Assembly: GCA_964518475.1 (NCBI GenBank)
Contig: CAZFGR010000002.1
Location: 32,001 to 96,000 of the forward strand
Length of the DNA: 64,000 bases
Source: an uncultured Nitrososphaerota archaeon
GTDB lineage: Archaea > Asgardarchaeota > Njordarchaeia > Njordarchaeales > Njordarchaeaceae
Direction: 5' to 3'
The first letter of the stretch is position 1; each line of letters opens with the position of its first letter. The notes beneath the pieces are model-generated. The model searched no databases and had not been told where the DNA came from. It was given only the letters and a program-made list of their open reading frames with translations. This document shows positions 1 to 64,000 of this stretch, piece by piece. The translations under genes and the position numbers were made by a program.

Positions 1-365
1 ATGGTCCTATGCCTACCCACGTGTTCATAGCTCCAGGAGATTCTAGTCTTGAGGAAATGATCAGTGAAACCAAAAAAGGCCTACTTGTCACAAGATTTCA
101 CTATGTAAGAACAGTTCATGCTAGAAAACTCGTGATAACTGGAATGACTAGAGATGGCACCTGGTTAATAGAAAATGGTGAAATAAAAACACCCGTTAAG
201 AATCTCAGATTCACAGAAAGCCTCCTAAGAACATTCTCACACATCCAATTAATGAGCAAAGAAACCAGAAGAGTCGGCCTAGGCATCCTATACGGATTAG
301 GGAGCGTAGTCACTCCGTATCTAAAGATTGAGAAATTCCAATTCACCGGAGTAACAGAATACTAA
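1..365 (+). CDS. TldD/PmbA family protein, C-terminal part (5'-truncated by the window edge)
   Basis: APGD.SLEEMI...GLLVTRF...TGMTRDG...IENGEI..PVKNLRF motifs of the TldD/PmbA C-terminal domain; frame open to the window start. Confidence 0.85.
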   Translation, partial: GPMPTHVFIAPGDSSLEEMISETKKGLLVTRFHYVRTVHARKLVITGMTRDGTWLIENGEIKTPVKNLRFTESLLRTFSHIQLMSKETRRVGLGILYGLGSVVTPYLKIEKFQFTGVTEY

Positions 366-610
366 AAACCTCTTAAACACATTTTTTATAGGACGTAATG
401 TGAATATTTCTCATAATAAAACACTTTTTTAATAATATCCAACAGGTAATAGAACGTCCCTCGCTTCTTAAAAATCATTTCTCGACATTACTAGTTGAAG
501 TTCTAGTGGATTAATTAGGTTCTTTCACTAGATTTGATCAAAGATATTGAACGTTCCACGACTATTTTTTTCTAAGAATGCTTGCATATACGACTTTTAC
601 TAGATTAGAA

Positions 611-647
611 AATTTTATAAACCAACATGATACGAACATTCGTTCGT
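611..647 (+). promoter_or_regulatory. TATA box followed by a palindromic operator (ACGAAC-N4-GTTCGT) upstream of the MFS gene
   Basis: TTTTATAA at 613-620 preceded by an A-rich BRE; perfect 6-bp inverted repeat at 632-637/642-647 over the expected transcription start. Confidence 0.45.
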
Positions 648-688
648 TCATTTTTATTATAATGCTGAGAAACTAAGAAGGGATCCAG

Positions 689-2188
689 TTGAGGATTCAG
701 CTAAAACAATACGAAGCGATCGGACAAAAAGAATTACAACTAGGACTGAAATATCTGAAACTCGATGGTATCTTTAGTCAATCGATGGGTACTCTCATAA
801 GTAACACATTCCTAGTGGCCTTCCTGCTCATACTAGGAGCAGCCACTTTTCACGTTGGAATGCTGACAGTTTTAGCCTCCTTAGCTAGTCTTTCCCAGTT
901 AGCATCTATTTACTTAATGAACGTTGCTAAGAGTAGGAAGATTGTTTGTGTAGTGAGTTCGTTTGTTGCAAGATTATTGATTCTTGTTATGGGTATCACT
1001 ATCCTAGTTGGGGGATACATCAGTCTCTTAGGATTCTTCAGTTTCATGATCATGTTCTATACTTTCTCGAGTGTTTCCAATGGAGCGTTTGGTTACTGGA
1101 TGCTAGAACTCGTCCCTATAGGAATTCGTGGGAAATACTTTGCTGAGCGCGCAAGAATAGCACTATTTATTAGCAGCATTATAGGTTTAGTAGTATCCAT
1201 GTACATAAATATCGAGAAAGGAGTAAGTACCTATGGCATCCTATTTCTGGTTGCTGCTTTATTAGGACTAGTTAGCAACTTCTTCTTAACGAAGATTCCA
1301 GAATCAATATATAAACCTCAAGACCCTCCGTCATTAAGGATTTTCAAGGATCTATTTAAGCATAATGATTTGAGAAAACACCTAGCCTCGATGTATTTCA
1401 TAGTATTCTCAATGTACGTGTCAATACCATTTTTCGTCTACTACATGATAACTAGACTCGAAATGAATATAGTACTTGTTTTTCTCATAACAATTAGTGG
1501 GAGTATAGCCTCGGCTTTGGTTCTTCCCAAGTGGGGCGTTTTAATCGACAAATACGGCATAAAATCTGCTCTAAGGTTCTCAGCCTATATTGTCTTTTTA
1601 TCGTTTCTGATATGGCCCTTCACAACTCTCCCGGAGAAATACTTCCTTTCCATCCCCTTAGCATTTATAGCTTACTTATTAATGATTATTGCTCTAGGAG
1701 GATTTAATTTAACTATGGGACTAGTAGCTTATTATCTAGGCAATGATAAAAGATCATCCCATAGAATCGTACTCAACAATATCTTCACAGCGTTAGGATC
1801 TGTAACGGGATCGTTAATAGGATCCGTATTAACCATACCTACGAAATTCCTAGAATTGAGCCTAACATTCACAATCACGTTTAGAGGAAAATTAATGATA
1901 TTTCTCCTAGACTTAAGAGGCCTAGACTTTCTCTTCGTCATATCAGCAATTCTTGGATTCTTCAGTCTCTCCGCTCTACGTAAATATAGGATAGAAATTA
2001 GCAGAGATGAGGAAAAGAGCTTCTTAGAGATGTACATAAGCTTGAAGAGATATTTCCGAAGTCTAATTGATCATCTCTCTTTAGTACCAGGAAAATATAG
2101 GATTGGACATCGAAAAAACAATCTGATAACACTTTTCTTCCCGCTTTATCGAATATTACCGGTTGAAAAAACGAGACAGAGAAAATAG
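689..2188 (+). CDS. MFS transporter
   Basis: About 12 hydrophobic segments; WGVLIDKYGIK loop motif; RGKYFAER motif. Confidence 0.85.
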   Translation: MRIQLKQYEAIGQKELQLGLKYLKLDGIFSQSMGTLISNTFLVAFLLILGAATFHVGMLTVLASLASLSQLASIYLMNVAKSRKIVCVVSSFVARLLILVMGITILVGGYISLLGFFSFMIMFYTFSSVSNGAFGYWMLELVPIGIRGKYFAERARIALFISSIIGLVVSMYINIEKGVSTYGILFLVAALLGLVSNFFLTKIPESIYKPQDPPSLRIFKDLFKHNDLRKHLASMYFIVFSMYVSIPFFVYYMITRLEMNIVLVFLITISGSIASALVLPKWGVLIDKYGIKSALRFSAYIVFLSFLIWPFTTLPEKYFLSIPLAFIAYLLMIIALGGFNLTMGLVAYYLGNDKRSSHRIVLNNIFTALGSVTGSLIGSVLTIPTKFLELSLTFTITFRGKLMIFLLDLRGLDFLFVISAILGFFSLSALRKYRIEISRDEEKSFLEMYISLKRYFRSLIDHLSLVPGKYRIGHRKNNLITLFFPLYRILPVEKTRQRK

Positions 2189-2627
2189 TTTTACAGAGCT
2201 CTCAACTTTTAAACATAGATATAGATGGTAATTAAGCGGACGGGCTAAGTAAGTACCGAATTACTTGAGTATGTTCTAGCTTATTACTTATTAATGAATA
2301 GATCGGAGCCTCTGTTACGGATTATCTTGCCATGAATTGACTAAAGAAGCAGTGCTAAAATATTAGCCTTTATAGGTGTTTAGAAAGAATATATTGAAAG
2401 AGAATATTGGAGAAGTTTCAGGAAAACTATCCTCCCGAACATACCAAAGTTGTTTATTATCGGTAATTCTATGTGCTCCCGCAGTTAATGCTTTCCGTCT
2501 TTATCTTTCTTAATCGTTGAATAAATCCCCATTAGGAATATCCAATATGATAACATGTTCAGAATTAATCTTTATGATCAAAAATTTTAATACTCGATTA
2601 AGGAAATATGCGTTTTCGGGGGTTTTT

Positions 2628-3992
2628 ATGATGCGTGATTTTACTGCTTGTGAGAAGTTTATTTTAAAGAAGATGAGTGAGACTAGGATTCCCGGTTTAA
2701 GCATAGCTGTGGTCGAAGGCGATGATGTAATCTATGCAAGAGGTTTTGGTTTTAAAGATCTAGCTTCTGGTACCCCTACTACGCCTAAAACACTCTATGG
2801 TATCGGATCCGTCACAAAGTCGTTCACAGCATTAGCTATTATGATGCTCGCTGAGGAAGGAAGGCTTGACGTAAATGATTCTATAGAGAAATATGTCCCA
2901 CTAAAGATACGTCCATTTGGTCAAGAAATAAGGATTCACCACCTCTTAACACATACCTCTGGAATCCCAGCACTTGCCTACGCAGAAGCATTTATCAGCA
3001 ACGTACTGGGCCTCGACCATTACTGGCTCCCAGTAGCTAGTCCGGATGACATAATAACTTTCATGAAGGATGCTGAGGAATGGGTTCATGCAAAGCCTGG
3101 AGAAAGATTCTTCTATCTCAACGAAGGCTACGTGTTATTGGGACAAATAATATCAAAGGTTAGTGGAGTTAAGTACGAAGCATTCGTGAAAGAAAGAATA
3201 TTAAAACCACTCAAGATGCATCGAAGCTACTTCTCGAAAAAAGAAGTGGATGAAGACGGGGATTTCGCCACCCCATACATCATAAATAAGGAAGGCAAAC
3301 ACATTGTTTCGAGATTCCCCTTCGGCGTCACCTCGGATGGAGGATTAATAAGCAATGTCTTGGATCTAGCAAATTATATCAGAATGTACCTGAATAGGGG
3401 AGAATTCGATGGAGAGAAACTAGTGAGCAGAGAATCAATAGAGGCAATGGAACAGATCTATATCAAATTCCCATACGAATTATTCGGCGGAGAAGGATAC
3501 GGGTACGGTTGGAGCATAGTACCTAATTTCCACGGATACAAACTCGTGAACCACTCAGGATCCGTGGGAGTACATACTGCTTACGTAGGTTACATCCCAG
3601 ACAAAAAGATTGGCGTAGCAATACTGGCTAACGCAGCTGGTTACCCACTACAGAACATAGGAATGTACGTATTAACACACCTACTAGGCAAAGATCCCGA
3701 ACAACTACCAATGATAAGAAACGACAACATTCTAGAAAAACTACAGGGACTGTACGAAACCTATAAAAGCACATACAAGGTGGAGATCAAGAAGAACGGA
3801 AGCTACTTACTAGCAATACACAAGAACAAATACCAAGAAACAATAGTCCCCCTCATTCCAGAAAAGCTAGATCAAGAAGAAGCAGTCTTTTACATTCTCT
3901 CAAACTGGAGAAAAATCCCAGTAGAATTCATAATAAGAAAAGACAGAATAGAACTAATCTACGAAAGATACAAATTCATCAAAAAGCAATAA
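2628..3992 (+). CDS. Serine hydrolase, beta-lactamase/Pab87 (CubicO) peptidase family, probable D-stereospecific peptidase
   Basis: SVTK, YLN and HSG motifs, LLTHTSG, Pab87-like C-terminal domain; start moved to ATG 2628 after GGGGG SD. Confidence 0.85.
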   Translation: MMRDFTACEKFILKKMSETRIPGLSIAVVEGDDVIYARGFGFKDLASGTPTTPKTLYGIGSVTKSFTALAIMMLAEEGRLDVNDSIEKYVPLKIRPFGQEIRIHHLLTHTSGIPALAYAEAFISNVLGLDHYWLPVASPDDIITFMKDAEEWVHAKPGERFFYLNEGYVLLGQIISKVSGVKYEAFVKERILKPLKMHRSYFSKKEVDEDGDFATPYIINKEGKHIVSRFPFGVTSDGGLISNVLDLANYIRMYLNRGEFDGEKLVSRESIEAMEQIYIKFPYELFGGEGYGYGWSIVPNFHGYKLVNHSGSVGVHTAYVGYIPDKKIGVAILANAAGYPLQNIGMYVLTHLLGKDPEQLPMIRNDNILEKLQGLYETYKSTYKVEIKKNGSYLLAIHKNKYQETIVPLIPEKLDQEEAVFYILSNWRKIPVEFIIRKDRIELIYERYKFIKKQ

Positions 3993-4246
3993 AGAAAAAC
4001 TCCCTACAAATCACATTTCTCTCTTCTTGATTTAGCCGTGCAAACTCTCTAGAGTTATTCTAGAGATACTCTGTATACTATGTATGTCAATTTTTATATA
4101 CCTCTTTCATTTTATTTCTTTTTTAAAAATAACTGCAAAATATAACCATATACCTATTGATGTTGATGAAATAATTGCGATTATTAGCTTCCGATGCGAA
4201 CATACCCCTATGAACCAATCATAGACTATCAGCATGGTGAACCTAT

Positions 4247-5482
4247 TTGACCATGCTGAGATTGTGGAGATTTGCTATTAAGGATTTAAAGAGAAAAGCT
4301 AGTATAGCTATTATCATTCTCTTCTTGATACCTTCTTGGTCTATTCTTGCTAATGTTTCACAACTTTTCGTTGAGACACCAGATGAAAAATACATCTGGG
4401 AACTACAATGGCCCGCTGATATTGAAGCAGGTATGAAGAATGCGAGTGAAACTCCAATTCTCTTAAAAAAACTTAAGGAGATTGAGGGCATTAAATGGTA
4501 TGTTTATCCAAGTGAGATAGATCTCTGGAATTGGTTATCTTATGAAGAACGCAACTATAGCCTATGTGTACATTGGTGCAATGTTGATGATCCTACTTTC
4601 CCTTCTCCCGAATTCTTAATTGAGGGGCGTTTCTTTAGGTCTAACTACGAGAGAACCGTGATAATTGAGAATATTGGGCTACAACTTCTCAAGGATCTAG
4701 GGCTTTACAAAGGACTGGGGGAGAATAGAACAATCATATGTTTGCGAGCATTTAACCTAATAGAAAACGTAACCGTAGTATTTAACCTAACGTTAATAGG
4801 AGTAATAGCTAATCCAGCAACGATAGGAGAAGAAGAACTCCATCTCCGACTCTCCAACACAATTAATATATTCCTTCCATTAGGTACTTACTTAGACTTT
4901 TTTAACAAGACCTTCCTCGGAGGTAGGTATTGGGCGGCAGACTTCAGACCCGGAAACATGGATTGGGAATGGTATTTCTTTCCGACAGCGTGGATTAAGG
5001 TCAAGAAGGGTTATGATGTGGAAGAGGTTGCGGAAAATATTCGCCGATCCATTCCGGGAGTAATCGTTAGGGCAAGAACTAAATCCGAAAAATCTAGAAT
5101 TAAGTGGCTCCTATATAGGCTTGGCGTTGCGCTTATTATTAGTTATGCTCTGTTAGGATCCATTATTATTCTGGATATGTACATAAACCAGTCACAAATA
5201 TCAATGCTCAAAGTTCTTGGTTGGCAACAATCTCATATGGTCAAATGGTTCATGCTTAAGTATCTGACAATAGGTATACTTGATACTTTCCTTGTCCTGA
5301 TCTTCCCAGGTCTGACGATAGGTTTGTTACTTGGTTTCTCCTTTACTTGGTATTCACTATATATTTATCTCGTCCACTTACCATATTACCTGGCTTTCAT
5401 GATTCTCGCATCTCTACTACTAGGGCTCCCAGCGATGATAATGGGTTACAGGATCAGCGCTGAGAGCGCGATCAGGAGCTGA
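4247..5482 (+). CDS. FtsX/MacB-type ABC transporter permease
   Basis: N-terminal TM, large extracellular loop (LIEGRFF), ISMLKVLGW motif, C-terminal TMs. Confidence 0.7.
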   Translation: MTMLRLWRFAIKDLKRKASIAIIILFLIPSWSILANVSQLFVETPDEKYIWELQWPADIEAGMKNASETPILLKKLKEIEGIKWYVYPSEIDLWNWLSYEERNYSLCVHWCNVDDPTFPSPEFLIEGRFFRSNYERTVIIENIGLQLLKDLGLYKGLGENRTIICLRAFNLIENVTVVFNLTLIGVIANPATIGEEELHLRLSNTINIFLPLGTYLDFFNKTFLGGRYWAADFRPGNMDWEWYFFPTAWIKVKKGYDVEEVAENIRRSIPGVIVRARTKSEKSRIKWLLYRLGVALIISYALLGSIIILDMYINQSQISMLKVLGWQQSHMVKWFMLKYLTIGILDTFLVLIFPGLTIGLLLGFSFTWYSLYIYLVHLPYYLAFMILASLLLGLPAMIMGYRISAESAIRS

Positions 5483-5487
5483 AGAAA

Positions 5488-6462
5488 ATGAGGTTAGTGA
5501 TAAAATACGTTGTAAAGAGTATAATTAATAGGAAAAAGCTACTAATCTTCTCTCTAGTTGTACTGTTCATGTTCCTGTATCCCCTATACACTTACGAAAG
5601 AATATTCAACAATAATTACTTTATTGTTTACTCAAAGAAGGAGTTGATAAGTAATGAAGAGAGGTGTAAGTTAGAGAATATTCCTGGAGTTTATAGCGTG
5701 GTAGCTTTTCTCAGCAATTTTTCAGAGGTGGATAATAAGAGCGCCATTATTATTAAGACAGATAAGAGAGCGGCAACTTTTATTCTCCGGAAATATCTTG
5801 TTAGGGGGCGTCTTCCTAGAGATTATGGTGAGTTATTGGTTGTGGAGAATCACCAGTTGGATATGGGGAAGACCATTACTCTTAATGGTTCAGAGTATCT
5901 AATTGTTGGTGTAGTAGCAGAGGATTTAGCTGGAAGGGTTATTTTCGGGGGCTGGAATGTAGACATTATTTTGATCCAAGTGATCAGTTACTTGGAGTAT
6001 TGTAATACGTTGATGATCTGGATAGATCCTTTTGCAAATACGACTCGTATAGGAAAAACTATTTACTCAACCATACAAACGGACATAACTGTGATCCCAA
6101 TGACTGATTGGCGACGGAAAGAGTTAATCCTTGAAGTACTATTCATTACTATCCTCTCAACGGCATTACCGTATCTTTTCCTATACTCTTTAAGAAAAGA
6201 GTGTGCTGTCTTATTTATGTTTGGTTGGACATTTGCTCCAATTCTCGGAGTTGTTGTCCTCCGATATATCATTGTCTTTACTATTGGATACGTCTTGTCT
6301 CTTATCTCGCTGTATGGGATTATAGAGCTCTTGTTAAGGAACCACTTGTTTTTTACAGGTTTCTTGCTTGTTCCTTTCGTTGCTTTGTTAACGAATATTG
6401 TTGCTATTTGTTTCTTCCTAGGAATCTTCTCTAAGAAGTTTGTGGAGGGATTGGTGGAGTGA
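5488..6462 (+). CDS. FtsX/MacB-type ABC transporter permease
   Basis: LVRGRLP, YLIVGVV, RKECAVLFMFGW motifs; overlaps the ATPase start. Confidence 0.7.
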   Translation: MRLVIKYVVKSIINRKKLLIFSLVVLFMFLYPLYTYERIFNNNYFIVYSKKELISNEERCKLENIPGVYSVVAFLSNFSEVDNKSAIIIKTDKRAATFILRKYLVRGRLPRDYGELLVVENHQLDMGKTITLNGSEYLIVGVVAEDLAGRVIFGGWNVDIILIQVISYLEYCNTLMIWIDPFANTTRIGKTIYSTIQTDITVIPMTDWRRKELILEVLFITILSTALPYLFLYSLRKECAVLFMFGWTFAPILGVVVLRYIIVFTIGYVLSLISLYGIIELLLRNHLFFTGFLLVPFVALLTNIVAICFFLGIFSKKFVEGLVE

Positions 6463-7154
6463 CCGAGATAATAGCGAAAAACGTTTGTAAAATCTATGAG
6501 ATGGGGGATAAAAAGATCTATGCTGTTAAGGATGTTTCCCTCAGGGTTAAGCAGGGAGAATTTGTAGCGATTTTTGGTCCATCAGGTAGTGGGAAAACTA
6601 CTTTGCTGATGCTTTTAGCTGTTATAATAAAACCTACTAGTGGCGAGATTTTCTATGATAATTTAGATATTACTAAGTTATCTGAGAGCGAAGCTGCCAA
6701 GTGGAGATACGAGAATATCGGTTTTATTCCTCAGAAAATAAATCTTATAGAATTCCTAAATGTGCTAGATAACGTCTTAGCGCCTACTTATCCCTATGTT
6801 AAAGACTTCGAGAAGGCAAAAGAGAGGGCGCTTGAGCTTATTAATAGAGTTGGACTTGGTCATAGGATAAAGCATAAGCCAGCACAACTTAGCGTTGGTG
6901 AACAGCAGAGAGTAGCTATAGCTAGAGCTTTGATTAATAATCCAAAAGTAGTGCTCGCGGATGAGCCAACAGCTCATCTAGATACGGAGACTGGGAAGAG
7001 AATAGTTATGCTGATGAAGGAGTTGCGTGACGAGTACAACGTAACCTTTATAGTAAGTACTCATGACCCAGAAATAGCCAAAATAGCGGATAGAATAATA
7101 GAGATTAGGGATGGTAAAATTACTGGTCAAAAAGTACTTAGTGCAAAAAGCTAA
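6459..7154 (+). CDS. ABC transporter ATP-binding protein (LolD/MacB-like)
   Basis: GPSGSGKT, LSVGEQQRVAIARAL, LADEPTAHLD, STHD. Confidence 0.95.
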   Translation: MTEIIAKNVCKIYEMGDKKIYAVKDVSLRVKQGEFVAIFGPSGSGKTTLLMLLAVIIKPTSGEIFYDNLDITKLSESEAAKWRYENIGFIPQKINLIEFLNVLDNVLAPTYPYVKDFEKAKERALELINRVGLGHRIKHKPAQLSVGEQQRVAIARALINNPKVVLADEPTAHLDTETGKRIVMLMKELRDEYNVTFIVSTHDPEIAKIADRIIEIRDGKITGQKVLSAKS

Positions 7155-7195
7155 TTATTTTTAAATTTTTTATTTTCTCTAATTTACAATGGTTT

Positions 7196-8500
7196 ATGAG
7201 AGTGCATGTGGTTTTCTATTATTCTCGCGATAACAAGTATTCTCTCAACGCCGTCATAGCCGCTGTAGATGCTGAAAAAGTTACGGAGAATATTCACATT
7301 ATCAGGGATAAAACCGAGCTCATTAATGTTGTTTATAAGCTTTCTAGTAGGGGAGATTTAGTAGTCACGTGTTTAAGCTTCATGACTACGCAGCTTCCCG
7401 AGATAATTTCGCTGGTTTCTACTCTTAGAAAAATAGGTAGAGAGAACATCTTGTTAGTTGCTGGTGGGCCTCATGCAACGGGTGATCCCGCTGGTACTCT
7501 TCTTAAGCTAGGTTTTGATGTTGCTTTTGTGGGTGAGGCGGAGAAGAGTTTTCCAGAATTTATAAGACACATTACTAGTGGGGAAGATTATAGAGATGTT
7601 CCGGGGATTGTCTATAGGGAAAAGGATGAGTTATTCTTCACGGGTTCGCCCCCAAGAGTGGTCCTTGATCACTATCCTCCATTTCCATTCTGGAGAAACT
7701 TGCTGGGGCCCATAGAGATTACTCGTGGTTGTCCATGGCTCTGCACTTATTGCCAAGTACCATATTTCCACGGTGTCGTTCCGAGGCATAGGAGCATAGA
7801 TAACATAATGTATTACGTGAAAGCTCTTCTAGAGAGCGGCGCTAGAGATGTAAGATTCATCACCCCCAACGCTTTTTCTTATGGTAGTAATGGTAGAGGA
7901 CCAGTAATATCAAAACTTAATGAACTCGTAGAGAATCTCTACAAACTCGCAAAGCTTTATAGAGGAAGAATATATCTCGGAAGTTTCCCGAGCGAAGTCA
8001 GACCAGAATTTGTGACAGAGGAAACACTACGTACTATCAAGGATAAAGTAGCTAATAAGATCCTAATAATTGGTGCTCAGAGTGGAAGCGAGAAAGTGTT
8101 AAAACTGATTAGGAGAGGTCATGATATAAATTGTGTACTAAGAGCAGTAGAACTTTGCAGAAAATACGGTTTCATTCCTCATGTGGACTTCATTTTTGGC
8201 CTACCAGGTGAGGACAGGGGGGACTTAATGGATAGTTTAAGACTGGCGAAGAAATTGGTTGAAATGGGAGCTAGAATCCATGCTCACACATTTATGCCAT
8301 TGCCAGGAACTCCTCTTGAAGATGCTCCACCTGGCAAAATACCAGAGTGGCTTAAGAAAGAGTTGTCAAGAATGACTGGTCGTGGAAAACTATATGGTAA
8401 CTGGGTAAAGCAGGAAAAAATAGCATGGATGATTCATAATTACATTAAGAGAGGGATCATCCTTGGAAAAAAAGGCTGGAAGCTCCTAAGAAATGCTTAA
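7196..8500 (+). CDS. B12-binding domain/radical SAM protein (TIGR04013/MJ1487-like)
   Basis: AGGPHATGDP, GEAE, EITRGCPWLCTYC (CxxxCxxC), GSFPSEVRPE, HAHTFMPLPGTP. Confidence 0.85.
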   Translation: MRVHVVFYYSRDNKYSLNAVIAAVDAEKVTENIHIIRDKTELINVVYKLSSRGDLVVTCLSFMTTQLPEIISLVSTLRKIGRENILLVAGGPHATGDPAGTLLKLGFDVAFVGEAEKSFPEFIRHITSGEDYRDVPGIVYREKDELFFTGSPPRVVLDHYPPFPFWRNLLGPIEITRGCPWLCTYCQVPYFHGVVPRHRSIDNIMYYVKALLESGARDVRFITPNAFSYGSNGRGPVISKLNELVENLYKLAKLYRGRIYLGSFPSEVRPEFVTEETLRTIKDKVANKILIIGAQSGSEKVLKLIRRGHDINCVLRAVELCRKYGFIPHVDFIFGLPGEDRGDLMDSLRLAKKLVEMGARIHAHTFMPLPGTPLEDAPPGKIPEWLKKELSRMTGRGKLYGNWVKQEKIAWMIHNYIKRGIILGKKGWKLLRNA

Positions 8501-8605
8501 CTACTTCTTTTTATAAATTCGAGAAGGAATAGAATTTCCTGAACATGTTTATTAAGGCATGCTCACGAGATTTATTCTTTAGACTGCTATACTTGGTGTT
8601 TCATT

Positions 8606-8959
8606 TTGAGGTTTAGGAGGAAGAGGTATAGGTTATGGATTGCTAATCCATGGGTAGAACATCAGATTAAGAGAAAGATCTTTAGAGATGCGGAAAAGTA
8701 TCTCCGGTATAAAGAAGGAGTTAGAGGAAAGCTTAAACCGATAGGAGCGAACTTTTATCTCGAAGTAGAAGAAGTCGGTGATGAAAGATTCGAAATGCCC
8801 TATGCAGAAGTTTGCTTCAAAGAATTGTACGATGATGTTGCAGTAGCCTTCTACATGGTTAAGGTGTACTTTCACTTAGATGGCGAGTTTGTCTATGTGT
8901 CAGAGGCGAAGAAAGGGAGCAAAGACATGTGCGATGCGTGTAAGGAGGGGCAAGAATAA
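8606..8959 (+). CDS. Hypothetical protein with C-terminal CxxC
   Basis: 117-aa ORF, TTG start after GGTG, natural composition, no recognised family. Confidence 0.5.
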   Translation: MRFRRKRYRLWIANPWVEHQIKRKIFRDAEKYLRYKEGVRGKLKPIGANFYLEVEEVGDERFEMPYAEVCFKELYDDVAVAFYMVKVYFHLDGEFVYVSEAKKGSKDMCDACKEGQE

Positions 8960-9125
8960 CAATGCTTACTAGAAATGATGAATTCATCTTGGAAATTTTG
9001 CTAGTCTTTTCATGGTGTATCCACACTTATTTGATCTAGTTTAGTCATAATTTTAAAAGCTTCCCTTAGTACTATTCTTGATTATAGTGCATCCTTAACT
9101 AGTATGTTAAGACATTAATTAGACG

Positions 9126-9175
9126 ATGATGAGCCCCCTTGGGAGCTGAGGAGTGATGATCTCAGGCGGTGCTGA
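9126..9175 (+). ncRNA. Archaeal C/D-box 2'-O-methylation guide sRNA
   Basis: Box C ATGATGA 9126-9132, 13-nt guide, box D' CTGA 9146-9149, box C' GTGATGA 9153-9159, 12-nt guide, box D CTGA 9172-9175; GC-rich island in AT-rich intergenic DNA. Confidence 0.9.
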
Positions 9176-9482
9176 GAATTCTGGATCGGTGATTATGTTC
9201 TTCTGATTCTACTAATATCTATATATTCGCTTCGGATGCGATTGGCTCAGAAATTAGCGATAAAATCGGTTATGTCCAGTAGTACTGTATCATCACTTTC
9301 CAACTTGAGAACTTCCAGAAGTATACGCTACTCAAAGAGTTTTAAGTTCTGATTCTCTAGCAAACATGGTATCTTTACAGACTCGTTTATGAAAACCAGA
9401 AGGAGGAAGGAAGCTATAGAGATTAGAAAGTTTCCTCTGGCGTCGATCCAAGAGTATTAATCTTATCAATGAGTTGATTGGA

Positions 9483-11045
9483 TTACTCGAACTCTATTGT
9501 TGCGGGTGGTTTATGAGTGATGTCGTAAACTACTCTATTTACCCCCTCAATCTCATTCGTGATCCTTCTAGCAACGTGCTCTAGAAAGTCCCATGGAAGC
9601 CTAGCAAACTCCGCTGTCATAGCGTCTTCGCTTTTAACAGCTCTAATAGCTACTATGTACTCATAGGATCTAGCATCTCCCTTCACTCCAACAGCCTTAG
9701 AATCGAGAACTACTGGAAATATCTGCCACAGATCATCATAGACTCCCCATTTCTTCGCCTCTTCCTCGACGATCTTATGTGCCTTTTTAGCAATCTCCAA
9801 TTTCTCCTTTGTTACCTCTCCAAGAATCCTCACCAATAATCCTGGGCCGGGGAACGGGTGACGGCCCCAAACATCCTTAGGAATTCCAAGAATTCTCGCT
9901 ATCTCTCTAACTTCGTCTTTATAGAAATCGGCTAGGGGCTCCAACTTTTTAAGGGCGGATATTCTCGGCATCACCACATTATGATGACTCTTAATCTTGT
10001 CCGTTGTTTTACCAGTTGCTCCGCTCTCAACCCTATCTGGATAAATAGTTCCCTGCGCTAAAAATTCAAACTTGCCAAACTTTTTCTCGAGCTCTTTAGC
10101 GGTTTCCTCAAGCGCTTCTGCATAGATACGGGAAAAAATCTTTCTTTTCTCCTCAGGATGCGCCACACCGATAAGATTTCTGAGAAATCTTTGCGAAGCG
10201 TCTACGTAGTGAACATTTTTAAATCCGAGACGTTTAAGCATGCTCAAAACCCACTCGGCTTCTCCTTCACGCATGAATCCCGTATTTATGAAGACTAGAT
10301 GAAGATTATCCCCTATAGCCTTGTGAATAAGCTTAGCAGCCACGGTAGAATCGACACCACCACTAGCAGCTAATAAAACACGAGAATTACCCACTATGCG
10401 TCTTATCTCCTCTATCTTCCTCTCAACAATATCCTTCATTACCCAGTTTCTTCTGAAACCGCATATATCTAGGAAATTATCTAGAATCTTTAACCCAAAC
10501 TCCGTATGCTTAACCTCAGGATGAAACTGAACCCCAAAGACTAGTTTGTCCAAGGATTCGTAAGCAGCTATGGGACAGTTCTCAGTTTTACCAATCACTT
10601 TAAAGCCTTTAGGCAGACCGGTGACAAGGTCTCCATGACTCATCCAGACCCTTACTCTCTTGGGCAAACCCCTAAGTAAAAGACTATCGCTTATAACCTC
10701 TAAGACTGCTGGACCATATTCCCTCTTCTCACTCTTCTCGACACGACCTCCGAATAAGTGAGCTAGCAATTGATGACCATAGCATATCCCTAGTATGGGA
10801 ATACTGTGTTCAACTAAGTAATTCAAGATATCGCTATCTAACCTAGGAGCATTATCCTCGTGAATACTTCTAGGACCTCCTGATAGTATTATCCCTCGAA
10901 TATCACCTTTCTCAAAGAGGGTTTCACTAATAGAATCCCAAGGAACTATCTCGGCTAAGACTTTAAGCTCCCTTACCCGTCTACAGATGAGATGAGTATA
11001 CTGTGAACCAAAATCCACTATCAAAAGTTTTTCTAAAAGAACCAT
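9483..11045 (-). CDS. guaA: GMP synthase (glutamine-hydrolysing), fused GATase and synthetase
   Basis: DFGSQY, GICYGHQ, QFHPEV, SGGVDS, IKSHHNV, HPFPGPGL, KPPATIEFE. Confidence 0.97.
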   Translation of the reverse strand: MVLLEKLLIVDFGSQYTHLICRRVRELKVLAEIVPWDSISETLFEKGDIRGIILSGGPRSIHEDNAPRLDSDILNYLVEHSIPILGICYGHQLLAHLFGGRVEKSEKREYGPAVLEVISDSLLLRGLPKRVRVWMSHGDLVTGLPKGFKVIGKTENCPIAAYESLDKLVFGVQFHPEVKHTEFGLKILDNFLDICGFRRNWVMKDIVERKIEEIRRIVGNSRVLLAASGGVDSTVAAKLIHKAIGDNLHLVFINTGFMREGEAEWVLSMLKRLGFKNVHYVDASQRFLRNLIGVAHPEEKRKIFSRIYAEALEETAKELEKKFGKFEFLAQGTIYPDRVESGATGKTTDKIKSHHNVVMPRISALKKLEPLADFYKDEVREIARILGIPKDVWGRHPFPGPGLLVRILGEVTKEKLEIAKKAHKIVEEEAKKWGVYDDLWQIFPVVLDSKAVGVKGDARSYEYIVAIRAVKSEDAMTAEFARLPWDFLEHVARRITNEIEGVNRVVYDITHKPPATIEFE

Positions 11046-11087
11046 CTAAATCACTCCAAAACTCGGAGATTCCGTAACCCTAACCAG

Positions 11088-11232
11088 TTAACATACTCAT
11101 TTACTAATTCTATGCAGTTGAAATACCACTAATAAATTTTTTTAACACAAAATTGTTAAAAGAAACAGATTGCTTAACAAATACGTGTTAAAAAATTATT
11201 TTATTGGGTATTATTTTTCATAAGTATGTTAA
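11088..11232. promoter_or_regulatory. Divergent guaA/purC control region with repeated TTAACA-N6-TGTTAA palindromes
   Basis: Perfect sites at 11142-11159 and 11174-11191; half-sites at 11088-11093 and 11227-11232, which sit within a 10-bp inverted pair TTAACATACT/AGTATGTTAA. Confidence 0.7.
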
Positions 11233-11257
11233 AAAGGAGTTGTTTTGGGTTTATCTC

Positions 11258-12007
11258 ATGAAAGTTCTCGCGCATAAAGTGAGGAAGTTAGAGCTTATTT
11301 ATGAGGGGAAAGCTAAGAGATTATATGCAACTGATGATCCCGAGAAAATTTTGATAGAGTTTAAGGATGATTTAACAGCTTTTAACGGCAAGAAACACGA
11401 TATTTTACAATCTAAGGGAATACTTAATGCGGCAATTACTAGCAAACTTTTCCAACTCCTAGAGAAAAAAGGTATCAGAACACATTTTATAGAGCAGGTT
11501 GATCCTAGAACAATTCTCGCCGAGAAACTCGATATGATTCCTCTAGAAGTTGTTTGTAGAAATATTGCTTATGGTAGTATCGTTAAACGTGTCCCCCTAT
11601 TCCAGCCAAAAGAAAAACTTAACACCCCCATCATCGAATTCTTCTTAAAAAATGATGCTTTAGGAGACCCCTTCCTTTCCGAAGAGCATATCCTCGCTCT
11701 CGGTATCTTGAAAGAGGAGGAATTAGCGGAGATAAAGAGAATAACAAGGAAGATAAATGATATTCTGAAAAGTTTTCTCAGTCAAGTAGGGATTATTTTA
11801 GTAGATTTTAAGGTTGAGTACGGGAAAAATTCTGAAAAAGAACTTGTTCTCGGTGACGAACTTACAGGAGACACCATGAGACTTTGGGATGCTAAAACAG
11901 GAGCGATTCTAGACAAGGATCTTTACCGCCAAGGAAAGCCACTCACGGAGGTTCTTCGAGCATATCAAGAATGTTATCGCAGGATAGTTCTAGGGGAGGT
12001 GTCCTAG
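11258..12007 (+). CDS. purC: SAICAR synthetase
   Basis: YEGKAK, FKDDLTAFNG, IPLEVVCRN, LVDFKVEYG, DELTGDTMRLWD; start moved to ATG 11258. Confidence 0.97.
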   Translation: MKVLAHKVRKLELIYEGKAKRLYATDDPEKILIEFKDDLTAFNGKKHDILQSKGILNAAITSKLFQLLEKKGIRTHFIEQVDPRTILAEKLDMIPLEVVCRNIAYGSIVKRVPLFQPKEKLNTPIIEFFLKNDALGDPFLSEEHILALGILKEEELAEIKRITRKINDILKSFLSQVGIILVDFKVEYGKNSEKELVLGDELTGDTMRLWDAKTGAILDKDLYRQGKPLTEVLRAYQECYRRIVLGEVS

Positions 12008-12009
12008 AT

Positions 12010-12276
12010 ATGCCTATTTATAAAGTAGAGGTGCTGATCACGAATAAACCTCTGGCAAAGGATCCAGAGGGGGAAACAATACACAGAGACTTGTTATTGA
12101 GGTCGGGTTTTTCCTGTGTTAAGAAGGTTAGAGTAGGCAAGCTCTTGATGATGGATATCGAGGCCGGTAGTGAGGAAGAGGCTAAAGAAAAAGCTTTCAA
12201 GGCATGCAACGATCTCCGCATCTATAACCCAGTAGCCCACACGTATAGGATAGAGATAAGGGGCGTTGAACAATGA
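12010..12276 (+). CDS. purS: FGAM synthase subunit PurS
   Basis: DPEGETI, VRVGK, NPV motifs; GGAGGTG SD before ATG 12010. Confidence 0.93.
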   Translation: MPIYKVEVLITNKPLAKDPEGETIHRDLLLRSGFSCVKKVRVGKLLMMDIEAGSEEEAKEKAFKACNDLRIYNPVAHTYRIEIRGVEQ

Positions 12277-12989
12277 ATTTACGCGTAGCAGTCCTAAAAT
12301 TCCCTGGATCAAACTGCGACCTAGACGTTGTCCACGTGCTCAGAAATGTTATCGGTATTCACGCCGAGCTAGTTTGGCATAAAGAATTTACCTCCAATGA
12401 TTGGGATGCCGTTATTCTACCTGGTGGGTTTTCTTATGGGGATTACTTAAGAGCAGGGATAATCGCTGCTCATAGTCCAGCAATGAAACATGTAAAGGAG
12501 ATGGCTAAGGAAGGAAAACCCGTTTTAGGAATATGTAATGGTTTTCAGATACTGGTAGAAGCTGGACTGTTACCAGGTTCTCTTCTCCCTAACAATACGC
12601 TCACTTTCATATGTAAATGGGTCAATATCCGCACCGAAACAAATAGAACCGCCTTTACTCGAAAGATTAAGCCTGGGACAGTTCTCAAGATCCCGATAGC
12701 TCATAAGGAAGGAAGGTACTATATTGATGAGAAGGAGTTGCGAGAGCTTGAAGAGAATGACCAGATAGTATTCCGATACTGTGATGAGAACGGTAATCTC
12801 TCCGAGGATGCGAATCCGAACGGTTCTATAGGGAATATTGCGGGTGTAACAAACCTCGAAGGAAACGTCGTTGGTTTGATGCCTCATCCAGAAAGAGCTT
12901 CTGAGAAAATACTTAGTCCGTACGGAACAGAGGATGGGAAATTACTCTTTCTCTCAATGGTAGAGACCCTCAGGAGGGGTGCTTTATGA
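12273..12989 (+). CDS. purQ: FGAM synthase glutaminase subunit
   Basis: FPGSNCD, PGGFSYGDYLRAG, GICNGFQIL, MPHPER. Confidence 0.97.
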   Translation: MNLRVAVLKFPGSNCDLDVVHVLRNVIGIHAELVWHKEFTSNDWDAVILPGGFSYGDYLRAGIIAAHSPAMKHVKEMAKEGKPVLGICNGFQILVEAGLLPGSLLPNNTLTFICKWVNIRTETNRTAFTRKIKPGTVLKIPIAHKEGRYYIDEKELRELEENDQIVFRYCDENGNLSEDANPNGSIGNIAGVTNLEGNVVGLMPHPERASEKILSPYGTEDGKLLFLSMVETLRRGAL

Positions 12990-15196
12990 TCCCAGAATAT
13001 GTCAGCTTGACAGAGGAGGAAGTAAGGCTTATCAGGGAGAAACTTGGTAGGGAACCTAATCTCGTGGAATGGGGAATGTTTGATGTTATGTGGAGCGAGC
13101 ATATCTCTTACAAATCCTCGAAACCTCTCATAAAACTATTACCGACAAAAGCTGATTACGTTATAGTAGGCCCTGGCCAAGACGCTGGCGTGATCGATAT
13201 TGGTGATGGATACGCAATAGTTCTCAAGATAGAGTCTCATAACCACCCATCCGCTATTGATCCATATAACGGTGCAGCTACTGGGGTTGGTGGAATCATC
13301 AGGGATATACTGGCCATGGGTGGGAAACCAATAGCTCTTCTAGACTCTCTCAGGTTCGGTCCTCCAACAGATCCTCACTGTGTATGGCTTCTGAAAAATG
13401 TTGTTCGTGGGATAGCTGATTATGGAAACTGTATAGGTGTACCCACGGTAGCGGGAGAAGTAGAGTTTGATGAGAGTTTTAGAGTGAACTGTCTCGTAAA
13501 TGTTGGTTGTGTAGGTTTAGCGAGAAAAGATCATATAATCCCGAGTAGGTTCATTGATGAGGGAGACTTAATAATAGTGGTTGGTGGATCAACTGGAAGA
13601 GATGGAATAAGAGGAGCTAGTTTTGCATCAAAAACGCTCGGACCAGAATCTGAAAGCGATAGACCAGCTGTTCAGGTAGGAGATCCATTCACAGAAAAAC
13701 TGCTTATAGATGCGATGGTGGAGGCTATTGAGAAGGGATATATCAAGGCAGCAAAGGATCTTGGTGGAGGAGGACTAACATGCGCAGTAACCGAGATGGC
13801 CGCTGATGGTGATAAAGGTGTCGAGATCGAGATCTCTAATCTCCATCTCAGAGAGGAAGGTATGACTCCCTATGAAATAATGCTTAGTGAGTCCCAGGAA
13901 AGGATGCTTATCTCTATTCATCCAAAGAACCTTGAGAATGTGAAAAGGATCTTTGAGAAATACGATTTACCCTACGCTATTCTGGGTAAAGTAACGAATA
14001 CGGGAAGAGTAATTGTGAAGTTTCATGGTGAAGTCGTGGCTGATCTCCCAGCAAAACTAGTGGCAAAAGCGCCAGTTATTGAGAGAAAAGCTAGAAAACC
14101 AGAATATATAGATGAGTTGAGGAAGATAGAAAAACCGGAACAACCAGATGATCTATCAGATACTATTCTCCGACTCCTCTCGTCTCCCAATATAGCTTCT
14201 AAGGCCTGGGTATACACGCAATACGATCACGAAGTAGGTGTTAGAACCGTAGTTAAGCCGGGTCAAGGAGATGCTGCGGTTTTGAGGATTCATGAAATTG
14301 AAAAAGCTGTAGGAATTACAATAGATGGTAATTCTAAACATACTTATCTTGATCCATATAATGGAGCCGCTGGCTCTCTAGCTGAGGCTTGTAGAAACTT
14401 GGTTGCTGTTGGGGCTAAGCCTTTAGCATTTGTGGATGAAGCCAATTTTGGAAATCCTGAAAAACCAGAAATCTTCTGGCAATTCTCTCAAGCATTCCAT
14501 GGCTTATCCATGATGGCTAAGGGACTAAACATTCCCTGCGTAGGAGGAAAAGTAAGCTTCTATAACGAGGACGAGACCACGGGAACCAGTGTTAAACCCA
14601 CCATGGTAATCGCAGCTGTTGGAATAATCGAAACCTATAACTGGATAAGAACAATGGATCTTAAAGAGCCGGGAAATCTCATAGGAATTGTTGGAGTAAC
14701 AAAGGGAGATATGGGTGGCTCTGAGTATTACTATTGGATACACAAGATTGTTGGTGGGGAACCGCCTAAAGCTGATCCGTATCTAGAGAAGTCCTCGATG
14801 AACTTCGTTCTAGAAGGCATTAAGAGAGGATATATTGTATCTGCCCACGATATCTCGCATGGAGGATTCGCTACAGCGATCTGCGAAATGGCTGTAAAAG
14901 GAAATAAGGGAGTTATCATAGACTTAGAAAAGATTCCTCACGAGAAAGGATTGAGACTCGATGAAATATTGTTCTCCGAGAGCTATGCAAGATTCCTTGT
15001 AGAGATTAGACGAGATTCTGTCAAAGATCTCATTAAACTAGCTCGTGAAAAATCCGCCATCTTTGGATTAATAGGTAGAGTCACAAGTGAAAAGAATGTA
15101 GTAATGCATTACGGAGAGAAAAAGATCGTTCTAAACCTAAGAGATGCTAGAGACTCTCTAGAGAATGGTTTAAAGAAGCATCTGAGAGGTGTTTAG
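12986..15196 (+). CDS. purL: FGAM synthase large subunit
   Basis: MWSEH, ESHNHPS, GAATGVGGIIRD, DLGGGG, LSESQERM, NFGNPEKPE. Confidence 0.98.
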   Translation: MIPEYVSLTEEEVRLIREKLGREPNLVEWGMFDVMWSEHISYKSSKPLIKLLPTKADYVIVGPGQDAGVIDIGDGYAIVLKIESHNHPSAIDPYNGAATGVGGIIRDILAMGGKPIALLDSLRFGPPTDPHCVWLLKNVVRGIADYGNCIGVPTVAGEVEFDESFRVNCLVNVGCVGLARKDHIIPSRFIDEGDLIIVVGGSTGRDGIRGASFASKTLGPESESDRPAVQVGDPFTEKLLIDAMVEAIEKGYIKAAKDLGGGGLTCAVTEMAADGDKGVEIEISNLHLREEGMTPYEIMLSESQERMLISIHPKNLENVKRIFEKYDLPYAILGKVTNTGRVIVKFHGEVVADLPAKLVAKAPVIERKARKPEYIDELRKIEKPEQPDDLSDTILRLLSSPNIASKAWVYTQYDHEVGVRTVVKPGQGDAAVLRIHEIEKAVGITIDGNSKHTYLDPYNGAAGSLAEACRNLVAVGAKPLAFVDEANFGNPEKPEIFWQFSQAFHGLSMMAKGLNIPCVGGKVSFYNEDETTGTSVKPTMVIAAVGIIETYNWIRTMDLKEPGNLIGIVGVTKGDMGGSEYYYWIHKIVGGEPPKADPYLEKSSMNFVLEGIKRGYIVSAHDISHGGFATAICEMAVKGNKGVIIDLEKIPHEKGLRLDEILFSESYARFLVEIRRDSVKDLIKLAREKSAIFGLIGRVTSEKNVVMHYGEKKIVLNLRDARDSLENGLKKHLRGV

Positions 15197-15198
15197 TC

Positions 15199-16611
15199 TT
15201 GCTCAAGGAGAAATGTGGAGTCATAGCTATTTTTGACCATTCTGGTAAGAATGTTGCTAAGGATCTCTACGAGGGATTAATTGCGCTTCAGCATAGAGGA
15301 CAAGAGAGTGCTGGGGTCGCAACCTCTAACGGGGAATCTATAGCCTTTGTTAAAGGCCTAGGACTGGTGACAGAAGCTATCAAGATTTACCAATTGGATT
15401 ATCTGAATGGTTTTGCAGGAATAGGTCACGTTCGTTACAGCACAACTGGTGAAATCTCTATTAGGGATACTCAACCGCTAATATATTATATTAATGAAGA
15501 AATATATTTTGCTATAGCGTTTAATGGAACAATTTCTAATTATTACAAACTTAAAAAGAAGCTATCCAAGAATGGTTTTGAGTTCTATACCGATACAGAT
15601 ACAGAAGTTCTAGCCGCACTAATTTCGTATTATTGGCGTGAGACTAGGGATTTCTTCGAAGCCTTGAAAGAGTCAGTGAAGAGTATTGAGGGAGCTTATT
15701 CATTAGTATTGCTGACTAATAATGGTGAATTATACGCTATGCGTGATCCTCTCGGTTTTAAACCACTGGTTCTTGGAGAGAAAAACGAGAGATTAATTAT
15801 AGCTTCTGAAAGCGCGGCTGTAGAGAGTATTAAGGGTCGTTTTCTCAGAGATGTTGAGCCGGGAGAGATCATAAGCATCTCCGACGGTACTGTTACAAGG
15901 AAAGTTGTTATAAGAAGAGACAAGAGAGCCCATTGCATGTTCGAGTATGTTTATTTTTCCCGCCCAGACTCCGTTATCAATGGTCGATTGGTATATGATG
16001 TCAGGTTTAAACTCGGAGAAACTTTGGCCAGACTCTACCCAGTTGACGCTGATATAATAGTTCCCGTACCAGACACCGGAGTAATAGCTGCTCTAGGATA
16101 CTCAAAAGTTTCCGGTATCCCCGTGGCGATGGGGCTTATCAGGAATCCGTACGTGGGTAGGACATTCATAAAGCCGAAGCAGAATCTACGAGAGCTATCT
16201 GTGCAGTTAAAGCTAGGGGCCGTTAAAGATGTTGTCGCTGGAAAAAGCATTGTTTTGATCGATGATAGTATTGTACGGGGAACCACTATTAAATGGATTA
16301 TAAAGTTGTTAAGAAGTGCTGGGGCTCGGGAAATCCATGTAAGGATTACGTGTCCTCCAATAAGATACCCCTGCTACATGGGTATAGATTTCCCTATGAG
16401 GAGGGAACTCATCGCCGCTAATCATAGTGTAGATGAGATTAGAGAAATTATTGGTGCTGATTCTCTTGGTTACATGACTATTGAAGGGCTTGTCAAAGCT
16501 ATTGGGTTAGGTGAGAATAGGTTATGTCTAGCCTGTCTCACTGGGAAGTACCCTATTAAGGGGATCCAAATCCCCATTCTAGAAAAAGTTTTTGGGAGGG
16601 AACAGATATGA
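15199..16611 (+). CDS. purF: Amidophosphoribosyltransferase (Fe-S type, short propeptide before catalytic Cys)
   Basis: MLKEK-CGV, LQHRGQESAG, GHVRYST, DDSIVRGTT, four Fe-S cysteines. Confidence 0.96.
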   Translation: MLKEKCGVIAIFDHSGKNVAKDLYEGLIALQHRGQESAGVATSNGESIAFVKGLGLVTEAIKIYQLDYLNGFAGIGHVRYSTTGEISIRDTQPLIYYINEEIYFAIAFNGTISNYYKLKKKLSKNGFEFYTDTDTEVLAALISYYWRETRDFFEALKESVKSIEGAYSLVLLTNNGELYAMRDPLGFKPLVLGEKNERLIIASESAAVESIKGRFLRDVEPGEIISISDGTVTRKVVIRRDKRAHCMFEYVYFSRPDSVINGRLVYDVRFKLGETLARLYPVDADIIVPVPDTGVIAALGYSKVSGIPVAMGLIRNPYVGRTFIKPKQNLRELSVQLKLGAVKDVVAGKSIVLIDDSIVRGTTIKWIIKLLRSAGAREIHVRITCPPIRYPCYMGIDFPMRRELIAANHSVDEIREIIGADSLGYMTIEGLVKAIGLGENRLCLACLTGKYPIKGIQIPILEKVFGREQI

Positions 16612-17921
16612 GCGGTTTGATAGGTATTTTCGCCTTCGACGAATTATGGAACGTGTCCCGTATACTTTATTATGGCCTACTCGGCCTACAACATAGGGGA
16701 CAAGAAAACGCTGGAATAGCCACCTCGAATGGAGAGACTATCCAAGTATTTAAGGGAGAAGGATTAGTTGAGCAAGTATTTCGCGAAAAGATCCTTATGG
16801 AACTGCGTGGATGGTACGGTATTGGAGCTGTCAGTGCTGATCCTAACGATAAACAACCAGTAATGGTAAGTGATGATTCCAAGCAAGTAGCTCTTGTATT
16901 TTCCGGAAAAATATTGAATAAACAAGAACTAGCGGCGAAGTATAATGTTAATACAGAGCTTATTGATGCTGATTTCGTAGCTACATGTCTACTTAAAGAG
17001 TATAGTGAGACCAGAGATTTCTACGAGGCTGGATTGAACCTAGTTAAAAATCTGAGAGGAATAAGCAATATCATCGCGATTAATAATGCGGGCGAGATGA
17101 TAGTTTATAGGGATGAATTCGGCCTGAAGCCTCTCGTAGTAGGTAGTTTTGGGTTTGATTACGGAGCTTTCGCATCCGAGAGCTGTGCCATAGACGTTAT
17201 TGGTGCTGACCTGAAAGGTGATGTTCATCCTGGGGAATTCTATTACCTCAACCAATACACTGTAGAAAGAAAACAAGTTAAGGAGCCTCGTCCAAAGTAT
17301 TGTGCTTACGAATATGTATACTTAGCGAGACCCGATTCAAGGATAAACGGTGTTTGGATCTATGATGTCCGGAGAAAAATTGGTGAGATTCTTGCTGAGA
17401 AGTATAGAGTAGATGCTGATGTGGTTGTGGGGATTCCAGATACAGCTATACCATTCTCGATGGCGTATGCCAATAAGACGAATACCCCTGTTGAACTCGG
17501 TTTTATATCAACTGGTAGGAAGATTAGGACGGCTATAAAGCCTAACCAATTCGAGAGATTAATCGGTGTACAATTGAAGCTTAATCCTATAAAACCAGTT
17601 TTCAGGAATAAGAGAGTTCTGATTATAGATGATAGCGTTGTTAGGGGCACGACTACAAAGAATACTGTTTCACTTCTAAGGAATAGGATAGGTGCGAAGG
17701 AAGTTCATATCCGGGTCGGAAGCCCTAGGATAGTGAGCGGATGTCCCTACGGGGTAGAGATTCCACCAGAGGATGAGTTAATAGCTGCTCATTTGAGTGA
17801 AGAAGAAGTAGCTACTGTGGTTGGTGCTGATTCTTTCTGCTGGATAACGAATGATGATTTGGTTAAGGCAATTGGTTTGAGAAAAGAGAATATCTGTTTG
17901 AAATGTTTTGGAGGTGAATAA
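16608..17921 (+). CDS. PurF paralog lacking glutaminase catalytic residues
   Basis: N-terminus MSG (no Cys), GHVRYST replaced by GAVSA; LQHRGQE, DDSVVRGTT and Fe-S cysteines retained. Confidence 0.88.
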   Translation: MSGLIGIFAFDELWNVSRILYYGLLGLQHRGQENAGIATSNGETIQVFKGEGLVEQVFREKILMELRGWYGIGAVSADPNDKQPVMVSDDSKQVALVFSGKILNKQELAAKYNVNTELIDADFVATCLLKEYSETRDFYEAGLNLVKNLRGISNIIAINNAGEMIVYRDEFGLKPLVVGSFGFDYGAFASESCAIDVIGADLKGDVHPGEFYYLNQYTVERKQVKEPRPKYCAYEYVYLARPDSRINGVWIYDVRRKIGEILAEKYRVDADVVVGIPDTAIPFSMAYANKTNTPVELGFISTGRKIRTAIKPNQFERLIGVQLKLNPIKPVFRNKRVLIIDDSVVRGTTTKNTVSLLRNRIGAKEVHIRVGSPRIVSGCPYGVEIPPEDELIAAHLSEEEVATVVGADSFCWITNDDLVKAIGLRKENICLKCFGGE

Positions 17922-17924
17922 GTC

Positions 17925-19400
17925 GTGAAAGTCTTGATCGTGGGTGGAGGATCTCGAGAACATGCCATAACGGATGCATTTTATAGAAGCACTCATGATC
18001 CAAGGATCTACGCAATCTCCAGCAACGCCAATCCAGGAATCCTAAGAATATGTAAAGAAACTGGAGGAGAACTAATAAAAGGAAAAATAACAGACCCTGT
18101 ATTCGTTGCTGACACCGCAGAAAGAATAGGTGCTGATCTAGTCTTTATCGGTCCCGAAGAGCCCTTATTCCATGGAGTACCAGACAAACTAGAAAATCGG
18201 GGGATACCAGTTATCGGTTTAAATAGTAAGGCTAGTGAGATAGAGAAGTCCAAAGCCTTTATGAGACAATTAATGTGGAAGTACAAGATCCCCGGAAGAC
18301 TAAGATTTAAGGCCTTCAAATCCATCGAAGATGCACTCGCATATATAGAGGAGTATGCTGAAAGCGTAGCTATTAAACCAGCTAGACAAGCTGGTGGAAA
18401 AGGAGTTAAGGTAATAGCGGATATCCAAGCCTATCTCCGAAAAGTCAAGGAGGAGATAAAGAAGAAACATACGGAGAGAATATTTTCCAGTATAATGGCT
18501 AAGTACAGGGATATAGAGGATAAAATCCTAATAGAGGAGAAAGTGGAGGGGCCAGAGTATACAATACAATGCATAACAGATGGTGAAACAGTCCTAGCAT
18601 TCCCACCAGTTCAGGATAATAAGCACGCCTTTGAGATGGAGATGGGGCCCGAGACTGGTGGAATGGGTTCTATTTCTGGTCGCGGAAACATGCTCCCATT
18701 CCTGACTAAGGAGGAGTATAGGGAATCTATAAAGATAATAGAGAGTGTCGTTAAGGCTCTTAGGAAAGAGATTGGTCAGGAGTTTAGAGGCGTGATCTCT
18801 GGGCAAATGATGCTTACAATGGTGTGGGGGCCAACAATAATAGAGTTCTATGCGCGTTTCGGAGATCCTGAGGGCGTGAATGTTCTCCCATTACTAGAAA
18901 CTGATATGATTGATATCTGTGAAGCTATTCTGAGTAAGAAGCTCCACAAAATCAAACTACGGTTTAGGGATAGGGCGACAGTGGTTAAGGCGATAGCTCC
19001 TAGAGGGTATCCAAATAGGAGAGATCTAGCTAGGAATCATCCATTGATTGTTGATGAGGATAAAATAGGGAAGCTTGGTGGACGAGTCTTTTATGGTTCC
19101 GTAGATCTTGTCAATGGTAAAATGCTGACTGGTGGATCTAGGGCTGTGGAAATTTATGCTGAGGGCGAATCTATCGAAGAGGCTGCTGAAATAGCTGAGA
19201 AGTGCGTAGCTTTCGTGCGAACCGAGGATGGTTGGGGATTATTCCACCGAAGCGATATCGGATCCCCCTTCTCTCTTAGGAGAATGATTGAATTGGCCGA
19301 ACTTGTTCGTTCTGTTTACACTTATCGTAAATCTCGTGGCATTCTCGGCAAATATATTGATTGGATTCCCGGTCGTGGAAAAATTGTTTATGAATTCTAG
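17925..19400 (+). CDS. purD: Phosphoribosylamine-glycine ligase
   Basis: GGGSREHA, IGPEEPL, AGGKGV, GPETGGMG, ARFGDPE; C-terminal extension. Confidence 0.96.
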   Translation: MKVLIVGGGSREHAITDAFYRSTHDPRIYAISSNANPGILRICKETGGELIKGKITDPVFVADTAERIGADLVFIGPEEPLFHGVPDKLENRGIPVIGLNSKASEIEKSKAFMRQLMWKYKIPGRLRFKAFKSIEDALAYIEEYAESVAIKPARQAGGKGVKVIADIQAYLRKVKEEIKKKHTERIFSSIMAKYRDIEDKILIEEKVEGPEYTIQCITDGETVLAFPPVQDNKHAFEMEMGPETGGMGSISGRGNMLPFLTKEEYRESIKIIESVVKALRKEIGQEFRGVISGQMMLTMVWGPTIIEFYARFGDPEGVNVLPLLETDMIDICEAILSKKLHKIKLRFRDRATVVKAIAPRGYPNRRDLARNHPLIVDEDKIGKLGGRVFYGSVDLVNGKMLTGGSRAVEIYAEGESIEEAAEIAEKCVAFVRTEDGWGLFHRSDIGSPFSLRRMIELAELVRSVYTYRKSRGILGKYIDWIPGRGKIVYEF

Positions 19401-19410
19401 GTGGTGGATT

Positions 19411-20811
19411 ATGAAGAAGAGAGATTTTATCGGCACCCCCCTATTTAGTAATGCTGTTAAAATGTTGTTGCTGGGTGCTGGTGAGCTTGGTAAGGAAATA
19501 GTTATCGAGGCTCAGAGATTAGGTATTGAGACAATAACTGTAGATAGATATGATAATCCACCAGCTGCTCAAGTCGCTCATAGACACTATACTGTTAACA
19601 TGATGGATGGTAGAGCATTGAAAGCAATAGTTTACAGGGAGAAACCAGATGTGATTGTTCCAGAGATAGAAGCTATAAACACTGACACTCTAGTAGAGCT
19701 TGAGGAAGAAGGATTCATGGTAATACCTAATGCTAGAGCAACAAAGGTAACAATGGATAGGATACTTCTAAGAAAACTAGCGGCTGAACAAGCAAAGGTT
19801 CCAACCTCTAAATACGCATTCGCCACCAATCTCGATGAGCTATATGATGCATGCGAAAAAGTCGGTTACCCATGTCTAGTAAAATCGAGAATGAGCTCTG
19901 GTGGACTTGGCTCAAGTATTGTTTTCTCTGATAAGGATATTCCTAAAGCCTATGAAAAATCCGTTAAGGAAGCTAGGGGTCGCGGAGACGAGGTTATCGT
20001 TGAAAGTATCGTTGATTATGATTTCGAAGTAACAGAGCTTACCCTAGCTCACCTAGACGAGGATGGAAAAGTCAAGATAAGCTTCTGTAAACCAGTTGCC
20101 CACGTTAGAAGCGGTACTCACTACCACGTTAGTTGGCAACCATTCCTAGAGCCAGATCCCGAAAATCCCGAGTATACACTTCCAATCCATGGTTATGGTA
20201 GTGATTTACACCTAAGCGAGGATCCGCCGAAGCATGAGCTCTTGTGGAAATCCTCTTGGAATGGGAAGAGAATACCAATTGAGGTTGCTGAGGAAATCGA
20301 GAGGCAGATCTATGATGTCGCTGGCAAAGTTGTTAAAGAACTATTAAAAACAAGCAATGGAGATCTTCGAGGATTAGGCATCTTTGGATGCGAACTATTC
20401 GTTAAGATAGGAGATATAGAAAGTGGTGAGAAACCAATCGTGTACTTTAACGAGATATCTCCGAGACCCCATGATACGGGAATGGTAACCCTAGTTACTC
20501 AAGACTTATCAGAGATGGCTCTTCACGTTAGAGCTATCCTGGGACTACCAATCCCGAGAATCCATCTACACACACCAGGAGCCTCTCACGTCGTACTCGC
20601 CAAGAAAGCTGGTTACTGGGCTCCTGGATATTCTAGAGTATGGGATGCCTTGAGGATACCAGGAGTTCATTTAAGACTGTTTGGTAAACCAGTAACCTAC
20701 TATGAGCGCAGAATGGGTGTTGTTTTAGCCATTGGTAAGAACACGATCGAGGCGAGAGAAAAAGCTATGATAGCCGCACATACCCTAGAAGAAGGGATTA
20801 TCTATGAGTAA
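19411..20811 (+). CDS. purT: Formate-dependent GAR transformylase
   Basis: [46 protein letters not shown]; ATG 19411 after GGTGGTGG SD. Confidence 0.93.
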
Positions 20812-21235
20812 AAGAGATCCATTAGTAGCTGTAATTATGGGTAGTGAAAACGACAGACCGATAGCTGAGAAGGTCGTTAAGATCCTTGAAAAGTACGGAG
20901 TCCCGTACGATGTTAAGGTATTGTCCGCTCATAGAAATCCTAAAGAGCTGGAAGAGTATATCTCCTCTTCTAATGCCCATATTTTTATTGGTATTGCTGG
21001 ACTAGCGGCTCATTTGCCCGGGTTCATAGCTAGTAGGACTAAGAGACCAGTGATTGGTGTTCCAGTAAATGTCAAGCTTGGTGGTCTGGATGCTTTATTA
21101 TCTATTGTTCAAATGCCTAAAGGAGTGCCCGTAGCTACTGTTGGGATTGATAATGGAGAGAACGCGGCTTACTTAGCCCTAAGGATTCTCGCTCTTTACA
21201 ATCCAGATATAAGGAAGAAACTGGAGGAGGGATAA
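20804..21235 (+). CDS. purE: PurE (N5-CAIR mutase/AIR carboxylase)
   Basis: [34 protein letters not shown]. Confidence 0.96.
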
Positions 21236-22284
21236 TGGGAGAGGATCAAGGCTGGACCTACGCTAAAGCTGGAGTGGATATTGATAAGGTATCTATCCTC
21301 CAGCGCCACGCTTTTAGAGTAATCGAGGATCTTTTCAAGAAACTTGGTGTTCCGGTACACGGGTTAAGGGGTAGATTCACAACATTTGTTGAAGCCAATG
21401 GTTTAAGGATCGCTATGCATGTTGATGGAGTTGGCACAAAGGTATTAGTTGCTCAACTCGTTAATAGTTATTGGCAAGTCGGTCAAGACGTCGTGGCTAT
21501 GAATGTTAATGATTTGATAGCGGGTGGAGCTGATCCATTCGCGATAGTTGATTATTTGGCGATGGAGAAACCCGATGAAGAGGTTTTTAAAGGCGTTATG
21601 GAGGGGTTATCACGTGCGTGTGAAGAGGCTAAAGTTATTTTGATGGGGGGCGAAACAGCTATAATGCCGGATATTATAAAAGGCGCCGTTCCTGGGAAAG
21701 GGTTTGATCTAGTGGCTACTGGATTAGGTCTTGTGAAATGGGATACGGAAACTGGTTCTCCAGGAGATGTTCTGGTTGGTTTTGAGAGCAATGGTATTCA
21801 TTCTAACGGATTATCCCTTGCTAGAAAAGTTCTTTTATCCAAGTATAGTGTCCATGATCCATTCCCGTACGATCCAGAAAGAACAATTGGGGAAGAATTA
21901 TTGAGGCCTACGAGAATATACGTTAATCTATGTAGGGAGTTATGGAGAAGAGGAATCGTTAAGAACTTCGCCCATATTACTGGTGGAGCTTTTAGGAAAA
22001 TCAAGAGAGTTCTTAGAGAAGATTCTGGAGTACTTATTGATGTGCCAGAACCACCGGCTATTTTCAAACTTATTAAGGAGGAGGGACATATAGCTTGGGA
22101 GGAGATGTATAAAACATTTAACATGGGCGTTGGCATGGTCGCGGTAACTATAAGCGATTATGTGGAAGAAATTATCTCTGTCGCGAAGAAATTCGGTATA
22201 AATGCTTTTCTCCTAGGTAAGGTTGTTAGTGAGGAAGGAGTAAGGATAAGAATTCCAAGAGTTGGAGAGGTGAGAATCCAATGA
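21235..22284 (+). CDS. purM: AIR synthetase
   Basis: YAKAGVDI, DGVGTK, VAMNVND, GGETAIMP, SNGIHSNG, HITGG, TFNMGVG. Confidence 0.97.
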   Translation: MGEDQGWTYAKAGVDIDKVSILQRHAFRVIEDLFKKLGVPVHGLRGRFTTFVEANGLRIAMHVDGVGTKVLVAQLVNSYWQVGQDVVAMNVNDLIAGGADPFAIVDYLAMEKPDEEVFKGVMEGLSRACEEAKVILMGGETAIMPDIIKGAVPGKGFDLVATGLGLVKWDTETGSPGDVLVGFESNGIHSNGLSLARKVLLSKYSVHDPFPYDPERTIGEELLRPTRIYVNLCRELWRRGIVKNFAHITGGAFRKIKRVLREDSGVLIDVPEPPAIFKLIKEEGHIAWEEMYKTFNMGVGMVAVTISDYVEEIISVAKKFGINAFLLGKVVSEEGVRIRIPRVGEVRIQ

Positions 22285-23291
22285 GTGAAATAGAGACCAT
22301 AGCTACATTGGCTAGTCACTCAGCTTTGCAAATCCTTAAGGGGGCTAAGGATGAAGGTTTCAAAACACTAGCTATTTCACTTAAGAAGCGATTAAAGGTT
22401 TATCAGAGATTCCGCCACTTTATAGATGATATCATCGTTGTGGAGGACTTTAAAGAACTTGTTAATAAGGATATTCAGGAAGACTTGTTAAGGAGAAAAA
22501 CAATTCTAATACCCCATGGAAGCTTTGTGGAGTATCTAGGGATAGAGAACATCGAGAAGTTAGAAGTTCCAGTGTTTGGTAACAAGAAACTTATGATATG
22601 GGAATACGATGCTTGGAGAAAACTTGAGTTACTGGAGAAGAGCGGTATTAAGACTCCAAAACTCTTCAAGAAAGTTCAAGAGATTGATAGACCAGTAATA
22701 GTGAAGTTTCCTGGTGCTAAGGGTGGGCGGGGATACTTCATAGCTAGGAATGCTGAGGAGTTCAGAAAAAAGATTAAGGAAAGAAACCTCGATCCCGCAC
22801 AATTAATCATTCAAGAATACGTCTTTGGAACACCTATGTATTTTCATTATTTTTACTCACCATTATTGAATAGACTTGAATTACTGGGAGCCGATATTAG
22901 GTATGAGAGTGAGGTGGATGGAATTAAGAGATACCCATACCCCGTCGAGAACTATACATTCACGGTCGTCGGGAATATCCCTCTCGTTTTGAGGGAGTCA
23001 TTACTTGAACAAGTTTTTGATTATGGGGAAAAATTTGTTGAAACAACGAAGAAGTTCCTGCCTCCTGGTGCAATTGGGCCTTTCTGTTTAGAAGCTATTT
23101 GTAGAAGTGATTTAGAGATTGTTGTTTTTGAGTTTTCTGGCCGCATTGTTGCTGGCACTAATCTCTATATCCACGGATCTCCGTATAGTTGGTTATATTT
23201 TGATGAGCCTATGAGTAGTGGGAGGCGTATTGCTCGAGAAATAAGAATGGCTCTTGAAATGGATGCTCTCGATAAAATTGTTGTGAGGTGA
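22281..23291 (+). CDS. purP: FAICAR synthetase (PurP)
   Basis: [47 protein letters not shown]. Confidence 0.92.
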
Positions 23292-23296
23292 TTTTT

Positions 23297-24403
23297 ATGA
23301 TAAATGTGGATGAGATGAGAAGAATCATTAGGAATGAGTATGATTGGAGCAATATCCATATTGGTGTCCTAGGGAGTCACTCCGCTTTGGATGTGCTAGA
23401 TGGAGCCAAGGATGAAGGATTCAAAACAGTTGTTATATGCCAGAAAGGGAGAGAAAAACCCTATTTAAGATTCAAAAGATTATGCGACGAAGTGATAATC
23501 CTTGATAAGTTCCGTGATATGGTTCGCGAGGATATTCAGGATAGGTTAAGAGAGCTTAACACAATATTTGTCCCTAATAGGAGTTTCTCGGTATACGTAG
23601 GGTATGAAAATATAGAAAATGCATTTAGGGTTCCTATATTTGGTTCTCGCCACTTATTAAGAGCTGAGGAGAGGACTGGTGAACTGAACTATTATAAGAT
23701 CCTAGATGCTGCTGGTATAAGAAGACCACGAACATTCAAGGATCCATCAGAGATTGATAGACCAGTAATAGTTAAGGCCATGGCCACTGGTAGTGTTGAG
23801 AGGGCGTTTTTCGTCGCCGTGAGTCCCGAGGATTTCTGGTCAAAAGTTGAGAAGCTTGCTAAGCAAGGATTATTGACGAAGAAAGAGCTCGAGAAAGCTT
23901 CTATAGAGGAACTAGTTATCGGAGTTGATTTCAATTTTAATTATTTCCACTCAATTGTTCGTGGAGAAATAGAGTTTCATGGAATAGATAGGAGGTTGCA
24001 GACCAATATTCATGGTTTAGTAAGGTTACCAGCAAGTATCCAGCTAGAGCTAAGCAATATCACTATCAGAAACGTTGAAATAGGTCATATGCTAGCAACG
24101 ATCAGGGAGTCCCAGTTAGTAAAAGTTTTTGACATGGGTGAGAGTTTCGTCAAGACACTCTCCAAAATGTACCCACCAGGAATCATAGGACCCTTCACAT
24201 TACAAACAATAGTGACCGAGAACTTAGAGTTCGTAGTCGTGGATGTAGCTTTCCGAATAGGTGGGGGGACAAATGTGTGGGCTGGAATAGGGAGCCAGTA
24301 CAGCAAGTTTTACTTCGGCCAACCCATAAGCATTGGTAGAAGAATAGCAATAGAGATCAGAGAAGCAATCGAACAAGACATGCTCGATAAGATAGTTACA
24401 TAA
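23297..24403 (+). CDS. PurP-like ATP-grasp protein (second, divergent group)
   Basis: GSHSALDVLDGAKDEGF, VPNRSF, ERAFF instead of GGRG, GPFTLQ, RIGGGTN. Confidence 0.88.
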   Translation: MINVDEMRRIIRNEYDWSNIHIGVLGSHSALDVLDGAKDEGFKTVVICQKGREKPYLRFKRLCDEVIILDKFRDMVREDIQDRLRELNTIFVPNRSFSVYVGYENIENAFRVPIFGSRHLLRAEERTGELNYYKILDAAGIRRPRTFKDPSEIDRPVIVKAMATGSVERAFFVAVSPEDFWSKVEKLAKQGLLTKKELEKASIEELVIGVDFNFNYFHSIVRGEIEFHGIDRRLQTNIHGLVRLPASIQLELSNITIRNVEIGHMLATIRESQLVKVFDMGESFVKTLSKMYPPGIIGPFTLQTIVTENLEFVVVDVAFRIGGGTNVWAGIGSQYSKFYFGQPISIGRRIAIEIREAIEQDMLDKIVT

Positions 24404-24533
24404 CCTCCTAATTCTACTAATATTCTCTGAGAAAAAATCATAAGATAATTAGAGACAATCTATCTCTAGTTTCTAATAAAACTCTTTTTAATTATTGTAA
24501 TCCCTCTAAGAATTTAGGAATAAAGGTTCATAG

Positions 24534-24974
24534 GTGTGTAATAAAGTGGAGATAGTAGAATCTAGGCCGGGAATTATAAAACTTTCGGATAATACGACAC
24601 TAACGCTTAAAATAACAATAATTGATGCTCGCGAAGTTGGATTTTCGCCTTTCGGGGGAGTACATATAGCTGTAAAGGCTGTAGGAGGCATAAGTACTAA
24701 GAACGTGCCTCATGAATTACGGGAAAAAGTCTCAGATAAACCATTAGCTACTTCGCAAATACCTAAGGATGGCTGGGAATTGATTGATATTAGAGAGCAG
24801 GAAGAGGCTTGCGAAAAAGTAAAAATTGATACATCTAGGGGTAAGTTTCTGGTTAATGTTCGGGCGGAAGCTACCATGGCTGCTCGTAATATGCAATATA
24901 AAAACGAGTTTAACGAGCCCATTTACATGCTGAGTTGGGTCTATAAGGTTTCTTGGAGACCGGTGAGAGAGTGA
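24534..24974 (+). CDS. Hypothetical protein, apparently two tandem copies of a small beta-rich module
   Basis: 146-aa ORF whose stop overlaps the next start (TGATG). Confidence 0.7.
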   Translation: MCNKVEIVESRPGIIKLSDNTTLTLKITIIDAREVGFSPFGGVHIAVKAVGGISTKNVPHELREKVSDKPLATSQIPKDGWELIDIREQEEACEKVKIDTSRGKFLVNVRAEATMAARNMQYKNEFNEPIYMLSWVYKVSWRPVRE

Positions 24975-25549
24975 TGTGGGAGTATTCCCAAATTACAGAC
25001 TATGGAAAAATAAGGGACAGCACAGTTTTGACGATTTATTATCCGATACAGGAACTACCCAGACTAACCACACAAACTTTAAGAAAAATTCTAGAAGAAG
25101 CTGACGAGTTGCTGAAGAGAAAGGAGTATATCCAGGCTTGTGAAAAATACTATAAAGTAATGGAGGAAGTCATAAAAAAGCTGACAGAATTGTATAAGGA
25201 GAAATCACGATTACTAACCAACTTTATTAATTATGTAAGAAAACGTGGAAATTGGAATACTTTTATCTTACAACGTGCTGCTGAGGAATTAAGAAGAATA
25301 CTTAATGAGGAATTAGGAGGAGGCATCGGTGACAAGATCTATGAAGCTTGGGAAGCAGCTCTTAGATTACACAGAGATTGCTTCCATGAGCAAATCCTAG
25401 GTGATACCGTAATAAAAGAGAAGAGAGATATTATAACCGAGACATTCAATCTAATAGCAAGAGAACTTGAGAAGTTAGATATTCACTACATAAAATTAGA
25501 AGAAGACTCAACAGGATTCGAAACTCCCCTAAATAGCGCACACACATAG
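24974..25549 (+). CDS. PaREP1 family (HEPN-like) protein
   Basis: QACEKYYKVMEEVIKKL and AWEAALRLH.DCFHE motifs; ATG 24974 with GGTGAG SD. Confidence 0.8.
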   Translation: MWEYSQITDYGKIRDSTVLTIYYPIQELPRLTTQTLRKILEEADELLKRKEYIQACEKYYKVMEEVIKKLTELYKEKSRLLTNFINYVRKRGNWNTFILQRAAEELRRILNEELGGGIGDKIYEAWEAALRLHRDCFHEQILGDTVIKEKRDIITETFNLIARELEKLDIHYIKLEEDSTGFETPLNSAHT

Positions 25550-25679
25550 ATACGTACGTACGAGAAACGATTAAAGCTCAGCCACGTATAAGAAAATAAC
25601 CAACATCCAGTAATCGTTCCAGTAAGTAGAAGCTCTTACTCTTTTATAATTGAGGGAGAGATCTGTTCCCTAGTCTCTT

Positions 25680-25906
25680 TTCTATATTGTCATCCCTTCT
25701 CTCTTAATAGTTCTAATGAACTGTGTTTTTTCTGCCTCAAAAATCGTTCTCCGAGATGTAGATCATTGTTACGGGAAAAACTCTAGATATATCTTATCTG
25801 CAACCTTCTCGGCGAAATCCTTAACTTCTTTGGGATCTTCTTGATACATAACCGCGACATCGACATCATTATCTGGTCTATACTCCTCAGCGCAACAGAA
25901 CTAAAA
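25680..25906 (-). pseudogene. Degraded minimal nucleotidyltransferase (MNT)
   Basis: Minus-strand fragments SVA..EEYRPDNDVDVAVMYQEDPKEVKDFAEKVADKIYLEF and FIRTIKREG, broken by stops and frameshifts. Confidence 0.65.
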
Positions 25907-26033
25907 CTTTTAGATAATTAGATAATTCGAAAGATGCGTGCGTATTATGATATAAAAACTCAAATTCTTAGAGAGTTGTTTCGAATTTTCTACTTTTTCT
26001 AATCTAGTTCTCACAAGCTAACGTCTCTCTCGC

Positions 26034-27184
26034 GGCTTTGTGGTAGAGTAGCTTTATAGGTACTATACTCGTATTACCTGCGACTATCCAGAAAAGAGCG
26101 TCCTAGTGAAAATATATTGACTTTATGAGTTCATAATTATTAGGGTTACTTATAAACTAGCTAAAAAAACTTACCAGCCCGAGGAGGCATATCATAATCT
26201 CTAAGATAGCTGTTCTGACATAAGGAATTCCCAGCAATTAAAGCTATGAACGAGCATTAGACGATTTCAAAAATTCAACATGCATAAAAGAGGCAGTCTA
26301 AGAAGAGTGTAAACTCTCCCTCCATGACTAAATGAAAGAAGAGTCCATTAGGCATGGTAATCCCACTGATAAGGCTCTTTCTTTACAAACTGGCGAGAAT
26401 GAAGACTTGCGGGAAATTATTAGTGATTGCGAATGGAACTAGTATTGGACTTGAGGAAGCATCAAGCTACTACTTAGAGAGATGGGAAAGAGAATGAGAA
26501 TGCTCGCTATTAGCTGTTCTGCACGCTCCGAAGGTCGACGTCTTCTTCGATGCTGTCGCTACTCTCTATTGTATTTCTCTGAGATCAAAGCCTTCACAAA
26601 CTACTTCCTCAAAACCCTGGTGAATGCAGGATCTTCTGGAGAATTCACGGATAAAAAACCTGATGCAACCGACGCTATAGAAGCCATAAAGATATAGCTT
26701 AGTTCACATCCCCCACTTAGGCTTGAATAACAACTTACAAGACCTTCTGGAACTCGTTTGACAATGTCAGAAATCTTGTAAAGTCCGTTTTATCTTTTTA
26801 AAGTCATGATTAAGAAAATAATATACAGTAGGTCGGTTTGGTTGGTAATGTTAAGAGTCTCATGGAGGCTGTCTTCTCCTCTCTAAAGGCTATGGTCGGA
26901 GACATGATCTATAGTAAGTCTTGGAAAGCGAGAATCTGCGACGTCTTCATCGTAATCCTAGCCTATAACGAGGCCAGAATAATAGCGCTAAGTCCCAATT
27001 AATGGCTTAAGAGGAGTCTAGAAGGCTGAACGGGACAAGGGGCCAAAAAGATAAATTTGAAACAAAGCCTAGTAGATCCTAAGAGACAAGAATCTGCGAC
27101 ACTTTCGTCGCAACTCTAGGTTATGGCGTGGCTGGGATGATTATGTCGAATCTCAATTAGTGGCTAAAAATGATCTAGAAAGCC
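26034..27184 (+). mobile_element. Degraded IS5/IS4-type DDE transposase remnant(s)
   Basis: Fragments LLVIANGTSIGLEEASSYYLER, EFTDKKPDA (degenerate DKGYD) and SLMEAVFSSLKAMVGDMIYSKSWKARICDVFIVILAYN (26853-27002); candidate ends GGCTTTGT 26034 and ACAAAGCC 27062-27069. Confidence 0.7.
26913..27184 (+). repeat. Diverged direct repeat of the transposase 3' end and IS terminus (26913-27027 and 27071-27184)
   Basis: RICDVFIVILAYNEARIIALSPN* versus RICDTFVATLGYGVAGMIMSNLN*; the copies end in TCTAGAAGGCT and TCTAGAAAGCC. Confidence 0.7.
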
Positions 27185-27336
27185 GAGGCAACACCTTTAA
27201 TCTTTATATAAGTAGTGATTAATGAGAGTTTGGAAATCGATAAGGATAAATAATATAAGATTAGAATATATATTCCTAAAGATCACTATGAATTCCTTTA
27301 TAATCAACAGTAATCACCCCTCAGGGGTGATTACTG

Positions 27337-29577
27337 TTGAAAAACTTCGCGAAAATTTTTCTTCTTTGCTTTCTAGTCCTCTCAATAATCTCTATTAATG
27401 CCGTTTATGCTACTATTCTAAGTATAGTTGCCAGTGAAGAATATTCATCACTTGTAGATAATTCGACTTTTGATGATGGACTTTCTGGGTGGACGCTTGT
27501 TAAGGGATCCGGAGGGCCTACGAGTGGGGGATTAGATAGTGGTAACGTTTGTCTCTATGTCTCGCCTAGTTATGATGCTAGTAGTGGTAAATGGGTATTC
27601 GAGATGAAGGCTCCAATATCCTCTAGCGAGTTACCGTTTATGGAGTGGCTGAAGAGTCCTTATCGTGGTGTTTCTTTTTCGTATTGGTTTAGGCTTGTTA
27701 ATGATGTGAGCGAGTATGTGAGTGCGTATGCGTATATTGAATATTCCTACACTTCTAGCATTGGTGGTTGTCCATTCGCCGCTATTTGGGATGGGGAGAA
27801 GTACGTTCTCGTCAACAACATTCTTCCTAATGCCCGTAGTTATGAGAATATGACTATGGTGGAGGATTACTTATTTATTGATCCCTTATTGATCGAGGAT
27901 ACCGTCAAACTCAAAATTTTAGAGTTCCAGCGAGAGATGAGCTATATAGACAGTATTAGTTTATTCTCATTCGATTACCCCTCCCACTATAAAGTTGCAC
28001 AGTTGGATAATGGTTCTCCAGTCCTATGGCATCCAGAAATCATAAAAATACCATCAATAGTGATTAACTCTAATGGGTCTATAGTCACTGACAAGATTAT
28101 CTGGGAGGATTACCTACCCTATATTGGACAAAAAGATGACTACATAATTTTAGAATTTTCGAACATCTCAAAGGCCTACGACCTACTCTTAATAAAGGCC
28201 GATGATACGATAATAAAACTCTCACTAGAAGTATATGTTCTTATTAATGACACTTGGAGCTTTATAGGCAGGATCATTCCAAGGGAAATATACTCTTGGT
28301 ACGCCATTGACCTAGACCAATACGAGATTCCTTACAATGATAGCTTGAAGATGAAGATAAGGTTCACAGCCGAGCACAAGATTGACTTCATTGCCCTAAC
28401 AATGAAGGCACCAGATCGAGTAAAACTACGGAAGCTTAAATTGTTTAGAGCCGTTCATAATAGGCTTGGGAATAGTAAATACACTGTGAAATCAGATGAT
28501 AATAGGTATATAATAATACTCCCGGGTGACGAATTATACTTGATCTTTAAGGACGGGGAAAAACTCAAGCGCAATTATAAGAGAGGATACCTCCTCAAGG
28601 TCAGGGGATGGTATAGGACATTAAGCGACGAAGAATTCGCAAGGTATAAGGATAGAATAAAGAACATGGATCCAACAGTAACAATCTCATCAGAAGAAAT
28701 TAAAGTAAAGGAATCAAACACTTGGGTACAAGTCCCAGTCTACTACGGTGACTTCCCAGATACATTAGAATCAGTCTACTTCAAAATCAGACTAGAATCA
28801 CCAGTACAATTCAACGCGTATATAGACTGCGCATTCGCCCACTTCGCCATGCAGATATCAAGCAGCAATGAAGCAGGATCAGCAAAAATCGTAGCAATCG
28901 TGACACGGGTAAATGTGCAGAAGAATACAAAGCACAATATAACAGATATATACTTATGCTTCGCATTAATAGTATACTCCTCAGATGGCAAAGGAATTTA
29001 TACGGCAAAAATGTCCGTGGAAAGAACAGATTCTGACAGTGTTGGTGATGTGAGAGAATTAATTAGTTTTGAGGGAGTCAGCGATATTATCGGATATGAT
29101 AATGCAAAAGAAAATGCTACGCATGTGGCAGAATATAATGAAATAAGAATGAAAGAGACTCAAGCTATTTCCCAAGGACTAGCTGTAATTGGACTTCTCT
29201 TAACAGTATTGGGGATAATAACTGGAGAAGGAGCAATAATCTTTGGCATTGGTAGTCTTGTAATTAGTACAACTAGCGTGTGCCGCGCATTTCTTATTAA
29301 CAATACAGATTTAATAGATAATAATGATGGGGATAGGATCATTCACACCCAGTTGCCTACAACAATTAGTGCGAATCCTAATGAAGGACGCGTAACAACT
29401 AAGGGAGCGTTGAGCGCTCCAGTTCACTGGATAACGATACTAGACTATGGAGAAAATAAATTATATGTGCGGGGTTATATCGAGTTTGGAACAATAATCG
29501 ATACTTCTGATGTTATTTATATAGGACCACCTTACTTTGAATTGACAGTATCTCTGACAATCTTAGCTAAATTATAA
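27337..29577 (+). CDS. Large secreted multidomain protein (CBM-like domain with an inserted CP..WDG domain; C-terminal hydrophobic hairpin)
   Basis: Signal peptide; NSTFDDGLSGW...YID jelly-roll signature; GGCPFAAIWDG...PGDELYLIF...GWY insert; GGGGTGA SD. Confidence 0.75.
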   Translation: MKNFAKIFLLCFLVLSIISINAVYATILSIVASEEYSSLVDNSTFDDGLSGWTLVKGSGGPTSGGLDSGNVCLYVSPSYDASSGKWVFEMKAPISSSELPFMEWLKSPYRGVSFSYWFRLVNDVSEYVSAYAYIEYSYTSSIGGCPFAAIWDGEKYVLVNNILPNARSYENMTMVEDYLFIDPLLIEDTVKLKILEFQREMSYIDSISLFSFDYPSHYKVAQLDNGSPVLWHPEIIKIPSIVINSNGSIVTDKIIWEDYLPYIGQKDDYIILEFSNISKAYDLLLIKADDTIIKLSLEVYVLINDTWSFIGRIIPREIYSWYAIDLDQYEIPYNDSLKMKIRFTAEHKIDFIALTMKAPDRVKLRKLKLFRAVHNRLGNSKYTVKSDDNRYIIILPGDELYLIFKDGEKLKRNYKRGYLLKVRGWYRTLSDEEFARYKDRIKNMDPTVTISSEEIKVKESNTWVQVPVYYGDFPDTLESVYFKIRLESPVQFNAYIDCAFAHFAMQISSSNEAGSAKIVAIVTRVNVQKNTKHNITDIYLCFALIVYSSDGKGIYTAKMSVERTDSDSVGDVRELISFEGVSDIIGYDNAKENATHVAEYNEIRMKETQAISQGLAVIGLLLTVLGIITGEGAIIFGIGSLVISTTSVCRAFLINNTDLIDNNDGDRIIHTQLPTTISANPNEGRVTTKGALSAPVHWITILDYGENKLYVRGYIEFGTIIDTSDVIYIGPPYFELTVSLTILAKL

Positions 29578-29595
29578 AAGCGAGGATGGTTAAGA

Positions 29596-31254
29596 ATGCT
29601 TACCAAGCGATTAGTCTTTACTTTATGTTTACTGTTTATAACTGCTTCTCTACTCCGCCCTTATTACATTGTTCTCGGATCTCTTGGAGAATTATCTTAT
29701 GTGAAAATCACAGATTACTCACCAATTAATGCAACCATTAAGTGGTTGAGACGGGATCTAGGAAGAGATTTAGAATCTCCTCCATTGGTTTGTGATGTTA
29801 ACAATGATGGGTCACAAGAAGTCATCGTTGCTGGAAGAACTGTAGATAATAAGTGTAATGTATGGGCATTCGATCTTGAGACTGGATCCATTGTATGGCA
29901 TACTATACTTCCGGAAATTCCAATCCTTCCAGCTTTATCTACTAGTGATTTAAATGGTGACGGATTTCTAGACATACTTGTTCGAACTGAGAACAAGATC
30001 TTTATTTTAAATGGAAGCGATGGAAGCGTAGAGTTCACTTTAAGTACCACTGCTTATTCCGTCGCTCCCTTCATAGATATTAATAACGACGGATTTAGAG
30101 AAATCGTTGTTGCTGAGACACACAGACTAGTCGTCTTTAGTGGTCTGGATGGTTCCGTTTTATGGAGTTTTAGACTTGATGGTCGCTTTGGTGCGTTTGC
30201 CTTCGCTGACGTTGATGGTAATGGTTTGTGGGAGATTATTGTTGCTTATGACTCTAATGGATCGCATCCCTTCACTCTTCCCGATACTCTTCTCGTTTTT
30301 TCTTCTGATGGGAGGTTGTTGAGGGGTATTAATCTTGGGCTTAAGGGTGGGGATTATATTATTTCTGAGCCCCTTATAGTTGATGTTAATGGGGATGGGT
30401 TGCTCGATGTTGTTTTATCATCGATTTACAATTGTCTCGCGGTTGATCTCTTCTCCGGGAGGGTGTTGTGGAGGCTTAACTATCTAGACTGCCTAGACGA
30501 GGTTTCAAGGACTTACGTTACGTGGACCTTCGGCGTTTTCCCATCTATCGGCGATATCAACTCTGATGGAGAGTTAGAAATCTTAATAGCCTCTAGATTT
30601 CTAATGTTTATTATTAGTTCTGACGGTGAGCTTTCATACTATGCAATGCTTCCCGAGTCTAATTTCTTATACGAGGGCTTTGGCGCTATCGGCGACGTCG
30701 ACGGCGATAACCGATGCGAGATAGTGATCGGAGGAATTACCACAATCTGGATATTTGACTGGGATGATAAGAGATTTTACTCTATCCCTATTGGCTGGGA
30801 ACAAAATGCTAAACCAGCGACACTGGTGGATATTGATGGGGACTCCGACGTGGACATATTAGTGGCTGGCCAAGATAGACTTTACGCTTTCGACTTATTA
30901 AGTAGTGGCTTTAGAATAGATTTTCCATTCCCCTCTATTAATGGTTCCTACATTGGCAACTATATGTTAATTGACCCCGACCTAGATGGATTATCCACAT
31001 ATTCTGAGAAACTCGTTGGTACTGATCCATATTCTTATGACAGTGACGGTGACGGATATAATGATGGATATGAAGTAGCGAATAACATGAATCCACTAAA
31101 ATTTGACGAGAGACCCCCCTCGCCTCCTCCTAAATCACCTATAAGTCTTTATCTCCAGATTGCTACAATAGTTGGGGTTTCTACCATCGGATTAATAGTA
31201 GTGATAGCATATATTAGATCAAAAAAGAAGTTAAGTAAACATTTGATGAGTTAG
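29596..31254 (+). CDS. Membrane-anchored FG-GAP/VCBS beta-propeller protein with TSP3-like Ca-binding repeats
   Basis: About 8 DxNxDGxxE/DI repeats, DPDLDGLS..E..GTDP...DSDGDG, Pro-rich linker, C-terminal TM plus basic tail. Confidence 0.88.
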   Translation: MLTKRLVFTLCLLFITASLLRPYYIVLGSLGELSYVKITDYSPINATIKWLRRDLGRDLESPPLVCDVNNDGSQEVIVAGRTVDNKCNVWAFDLETGSIVWHTILPEIPILPALSTSDLNGDGFLDILVRTENKIFILNGSDGSVEFTLSTTAYSVAPFIDINNDGFREIVVAETHRLVVFSGLDGSVLWSFRLDGRFGAFAFADVDGNGLWEIIVAYDSNGSHPFTLPDTLLVFSSDGRLLRGINLGLKGGDYIISEPLIVDVNGDGLLDVVLSSIYNCLAVDLFSGRVLWRLNYLDCLDEVSRTYVTWTFGVFPSIGDINSDGELEILIASRFLMFIISSDGELSYYAMLPESNFLYEGFGAIGDVDGDNRCEIVIGGITTIWIFDWDDKRFYSIPIGWEQNAKPATLVDIDGDSDVDILVAGQDRLYAFDLLSSGFRIDFPFPSINGSYIGNYMLIDPDLDGLSTYSEKLVGTDPYSYDSDGDGYNDGYEVANNMNPLKFDERPPSPPPKSPISLYLQIATIVGVSTIGLIVVIAYIRSKKKLSKHLMS

Positions 31255-31352
31255 CCTATTCACCACATAATAGAAAAATCACTTTGATAATCTTCTTTCT
31301 TTTTATGCCATATTTTAGTCTCTTAATTGAAGAATTTTTACGCAGAGATGCA

Positions 31353-32393
31353 CTACTCGTAATATCCGATTAGTTGTGAGAGTATTTTTGAGTATCTAAA
31401 CCCTATGACTGGTAGTTTTTTCTTTCTTGCTGTCTCGATTGCTAGTATCTGGTAATATATTGTAGCGATTATTGCTATGTTGAACTCATCCATTTGTGGT
31501 AGCTCTACTACTCTGCCACTCCACCTTGTCTCGGTATCATTCGTTAGTATTACTGGTTTGGCCTTGATACTGTTTAGTGCTTCTGATAATGCTCTCATCT
31601 TTGAAATACTCTCGCCTTTAAAAGCGTTTAGAAAAACTATATCGCCTTGATCTATGGAGATCATCCCATAATGCGAGAATTCCTCGGCCTCGAATGGTAT
31701 AGAGTGAAGCCAGGCAGCCTCTCTCAATTTTGCACCTCCGAAGAGTGCGGATACGAATCCTGGCCCTGCACCAACTAGGTAAGCATAAGATTTCTTCACT
31801 AGCATTTCTGCATCTTTACTAGCTTGCGCGAGGAGAGTACGCATATTTGATTCTATCCATTTAATCAATGACTCAGCACTACCGATTCTTACTCCGCCTA
31901 GTTCTCTAGTTAACATGTTTAGGGAGAGCATAGCTGTCGTACTTGTAGCTGATGGAGGACCAAAAGGCTTAGTTACTTGAGTTTCTATACATAGATCCAA
32001 TATTCTCGCTAGTGGTGATAATGCATCATTCGTAACAGCAAGGATTTTCAGACCTTTCTTTTTAGCATATTTCGCAGCTTCTATAGTCTTGGATGTTCTC
32101 CCAGAAGCAGAGATAGCCACCAAAACACTCTTGTCCCAAATATTAGACTTATACTTCCAAAATTCGTACGATTCAAAAGCTTGAGCTTGTAGATTCGTGA
32201 ACTTCTCAAATAGGAGAGCACCATAAATAGCTACGAAATAACTGTCACCACAACCCACTAAGTATACGTTCTCTACACCATCAAAGACACTCACTAACTC
32301 ATCTAGGCGACGCCGTATCCAATTAGCAGTATCTCTTAACGCAATAGGTTGATCCTTAATAATATGTGACAATAAGCGTTCCAGAAACGACAA
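31353..32393 (-). CDS. SIS-domain sugar-phosphate isomerase/deaminase (GlmD/FrlB-like)
   Basis: GCGDS, ISASGRT, AVTN, KLREAA, EEFSHY; two SIS domains, no GATase domain. Confidence 0.85.
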   Translation of the reverse strand: MSFLERLLSHIIKDQPIALRDTANWIRRRLDELVSVFDGVENVYLVGCGDSYFVAIYGALLFEKFTNLQAQAFESYEFWKYKSNIWDKSVLVAISASGRTSKTIEAAKYAKKKGLKILAVTNDALSPLARILDLCIETQVTKPFGPPSATSTTAMLSLNMLTRELGGVRIGSAESLIKWIESNMRTLLAQASKDAEMLVKKSYAYLVGAGPGFVSALFGGAKLREAAWLHSIPFEAEEFSHYGMISIDQGDIVFLNAFKGESISKMRALSEALNSIKAKPVILTNDTETRWSGRVVELPQMDEFNIAIIATIYYQILAIETARKKKLPVIGFRYSKILSQLIGYYE

Positions 32394-32645
32394 AGAGAAT
32401 CACCCTTTAAAGTATTACTATCAAAAGTGAAAATCCAGAAGATCTAAACAAATATTTTGTTCTTAAAGAAAAGATACAGAGCACAAATCTTTTACTTCAT
32501 CCAAATTAACCCACCAGATATCGGTGACCTATAAGATATTTGCTGGGTATCGATATTATCAAAACATACTTGCCTTGATAAAAACGCGTTTTATACATGA
32601 TAGTTATATGGCTAAGCTAAATTCTAAAATTGGTGATTAGTTCTG

Positions 32646-33140
32646 CTATAGGGTATATTGTTTCCTGGATTCAAGCCATTTCTGCAGTTTCGCAAATTTC
32701 TCTTCTGTTATAGGGTTTATGGGTTCTATTTCCTCTATTTTTGCGAAATCGTTTACATCGGTGGTGTATACGATTCTTAATCCTAGGTCGTGCATTATAG
32801 TTACTAGGTAGGCGTCCCAAGAATCAATTAAATAGTTCTTAGCGATTCTCATACTTCTTCTCACGCGGTTTAAACTTAGGTCAGAGAACCATAATGCTTC
32901 TCCTATACCGACTAGAGAATATAACTTATCTGCCACGTCATCTGGGCGCGCTCTTAGATAATGCACAGCAACAATGAATGCTCCCATAATGCTACTTAAT
33001 GGAATTACGCATCGTATCTCTCCCTTCAGTACTTTGTTTAACCACTTTAAGGCATCGTTCTGGGCTGGGTTCTCTACGATAGCGAGAGCTATCGGGCCGA
33101 CATCGGCTATTGCTTTATACCGAGCTTCTTTTCTGCCCAT
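32646..33140 (-). CDS. PIN-domain toxin (VapC)
   Basis: IADVG, DSWDAYLV, YTTDVNDF. Confidence 0.82.
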   Translation of the reverse strand: MGRKEARYKAIADVGPIALAIVENPAQNDALKWLNKVLKGEIRCVIPLSSIMGAFIVAVHYLRARPDDVADKLYSLVGIGEALWFSDLSLNRVRRSMRIAKNYLIDSWDAYLVTIMHDLGLRIVYTTDVNDFAKIEEIEPINPITEEKFAKLQKWLESRKQYTL

Positions 33141-33385
33141 TTTCTGTCCGCCTCAGAAGAAACCCCTTTCTCTACATCATAAACAAATGGCTTCGCAGGA
33201 TTCCTCCTTATAAAATCAATTACCGAATCTACATCCTCGACATCTATTGATATACTACCCTGCCTAATCCAGAGCAACATAGCTTCCTCAAGCGCTTCCC
33301 GAATACTAATCCCTCTAAGAGCCGCTAACGCTTTAAATTTTCGGTAGATTTCATCATCAATACCTCTAATCGTTACAGAAGACAT
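33107..33385 (-). CDS. Ribbon-helix-helix antitoxin (VapB-like)
   Basis: VTIRGIDDEIYRKFKALAALRGISIREALEEAM; overlaps the PIN gene; start moved to ATG 33385. Confidence 0.8.
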   Translation of the reverse strand: MSSVTIRGIDDEIYRKFKALAALRGISIREALEEAMLLWIRQGSISIDVEDVDSVIDFIRRNPAKPFVYDVEKGVSSEADRKWAEKKLGIKQ

Positions 33386-33404
33386 CACAACCACCAAATA
33401 ATCA

Positions 33405-33441
33405 ATTATAGTAAGCAAAGTATTAAAAATCATACTATAAT
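33405..33441 (-). promoter_or_regulatory. Probable autoregulatory operator of the vapBC pair
   Basis: Perfect 9-bp inverted repeat ATTATAGTA/TACTATAAT flanking a minus-strand TTTTTAATA TATA box. Confidence 0.5.
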
Positions 33442-33605
33442 AATTTTGCATAATTTTCATAAAATTGTTGTGATCAAGCTATGAATCCTTGTTTACAAGA
33501 CTTTCACTCCCATATTATCAACTTCACGTCATGTATAAAAATACGAAAAAAATACCTTGAATATGCTTAAAACTTATAGATCTTTTCTCGAAAGGATCAT
33601 AGAGT

Positions 33606-34469
33606 ATGCTAGGTTACATATATGCGTTCATGTCGGCTCTTTGCTGGTCATCCGCAGCTATTCTTTACGGATACGCTGTTAAGAATAGAGATCCTTTAAT
33701 GGTAACTATTCTTAGAATACACCCAGCTTTCTTAGTCACGTTAATCGGTGTTCTATTGCTCAGGGAATTGAAGCTGGAGATCTTATTTGATCCATGGATC
33801 CTGCTACTGGCTATTATAACTGGTGCCATAGGAATGTTCTTAGGATCCTACACCTATATGTATTCCTTGAAGAAAGCGGGTGTATCGGTGGTTTATCCAA
33901 TAGCTTTCAGTTACCCAATATACGTCTCGTTGATAACGATAGCTTTTCTAGGGGAGCGATTCAGCGTAGGAATCCCAATCGGATTAGCTCTCTTAATAAC
34001 CGGTCTATACCTCATATCCTCCGAAAAATCCACGAGCAGAGAAAAGGATTATAGAAAAGGTGTTATAGTAGCTGTTATAACCTCCCTTATATGGGCTCTC
34101 AATGCCATTTTAGCTAAAATAGCTCTATACAGGGCGCCACCAGTACTCTTCGCCATGATGCGTTTATTAACTCTATCTATCCTTGTGACCCCCTTACTTC
34201 TTCAACGGATCTATGAGGCAAGGGAGTTTAGTCGTAGCGAGTTACTGGCAGCTACTATTGGTGGAGCTATAGGGATTGGAATCGGTTTAATATTTTCCCA
34301 TCTAGCTATAGTAGATATAGGAGCTGCCAGAACAACAATAATTGGTTCTTCATCCCCAGCACTATCAATATTATTAGCCACTATATTTTTGAAAGAAAAG
34401 CCGGGAAAGAGGGCTTTGATTGGAGCCTTAATAGTTAGTGCAGCAATATTCGTGGTAGCAATCTTCTAG
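33606..34469 (+). CDS. EamA/DMT family transporter
   Basis: 10 TMs in two repeats, FLGERFS and FLKEKP motifs. Confidence 0.9.
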   Translation: MLGYIYAFMSALCWSSAAILYGYAVKNRDPLMVTILRIHPAFLVTLIGVLLLRELKLEILFDPWILLLAIITGAIGMFLGSYTYMYSLKKAGVSVVYPIAFSYPIYVSLITIAFLGERFSVGIPIGLALLITGLYLISSEKSTSREKDYRKGVIVAVITSLIWALNAILAKIALYRAPPVLFAMMRLLTLSILVTPLLLQRIYEAREFSRSELLAATIGGAIGIGIGLIFSHLAIVDIGAARTTIIGSSSPALSILLATIFLKEKPGKRALIGALIVSAAIFVVAIF

Positions 34470-34574
34470 ACATTCACCAAGCAAAAAATGAAATCTTTAA
34501 AATGTCGCTTTATTATACATTATATTTAAATAGATGTTACGAAGAAGATTATTTTTTAGGAGACTTATTATCTC

Positions 34575-34994
34575 TTGGTGGTGCCTTTGGCCGGGCATTT
34601 CGTTAGAATCCGCATTAGATCGAATTTTTCAACAATTTTTAGATTACTTTTAAGTGGATTTGGGAATATTTACTGTAAAGTTTTTGCCAGAGAGAATAAG
34701 AGGATTGGAGCCATTTTGGATGAGAAGTGGTTCCTTAGGACAAATTCCTCTGTGGCTTTAGCGATTTTTGTTGAAGAGCTGTCATCGGATGAATGTCTTG
34801 TGGATCTCGTGTCTTATGCTGGTGGAGTTGGATTATTAAATATTTCCTGGGACTCTCATCTCGACTATATTGCTGATGTCTTGCGTTTTCTGAAAAGTCA
34901 TAACATAGAATTTAAGAAGGAGATGGAGATTAATTATCTATATCCAACTAACTGGCCAGATGATGTCAAGAGGATGCTAGCGGAGCTGGGATGA
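34575..34994 (+). CDS. Hypothetical protein (possibly DUF6054-like)
   Basis: 139-aa ORF, VDLVSYAGGVGLLNISW; lies directly upstream of the ABC pair. Confidence 0.55.
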   Translation: MVVPLAGHFVRIRIRSNFSTIFRLLLSGFGNIYCKVFARENKRIGAILDEKWFLRTNSSVALAIFVEELSSDECLVDLVSYAGGVGLLNISWDSHLDYIADVLRFLKSHNIEFKKEMEINYLYPTNWPDDVKRMLAELG

Positions 34995-35000
34995 TTTTTA

Positions 35001-35798
35001 GTGGTGATCTCTTTGGAGAACGCTGTTATGATCGAGGTAAGAAACCTGGTTAAGTATTATGGTTCTGTAAGAGCTGTTGATGGTATATCCTTTGAGGTCA
35101 GAGCTTGTGAGATTTATGGTCTCTTAGGACCTAATGGAGCTGGGAAAACGACTACTCTGAAAATTATTGCTGGTCTTCTGAAGCCCACCGCTGGTGAAGT
35201 CTCTGTGTTGGGTTCTTCTCCTGTAGAAGATCCAGTTACCGTTAAGAGGCTTATAGGGTATGTTCCGGAGGAGGTCTCTCTCTACGATTCCTTGACTGTT
35301 ATGGAGTTTCTTGAGTTTGTTGCTTCTGTAAGGGGGTTGGATCCCTCTGTCTGGTCTTGGGTAGATACTCTTATGAAATCGTTCGAGATAACGCATTATA
35401 TGTACACTCCTATAGGAGCCTTATCGCAGGGAACGAAGCAGAAAGTAGCTATTATAGCGGCACTGATGCATAGACCAAAGGTATTGATTCTTGATGAACC
35501 TCTTAAGGGCCTTGATGCTAGATCTGCTAGGATTTTTAAGGAGCTTATGCAGCTCCATATCAGGAACGGTGGTGCTATTCTGTTTTCTACTCATATTATG
35601 GAGATTGCTGAGAACATATGTACTAGAATAGGTATTATCCATAAGGGAAAGATCTTAGCTGAGGGGTCTGTTGATGATTTAAGAAAATTGGCTAATGAAC
35701 CATCGGGTAGGTTAGAGGAGGTATTTTTACAGCTCACTAAGGAGAGGGAGGAGATTTCTCATATTATTGAGGAGCTTAGGAGGGAGCTTTCCAAATGA
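35001..35798 (+). CDS. ABC exporter ATP-binding protein
   Basis: GPNGAGKTT, LSQGTKQK, ILDEP, STH. Confidence 0.95.
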   Translation: MVISLENAVMIEVRNLVKYYGSVRAVDGISFEVRACEIYGLLGPNGAGKTTTLKIIAGLLKPTAGEVSVLGSSPVEDPVTVKRLIGYVPEEVSLYDSLTVMEFLEFVASVRGLDPSVWSWVDTLMKSFEITHYMYTPIGALSQGTKQKVAIIAALMHRPKVLILDEPLKGLDARSARIFKELMQLHIRNGGAILFSTHIMEIAENICTRIGIIHKGKILAEGSVDDLRKLANEPSGRLEEVFLQLTKEREEISHIIEELRRELSK

Positions 35799-37411
35799 GG
35801 TCTCTGAGGGATTTATGGAATTACTCTAAGATTGTTTATAGGGAAATGCTTTTTCGAATGCTCTCGTTTCAACAAACAGTATCCATTACCGATCCAGAAT
35901 CTATCAAAAAACTCGCTAGATCAGCGAATCAATCTCTTTATCTTCACAAGATCTTTATGTTGATAGCAACTGTTATAATAACCATGTCTACTGCTTTCTC
36001 CGCGTCATTCCTTTTTTCACAAATGAGTGGTGGAAAATTGGTCTATTCTCTTTCCCTCTTGTTTCTCTCTTTTTTATTACTGAGTGCTTTCATGTTATTC
36101 TTTATGGCGGTTATACAGGTATCCATACTCATGTCTCCAGATATTTACCAGCCCTTACTAGTTCTTGATTTTGATGACAAGGAATTATCTCTTATCTCCT
36201 CTTTCGCACTGATAAGGATATTCGATGCGTTTATCATTGGTTCCCCAATCCTTACTATCGTGACATTCGCTTTTACTCGGAGAATTCTTCCTGGTTTTCT
36301 ACTAGCGATACTTCTTGGCGCTACCTATCTCATCACACTATATTTAATGGTTATATTAGGGAAAAACTATATTAGATTCGCGACACCTGAAGTATCTGGC
36401 GCAAGACTTATCTTGAGGGTATTTATTCTGCTCGGTTACACAATAGTCTTCTCCCTTCTATACCTGATACCATTCGTAATCAATAATCTAATGCCCCAAG
36501 TCATCGAGGCCTTTCTAGCCACACCAGAAACTTTCAGAAGAATTCTAACCTATATTCCACCATTCTCCGCTACCTACCTTGTGGCTCTTATTTACGCAGG
36601 CAATGGAAGTACTCAGGGAATCGCTATACCAATTCTTTCTTCCCTAGGTTATTTGGTAATCGCATGGATAAGTTTTAAGAAAATGATATCAGTAGTCGGG
36701 GAAATTCCCTATCTCTCCCAATTGGTATCGGCTAGAAAAGAGGTTATGATGGGAGCTCCGAAAATAAGACCACCATTCATAGGAATAATTCGGAAGGATT
36801 TCAAGTTATTGATTCGTCAAGTCAATTACGCCATGCTTCTATTTCTGGGCCCAGTGCTGTTTGGGATTTATGCAATAATCTATTATCTCATGGAGATTCC
36901 TTTAACAATGCTAACCGGTATGTCATACGTGATAATTTTCACTATTTTCATGACGGCTACTAGTATATTGGCGATAGATGGTAAGGGCGGAGAATTCCTA
37001 CTTAGTCTGCCCGTGAGTTTGAAAGACATAGCTAAAAGCAAAGCATTCCTCATAACCACTTCATATGTAATATTTGGGGTATTCGCACTCGTTTTCTTTG
37101 CAATAGTTTTGCCTCACGAAATATCGTTAGGAGAAGCTATCCTGCTAAATACCGTTGGTGTCTTTGCTGGTAGTTATCGCGTATTGAGAAAAGCGATAAC
37201 ACAAGTGATGGAGAGAGGGGAGCCTTTAACTGATTTAGCTAAAAACGTGATATATCTACTCTACGTTATGGGAATCTCGCTTATCTATGGAATCCTACCA
37301 CTAATAATAGTTCAACTAAGCTTTTTAATTAGAATTCGGATAGTAGAAACTCTCATAATAGCGCTCATCTTTCAGATAATATACTTTGTTACATACAAGA
37401 TTTCAAAATAA
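35795..37411 (+). CDS. ABC exporter permease
   Basis: 12 or more TMs, RKDFKLLIR, LLSLPVS; ATGA overlap with the ATPase. Confidence 0.8.
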   Translation: MRSLRDLWNYSKIVYREMLFRMLSFQQTVSITDPESIKKLARSANQSLYLHKIFMLIATVIITMSTAFSASFLFSQMSGGKLVYSLSLLFLSFLLLSAFMLFFMAVIQVSILMSPDIYQPLLVLDFDDKELSLISSFALIRIFDAFIIGSPILTIVTFAFTRRILPGFLLAILLGATYLITLYLMVILGKNYIRFATPEVSGARLILRVFILLGYTIVFSLLYLIPFVINNLMPQVIEAFLATPETFRRILTYIPPFSATYLVALIYAGNGSTQGIAIPILSSLGYLVIAWISFKKMISVVGEIPYLSQLVSARKEVMMGAPKIRPPFIGIIRKDFKLLIRQVNYAMLLFLGPVLFGIYAIIYYLMEIPLTMLTGMSYVIIFTIFMTATSILAIDGKGGEFLLSLPVSLKDIAKSKAFLITTSYVIFGVFALVFFAIVLPHEISLGEAILLNTVGVFAGSYRVLRKAITQVMERGEPLTDLAKNVIYLLYVMGISLIYGILPLIIVQLSFLIRIRIVETLIIALIFQIIYFVTYKISK

Positions 37412-37553
37412 TCGCTAAACATTCTTCCATAATCCCACACTTTTCCACTTAATCATTAAGATAATTTCTCGCGGAAATTATTCTACTATAGAAGTATGGA
37501 TAAAAGTTAAATGAATGAAGACTATTCCTTTTTTAGAGTTTGGGGGTGATTAT

Positions 37554-38702
37554 TTGGGACACAAGATAAGGGATGTCCGCCTCTTTATCCTAGATGTTAG
37601 GTTGCAGGAACCTTTCGCAATATCCTTTAAAACATTTACCCATGCCGAGAACTTCCTAGTTGTTGTAGAGACAGAAGACGGTTTAGTTGGTTACGGCGAG
37701 GGTGCACCTTTCAAACCGATAACGGGTGATAGTAGAGAGGAAGCACTAGACTTTGCCAAGAGAGTTGCTAAGGAATTGAAAGGTTTTACTTTCACCGATG
37801 TGCGAGAGGTTCACGAAGCACTGAATAAGATTGGTAATGAGCTCGGTTTTACGAGCCAAACAGTTCTTGCCGCTATTGATATGGCTATTTATGATATTCT
37901 TGGGAAAAGTAAGAATGTCCCAGTTTATAAGATTTTAGGAGCTGAGAAGCCCCATTTAGTACCTAATACCCTCACTATCGGGATCAAACCAATCGATAAA
38001 ACCGTAGAATCCGCCAAGAAACTAATGAGTGATTTTAAAGAGAATGGCTTGAAGAGAATAAAACTCAAACTCTCGGGCGATTTAAAGAGCGATATTGAAA
38101 GAGTATTAGCTGTAGCAAAGGTCTTTCCTGGAGAATTCACCTTGGATGCTAACCAAGGATATAAGGATCCAGAAGACGCTGTTAAACTCGTGAAGAAACT
38201 GTATAATGAATTAGGAGATAGAATTATCTTACTAGAGGAGCCCTGTCCGAAGGGAGATATAGAAAAAATGAAGTATGTTAAGGATAGATCCGAAATACCT
38301 ATTTTCGCTGATGAGTCTGCAGCTACTGTGGAGGATGCTAGGAGAGTAGCTGAGGCCGGAGCCGCGGATGGAATCAATATAAAACTACAGAAGGCTGGTG
38401 GGATTTATTATGGGTTAAAAATCGCTGAAATTGCTAAGGAGCATAATCTTAAACTAATGGTTGGTTGTATGCTTGAAACAGGCATATCCATTGCTGCTGG
38501 AATACACTTCGCAACCGCGATTAAGGAAGTAATAAACACGGACCTAGACTCTGACTTAACCCTTGGAATCAACATCTTAAAGGAAATCCACCCGTTCAAA
38601 GATGGTTGCAGAGTCCCTCTAGAAGCTCCAGGATTAGGTATAGAGCCACTAGAAATAATCAAGAACATCATAAACGAAGATCTCCGACTCTTAAAAGCTT
38701 AA
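37554..38702 (+). CDS. L-Ala-D/L-Glu epimerase-like dipeptide epimerase (enolase superfamily)
   Basis: PFAISF, GYGEG, KLKL, DANQG, EEP, ADES, NIKLQKAGG, GCMLE, DLD; TTG start after GGGGGTGA. Confidence 0.85.
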   Translation: MGHKIRDVRLFILDVRLQEPFAISFKTFTHAENFLVVVETEDGLVGYGEGAPFKPITGDSREEALDFAKRVAKELKGFTFTDVREVHEALNKIGNELGFTSQTVLAAIDMAIYDILGKSKNVPVYKILGAEKPHLVPNTLTIGIKPIDKTVESAKKLMSDFKENGLKRIKLKLSGDLKSDIERVLAVAKVFPGEFTLDANQGYKDPEDAVKLVKKLYNELGDRIILLEEPCPKGDIEKMKYVKDRSEIPIFADESAATVEDARRVAEAGAADGINIKLQKAGGIYYGLKIAEIAKEHNLKLMVGCMLETGISIAAGIHFATAIKEVINTDLDSDLTLGINILKEIHPFKDGCRVPLEAPGLGIEPLEIIKNIINEDLRLLKA

Positions 38703-38832
38703 CCACAACTCCTTCATTTAGCTTTACAATTTCTCAGAACATAAGATAAGAATCTCTAACATAAATTCGAAGCCTAAGTTTGGTAAAATAGAAAAATCCT
38801 GAAATTATAAGGCCAAAAAATAAAGAAAATGA

Positions 38833-40473
38833 TTATAGCTGGTGGGCAATTACTTTCTTTTTCTTCAATTTTACATAAAGTAAAATAGTCACAACAATAG
38901 TAGAAGATATTGCAATCGCAACAACCACACTTAATATCAACGAATCGAAAGACGTTGTTTGCACTTTATCGGCTCTTATTGGATTCATATTGTTCGCTAC
39001 TTCATAGCCATCTCCGTACCCGTCTCCATCACTATCATATGAATAAGGATTGGAACCGATAAGCTCCTCGGAATATGTAGATAACCCGTCTAGATCAGGA
39101 TCAATCAATAGGTAATTCCCAATATAAGACCCATTAACAGATGGAAACGGAAAATCAATCCTAAAACCGCTACTCAACAAATCAAAGGCGGTAATCCCAT
39201 CAGTGCCGGTAACAAGCATATCGACGTCGGAATCATCATCTATGTCGACCAATGTTACTGGTTTAGCATCTTGATCCCAGCCAATGCCAGTATAGTAAAA
39301 CTTCTTCTCGTCCCAGTCGAAAACCCAAATATAGTGTATTCCGCTAATCACGATTTCAGACCTATTATCACCATCGACATCCCCAATAGCACCAAATCCC
39401 TCGTAAATATAATTGTACTCTGGCAACAATGTATAATACAGCAATTTACCATCATTACTAATGATGAACATGAGGTATGCAGATACGACGACGATTTCTA
39501 GTTCTCCATCCGAGTTAACATCTCCCACAGATGGGGAAACGCCAAAAGTCCACCTAACATAATGCCTAGTGCGTTCATCTAGTATATAATCTAGGTAATC
39601 AAGTCGCCATAGAATTTCTCCAGAAGAAAGATCAATAGCAAAACAACTATAAATCGAGGAGAGAAAAATATCTGGAGAACCATCCCCATTAACATCCACT
39701 ATAATAGGCTCAGAAAAAATATAATCTCCCTCAAGGAGATCCAAGCTAACACTCCTCAACAGAGTCCCATTGGCAGATAAAAGAAGCAAAGTATCAGGCA
39801 TAGAAAAACGATGAGTACCATTAGAATCATACGTAGCCACGATTTCCCATGAACCATCATTGTCAAGATCAACGAAAGCAAACTTACTGAAAAGACCATC
39901 CCACGAAAGACTCCACAAGACCGAACCATTAAGCCCGCTAAAAACTATCAAGTCATGTCTTCTAGTCACAATGATTTCTCCGATACCATCGTTGTTTATA
40001 TCCATGAGAGGTCTAGCGAAACCAGTAATATTTAAAGCGAACTCTAATCCTCCACTAGCCCCATCTAATACATAAATATTACTTTCAGTATTCACGAGGA
40101 TTTCGAGGTATTCATCTTTATCCAAATTGCCAATTGATAAAGGTGCAACCAAAGGACCCGTCGAAACAGTAGTGTTCCACACCACAGAACCAGTCTTGAG
40201 ATTCAGCACCCAGACACCACAGTTATCATCAACTGTTGTCCCAGCCACGACAACCTCCAATTCTCCGTCGTTATTGGTATCACCCACTACTGGTGGTGAC
40301 CATATCGTTGGCTCTAAGTACTTCAACCATTTGATAGTTGCGTTAAGCAAGGAGTAACTACTAGACTCTATGAATAATTGGTATTTATTCTGAGTAACAC
40401 TGAAGTAGAGATTAGAAATAATCACCATAGAAAATAGTAAGAAAAGTAATATGATTGATTTGCCATGTCGCAT
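38833..40473 (-). CDS. Membrane-anchored FG-GAP beta-propeller protein, paralog of 29596-31254
   Basis: Same repeat architecture; near-identical AFDLLSSGFRIDFPFPS...DSDGDGY.DGYEVANNMNP block; TM plus KKKK tail. Confidence 0.88.
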   Translation of the reverse strand: MRHGKSIILLFLLFSMVIISNLYFSVTQNKYQLFIESSSYSLLNATIKWLKYLEPTIWSPPVVGDTNNDGELEVVVAGTTVDDNCGVWVLNLKTGSVVWNTTVSTGPLVAPLSIGNLDKDEYLEILVNTESNIYVLDGASGGLEFALNITGFARPLMDINNDGIGEIIVTRRHDLIVFSGLNGSVLWSLSWDGLFSKFAFVDLDNDGSWEIVATYDSNGTHRFSMPDTLLLLSANGTLLRSVSLDLLEGDYIFSEPIIVDVNGDGSPDIFLSSIYSCFAIDLSSGEILWRLDYLDYILDERTRHYVRWTFGVSPSVGDVNSDGELEIVVVSAYLMFIISNDGKLLYYTLLPEYNYIYEGFGAIGDVDGDNRSEIVISGIHYIWVFDWDEKKFYYTGIGWDQDAKPVTLVDIDDDSDVDMLVTGTDGITAFDLLSSGFRIDFPFPSVNGSYIGNYLLIDPDLDGLSTYSEELIGSNPYSYDSDGDGYGDGYEVANNMNPIRADKVQTTSFDSLILSVVVAIAISSTIVVTILLYVKLKKKKVIAHQL

Positions 40474-40827
40474 CTCTAAACGCACCTTTTATCATACTAG
40501 GATTGCTAATACGGTGAAGGATGCGTCCACTTACCTTAGAAGTGATATTATTTATACCAAATAACTTTATATCGCAATGTATAAAAAATAAAACACCACA
40601 TATAAATTTAACAACCGTCGTCAATTTTAACCATATATATGAGATAAGAAGAGGGGGATCGTAGGATAATCAACAACTAAGATATCTAAATATCTGGACT
40701 TGACTTATTTTGAAGAAGTAGAATCGAGGATAGGATAGAGCGTGATTAAGAGCATATTCAGAGAAATGAAGTGTATTCACTTATAAAAGTATGAATTTAA
40801 TAAGGAATTTTGAAAACAAAGCCAAGA

Positions 40828-41955
40828 TTAGTCTAATTTTTTCAGGATGTGAACTATTGCTGATGTTGCTACTCCACCGATGTTTTCTGCTAGACCTATT
40901 TTTGCTCCTTCTACTTGATTCTTATCCGCTTCTCCCCTAAGTTGTAGGGTTATCTCGACTATTTGGTATACTCCTGTTGCTCCTACTGGGTGTCCGCGGG
41001 CTTTTAATCCTCCAAAAGTATTTGTTGGTAATGAGCCATTTATTCTTATCTCCTCATTTTTTACGAGTTTCCAGCCTTCTCCTGGCTTAGCAAAGCCTAA
41101 GCTCTCTAATCCTAGAATACCAGTTATGCTGAATGCATCATGCACCTCTAGCACATCTATGTCTCTTGGCCCAATTTTAGCTATGTTATATGCTTTAGAA
41201 GCGGCTTCTTGAACAGCTCTTAGGATGAGTGGATTTTCCCTATTAGCTAGCCGTATCTTGTCGTGAGAAACCTCCGAGGCAGTGATCTCTACGTCTCCTT
41301 TCTCGCTGGATAATATCAGTGCTGCGGCTCCATCACCATAAGCCGATGCTTCTAATAAATGAAGAGGATCTGCGATTATGGGGGATTTCTTAACGGCCTC
41401 CACAGTTATCTTTCTCCTAAACTGGGCATATGGGTTCGATAATGCGTGGTCGTGGCAAATTACTGGAAACATCATTATGTATTCATGATCTACACCATAC
41501 GTATCCAGATAATATCTTAGAGCTAAAGCGTTTAGGGAAATGAATGTTGATCCCATATTAAAGCTTGCTAACCAATCATCAGCCAGCATCATGGCTGAGG
41601 TATTCTCTGGTGTTAGCGTATCAGTTAGCTTCTCAACCCCTACAACAAGAACGTTCTTAGCTCCGCTTTTTACATATCTGTAACCTAGGTGAACCCCCAT
41701 ACCACCAGAGCCACAAGCAGATTCGACACGAATGCTATGTGCCCTTAAGCCTAAATAGTCCGCTAAATAACTGGCTAAGTTTGATTGGTTTATCAGGTAA
41801 TCAGCGACCATGTTAGAAACTATTACTGCATCAACGTCTCTTACATTAGCATCCTCTAATGCCTTTGTTGCTGCTTCAATGAGTAGGTCAATGATGTTTT
41901 TGTCCCAGTGATCCCCTACTTTAGTCATTCCAGTTCCAGCTATCATTACTGGCAA
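40828..41955 (-). CDS. Archaeal thiolase (acetyl-CoA acetyltransferase)
   Basis: ESACGSG, VGVEK, DGAAA, EVHDAF, GHPVGATG. Confidence 0.92.
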   Translation of the reverse strand: MPVMIAGTGMTKVGDHWDKNIIDLLIEAATKALEDANVRDVDAVIVSNMVADYLINQSNLASYLADYLGLRAHSIRVESACGSGGMGVHLGYRYVKSGAKNVLVVGVEKLTDTLTPENTSAMMLADDWLASFNMGSTFISLNALALRYYLDTYGVDHEYIMMFPVICHDHALSNPYAQFRRKITVEAVKKSPIIADPLHLLEASAYGDGAAALILSSEKGDVEITASEVSHDKIRLANRENPLILRAVQEAASKAYNIAKIGPRDIDVLEVHDAFSITGILGLESLGFAKPGEGWKLVKNEEIRINGSLPTNTFGGLKARGHPVGATGVYQIVEITLQLRGEADKNQVEGAKIGLAENIGGVATSAIVHILKKLD

Positions 41956-41957
41956 AA

Positions 41958-42554
41958 CTATTTCACCTCCTGCGCTCTTTGATAAGCTCTCTCCAAAGTT
42001 CTAATGTTTAATTCAGCATACTTCGGTGGAGAAATCGTCCTTATAGCCTCTATTAATGCGTCCTTGCTAATTGGTAAAAGCTCCAGTCCAGCAGCAAAAC
42101 CTACGAGTGCGACGTTTTCTCCTCTAGGATTATTTGTTGATAAAGCGATTTCTCTGGCATCTATTAAATAATATTTAATTGAGGAATTATTGAGTATTCT
42201 CCTTATCTCATCGTCGCTGGGGTACTGATGCATACCTATTTTGATGTTGACTGGTTCTATTTTTCTGAAATTTATTACTGCTACTCCATTGGATTTTACA
42301 TAGTTAATATTACGGAGTGACTCCAGTACCTCGAATCCTAGCAATAGGTCAGCTTTTGAAAAAGGTATTATTGGAGAAACGTTGGTATTCTGATAGATTC
42401 TTACGAAGCTTAGGACGGATCCTCCTCTCTGTGCAAGCCCTTTCCTATGAGTGAGTTTTACTTTGTAGCCATTATTCATGGCGGCTGTAGCTAATAGATT
42501 CGACGCAAAAACTATTCCCTGACCCCCAACACCTGTCAATACGATATCCGTCAT
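41958..42554 (-). CDS. iorB: Indolepyruvate:ferredoxin oxidoreductase beta subunit
   Basis: GVGGQG, GLAQRGGSV; adjacent to iorA. Confidence 0.92.
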   Translation of the reverse strand: MTDIVLTGVGGQGIVFASNLLATAAMNNGYKVKLTHRKGLAQRGGSVLSFVRIYQNTNVSPIIPFSKADLLLGFEVLESLRNINYVKSNGVAVINFRKIEPVNIKIGMHQYPSDDEIRRILNNSSIKYYLIDAREIALSTNNPRGENVALVGFAAGLELLPISKDALIEAIRTISPPKYAELNIRTLERAYQRAQEVK

Positions 42555-44449
42555 TTAACCACCTCCGCTTCCTCAATGGCCTTTACTGGACAGAATACTC
42601 TGCATACGCCGCAGCCAGTGCATTCGTACACATTAATGATGATTTTTCCGTTTTCTCGAATGATTGCGGGGCAACCAGTGATTCTTATGCATGCTCCACA
42701 GTTAATGCATTTTGAGTAATCAATAACATATTTTCTCGAGATCTTGCCTGCTCTGACCAGTTCTAGGGCGCATGGTGATCTGATAACTACTAGGGATACT
42801 CCTTCTCTTCTGATAGCTTCCTTCAATATATTCACCAAGGTGTTGAAATCAGCAGTATCCGTGACTTTAATGAACGGTACCCCAATAGCCTCTGCTATTT
42901 TCTCTGGTCTGATTACTGGAGCAGGATCACCCATTGCTGTTTTTCCAGTTGTTGGGCATGGTTGATGCCCAGTCATAGCTGTTATGGAGTTATCAAACAC
43001 TACTACAGTGATGTTGGCTCCGTGCATAACCGCGTCTATTAGTGGGGGAATACCAGCATGGAAGAAGGTTGAGTCCCCAATTACAGCAATTATTGGCTCC
43101 TTAACTCCTGCATGATAGAAGCCACAAGCCATTCCAATACTCGCGCCCATCGCTACACAAGTATCGATCGCTCTCAATGGTGGATGTACGCCTTGATTAT
43201 AACATCCCCTATCCCCAACAATTATTCCCCGTGCTCCTAGCTCCCTAAGTGCTTGTTTAATAGCTAAGTAGTTTATTCTATGAGGACATCCCGCACAGAG
43301 GTGCGGAATCCTCGGCGGTACTTCTGTGGATTTTGTATGTGTTTCATTGATTTGCAGGGACAAGATTCTCCCTAGAGCTTTCTTGATGATGTCTGGTGAT
43401 AATTCGTATTCACGGGGTATATGTCCCGTGATTCTACCATAGATTGGGAACGTTATTTTCTCTGATTGAGCGATCTCCTTTACTTCTTTCTCAACAATGG
43501 GTTCTATTTCCTCAACAATAAGTACTTTTTGAACGCTTCTGAGGAATCCGCTTACGAGTTTTCTGGGAATAGGATGCGTAGTCACTAGTTTTAGAACACT
43601 AACCCTATCTCCCAATTCTAACTCATCTATAGCTTCCATAACGTATTGGAAAGAGACTCCACAAGCTATTATGCCCATTTCAGCTTCTTCTGGACCAATA
43701 ACTTCATTGAGTTCACATGTGTTGAATAGTTCCTCTGCTCTCCTGTTCTTCTCGTTAAGAATTGAGTGGTTCTTTCTGGTATGGGGGGCTATCATAACAT
43801 ATCTCTCGGGATTTGGCTTAAATGACGCTTCTCGCATTTTCGCGTTAGTATTAACTGGTTCAACGTTAACTAGCTCATAACTCGTTGCAAGTTTCTCCGT
43901 ATACCTCACCATCACTGGTAATTGAAGAATCTCACTCAGCTCGAATGCATACTTCACAACCGTTTTTGCTTCACTAGGAGAGGTAGGTTCTAGACAAGGA
44001 ATCTTTGCCAACCTTGCATAATACCTAGTGTCTTCCGCATTTTGGGAGCTCCAGGGATGAATATCGTCCACCGAGATAATTACGAAACCCCCATTAACCC
44101 CCGTGTATGCGGATACTAGCAGGGTATCGGAAGCAACATTAATTCCCAAGTGTTTTGAGGAGTATAAAGCCCTTAGACCAGCTAAGGCAGCGGCGTAGGC
44201 TATCTCGTAGGCAACTTTTTCATTCGTCGCCCATTCAGCATAGATACCGTGGTACTTGGCCACTTTTGATATCGCCGTTAATATGTCCGAGGCTGGAGTA
44301 CCTGGATACGAGGCTGCAACTCTTATTCCAGCTTCTATAGCTCCTCTAGCAACGGCATCATTTCCACTCATCAAAAATGTGCCAGATTTCTCAATCAGGT
44401 GACGATACTTAACCAATTCCTTGTCCAGCATTTTTGCCTTATTACTCAT
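42551..44449 (-). CDS. iorA: Indolepyruvate:ferredoxin oxidoreductase alpha subunit
   Basis: GNDAVARGA, YPGTP, NEKVA, LCAGCPHR, GDSTFFHAG, AMTGHQP, two C-terminal 4Fe-4S motifs. Confidence 0.95.
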   Translation of the reverse strand: MSNKAKMLDKELVKYRHLIEKSGTFLMSGNDAVARGAIEAGIRVAASYPGTPASDILTAISKVAKYHGIYAEWATNEKVAYEIAYAAALAGLRALYSSKHLGINVASDTLLVSAYTGVNGGFVIISVDDIHPWSSQNAEDTRYYARLAKIPCLEPTSPSEAKTVVKYAFELSEILQLPVMVRYTEKLATSYELVNVEPVNTNAKMREASFKPNPERYVMIAPHTRKNHSILNEKNRRAEELFNTCELNEVIGPEEAEMGIIACGVSFQYVMEAIDELELGDRVSVLKLVTTHPIPRKLVSGFLRSVQKVLIVEEIEPIVEKEVKEIAQSEKITFPIYGRITGHIPREYELSPDIIKKALGRILSLQINETHTKSTEVPPRIPHLCAGCPHRINYLAIKQALRELGARGIIVGDRGCYNQGVHPPLRAIDTCVAMGASIGMACGFYHAGVKEPIIAVIGDSTFFHAGIPPLIDAVMHGANITVVVFDNSITAMTGHQPCPTTGKTAMGDPAPVIRPEKIAEAIGVPFIKVTDTADFNTLVNILKEAIRREGVSLVVIRSPCALELVRAGKISRKYVIDYSKCINCGACIRITGCPAIIRENGKIIINVYECTGCGVCRVFCPVKAIEEAEVVK

Positions 44450-44910
44450 GCATTACCCGGTTCATTACTTGCCATTCGTAAAAGTATTGAAAGATTCGCA
44501 CAAAAACAATTCCCAAGACGTTGCAGATCCCAGACAAACTAGAAAAGCTGAGAAAATTCTTGACAAAAGTTCAACTAGATGTCGAGTATTTTTTACTCTC
44601 AAATCTATACGTTAGTATATAAATCTTTCCTTGGTGTTTTAATTCAACAACACTATTCCGATTACACTCTCTAAATCTAGGTTAGTGATTCAGCCGTTTT
44701 CGCTTAAGTCGAATTGTTAAGCAGAGTTTCCTGATAAAAATCTTGAATTGTTATGAGGAGTATCAGAGGCTTGGCTGAATAGTCTTCCTCTTTTAAATAT
44801 TTTGATAGTGTTTCTCTTCTCGCGATGTTTCTTCTGTAATACATTTATATACGATAATGAAATATGTTTATTACTAAATGATGCGCAATCCAGATCTATG
44901 AGGTGTCTAT

Positions 44911-45162
44911 TTGTCGGTAATTATTAGTGTTAGGATTGATAGGGAATTGAAGAAGGAAATGGATAAGTTCTCTTACATTAATTGGAGCGAAGTTATTAGG
45001 CGGGCTATTGAGAAGAAAATAGAAGAGGAGAAATCGAGAGTTCGAGAGAAAGATATGGCACGTATTAGGAGGGCTAGTGAGATTACTAAGAAATTGAGGA
45101 GAAGAGTTGAAGGATGGTCTTCTGTTGATGAGATAAGAAAGTGGAGGGAGCTTCGTGGCTAG
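44911..45162 (+). CDS. VapB-type antitoxin
   Basis: ISVRID.ELK.EM....INWSEVIRRAIE. Confidence 0.85.
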   Translation: MSVIISVRIDRELKKEMDKFSYINWSEVIRRAIEKKIEEEKSRVREKDMARIRRASEITKKLRRRVEGWSSVDEIRKWRELRG

Positions 45163-45571
45163 ATATGTTGTGGACGCTTCGGTGATCGTTAAATGGTTTG
45201 TTGAGGAGGAGTATTCGGATAAGGCTCTTTTGTTAGAGCGTAGCTATGTGGAGGGGAGTATCGATATTGTTGTGCCAGAGCTATTGTATTACGAGGTTCT
45301 AAACGCGTTGAAGTATTCTCATCGTTTTGGTGAAGACGAGCTCAAGGAAGTTCTTAAAGCCTTGACGGATTATCAATTCGATTCGAGAAGGCTTGTTGGA
45401 GAAGTTGGGGAAAAAGCTGTAGAATTGGCTATGAGAAAAGGCTTAACCATATATGATGCTGCCTATGCCGCTATAGCTCTAGTTGAGAAAATTTATCTCT
45501 GGACAGCAGATGATAAATTAGTGCGAAAATTGGAGAGTTTAAGAATTGTAAAACACATAAGAGAGTATTGA
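45155..45571 (+). CDS. VapC PIN toxin
   Basis: VVDASVIVKW, EVLNAL, TIYDAAY, WTADDKL. Confidence 0.92.
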   Translation: MARYVVDASVIVKWFVEEEYSDKALLLERSYVEGSIDIVVPELLYYEVLNALKYSHRFGEDELKEVLKALTDYQFDSRRLVGEVGEKAVELAMRKGLTIYDAAYAAIALVEKIYLWTADDKLVRKLESLRIVKHIREY

Positions 45572-45890
45572 AAAATTCTTATTGTTCTCTCATTATTCCA
45601 TGACTCAGTTCAAAGACCATTTCTAACTTATCATCATCAGCTAAAAAGATTAGGAGAGCCTTAATGTTCAACGCGATACAATTGATTCTTTTCAAGGTAT
45701 CCGTGGTAATCACAGCATTATTCGAAGGGATAACATTAATAGAAGCTGTTCTTATGGGAGATGACGGATTTGCAATAATTTTTTGGCACTTAATTCACTT
45801 AGGATATTAGGACGCAAAAATTAAGCTACTCCAAATATTACTCCTTATTAATAAGTTGAAAAACAGCATTATCTATTAATCATTACGGGT

Positions 45891-46802
45891 GTGTCCGCAT
45901 TGTATAGGTTAGTGAGTCTTAGCGGAGACTCAATGGTGTTTAGAGCTCCCACGAATCTCGGAGTTATTATAAGTGGTGAGAAAGTAATTGTCATTGACAC
46001 TGGTTATGGTGATGATAAAGCTAGGAGATTACTTAAAGAGCTTAAGAACTTGAATAAACAAGTTATTGCAATCATTAATACTCATTGCCATGCGGATCAT
46101 ATCGATGGAAATAAATATTTAATAAAAAGAACTGGTGCCAAACTCTTCGCACCAGCAAAAGAGGTTTCGTACATAGAGAATCCAGAACTCTACATGAGGA
46201 CATTCTTTAATCAAGCAAGACCATGGTTTCCTAAAGGCACTAAATTCATGACCGCTAAACCATCCGAGGTGGATCAAAAACTAGTAGAGGGGGAATTTAA
46301 GATAGAAAATATCACCCTAAGGATTCTGGATCTCCCTGGCCATTCTTTTGGACAGATCGGAGTTTTAACAGAGGACAAGGTTCTTTACATGGGAGACGCT
46401 GTCTTTACAAAAGAGATCTTGGATAAGTATCCACTGGTTTTTTACACTGATATAGACTCTCTCATAGCATCCTTCTCGAAAATACTTAAATGTGATGCCG
46501 AGATATTTGTTCCGGGGCATGGAGAGATTCTGACAAGAGAGAAGCTTGAGGATACAATAGATTATTATAAAGAGAAAATCGAGAAGATTAATCGAGCAAT
46601 TTTGGATCTCCTTAAGCATTCAACTGGAATTAGTGAGATCATTACTAAATTATGCAAGCGTCTCAATGTTCCCCATACATTCGAGCAATATTATCTAGCG
46701 AAGACAATAATATCTGCACATCTATCTTGGCTAGTTAATCATGAATTCATAGAGATAGAGCTACGAAACTATGACTTAATTTTCAAGCCGAGCAAGAAAT
46801 GA
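45891..46802 (+). CDS. MBL-fold metallo-hydrolase
   Basis: IDTG, THCHADHIDG, PGHS, GD, PGHG. Confidence 0.9.
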   Translation: MSALYRLVSLSGDSMVFRAPTNLGVIISGEKVIVIDTGYGDDKARRLLKELKNLNKQVIAIINTHCHADHIDGNKYLIKRTGAKLFAPAKEVSYIENPELYMRTFFNQARPWFPKGTKFMTAKPSEVDQKLVEGEFKIENITLRILDLPGHSFGQIGVLTEDKVLYMGDAVFTKEILDKYPLVFYTDIDSLIASFSKILKCDAEIFVPGHGEILTREKLEDTIDYYKEKIEKINRAILDLLKHSTGISEIITKLCKRLNVPHTFEQYYLAKTIISAHLSWLVNHEFIEIELRNYDLIFKPSKK

Positions 46803-46857
46803 AATATTATATTTTAATTTTTTGGCCTTATGATTTCGAAGGAATTGGGGGATCAGT

Positions 46858-48261
46858 ATGGGTATCTATCAGGAAATAGATGGTTTCTTTAACCCTGAAT
46901 CAATTGCTGTAATCGGCGCCTCAGCGACCCCTGGTAAGATAGGTTATGCTGTTTTAAAGAATCTCTTGGAGTTCTATGAGGCTGGTGGAAAGCTCTATCC
47001 AATAAATCCCACTAGAGACGAGATACTTGGGTTAAAGTGTTATAAATCGATCCTCAATGTTCCCGGTAGCGTTGATATGGCCGTTATTGTAGTTCGTTCC
47101 AAGATGGTTCCTCAAATAATTGATCAATGCGGTAAGAAGGGTGTGAAGAACATCGTGATAATCTCTGGGGGCTTTAAGGAATTGGGAGGCAAATTTAGGG
47201 ATCTAGAGGCAGAGGCTTTGGAGGTGGCAAGAAAATACGGAATAAGAATCATTGGACCTAACTGCATCGGTGTATATGACCCGAGAACAAAAGTGGACAC
47301 ATTTTTCCAACCAAAGGAGAGAATGCTGAGACCAAAACCAGGTAATGTGGCTTTCCTGACACAAAGCGGTACCTACGGAATAATCTTGCTCGAATGGTCA
47401 GCAATGGATGAGCTCGGGATAAGCAAGTTCGTGAGTTATGGAAACAAAATGGATGTGGACGAGGCAGATATACTAATGTATCTAAAAGATGAACCTTATA
47501 CAGAGGTAGTAGGTATTTACCTCGAAGGACTAGGAGATGGAAGAAAATTCTTCCAAGCAGCAAGAGAATTCACTAAGAAAAAGCCCCTAATAATTCTTAG
47601 AGGAGGATGGAGCGAAGCCGCGCGAAGAGCCGCTCTAAGCCATACGGGGTTCTTAGGTGGCAAAGGAAGAATCTATGAAGCAGCATTCAAACAAGCTGGA
47701 GTCATTATAGCCCGAACGTTAGAAGAATTGTATGATATGGTCAAGGCATTAGCCAGGCAGAAATATGCTAAAGGGCCAAGAGTCGCGATGATTAGTAATG
47801 GTGCAGGACCCATGGTTCAAGCAGTTGACGCTGTTAGCGTAGAGGGATTAAAATTAGCTGAGCTAGAATCATCTATCAAGGAAGAGTTAAGGAAGAATCT
47901 ATCCCCATTCACTATAGTGGAGAACCCCGTAGATTTAACAGGTAGTGCTACTCCAGAGGATTACAAAGTGGCAATGGATATTCTCCTAGACGACCCCAAC
48001 GTAGACATGCTCTTCGTATTCTTCGTGCACCAAAACGCCCCTATGGACAAGTCAATAATTGACGTTATGAAAGAGATAAATAAGAAGGCTAGAGACTTAG
48101 GAAAAACAGTCCTAGCTGGAGCTGCTGGAGGCCCATACACACAGAGCCTGAACAAGGAAATGGAGAAAGCAGGAATACCAACATATCCAATACCTGAGAG
48201 ATTAGTAAGGGCTGCGAAGGCTCTTTACTTATGGGGTAAAAACGTATCTGGAGAGAGTTAG
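46858..48261 (+). CDS. Acyl-CoA synthetase (ADP-forming) alpha subunit
   Basis: SIAVIGAS, IIGPNCIG, QSG, SHTG phospho-His, NPVDLTG. Confidence 0.9.
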   Translation: MGIYQEIDGFFNPESIAVIGASATPGKIGYAVLKNLLEFYEAGGKLYPINPTRDEILGLKCYKSILNVPGSVDMAVIVVRSKMVPQIIDQCGKKGVKNIVIISGGFKELGGKFRDLEAEALEVARKYGIRIIGPNCIGVYDPRTKVDTFFQPKERMLRPKPGNVAFLTQSGTYGIILLEWSAMDELGISKFVSYGNKMDVDEADILMYLKDEPYTEVVGIYLEGLGDGRKFFQAAREFTKKKPLIILRGGWSEAARRAALSHTGFLGGKGRIYEAAFKQAGVIIARTLEELYDMVKALARQKYAKGPRVAMISNGAGPMVQAVDAVSVEGLKLAELESSIKEELRKNLSPFTIVENPVDLTGSATPEDYKVAMDILLDDPNVDMLFVFFVHQNAPMDKSIIDVMKEINKKARDLGKTVLAGAAGGPYTQSLNKEMEKAGIPTYPIPERLVRAAKALYLWGKNVSGES

Positions 48262-48377
48262 ATGGTGTAAGATTTTTCTTACATATGTAAAATTATCAGA
48301 TACATTTTTATATCTTCTTTACACCTATTAATTATTGATTATCCCACCAACTTTTTGCACTAAAATGGTGGATTCTT

Positions 48378-50975
48378 ATGCAAAAAGCAAAGTTGAAAGT
48401 GTTACTAGCTGTATTAGCCCTCCTTTTACTAATGAATGCCCCCCTAACAGCGACCGTTAATGCTTTACAGCCAAAGCAGGAGACCAATACAACGCTAAGC
48501 TATGATATCTACGTAGAGGGTATAGATATTCTGTATGGAGAGAACGGTGCCGTAGCAGCTACAGTCAACATTATTGGAGGAAACATGAGTATAGGCTTCG
48601 ACATAAACGATCCAGCATTCGATCACTTAGAGTTCATGTGGATATCGTTTGGAAAAGGACTGGACTGGACCCGGTATATCCATAAGCCTTTGTGGAGATA
48701 TCCAGCAGGCGTCCAACTAGTACTTGGTTATAAGGTAACATTTGGTTTCTCAGAAGATGACGCGATACAAAGCGGATTCGACGCAGCAAGAATCATTGGT
48801 AAAGCATATGGATTAAAGCTTTACGTCATGTGGGAAGAGTACAAGAATGGTATCGTAACAATGATCTTTTACGCACTAATGGACGAGGAAGAATTCGACA
48901 CCTTCTTTGAAAACAACTTCACGAAAATCCTGGGAGACGAAGGATTCGGTAGCTATGTTACACCACAAGCTATTAGAGATTCTCCCTACGCTCGATTGAT
49001 CCTAGCAATATCCAGGGATCGTGAAGATTTAGATAGGGATGGAGATAAACTAGAGTACGTGCCTATTGCTGGAGCTGGCTTTATCGCAGAGGATGCCGTA
49101 GTACCAGATGGTGATGATTATTACAAGATATCCCTTAACAACATTTTCCAAAGAATAGGCAACATTACTTGGCATCCAGACTCCCTATTCAGCGCAATAA
49201 CTGTAAAGATTCCATTCCCAGTAATACTGGATAGAAATGCTAGCACACCAACAAACAGCTCATTCCCAGCAGTCACTGGTAAATACGAGTATATCCTACA
49301 TGCCAAAGATCCCGCTAGCTTATGGGAATACAACTGGCCCACACCCTTAGATGATATCGTGATCCGATTCAAACCCTACAACTATACAGAACTAGCAACG
49401 AAGTTCCCAATTATCCAAGCCAAATTCTATGCTGATCCATACCCTGATGGCGGATCCGTGACATCTATCACATTAACTCTTGAGGTCACGAACATAGGTA
49501 CTACAACCGCATACCACACACACGCAATCATCCCATTAGAGAGAGAAGACTATGAGAGACTCCGCTTGCTACAAATCCTCGGCATCCTAAATTCAACAGG
49601 ATGGAAACTGAAACATATTCGGACTCCACGGGGAGAAAGATATTTGCTCCTAGCGCCTATTGGTGATCTATCACCAAACGCTACCCAGACTGCTCGAATA
49701 ACACTAGACCTGGGTGCTACGGACCAAAGTGGGATCGTACCATTCTTCTTTGGCCCTATAGTGGCTTATACTGATGAAAAGGGTATCCGATATAGCGTAC
49801 TTGCGAATGGTATTGCTTACCCATTCAATGGAGCTAATAATAGTGGTACATTCATCATCCCAGAGATATATGTATCAACGCCTACTGGAGAAAGCTATGT
49901 TGAAGTTGGCAAATCTGTAACCATTAGTGTAAACATAACAAACTTTGGTGGAATGCCAGCAAAGGATATCAACGTTACAGTTATTCATGCCATAGTTGAT
50001 GAACACGGCAATATCATAGAGATGAGACCTATTGATGAATACCATGTCTCTGAGTTAAAGGGCATTCCAAACCAAATCAATGAGTGCTCGGCATTGTTCG
50101 AAACTATATACCAAGTTAGGACTCGTCCAGGTATGCACTTGGTCGGTGCTATTATCGAGTATAAGGGTGCTTATGTCAAGTATGCCCACAACAATACCAT
50201 CGAGGAATTCAATGCAGTTATAATGACAAATCTGATGTCGATGTTCGTGTTGCCGCCTTATAGGGTAAGAGGTAGAATCTTTAGGTACCCATTACCTCAC
50301 GCAGAGTTAAGTGTCAACAAGACTCTAGAATTCGATAATGAGACTGGTTTAATCACTGTTAGACTCACAATAACGAACATTGGTGACTATCCAACCCAGA
50401 TAATGCACATAGTTGATTACTGGAACGCTTCTCAAGTAGAGTTCATTGCTGATAGCGTAAAGGTAAACGGTACTGTATCCACTACTGCTGGAGCATTCAT
50501 TAACAACAAGATCGGCGTGGTTTATGTAGTTATCGCTAATAGAGAAAACCCAATCTCACTAGGTGTGAATGAGACAATTGTTGTTGAATACCAACTAAAT
50601 GTAACCCCAAGAAACACGACATTCGAACTCGTGTCTCATCCAACGATTGTTCTGTATGACTTCGGTCCCTACGAGATGGTTAGGGAAGAACAACCGATCC
50701 GAGAAGAGGAGGGAGAAGGTAGTGAAGGCGAACAGGTATATGTTAGAGCAATTCGCATCTTGCAGGAAACAACAGAGAGCCAACCAGTAGAGACATTTAC
50801 TCAGGCAATAATCCAGGTAATATCTACAATTCTGCCACCAAAGCCAGGACCAGGAGAAGGAGAAGAAGGAGGAGCAGTTACTCCGCCACCACCTAGCAGA
50901 ATAGGATTCATCCTACTACTTGCAATCATAGCGGTGGTTATCGCAACTGTTTCCTTAGCTCGAAGAAGAAGATAG
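48378..50975 (+). CDS. Large cell-surface (S-layer-like) glycoprotein with Ig-like domains and C-terminal anchor
   Basis: Signal peptide, three (V/I)TN(I/F)G Ig/CARDB-like units, many NxS/T sequons, acidic and Pro-rich linker, TM plus RRRR. Confidence 0.75.
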   Translation: MQKAKLKVLLAVLALLLLMNAPLTATVNALQPKQETNTTLSYDIYVEGIDILYGENGAVAATVNIIGGNMSIGFDINDPAFDHLEFMWISFGKGLDWTRYIHKPLWRYPAGVQLVLGYKVTFGFSEDDAIQSGFDAARIIGKAYGLKLYVMWEEYKNGIVTMIFYALMDEEEFDTFFENNFTKILGDEGFGSYVTPQAIRDSPYARLILAISRDREDLDRDGDKLEYVPIAGAGFIAEDAVVPDGDDYYKISLNNIFQRIGNITWHPDSLFSAITVKIPFPVILDRNASTPTNSSFPAVTGKYEYILHAKDPASLWEYNWPTPLDDIVIRFKPYNYTELATKFPIIQAKFYADPYPDGGSVTSITLTLEVTNIGTTTAYHTHAIIPLEREDYERLRLLQILGILNSTGWKLKHIRTPRGERYLLLAPIGDLSPNATQTARITLDLGATDQSGIVPFFFGPIVAYTDEKGIRYSVLANGIAYPFNGANNSGTFIIPEIYVSTPTGESYVEVGKSVTISVNITNFGGMPAKDINVTVIHAIVDEHGNIIEMRPIDEYHVSELKGIPNQINECSALFETIYQVRTRPGMHLVGAIIEYKGAYVKYAHNNTIEEFNAVIMTNLMSMFVLPPYRVRGRIFRYPLPHAELSVNKTLEFDNETGLITVRLTITNIGDYPTQIMHIVDYWNASQVEFIADSVKVNGTVSTTAGAFINNKIGVVYVVIANRENPISLGVNETIVVEYQLNVTPRNTTFELVSHPTIVLYDFGPYEMVREEQPIREEEGEGSEGEQVYVRAIRILQETTESQPVETFTQAIIQVISTILPPKPGPGEGEEGGAVTPPPPSRIGFILLLAIIAVVIATVSLARRRR

Positions 50976-51011
50976 TACCTTTCTCTTTCCTCTAACTATT
51001 TTAACCATTTC

Positions 51012-51482
51012 TTATTTTTCTCGTATTTGCAAATCTTCGTACATTCTAGTAAGACGATCCCCAGAGGAGAGGTTTAATGGTTTATTCCTTATGACTAAAT
51101 AATTTTTTGCTTCCTCTAGTGTTAGTTTTTGTCTATGTTCTTGATCCTTCCAGAGTTTTCTATAGTGGTAAAAGTACTCATAGAGTTCGAGTATATCTTT
51201 GGTGTAGAGGACGATGTGATTCTTTATGACTTCGATTTTCATGTAGAGAGGTAATAGCTCAAATAAGCATACATCATAATTCTTAGGCAGCATTCCAGCT
51301 ATTTTGTTTGTGAATTTTTCCTTATTTTTTACACCTGGTGCGACTACACAAATATCAATTTCGCTTCTTTCACTAATTTCTCCCTTAGCAAAGGAGCCAA
51401 AGATTAGGATAGAGTGTACTTCTTGGAGATCAAATATTTTCTTGATTTGCTTTTTTATTTCCCTAATTTTTTCGCTATCCAA
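51012..51482 (-). CDS. Minimal nucleotidyltransferase (MNT/MntA antitoxin)
   Basis: LIFGSFAKG...SEIDICV, FELLPLY. Confidence 0.88.
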   Translation of the reverse strand: MDSEKIREIKKQIKKIFDLQEVHSILIFGSFAKGEISERSEIDICVVAPGVKNKEKFTNKIAGMLPKNYDVCLFELLPLYMKIEVIKNHIVLYTKDILELYEYFYHYRKLWKDQEHRQKLTLEEAKNYLVIRNKPLNLSSGDRLTRMYEDLQIREK

Positions 51483-51894
51483 TTCTCAACCACCTCTACA
51501 AACTTTAGTATAGGCTCTAATAGTTCCTTAATACTTTCGAATGTTATTCTATCGTCCAACTTATTGTAACGATGCACTAATCTGTTCCTCAAACCATTAG
51601 CTTCTACTAACTTCTCCGAAAGATCCTCATCTATTGTTCCTAAATTTTCTAAGGTTTCTATGTTCGTGTAGTCATCTTTTGGTGAACACCCGTATCTTTG
51701 CACATCATAGCTATTATATCAATGACAGATTCAACTGCTTCTTGAAACGCCTTATAAACAGCTAATTTGGTTTTTTCGTCCCGAACGAAATCCTCACTCG
51801 TGTAATTCAGCGTCCATTCGTCAATCTGCGATATTATTGTTCAATATGTAGTATTTTTCTCGCGATACCTCTTTAAACGATTTTCATCAATCAT
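51455..51894 (-). pseudogene. HEPN/DUF86 toxin (HepT-like), frameshifted
   Basis: Reconstructs as MIDENRLKRYREK...AVYKAFQEAVESVIDIIAM...PKDDYTNI...GLRNRLVHRY with frameshifts near 51856, 51836 and 51690. Confidence 0.8.
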
Positions 51895-52039
51895 CACGAT
51901 CACGGGAAATATAGCGTAGTGGTCAAAAAATAGTTTAAAAAGCTGTGTCAATAAGTTTCCAGAGGATAAAAACTATTAAAGAATTTTTAAGTAGTTTGTT
52001 TTGATAAGTTAATAATTAAGTTCTTTTCGGGCGGTTCCT

Positions 52040-53473
52040 ATGGAGTTTATTCTGGACGAAGATATCGCCTTATTCGCTATCGATTATGGTCTATCTAGAG
52101 GCGCTGATTTTGTTGAAGCTAGACTTCAGAGGGATTTAATGAGAAGCTATGTCGTTAGGAATGGTGTTCCAGAGAGTATCGGGGTTTCTGAGAGTATTGG
52201 TATTGGAGTTCGAGTGCTGGTAAACAATGCTCTAGGTTTCGCATCTACTGATAGATGGATGGATAAGGAGGCTATTAAGGAGATCATTGATGATGCTATT
52301 AAAATGGCGAGAGCTAATAGATTAGGGGACGAAAAACTTTCAGAGGAGCCCTCGTATACTGTTAAGGTTTTTGTTGAGCCGAAAGAGAATCCCGAGAACG
52401 TAGATGTTTCCGAGAAGATTGAATTATTAACAAGTCTTGACAAGATTCTTCAAGGTGTTCATGAAAAGGCTAAGTATCCGAATAGGTTAATGAGTCTCGA
52501 TGAATGGTTTACCCAGAAAGTGTATGCTAATAGCGATGGAACGTTGATTACAAGTTCAATACCAAGGATCGAGTTCTCGACATTCTTTGTGACGATGGTT
52601 AATGGGCAATTCGATACTAGATGGATATCGAAAGGGGAATCTAGGGGATGGGAAGCTATCAGAGAATGGAAGCTTGAAGAGCTAATTAGAGAAGAAGGAG
52701 AAGCTATGGCTAGAGTTCTACTTGAAGGAAAGACCCCACCTACAGAAACTGTAGATGTTGTACTCGGCCCGGAAGTCTCGGGTTTGGCTGCTCACGAAGC
52801 TGTTGGACACCCATACGAAGCTGATAGGATCCTTGGGAGAGAGGGTGCTCAAGCGGGAGAATCCTTCATTGATCCAGAAATGCTTGGTAAGAAAGTGGGT
52901 AGCGAAGCACTAACTGTTATCGATGATCCAACACTGCCAAACAGCTATGGTTTCTACCTATATGATGACGAAGGGGTTAAAGCTAGGCCAAGATTCTTGA
53001 TTCGGGACGGTGTCATAACAGAGTTTTTGCATAATAGGGAGACAGCGGCTAAATTCGGTGTTAAAAGTAATGGAGCTGCTAGAGCTAGTGCTTATAATAG
53101 GGAGCCAATTGTTAGAATGGCGAATACGTATATTGCTCCAGGAGACATGAGTTTCGAAGAGCTAATAGAAGATATCAAGCTCGGTGTATACATAAAGACA
53201 TTCGGGGAATGGAACATAGATGATCTAAGATACAATATGAGGTTCGTCGGCAAGGAAGCATGGCTTATAGAGAATGGGGAATTAAAGCATCTAGTAAGGA
53301 ACCCAGTGCTTGAAATAACAACTCCAGTCTTTTACGAAAGAATAGATGCCGTTGACAAGAATATAGAGTACTATTCTGCAACGTGCGGAAAAGGAGACCC
53401 CGGACAAGGAGTGCCTGTGTATGTTGGTGGACCTAATGTTAGATTAAGAAATATTAGACTCCTAGTCAGGTGA
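52040..53473 (+). CDS. tldD: TldD metalloprotease subunit
   Basis: GIGVRV, HEAVGH, DDEGV, RMANTY, CGKG. Confidence 0.92.
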   Translation: MEFILDEDIALFAIDYGLSRGADFVEARLQRDLMRSYVVRNGVPESIGVSESIGIGVRVLVNNALGFASTDRWMDKEAIKEIIDDAIKMARANRLGDEKLSEEPSYTVKVFVEPKENPENVDVSEKIELLTSLDKILQGVHEKAKYPNRLMSLDEWFTQKVYANSDGTLITSSIPRIEFSTFFVTMVNGQFDTRWISKGESRGWEAIREWKLEELIREEGEAMARVLLEGKTPPTETVDVVLGPEVSGLAAHEAVGHPYEADRILGREGAQAGESFIDPEMLGKKVGSEALTVIDDPTLPNSYGFYLYDDEGVKARPRFLIRDGVITEFLHNRETAAKFGVKSNGAARASAYNREPIVRMANTYIAPGDMSFEELIEDIKLGVYIKTFGEWNIDDLRYNMRFVGKEAWLIENGELKHLVRNPVLEITTPVFYERIDAVDKNIEYYSATCGKGDPGQGVPVYVGGPNVRLRNIRLLVR

Positions 53474-54828
53474 GAAATGTGTTAGGAACTGATGAACTTT
53501 TCTCAATAATAAGTGATATTGAGAAAGAATTAGCGAAGTTTAATCTTGATGGATACGCGATCTCCGCTACATCTAGGTTTACGCACCAAGTAAGGTTCGC
53601 TGTCAATAAGATATCAGCAACAAAAACTTGGGATGAAACGGGGCTGGAAATAATTATCGAGAAAAATCAAAGGGTAAGCACATTTAGTGTTGGTTTTGCC
53701 TCAATCAAGAATATTCCAAAAATGGTCGAAACCGCGTTAGAAATGATGAAAAAGACTCCTCCAAGAGAGGATTATTCACCCTTACCAGAACCAGCAGATA
53801 GGTACCCAGAATACCCAGCTAAATTGGATAAGGATTTGTTAGAGAGACCAGAAAGACTCCTTGATCTAGCTCAAGAAGCTATAGAGACGGGCACCAGTGA
53901 GGGAGCAAAAAGAGTTGCGGGTACCGTGTTGGCAAATGCGTATAACTTCGTATTAGTGACTTCTAAAGGTTTCAGAGGTAAAAACTCTGGAACTAATATA
54001 TATCTGGATGTGCGAGCATTTATGGATAAGGAATCAACGGGTCACGCATCTATGGCTTCTAGCAGTTTATCAGGCATCGATCCCAAAAAGATGGCTTCCA
54101 TAGCAGCAAATGATGCCAAACTCTCAGTTAATGCTAGGAAACTTGATCCTGGAAAGTACAACACCGTGTTTACGATTGATGCTACTGCATCCCTAATGAA
54201 TCTTGTTGGAGCTTCGTCATCTGCTTATGCAGTAGATGCGGGATTCTCCTTCCTCATCGGTAAGCTGGGAAAGAATATAGCACCAGAGAACTTCAACATA
54301 ATTGATGATCCTTTGAATCCCATGGGATACATTGTTAGGAATTTTGATGATGAAGCAGTACCAACTAGAAAAACTAAGATAATCGAGAACGGAGTGCTTA
54401 AAACGTATCTCCATAATAGATTTACCGCCAAGAAGTTCAAGGCTGAGCATACTGGTCATGCTGGATGGCTCACTCCACATCCCTGGGAACTATCCGTTAG
54501 CCCAGGAGATATGAGTTGGGAAGAATTGCTGGAGAGTATTGAACGAGGATTAATAGTGAGTAATGCCACATACATAAGATTCCAAAACTATGTCAAGGGG
54601 GACTTCTCGGCAATAATTAGAGACGGCACCTTCTATGTTGAGCATGGAGAAGTAAAATACGCTGTGAAAGGACTTAGGCTGAGTGATAACGTGCCAAGAA
54701 TTCTAAGCAATATAATTGGCATCGGAAAAGAAATTAGGCAAGTCTTTCATTGGTGGCTAGAGTACGGAATCCCCGTAATAACACCAGCTATCGCCGTTAA
54801 AGATGTTGAATACACTAAAGCATTCTAG
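53470..54828 (+). CDS. PmbA/TldE family subunit
   Basis: RFAVNKI, FDDEAVP, IENGVL, TGHAG, GDFS; no HExxH; coupled to tldD. Confidence 0.88.
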   Translation: MRNVLGTDELFSIISDIEKELAKFNLDGYAISATSRFTHQVRFAVNKISATKTWDETGLEIIIEKNQRVSTFSVGFASIKNIPKMVETALEMMKKTPPREDYSPLPEPADRYPEYPAKLDKDLLERPERLLDLAQEAIETGTSEGAKRVAGTVLANAYNFVLVTSKGFRGKNSGTNIYLDVRAFMDKESTGHASMASSSLSGIDPKKMASIAANDAKLSVNARKLDPGKYNTVFTIDATASLMNLVGASSSAYAVDAGFSFLIGKLGKNIAPENFNIIDDPLNPMGYIVRNFDDEAVPTRKTKIIENGVLKTYLHNRFTAKKFKAEHTGHAGWLTPHPWELSVSPGDMSWEELLESIERGLIVSNATYIRFQNYVKGDFSAIIRDGTFYVEHGEVKYAVKGLRLSDNVPRILSNIIGIGKEIRQVFHWWLEYGIPVITPAIAVKDVEYTKAF

Positions 54829-54980
54829 ATTATTAGACATTTAAAATACGAGTATAGCGATAGAGAAAATCATGATGATCTCTTTAAACTAATTTTTTAC
54901 TCTATTCTTTAGCACGGAACCCTACCGCATATTTTTATTTTATTATCTGTTTCTCCCTTTTAAACCTCTATGGTGAGGAT

Positions 54981-56936
54981 ATGGGTCATAATGACTTCAT
55001 CGCAGTATGTCCTCGGGACTGTTACGATACATGTTTTTTCAGAGCTAGGAAGTCCGATGAAGGTATCTTCCTTGAACTGCTCGAAGTTCCTTTTGGTCCA
55101 GAAGTAAGGAGTTTATGTCCTAGAGCGGCTAAAGATTATCAGAGAGCTTTATCGCAGAAAAGAGTGCTATACCCACATATTGCTATAAGAAAAGGTGAGC
55201 AAAGGTTCGAAAGAGCCTCATGGGATGAAGCTTTAGAGAAAGTGACTACTGAGTTGCAACGAGTACTGAAAGAATATGGTTCAGAAAAGATACTGCTGCT
55301 TGATTATGCTGGTAATAGGGGAGTCTTTACTAGGTATCTTCCGCAACGTCTATGGTATTTACTAAGAGCCTCTAGAACAGATTACAGCATTTGTGACCGA
55401 GCTGGGGAAGAGGCATTAAGGCTTCATTACGGATCTACTTACGGTGCGCTAATTGATCAGATGTGTGAATCAAGATTGTTGATTTACTGGGGTTTTAACG
55501 CGACTGTAGTTAGTCTACATAACTTCCATATAGCCTTGAATCTGAGGAAAAAGAAGAATTCGAAAATAATCGTGATCGATACTCTTAAGAACGAGACTGC
55601 TAGACAAGCAGATTTATGGCTTCGACCCAAGTATGGGAGCGATATTTATCTAGCTCTCGGCATTGCTAATTATTTGATCGAACACGAGCTTTATGACAAA
55701 TCCTTCGTTGAGAATTATTGTGAGGGTTTTGAGAAGTTTAAGGAGTATGTTAAGAAGTTTTCCCTAGACGTGGTCTCAGAGAAGACAGGAATTGCAAAAG
55801 AGAAGATTATCGAGTTCGCTGAACTCTATGCGAGAGAGAAGCCGAGTATAATTTTCATAGGGTATAGGCTACAGAGACGAATTGGTGGAGGAGAAACTGT
55901 AAGAGCAGTTAGTTTGTTACCAGCTTTAATAGGAATTCACAGAGGATTCTATTATAGTAATACTGATGGGTTATTAATCGATATTAATTACCTAAGAGGC
56001 ACTCACTTAGGCTCTCCAGCAAGAATTATTCCACAGCCAAAGGTTGGAGAGTACTTGTCTAGAGGAGAGTTTAAATTTGTCTTTATATTCCTGACAAATC
56101 CTGCTGCTACGCATCCCAATGCTGAGCTTGTTATGAAGGGGTTGCTTAGGGATGATGTATTTGTGGTAGTTCACGAGACTCACTGGACTGATACTGCTTT
56201 ATGCGCTGATGTTGTCTTGCCGGCACCGACGTGGTTGGAGAAAGAAGATGTTGTCTTTAGTTATTGGCATGATTATATCGGTTTTTCAAACAAACTGATG
56301 GAGCCGTTAGGAGAATCTAGAACAGAGATATGGTTAATGAGAGAGATTGCTAGGAGATTAGGAATTACTAGACCCGAGATCTTCGAGAACGAATTAGATG
56401 CCTTAAAGAAAGCTCTTCCAGAACATATTTTTAAGGAATTGATCGAGAAGAAATATACTAGACTACCCTATAGACCATTAAACGAGTACCAGACACCAAG
56501 TGGGAAAATAGAATTTTGGAGCAAATCAGCTAGTAATATGAAGAGAGAGCCTTTCCCCACGCCAATAGATATAGAGCCACCACCAGAATATCCATTCATT
56601 CTAGTTTCTTCAGCCAGTCCTAAATATACACATACACAATTCGAGGATGTCTATGGCGATATTCCTCCTATAATAATGGTTTCTGAAGAGGATATGGCTC
56701 GACTAGGTATTCGAGATAATGATATTGTTAGAGTAGAGAGTACAAGAGGTAGTGTCTTGCTTCGAGCTAAAAAGAGCGATTTAGTACCTCCGGGAATAGT
56801 TTTCACGTATAGATCCTGTAGAACATTGGATGGTAAGCGTATTAATGTTATAACTAGTGACGATGCCAATGAATTATATGGAGCTGCCCTCAACTCCACT
56901 TTTGTCAGATTAGTACGAGCCGGTGAGGAGACATGA
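54981..56936 (+). CDS. Molybdopterin/tungstopterin oxidoreductase (DMSO reductase family, catalytic subunit)
   Basis: CPRDCYDTC...C, SWDEAL, TDTALCADVVLPA, TPSGKIEF, C-terminal MPT-binding domain. Confidence 0.9.
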   Translation: MGHNDFIAVCPRDCYDTCFFRARKSDEGIFLELLEVPFGPEVRSLCPRAAKDYQRALSQKRVLYPHIAIRKGEQRFERASWDEALEKVTTELQRVLKEYGSEKILLLDYAGNRGVFTRYLPQRLWYLLRASRTDYSICDRAGEEALRLHYGSTYGALIDQMCESRLLIYWGFNATVVSLHNFHIALNLRKKKNSKIIVIDTLKNETARQADLWLRPKYGSDIYLALGIANYLIEHELYDKSFVENYCEGFEKFKEYVKKFSLDVVSEKTGIAKEKIIEFAELYAREKPSIIFIGYRLQRRIGGGETVRAVSLLPALIGIHRGFYYSNTDGLLIDINYLRGTHLGSPARIIPQPKVGEYLSRGEFKFVFIFLTNPAATHPNAELVMKGLLRDDVFVVVHETHWTDTALCADVVLPAPTWLEKEDVVFSYWHDYIGFSNKLMEPLGESRTEIWLMREIARRLGITRPEIFENELDALKKALPEHIFKELIEKKYTRLPYRPLNEYQTPSGKIEFWSKSASNMKREPFPTPIDIEPPPEYPFILVSSASPKYTHTQFEDVYGDIPPIIMVSEEDMARLGIRDNDIVRVESTRGSVLLRAKKSDLVPPGIVFTYRSCRTLDGKRINVITSDDANELYGAALNSTFVRLVRAGEET

Positions 56937-57772
56937 GTCTAGAAATAGATTATAATGACCTAAAAGAATTAGGAAGAACTGGAGAAAAAATCCCAGCCAT
57001 CGGTCTAGGGACTTGGGGCATCGGAGGAAGTTTCGCACCAGATTATAGCCGAGATGATTATTGGATAAAAATCATTAGAAAAGCTATTGAGTTAGGAATA
57101 TGGATGATTGATACTGCCGAAATGTATGCAAAGGGTCATGCAGAAGAGCTCGTGGGTCGAGCGATTAAGGTGTTTGAGAGAGATGAAGTATTTATAATTA
57201 CTAAAGTGTGGCCCGATAACTACACGTATGAGAAAGTTATTAAAGCGGCTAAAGCTAGTCTAAAGCGACTGGATACTAATTACATCGATCTCTACCTCCT
57301 CCATTGGCCAACACCTGATATGCCTATGAGAGAGCTTATGAGAGCTTTAGAAAGTCTCGTTGAACAAGGATTAGTACGGTATATTGGTGTAAGCAATTTT
57401 AGTGTTGAATTAGTCGAGGAGGCTCGTTCCTACTTATCGCGAGAGGATATAGTTGCTAATGAAGTCAAGTATAGTTTGAGAGATCGAAGAGTAGAAAAAG
57501 ACCTGCTTCCCTATGCCCAGAAAGAAAAAATCACAATAATAGCTTATACGCCCCTAGAAAAGGGTAGCTTAGCCAGAGATAAAACGCTAGCTAAGATAGG
57601 AGAGAAGTACGGAAAAACAGCTGCACAAGTAGCTCTCAACTGGTTAATATCAAAACCAGGCGTAGTAGCCATCCCAAAGGCTGGAAGAGAAGATCATCTT
57701 AGAGAAAATGCTGGTGCTATGGGTTGGAGATTAAGCAAAGAGGATATAGGATATCTGAATAGGTTGTATTAG
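56933..57772 (+). CDS. Aldo/keto reductase
   Basis: IGLGTW, IDTAEMY, IDLYLLHWP, IGVSNF, AQVALNW, IPKA. Confidence 0.95.
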   Translation: MSLEIDYNDLKELGRTGEKIPAIGLGTWGIGGSFAPDYSRDDYWIKIIRKAIELGIWMIDTAEMYAKGHAEELVGRAIKVFERDEVFIITKVWPDNYTYEKVIKAAKASLKRLDTNYIDLYLLHWPTPDMPMRELMRALESLVEQGLVRYIGVSNFSVELVEEARSYLSREDIVANEVKYSLRDRRVEKDLLPYAQKEKITIIAYTPLEKGSLARDKTLAKIGEKYGKTAAQVALNWLISKPGVVAIPKAGREDHLRENAGAMGWRLSKEDIGYLNRLY

Positions 57773-58057
57773 CCCCAGAAATAGTTACTGAAATACTCAT
57801 TAAATTTTATTAACATTCAGAAGGAACTCTCTTTTATCTTCTGGTAACCTGAAAAATTCTAAATATCATCTATTGATTTACAAACTTCTATAATGAGACA
57901 TTTTCAATAAATACGGATCATTCCATTACCTTAACATAAGCTGAGGAGGAAACCTTTTGAGGCCGAGTATCTGACGCGTTTCTTATACATTCGTATAAGT
58001 GCAGTCTTTATATTGACTATTTTCTGACAGAAATATTTAAACACGTATATTTTTCTG

Positions 58058-58801
58058 GTGGTAGGATTGATTGTTGTTTCTGTGGAGAATCTTCGGAAGT
58101 ATTTTGGTGAGATAAAGGCTGTTGACAGGATAAGCTTTAGTGTGAGAAAGGGGGAAATATTTGGATTAATTGGCCCGAACGGTGCTGGAAAAACAACAAC
58201 TCTCCGTATTCTAGCTACTCTTCTTAAACCAACGGATGGTAAAGTGACGATTTTTGGTTACGATGTTGTTAAGGATGCTATGGAGGTACGTAAGATAATT
58301 TCCTACCTCCCCGAGGAAGCTGGTGCCTATGCGCATTTGACTGGGTATGAATATCTAAACTTCATGGCTAGTTTCATAGCTAGGGACTCTGAAGAATTGA
58401 GGAGAATGGTAGAGCTTGGAGCCGAGATATCGGGTTTAGGGGAGCGGCTAAAAGATAAGATAAAGACTTATAGTAAGGGTATGAAGCGTAGACTTCTTCT
58501 TGCCAGAGCGCTTATGTCTGTTCCAAAACTGGCTATACTCGATGAACCTACCAGTGGTTTAGATGTAATTCATGCTTATCATGTGAGGGAGATGCTCAAA
58601 GAATTCGCTAGGAAACATGAAGTAACAATAATCCTGTCGAGTCATAATATGTTGGAGATCGAGTATGTCTGCGATAGAGTAGCTCTTATCCATAAAGGCA
58701 GAATCATCATGGAGGGGGCTCCTAGAAAATTGTGTGAAGAATTAATGGTCGCTAATTTAGAAGAAGCATTCGTTAAGAAGGTGGTGCTTGAGAATGCCTA
58801 G
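58058..58801 (+). CDS. ABC-2 exporter ATP-binding protein (NatA-like)
   Basis: GPNGAGKTT, YSKGMKRR, LDEPTSGLD, SSH. Confidence 0.95.
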   Translation: MVGLIVVSVENLRKYFGEIKAVDRISFSVRKGEIFGLIGPNGAGKTTTLRILATLLKPTDGKVTIFGYDVVKDAMEVRKIISYLPEEAGAYAHLTGYEYLNFMASFIARDSEELRRMVELGAEISGLGERLKDKIKTYSKGMKRRLLLARALMSVPKLAILDEPTSGLDVIHAYHVREMLKEFARKHEVTIILSSHNMLEIEYVCDRVALIHKGRIIMEGAPRKLCEELMVANLEEAFVKKVVLENA

Positions 58802-60125
58802 GGCCTTAGTTAATATGATTAAAAAAGAGTTAAGGGAGATTTTTCGCGATCCAAGGCTGTTCATTGGGATGATCCTTATTCCCCTGCTCATGTTCCCTAT
58901 AATGGGCGTAGCGATGCGTGGATTTATGAGCGAAACTGTTCAGCAAAGCTATAAGCAAGTCAATATTGGGGTACTGAACCTTGATAACGGATCTCTAGCC
59001 TCCGAGATACTCAATTCTCCAGAATTCATTATCGCTCTGGATCAATACAACATAAGTGTCACACTCTTGAATAATCTGGGAATAGATACAAGAGACGAAG
59101 CACTGGATTTTGTATCGTTAAACGATTCTATTCCAGCTCTAATCATTATTCCAGAGAATTTCACTTATTGTGCGAATAACCAGATACAGATTATTGTTGA
59201 GGCATACATAGTGATGAAAAAGCTATCCTTTACCATTGGTGATATTGAAAATAGGGTAGCGATATTTGTTAAGGTACTAAGTACTACCGTTTCTTCAGTT
59301 ATCCTTGTTAGTATTAACCCTGATGCGAATCCAATATTCATTCAAAATCCGATTATACCTACCCAAAACATTATCTATGAAGGGAAGATCTTAAAGAATA
59401 TTTCTCCCAGCGCCGTAGTCTCCTTTATAACTTTCCAGATATTCATGATTCCTATGGTTATGATGATCCTCTTAGTAATGGCTATTCAATTCGCTGCAAT
59501 CTCAATAGCTTCTGAGAAGGAACAGAAAACTCTCGAAACTCTGCTCTCATTACCTGTTGATCGTTCTATTATCTTACTAGGGAAGCTTACTGGAGCATTG
59601 ATTGTGGCTATTGTGGGTACTGTAGGTTACATACTTGGCTTTCAATTCTACATGTCATCTATAACCGAGAATATCCCGACTCAGCAAATATCTCTTGCAG
59701 AATTAGGTCTCGGAATAGATTCTTTTGGCTATACGCTTCTGGCTATTTCCCTTTTCCTATCTCTCCTATCCACATTATCCCTCGTAACAATAATAGCGGC
59801 GTTTGCAGAGGATGTCCGATCGGCTCAATCACTCACTGGTGTTTTGATACTTCCAATAACGCTAATAGCTTTGTTCTCAATGTTCGGTATAATGTTCGGC
59901 TCCCTAGGTTGGTGGGTCTATATACTGTTATTCATCCCGTTCACAAACCCTATGGTAACACCGTTATTCGTAATTAATAAGGAGTATGTACCAGTTATTA
60001 CAGGATTAGTAGCGCTTGTCCTTGAAACGATCATCTCTATAAAGGTTGCAGCCATATTCTATGGCTCTGAAAAAATCTTACTAGTTAGGCTAAGACTAGG
60101 AAGGAGGAGGAGCAGAGAGGAATAA
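58794..60125 (+). CDS. ABC-2 exporter permease (NatB-like)
   Basis: KKELREIFRD, SIASEKEQKTLETLLSLP, LLGKL. Confidence 0.9.
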   Translation: MPRALVNMIKKELREIFRDPRLFIGMILIPLLMFPIMGVAMRGFMSETVQQSYKQVNIGVLNLDNGSLASEILNSPEFIIALDQYNISVTLLNNLGIDTRDEALDFVSLNDSIPALIIIPENFTYCANNQIQIIVEAYIVMKKLSFTIGDIENRVAIFVKVLSTTVSSVILVSINPDANPIFIQNPIIPTQNIIYEGKILKNISPSAVVSFITFQIFMIPMVMMILLVMAIQFAAISIASEKEQKTLETLLSLPVDRSIILLGKLTGALIVAIVGTVGYILGFQFYMSSITENIPTQQISLAELGLGIDSFGYTLLAISLFLSLLSTLSLVTIIAAFAEDVRSAQSLTGVLILPITLIALFSMFGIMFGSLGWWVYILLFIPFTNPMVTPLFVINKEYVPVITGLVALVLETIISIKVAAIFYGSEKILLVRLRLGRRRSREE

Positions 60126-60266
60126 GGAAACATTTCTCTGGAACCACTCGGGAAAAAGTAAGTGAAAATGTAGGAAGCATTTGAGGAGTTACTGTGCAGA
60201 TAATACTTTTATTAATTTTTTTGGAATAGTTACTGGTTCCATATCTATAGTTAATAGGGTATTGAG

Positions 60267-61034
60267 ATGCAAGGAATTATAGAGAACCTCTATTCTCTGA
60301 TAGCTCAGTATCCATGGATAATAGATATCCTAAAGCTATTGACCGTGTTAATTATAATTATTATCCTAGATCGTTACGTTGCCAGGAAATCTAGATTAAT
60401 CGCGGAGAAGCTGGAATTATCTGTAGGAACTGTCAAGGGTATAATAACTCTCTTTAGGTTCGTTCTAGTAATTTTGTTTGTTCTAGTATTAGCAACTACG
60501 CAACTCATTCCTCCTGAGTACTTCGTTGGAGCAAGCGCGTTAGTAGGTACTGCTGTAGGTTTTGGTCTTTCCAGATTTCTATCTGATTACATATCCGGCC
60601 TCTACGTTCTTTTGTCGGGAGCCTTCAAGATAGGTGATTATGTACGTGTAGATAATGAGGAGGGCGTAGTTGTTGACATGACTACTAGTCATACAAAAAT
60701 AAGGCGACCGGATGGTTCAGTTATCGCTATCGCTAATAGTGCTTTAGCTGGAAAGTCTATCCTGAATTACAGAGTTGAGGAGAATGAATCTGTTTACTAT
60801 GTCTATACAATCAGAGTTTCCTATGACTTAGGTAAGTATGGAGAAAACGCGGAACAAATAATAGAGGATTTCGCTAAGGAGTATCGTGAAAAAGGTATCG
60901 ATATTTCCTATTCCATGGTCTCATTAACAAGATTAGAGGCAGTATTTGACATTACAATTAAAGTGAAAGATCCTATGGAAATCCCGAAACTCCGCTCCGA
61001 GATTCTCCTACGACTATTAAGAAGCTCCACATAA
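60267..61034 (+). CDS. MscS small mechanosensitive channel family protein
   Basis: AVGFG, FKIGDYV, EGVV, IANS. Confidence 0.85.
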   Translation: MQGIIENLYSLIAQYPWIIDILKLLTVLIIIIILDRYVARKSRLIAEKLELSVGTVKGIITLFRFVLVILFVLVLATTQLIPPEYFVGASALVGTAVGFGLSRFLSDYISGLYVLLSGAFKIGDYVRVDNEEGVVVDMTTSHTKIRRPDGSVIAIANSALAGKSILNYRVEENESVYYVYTIRVSYDLGKYGENAEQIIEDFAKEYREKGIDISYSMVSLTRLEAVFDITIKVKDPMEIPKLRSEILLRLLRSST

Positions 61035-61112
61035 ATTTTTTCCTCATACAATGATTTTGACGGATTAGGAAATACCTTATGCTTATTAATGAGTTTTTCA
61101 GTGGTTCATTAG

Positions 61113-61964
61113 TCATTGCGTGTTCAATTCCATTACGAGGGTCTCGTCAATTTCGAAGATGTCTTTCTGAGCTAGTACGGATAGGAAGGGGTAATTCTTT
61201 GGAAAAACGAATCCTATGGTAGTATTTGGTCTAGTATTCTTTTCTTTCTCTAAATAACTTGCCAGAATTTGTAGATCCTCGAATTTTTCAGCATTAATGA
61301 ATCCTACAGGTAAATAATGTTCCCCATTTGGAGGAATAAGGGCCGTTAAATTTTCTCTACAAATAATAGCTCTAATCCTATTATTCCTCATCAATTCCGC
61401 TAAGATTCTTTTATTAAGTCTTATCCATTGCCACCGAATAGGTATTAGCCCCTGAGCAATCCGGAACATCTCAGAGTTAGAAACTTTATCCCATATAGTA
61501 TCTGGATTCGAGATTTCTCTACACTCGCACTCCTTAGCATCTAGAAGACTCTCTATTTTTGTTTCTAGGGAAACCCATCTAGCTACTTCTTCGAAACCGA
61601 GTTTCCTAGCAAGGTTAATTGATGGTTTGTTCCAAGCCAAAATTGCTACACGGTATACCTTAAAGCCCAACCTGGTCAATTCGGAAATGACATATCTGTT
61701 CAAGTTATAACCGATGCCTTTCCTCCTATATCTAGGATGCACTCTAAGACCTTCAAGCCAAACACATCCATCAGGAAGAAATGTGGCGTGGAGAATTGCT
61801 ACCGGTTTCCCGTCAACCTCAGCAACAAATAACTTCCCCTATTTATCATATAACCAATCATCCCAAACGTGTTTAATATAGTCTCCCCATTCCCATGTCT
61901 TCTCGGTGAATTTCAGCACAAAATCTTTATCATTAGGTCGAGCTTGCCTAAAAACTATTTTCAT
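61113..61964 (-). CDS. GNAT acetyltransferase with one in-frame TAG at codon 42 (61839-61841): pseudogene or read-through
   Basis: MKIVFRQARPND...TWEWGDYI...WLYDK*GKLFVAEVDG...WLEGLRVHPRYRRKGIG...N..S..L..KLGF in one continuous frame. Confidence 0.8.
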
Positions 61965-62100
61965 CGAACATCCCGGCCACAAAAGGAGAGCCTCCATTAT
62001 TAACTAATCTAAACTATTGGTTGGAAAGTATAAAGTTTAATAAAGATATTGTGGTAGATTGTACTATTGGTTATACATATGGTATTACTTAGTGATACTT

Positions 62101-62352
62101 ATGGTTAAACTAAGGCTAAAAGTGGGCCCTAAAGGTCAGATAATAATCCCTAAACCGTTAAGAGAAGCCTATAATATCAGAGAAGGAGGTACAGTAATTA
62201 TCGAGCCTAGAGAGGATGGGATTTTAATAAAGAGGATGAAGTCTCCAGAAGAATTAGTTCAATGGATTAAAGAGAGGAAAAAGAGAATCAAAGGACTTAT
62301 GGGGAAGCTAGGAGAGTTGGCTGAGGTTGATTTGGAAACGGAGTTTGACTGA
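62101..62352 (+). CDS. AbrB/MazE-type antitoxin
   Basis: KVGPKGQIIIPKPLRE; start moved to ATG 62101. Confidence 0.9.
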   Translation: MVKLRLKVGPKGQIIIPKPLREAYNIREGGTVIIEPREDGILIKRMKSPEELVQWIKERKKRIKGLMGKLGELAEVDLETEFD

Positions 62353-62374
62353 TAAATATATCTAGGGTTTTCCT

Positions 62375-62788
62375 ATGAAGCTTTTTGTAGATGCTTCTTT
62401 GCTAATTTATCTAAATATTCCACTCCCACAGGATGCTGAGAATCTTGTTGAGGAGTTCTTCAAGGGGTTATTAGTTAATGAGCTCTACACTAATATATTA
62501 GTGCTTGATGAAGTCATTTGCGTCTCTGAGAAAAAGTACAAGATTGCTAAAAGCGATACGATAGACTTCTTGGATAATGTGGTAATACCTTTTATCAACA
62601 TCCTGCCCCTAAGAGAATTAGAGTATTTTACAGCAAAAAGACATATTATTAAATATAATCTGAACCCTTCAGACGCCATCCACTTAGCAACAATTGATAA
62701 CTACGGATTAAACGCAATCGTAACAGAAGATAAAGACTTCGACAGAACCCATGTAAAGAGATTATGGATAGACACTGCACAGAAATAA
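62375..62788 (+). CDS. VapC PIN toxin
   Basis: FVDAS, VLDE, PSDAIHLA, VTEDKDFD. Confidence 0.92.
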   Translation: MKLFVDASLLIYLNIPLPQDAENLVEEFFKGLLVNELYTNILVLDEVICVSEKKYKIAKSDTIDFLDNVVIPFINILPLRELEYFTAKRHIIKYNLNPSDAIHLATIDNYGLNAIVTEDKDFDRTHVKRLWIDTAQK

Positions 62789-63183
62789 AAGATAATGATT
62801 CCACATTATTGTTTTTCTAATACTTATCTTCCTGTCTACTTTAGCCTTTTAATGTCATTTCTTCTCATTTGTTCTAATACAATCACAAGGTGACATAACT
62901 ATAGTATTCCCCTAGAGACCCCGCACTACAATGTCTTGGAAAAATGCTATACAACCAAGAAGTTAGAACTTAGAAGAGAGGTTAGTCACTCTTGGACACG
63001 AGTAAGAGGCCGGAATTGATTAATAAGATACATTTTAATAATTCTTCTTTCTCAGTATATCTAACAGGAGTCTATATCTCCTAGCATGAGGAGCTCTCGC
63101 CTTTTTAAAGCTCTCTAATATCTTCTAGAATCGAACCTCGTTTGTCATTTTACCCAAAACAATTCGATATATGAGGTGATTGG

Positions 63184-64000
63184 ATGGTATTATATAAAGT
63201 CAGCGTTATAATACCAACATATAATAGATATTACTCGCTAGTTAGATCGCTGAAATCTTTGCTAAAATCAAAGATCCCTCCTAACGAGATTATTGTGGTA
63301 GATGATGGGTCATCAGATAAAAGAATAAAGAAAATCCCCGAAAGATTTCCTACTGTAAGACTTATTCGAAACAGACCTCCGTATGGTCCTCAATACGCTA
63401 GAAACCGAGGATTAAAAGTCGCAAAATCCCCACTTATCGCTTTTTAGACGATGATGGTGTAGTGAAAGATGGTTGGTTAGAGTACATTATTCCTCATTTT
63501 TAGAAATAGATCTGTAGGTATTGTGGGAGGTAGAATAATCCCTTGCTGCAAGTCTAGTGATTTAGCCTCTATATTCTCCTTAAGAACATCTTGGTTTGAG
63601 GATGATAATATTAGGTGGTACTCATATAGTAGGGATTCTCCCATAGAGGTTCCATTTGTGTCAGAAAATGGAATGGTTTTTAGGAGAGAGATTATTGAGA
63701 AAATACCGTATCTAGACCCAGGGTTAACTGGTGATGCTTGGGGAGAATCTATCTCATTTTGTATGCGTGCGCGCGAATTAGGCTATAAAATACTTTTTGA
63801 GCCGCGTGCAATAACGTATCATATCCATAGTTGGAGAGGGGAAACGCATAGATTTAGAAAGTATTCTCCACCAGGTCTTCTTCACAAAAATAGCAATAGA
63901 ATGTACATTTTTTGAGTACCATAAGAAGAAGTGGCAACTTCCATTCTTTATAGGATATCTCATACTAAACGGCTTGATTAATAGTTTTGTATTTAAGGAT
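63184..64000 (+). pseudogene. GT2 family glycosyltransferase with three homopolymer frameshifts (runs off the window end)
   Basis: SVIIPTYN, IIVVDDGS, ARNRG, then AF/LDDD; frameshifts at T-runs 63441-63445, 63497-63501 and 63908-63913. Confidence 0.82.

Follow-up and report, generated by a model that had tools for sequence, protein, structure and literature searches.

Two genes, A and B, lie one behind the other on the forward (+) strand of the window (the whole 64,000-nt stretch of DNA analysed here; Table 1). They are separated by a gap of exactly 18 nt (AAGCGAGGATGGTTAAGA), and both encode proteins with a hydrophobic N-terminus. Since the 18-nt spacer is too short to accommodate a separate promoter, A and B are probably expressed from one transcript. 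Gene A is preceded by a perfect 12+1+12 palindrome (GTAATCACCCCT-C-AGGGGTGATTAC), which ends 2 nt before the TTG start codon and was found as a single copy in the window, with 0 matches expected in shuffled sequences; it may serve as an operator or form a 5′ hairpin. A PaREP1 gene adjoins the A-B locus.

Table 1. Genes, protein segments and DNA elements at the A-B locus (window coordinates)
Feature	Position	Strand	Description	Basis
Palindrome	27310..27334	.	Perfect, 12+1+12
Gene A	27337-29577	+	746 aa, TTG start	ORF list
A aa 1-26	27337..27414	+	N-terminal hydrophobic helix	Hydropathy; AF2 helix 2-26
A aa ~35-140	27439..27756	+	Outer jelly roll, part 1 (CBM4/16/22-type)	VIA-align
A aa ~141-430	27757..28626	+	GCP domain, inserted; all-beta	Motif GGCPFAAIWDG...NNILP
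A aa ~445-510	28669..28866	+	Strands closing outer jelly roll	VIA-align; AF2 strands 447-510
A aa ~511-596	28867..29124	+	C-terminal beta-sandwich, first half	AF2 strands 514-596
A aa 597-655	29125..29301	+	Gly-rich hydrophobic hairpin	AF2 two helices; hydropathy
A aa 656-746	29302..29574	+	Strands closing beta-sandwich	AF2 strands 668-744, pLDDT 84-96
A-B spacer	29578..29595	+	GAGG inside, 8 nt upstream of the ATG of B
Gene B	29596-31254	+	552 aa, ATG start	ORF list
B aa ~45-460	29728..30975	+	FG-GAP propeller region	Pfam, loops aa 67-412
B aa ~461-505	30976..31110	+	TSP3-like, putative Ca-binding stretch	TSP3_bac; conserved in relatives
B aa 522-540	31159..31215	+	C-terminal transmembrane segment	Hydropathy 2.47; RSKKK follows
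Gene B2	38833..40485	-	B paralog, 550 aa, 59% identity, same architecture	7.6 kb from B

Scans of A against Pfam (E≤0.1) and NCBIfam returned no family. The AF2 model of the full-length protein (pLDDT 81.1, pTM 0.80) predicts a membrane-anchored, lectin-like surface protein, which starts with a putative signal peptide or signal anchor (mean Kyte-Doolittle hydropathy of 2.47 for aa 7-25). Whole CBM22, CBM16 and CBM4 chains span residues 35..504/524 of this model with only 139-151 residues aligned in VIA-align (1h6x_A, Z 12.9, 151/159 residues; 2zew_A, Z 12.5; 4bj0_A, Z 12.1; rmsd 2.6-3.1 and identity 13-15%, all on the predicted model), so that aa ~141-430 of A represent an insert in a jelly roll. 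The two flanking segments, aa ~35-140 and ~445-505, together superpose on the whole CBM4_9, CBM16 or CBM22 module, and the outer domain begins with an F-D/E-x-G-x-x-G-W type motif typical of these families. In contrast to these modules, the A domain is split by the 290-aa insert, has no attached glycoside hydrolase and is not matched by any of the CBM-family Pfam profiles at E≤0.1.

The architecture of B, as read from its sequence, comprises a putative signal peptide (mean Kyte-Doolittle hydropathy of 1.78 for aa 2-20), an FG-GAP beta-propeller, a TSP3-like stretch, a Pro-rich stalk, a predicted transmembrane anchor and a basic tail. FG-GAP_3 (PF13517) matched in five stretches with 91.1 bits (cut-off 26.9; E 6.7e-26), and FG-GAP (PF01839) with 65.7 bits (cut-off 22.1; E 3.1e-18). 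Eight loops of the form D-x-[DNS]-x-[DN]-[GDNS]-x-x-[DE] lie at aa 67, 118, 161, 205, 263, 320, 367 and 412, and one further DxDxDGxxD-type loop at aa 482 lies within the TSP3-like stretch (DPDLDGLS...DSDGDGYNDGYE), where the TSP3_bac model scored 23.3 bits over aa 482-502, just below its 25-bit cut-off. The columns of the Ca-type loops, which are putative Ca sites, are invariant or nearly so in family alignment A5. The FG-GAP repeats, DxDxDG loops, stalk, single C-terminal transmembrane segment and basic tail are shared with integrin alpha-type and archaeal FG-GAP/TSP3 proteins, and many archaeal relatives have the same layout as B. Integrin alpha chains have three or four Ca sites, whereas the sequence of B has eight loops, and unlike the partner chain in an integrin heterodimer, A lacks a vWA/beta-I domain (Pfam, E≤0.1) and is predicted to be built from jelly rolls and a beta-sandwich. 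An earlier note on this DNA had described the two closely spaced genes with signal peptides, the CBM-like jelly roll of A that is split by an insert, and a B protein with about eight Ca-type FG-GAP repeats, TSP3-like repeats and a membrane anchor; this was recovered here from the ORFs and their hydrophobic N-termini, the structural alignments, and the Pfam matches and loops, respectively.

B-like matches were present in 21/41 related genomes, often in multiple copies, and FG-GAP genes in general abound there, with as many as 14 matches in a single genome. The window itself contains the paralog B2, which has enolase-superfamily-like and thiolase-like genes on its two sides (both named by eye) and no A-like gene beside it. 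B thus belongs to a large family of archaeal proteins, in which it is unexceptional and without dependence on A. The relatives are mostly labelled Bathyarchaeia, which, like the PaREP1 gene beside the locus, points to the affiliation of the archaeon.

The inserted GCP domain of A is about 290 aa in size and was modelled with high confidence by itself (AF2, pLDDT 91.7). Neither Pfam nor NCBIfam has a model covering it, and a PDB sequence search with the domain gave no match. Its predicted core (A aa ~232-360, residues ~98-225 of the GCP-only model) resembles the galactose-binding-domain-like CBM32, CBM6, CBM35 and CBM36 folds in VIA-align, with Z 9-11, of which CBM32, CBM6 and CBM36 reach 10-11, over 106-125 aligned residues (7d2a_A, Z 10.8, 116/129 residues). 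These matches are restricted to the middle third of the domain at an identity of 7-15%, with no clear fold match for the N-terminal Cys-Pro subdomain or the C-terminal strands, and the F5_F8_type_C Pfam profile did not match GCP.

A total of 782 representative proteins matched A at E≤1e-3, nearly all over aa ~135-430 alone, and the GCP insert is thus a separate homology unit. Most of the hosts are secreted proteins with several domains, among them peptidases, beta-helix proteins and PKD proteins, and carry GCP as a C-terminal module; of the 151 proteins matched over the full length of the domain, 108 have at most 15 aa between its end and the C-terminus. Partner domains in the 88 homologs scanned included Peptidase_S8 (3 proteins), C1, C25, C13, Transglut_core and NosD/Beta_helix, as well as Laminin_G_3, PKD, CARDB, PPC, CarboxypepD_reg and Cohesin, with FG-GAP present in 1/88. 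GCP is a widespread module that is both unnamed and unannotated. Within the phylum it was detected in 17/301 genomes and in none of the six other genomes of the genus, and the C-terminal part of A was absent outside the window's own genome among the 14 genomes of the class that were searched. A is an accessory gene.

The earlier note stated that a domain with the pattern of this insert follows FG-GAP/ASPIC-UnbV repeats in bacterial CRTAC1-like proteins, and this relationship was borne out. The CRTAC1-like protein P0154 carries the same GCP domain at residues 768-1144, directly behind UnbV_ASPIC (731-767) and FG-GAP_3, and hhalign of the GCP domain of A2, a paralog of A, with P0154 gave a probability of 98.3% (E 1.5e-14, 290 columns). 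Three Atlas structure clusters (77, 68 and 85 members) align to GCP with a TM of 0.82 over ~290 residues; 92% of their members carry FG-GAP_3 and 79% UnbV_ASPIC, apparently fused to GCP in the same way, and P0145 has FG-GAP and GCP on a single chain. At an independent archaeal locus (G011:C11), a GCP gene is followed by an FG-GAP gene 37 bp further on. Together with the tight packing of A and B, these cases hint at a real link between GCP and FG-GAP. They also argue for a split CRTAC1-like complex, with GCP dedicated to FG-GAP propellers, in cis in bacteria and in trans here, and A and B forming a Ca-dependent heterodimer that acts as adhesin or receptor.

We consider such a complex doubtful. 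In bacterial CRTAC1-like proteins (TPR / FG-GAP_3 / UnbV_ASPIC), the propeller and GCP are in one chain with UnbV_ASPIC between them, whereas A and B are two chains, each with a predicted membrane anchor, UnbV_ASPIC (PF07593) had no match in either protein at E≤0.1 and is thus missing from B, and GCP in A sits inside another jelly roll instead of at the C-terminus. An FG-GAP neighbour was found at 1/31 other GCP places, which was G011:C11, and at 0/6 metagenome GCP loci, while a set of 28 non-window GCP loci gave G011:C11 again and no new place; with up to 14 FG-GAP matches per genome, a chance adjacency once in ~30 loci is unsurprising. Furthermore, B2 is without an A-like partner, GCP stands behind many unrelated domains, and A2 is followed by the gene of an alpha/alpha-toroid protein, as is the relative of A2 on a metagenome contig, with both toroid proteins ending in a transmembrane segment. 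The dedicated Ca-dependent A-B complex proposed in the earlier note is not supported by these observations. Conservation of the A-B adjacency across genomes is lacking, and an A-B two-gene "system" is unproven. The downstream DNA was also examined for three other full-length-type members of the A family (A2, P0004 and P0002), and each is directly followed by a gene encoding a hydrophobic N-terminal segment, which hints that the A-type family forms two-gene cassettes.

The reading that we prefer, with a probability of roughly 0.55, is that A and B are co-transcribed, membrane-anchored surface proteins that bind extracellular targets and are not an obligate, co-evolving pair. On the outside of the cell, A would expose two lectin-like beta modules, one nested in the other: the CBM4/16/22-type jelly roll and, inserted into one of its loops, a GCP domain with a CBM32/6/35/36-like core. 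A helical hairpin within the C-terminal beta-sandwich would anchor A in the membrane. Most likely, both proteins act at the cell surface by binding extracellular glycans, polymers or particles, and GCP would be a module for binding or targeting outside the cell that is of general use and recurs C-terminally in many secreted enzymes. The membrane topology of A and B, and their glycan-binding or adhesive function, are what we infer from the domain content and the predicted models.

The conservation pattern of GCP was also considered with regard to an enzymatic role. In 162 aligned domain copies, the Cys-Pro pair is conserved at 90% (C145) and 95% (P146), and D177, E196, E200, D205, D213, H214, D289, R316, H347, D350, H374, D388 and R416 at 83-96%, while the family consensus usually has a GGGG linker ahead of the domain; these conserved Asp, Glu, His, Arg and Cys residues could serve a metal site or catalysis instead of plain binding. 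GCP would then be an enzyme or self-processing module, with, for example, the Cys-Pro as cleavage or attachment site, the Asp/Glu/His residues as metal centre, and a degenerate copy in A, the subfamily of which has the substitutions D159V, H201M, H214Y and D355T at conserved positions. However, the sole fold matches of GCP are to non-catalytic CBM and galactose-binding-like jelly rolls, there was no sequence match to solved structures or named families, and structural Ca2+ sites in CBMs typically show conserved clusters of acidic residues as well, which makes this explanation unlikely.

The C-terminal part of A contains the Gly-rich hydrophobic hairpin noted earlier, and its presence was verified by hydropathy (2.25 for aa 610-628 and 1.63 for aa 634-652), but AF2 models it with low confidence (pLDDT 44-63) as a pair of helices, 597-629 and 634-655, and not as a beta-hairpin. 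As in alpha-hemolysin and the leukocidins, a Gly-rich hairpin is inserted mid-sequence in the predicted beta-sandwich of A; in contrast to the leukocidins, the hairpin of A is uniformly hydrophobic and predicted to be helical, and A has no rim domain. The earlier note had suggested, as one option, a membrane-inserting effector displayed by an anchor. That A would be such an effector, forming pores with cap and stem as in alpha-hemolysin/leukocidin, aimed by its lectin modules and displayed or anchored by B, is very improbable: although the inserted hairpin is rich in Gly, Ser and Thr, and residues 502/503..746 weakly match two chains in VIA-align, 9rsm_A of the NetF pre-pore (Z 9.8, 160 residues aligned at rmsd 3.5) and 7t87_B of leukocidin (Z 9.5, 165 residues at rmsd 3.7), these chains rank 35 and 45 at Z values that are common among unrelated beta-sandwiches, the Leukocidin-S cluster in the Atlas structure list has a TM of 0.30, which is below any fold threshold, no leukocidin-family chain was among the Foldseek matches listed, the Leukocidin Pfam model (PF07968) did not match A at E≤0.1, and a uniformly hydrophobic hairpin predicted to be helical fits a permanent transmembrane anchor, not a water-filled beta-barrel. 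The hairpin, which in aa 610-652 is without an alternating polar/apolar pattern, is most likely a transmembrane helical hairpin in the predicted model, and is hydrophobic in most members of the A family, being weak or missing in P0007 and P0008.

Genes A and B, described in the earlier note as two adjacent genes, were confirmed as open reading frames arranged head to tail, both on the forward strand, with an 18-nt gap and each encoding a hydrophobic N-terminus (protein A aa 7–25, hydropathy 2.47; protein B aa 2–20, hydropathy 1.78). The spacer between the A stop codon and the B ATG (AAGCGAGGATGGTTAAGA), with GAGG located 8 nt upstream of this ATG, leaves no room for a promoter of its own, and co-transcription of the two genes is therefore likely, judging from their spacing. 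Four hydrothermal-vent metagenome DNA runs each covered a small share of the window with short pieces, mostly identical to it, and one 151-nt piece bridged the A-B junction, but as it represents the same strain as the window it is not independent. The sequencing runs listed for the window included no RNA run. In the best reading, A and B would be co-expressed, membrane-anchored, lectin-like surface proteins. A two-gene A-B "system" is not established, and the lasting interest of the locus is an unannotated, widespread domain of about 290 aa within A (aa ~141–430, motif GGCPFAAIWDG, here named the GCP domain), together with the unusual way in which it is nested in this protein.

Features of the A-B locus, of its B paralog and of the AlphaFold2 (AF2) model of protein A
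Feature	Position	Strand	Description
Palindrome	27310–27334		perfect 12+1+12, GTAATCACCCCT C AGGGGTGATTAC; 2 nt separate it from the A TTG
Gene A	27337–29577	+	ORF, 746 aa, TTG start
Gene B	29596–31254	+	ORF, 552 aa, ATG start
Gene B2	38833–40485	-	FG-GAP/TSP3/TM gene, 550 aa, 59% identical to B, 7.6 kb downstream
A, helix	aa 2–26		AF2 model
A, strands	aa 53–138		AF2 model
A, insert	aa 147–428		AF2 model
A, strands	aa 447–596		AF2 model
A, two helices	aa 597–629 and 634–655		AF2 model, pLDDT 44–63
A, strands	aa 668–744		AF2 model

Neither Pfam (E ≤0.1) nor NCBIfam gave a family for protein A, and word-based searches with the whole protein (7698 candidates) or with aa 433–746 (4297 candidates) returned only A itself. 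Its relatives were reached only by exhaustive HMMER searching, which gave 782 representative proteins at E ≤1e-3, 406 of them at ≤1e-10, nearly all matching aa ~135–430 alone. Among the matches listed, seven reached beyond this region (P0002, P0003, P0004, P0007, P0008, P0075 and P0121); these can be aligned over their full length with A and with A2, a 760-aa paralog encoded in the window's own genome (G000:C17:146–2428; 34% identity over aa 8–621). The AF2 model of A was built from a 42-sequence alignment (pLDDT 81.1, pTM 0.80), and with this full model Foldseek gave nothing interpretable (best TMq 0.10–0.15). In VIA-align, whole CBM22, CBM16 and CBM4 modules spanned model residues 35..504/524 with just 139–151 aligned residues (Z 12.9 for 1h6x_A, 12.5 for 2zew_A and 12.1 for 4bj0_A), thus superposing across the insert, and the model thereby bears out the proposal in the earlier note of a jelly roll interrupted by an insert.

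The predicted helical hairpin (aa 610–628 and 634–652) is hydrophobic throughout, with no polar/apolar alternation, and is also hydrophobic in most members of the A family, although P0007 and P0008 show it weakly or not at all. The simplest reading is that it forms a transmembrane helical hairpin that would anchor A with every beta part extracellular. Alternatively, the C-terminal module may be pore-forming, as A residues 502..746 aligned with the NetF pre-pore 9rsm_A (Z 9.8, 160 aligned, rank 35) and the leukocidin 7t87_B (Z 9.5, 165 aligned, rank 45), although Z values of ~9.5–9.8 are common for unrelated sandwiches according to the alignment tool. This alternative has a low probability, since the hairpin is not amphipathic and the leukocidin-type match was confirmed by neither the listed Foldseek matches nor the Atlas, where a search with aa 500–746 gave TM ≤0.33 throughout and feature scores ≤0.81. 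With a membrane-anchoring hairpin, A would combine a CBM-type jelly roll broken by the GCP domain with transmembrane helices inside a beta-sandwich, an unusual design for a surface protein.

The GCP domain is a real, widespread extracellular module. Folded alone from 63 sequences (pLDDT 91.7), it gave an all-beta model, of which the middle part (model residues ~98–225, A aa ~232–360) resembles CBM32/CBM6/CBM35/CBM36-type jelly rolls (Z 9–11). Foldseek matches to the model were weak (best E 3.6e-4, TMq 0.30), the GCP profile had no matches among PDB sequences at E ≤1, and there was no model of the domain in the Pfam and NCBIfam versions searched. Short proteins consisting of little more than the domain matched no Pfam family (P0040, P0029, P0050 and P0044), and P0040, P0078 and P0009 no NCBIfam family. 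No account of the domain appeared among the records and abstract openings returned by full-text searching on CRTAC1/UnbV_ASPIC/FG-GAP proteins. The conserved positions include the G-C-P motif (C145 90%, P146 95%), W151, G153, N160 and N161, as well as numerous Asp/Glu, His and Arg residues, and A and its closest relatives carry replacements at several conserved residues (D159V, H201M, H214Y and D355T). The distribution is patchy, with the domain detected in 17/301 genomes of the phylum and 0/6 other genomes of the genus; named records of its relatives are mostly labelled Bathyarchaeia; other matches are bacterial and include CRTAC1-like proteins. Of the 151 proteins matched over the full length of the domain, 108 have it ending ≤15 aa from the C-terminus, and its partner domains in 88 scanned homologs are of the secreted-protein type, comprising Peptidase_S8 (three proteins), C1, C25, C13 and Transglut_core, together with NosD/Beta_helix, Laminin_G_3, PKD, CARDB, PPC, CarboxypepD_reg, Cohesin and Por_Secre_tail. 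The GCP domain caps many secreted peptidases of sediment archaea, and its ligand or activity, once known, would help to explain how these uncultured organisms retain or target their extracellular enzymes.

The earlier note placed a domain of this type downstream of FG-GAP/ASPIC-UnbV repeats in bacterial CRTAC1-like proteins, and this was borne out by P0154 (1209 aa), in which TPR, FG-GAP_3 and UnbV_ASPIC (731–767) are accompanied by residues 768–1144 aligning to the GCP profile (probability 98.3%, E 1.5e-14). Three Atlas structure clusters aligned to the domain at TM 0.82 over ~290 residues, with UnbV_ASPIC in 73–79% of their members and, for two of the three, FG-GAP_3 in 92% and 24%. The 2228-aa P0145 combines Peptidase_S8, FG-GAP, beta-helix and GCP in a single chain. 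Defining the domain would put a name to the C-terminal third of the bacterial CRTAC1-like proteins, so far unexplained. Conceivably, docking to FG-GAP propellers is the dedicated role of the GCP domain, with both present in one chain in the CRTAC1-like proteins and split here into two membrane-anchored chains, which we consider unlikely; if true, A and B would be the subunits of a Ca-dependent, integrin-like heterodimer on a prokaryotic surface, and the nested CBM would be its ligand-binding head.

Protein B, taken alone, belongs to a large family in which it does not stand out. In Pfam it matches FG-GAP_3 over five stretches (6.7e-26) and FG-GAP (3.1e-18), and a motif scan detected eight DxDxDG-type loops (aa 67, 118, 161, 205, 263, 320, 367 and 412) and an additional one at aa 482. 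A TSP3_bac match at aa 482–502 is sub-threshold (23.3 bits, cut-off 25 bits), and a transmembrane segment (aa 522–540) is followed by RSKKK. Alignment of the family showed this layout to be common to many archaeal proteins, and B-like matches (E ≤1e-10) were present in 21/41 related genomes, with up to 14 per genome. The paralog B2 has no A-like gene beside it; its neighbours, identified by eye, are enolase-superfamily-like on one side and thiolase-like on the other.

Conservation of the pair was assessed using phmmer with the B propeller as query and the loop motif. An FG-GAP gene was found beside a GCP gene at 1/31 distinct non-window places (G011:C11, in the same gene order and 37 bp apart) and at 0/6 metagenome loci, the latter from a scan with a 4-sequence alignment; the 28 non-window GCP loci in the 301 genomes of the phylum (1.5-kb flanks) gave the G011:C11 place again and no new one. 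Given how common FG-GAP genes are in these genomes, a single adjacency among ~30 loci is, by a rough and informal estimate, close to chance. The GCP gene at G011:C11 (L002/L011) seems split, with an upstream 124-aa ORF resembling the N-terminus of an intact 541-aa homolog in L007, and contains one in-frame TAA.

A2 is followed 5 bp on by a 469-aa alpha/alpha-toroid (Prenyltrans) protein with a C-terminal TM segment (L010:146–3842), an arrangement that recurs on a metagenome contig (L039:2–3575; toroid proteins 57% identical), and P0002 is followed by a different, unrelated protein that begins with a hydrophobic segment. With FG-GAP adjacency rare and A2 and P0002 having other partners, the recurring arrangement is not "A plus FG-GAP". 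Neither the gene neighbourhoods nor the contexts of A2 and B2 thus support the dedicated Ca-dependent A-B complex put forward in the earlier note. Complex prediction for A aa 35–510 and B aa 30–510, omitting the A C-terminal sandwich and the B stalk and using separate alignments without controls, scored 0.00 in two runs (mark 0.32) and weighs neither way. At L021, a 1300-aa GCP protein precedes a 461-aa toroid protein. At three further loci (L014:4563–7786, L067:352–3572 and L012:5634–8716) a 714–782-aa protein that has the GCP domain at its C-terminus precedes, by ~30–90 bp, a 282-aa protein without a Pfam family, which may be another recurring pair.

The palindrome preceding gene A is unique in the window (0 matches expected from shuffles). 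Rfam gave no match at the gathering threshold in window positions 20000–36000, and an E-value search at the palindrome only a chance-level miRNA match. Further upstream lies a PaREP1-family gene (Pfam, 24953–25549), which, like the Bathyarchaeia labels of most named relatives, suggests an archaeon of broadly that lineage. The gene is followed by an ORF-poor 1.8 kb (25550–27336, longest ORF 71 aa) containing a repeated element, mainly at ~25976–26692 and ~26838–27070. This element matches 32 places in the genome of the window, many of them where contigs end. Its aligned copies all stop sharply at ...GATAAATTTGAAACAAAGCC, and one copy end (C17:1–84) is located immediately 5′ of A2. The repeat has no Rfam family, and a TnpB/IS605 remnant was rejected, as none of the five PF07282 matches in the window's own genome fell on it. 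Downstream of gene B, two small overlapping ORFs of 164 and 117 aa (32646–33460, reverse strand) look by eye like a toxin-antitoxin-type pair.
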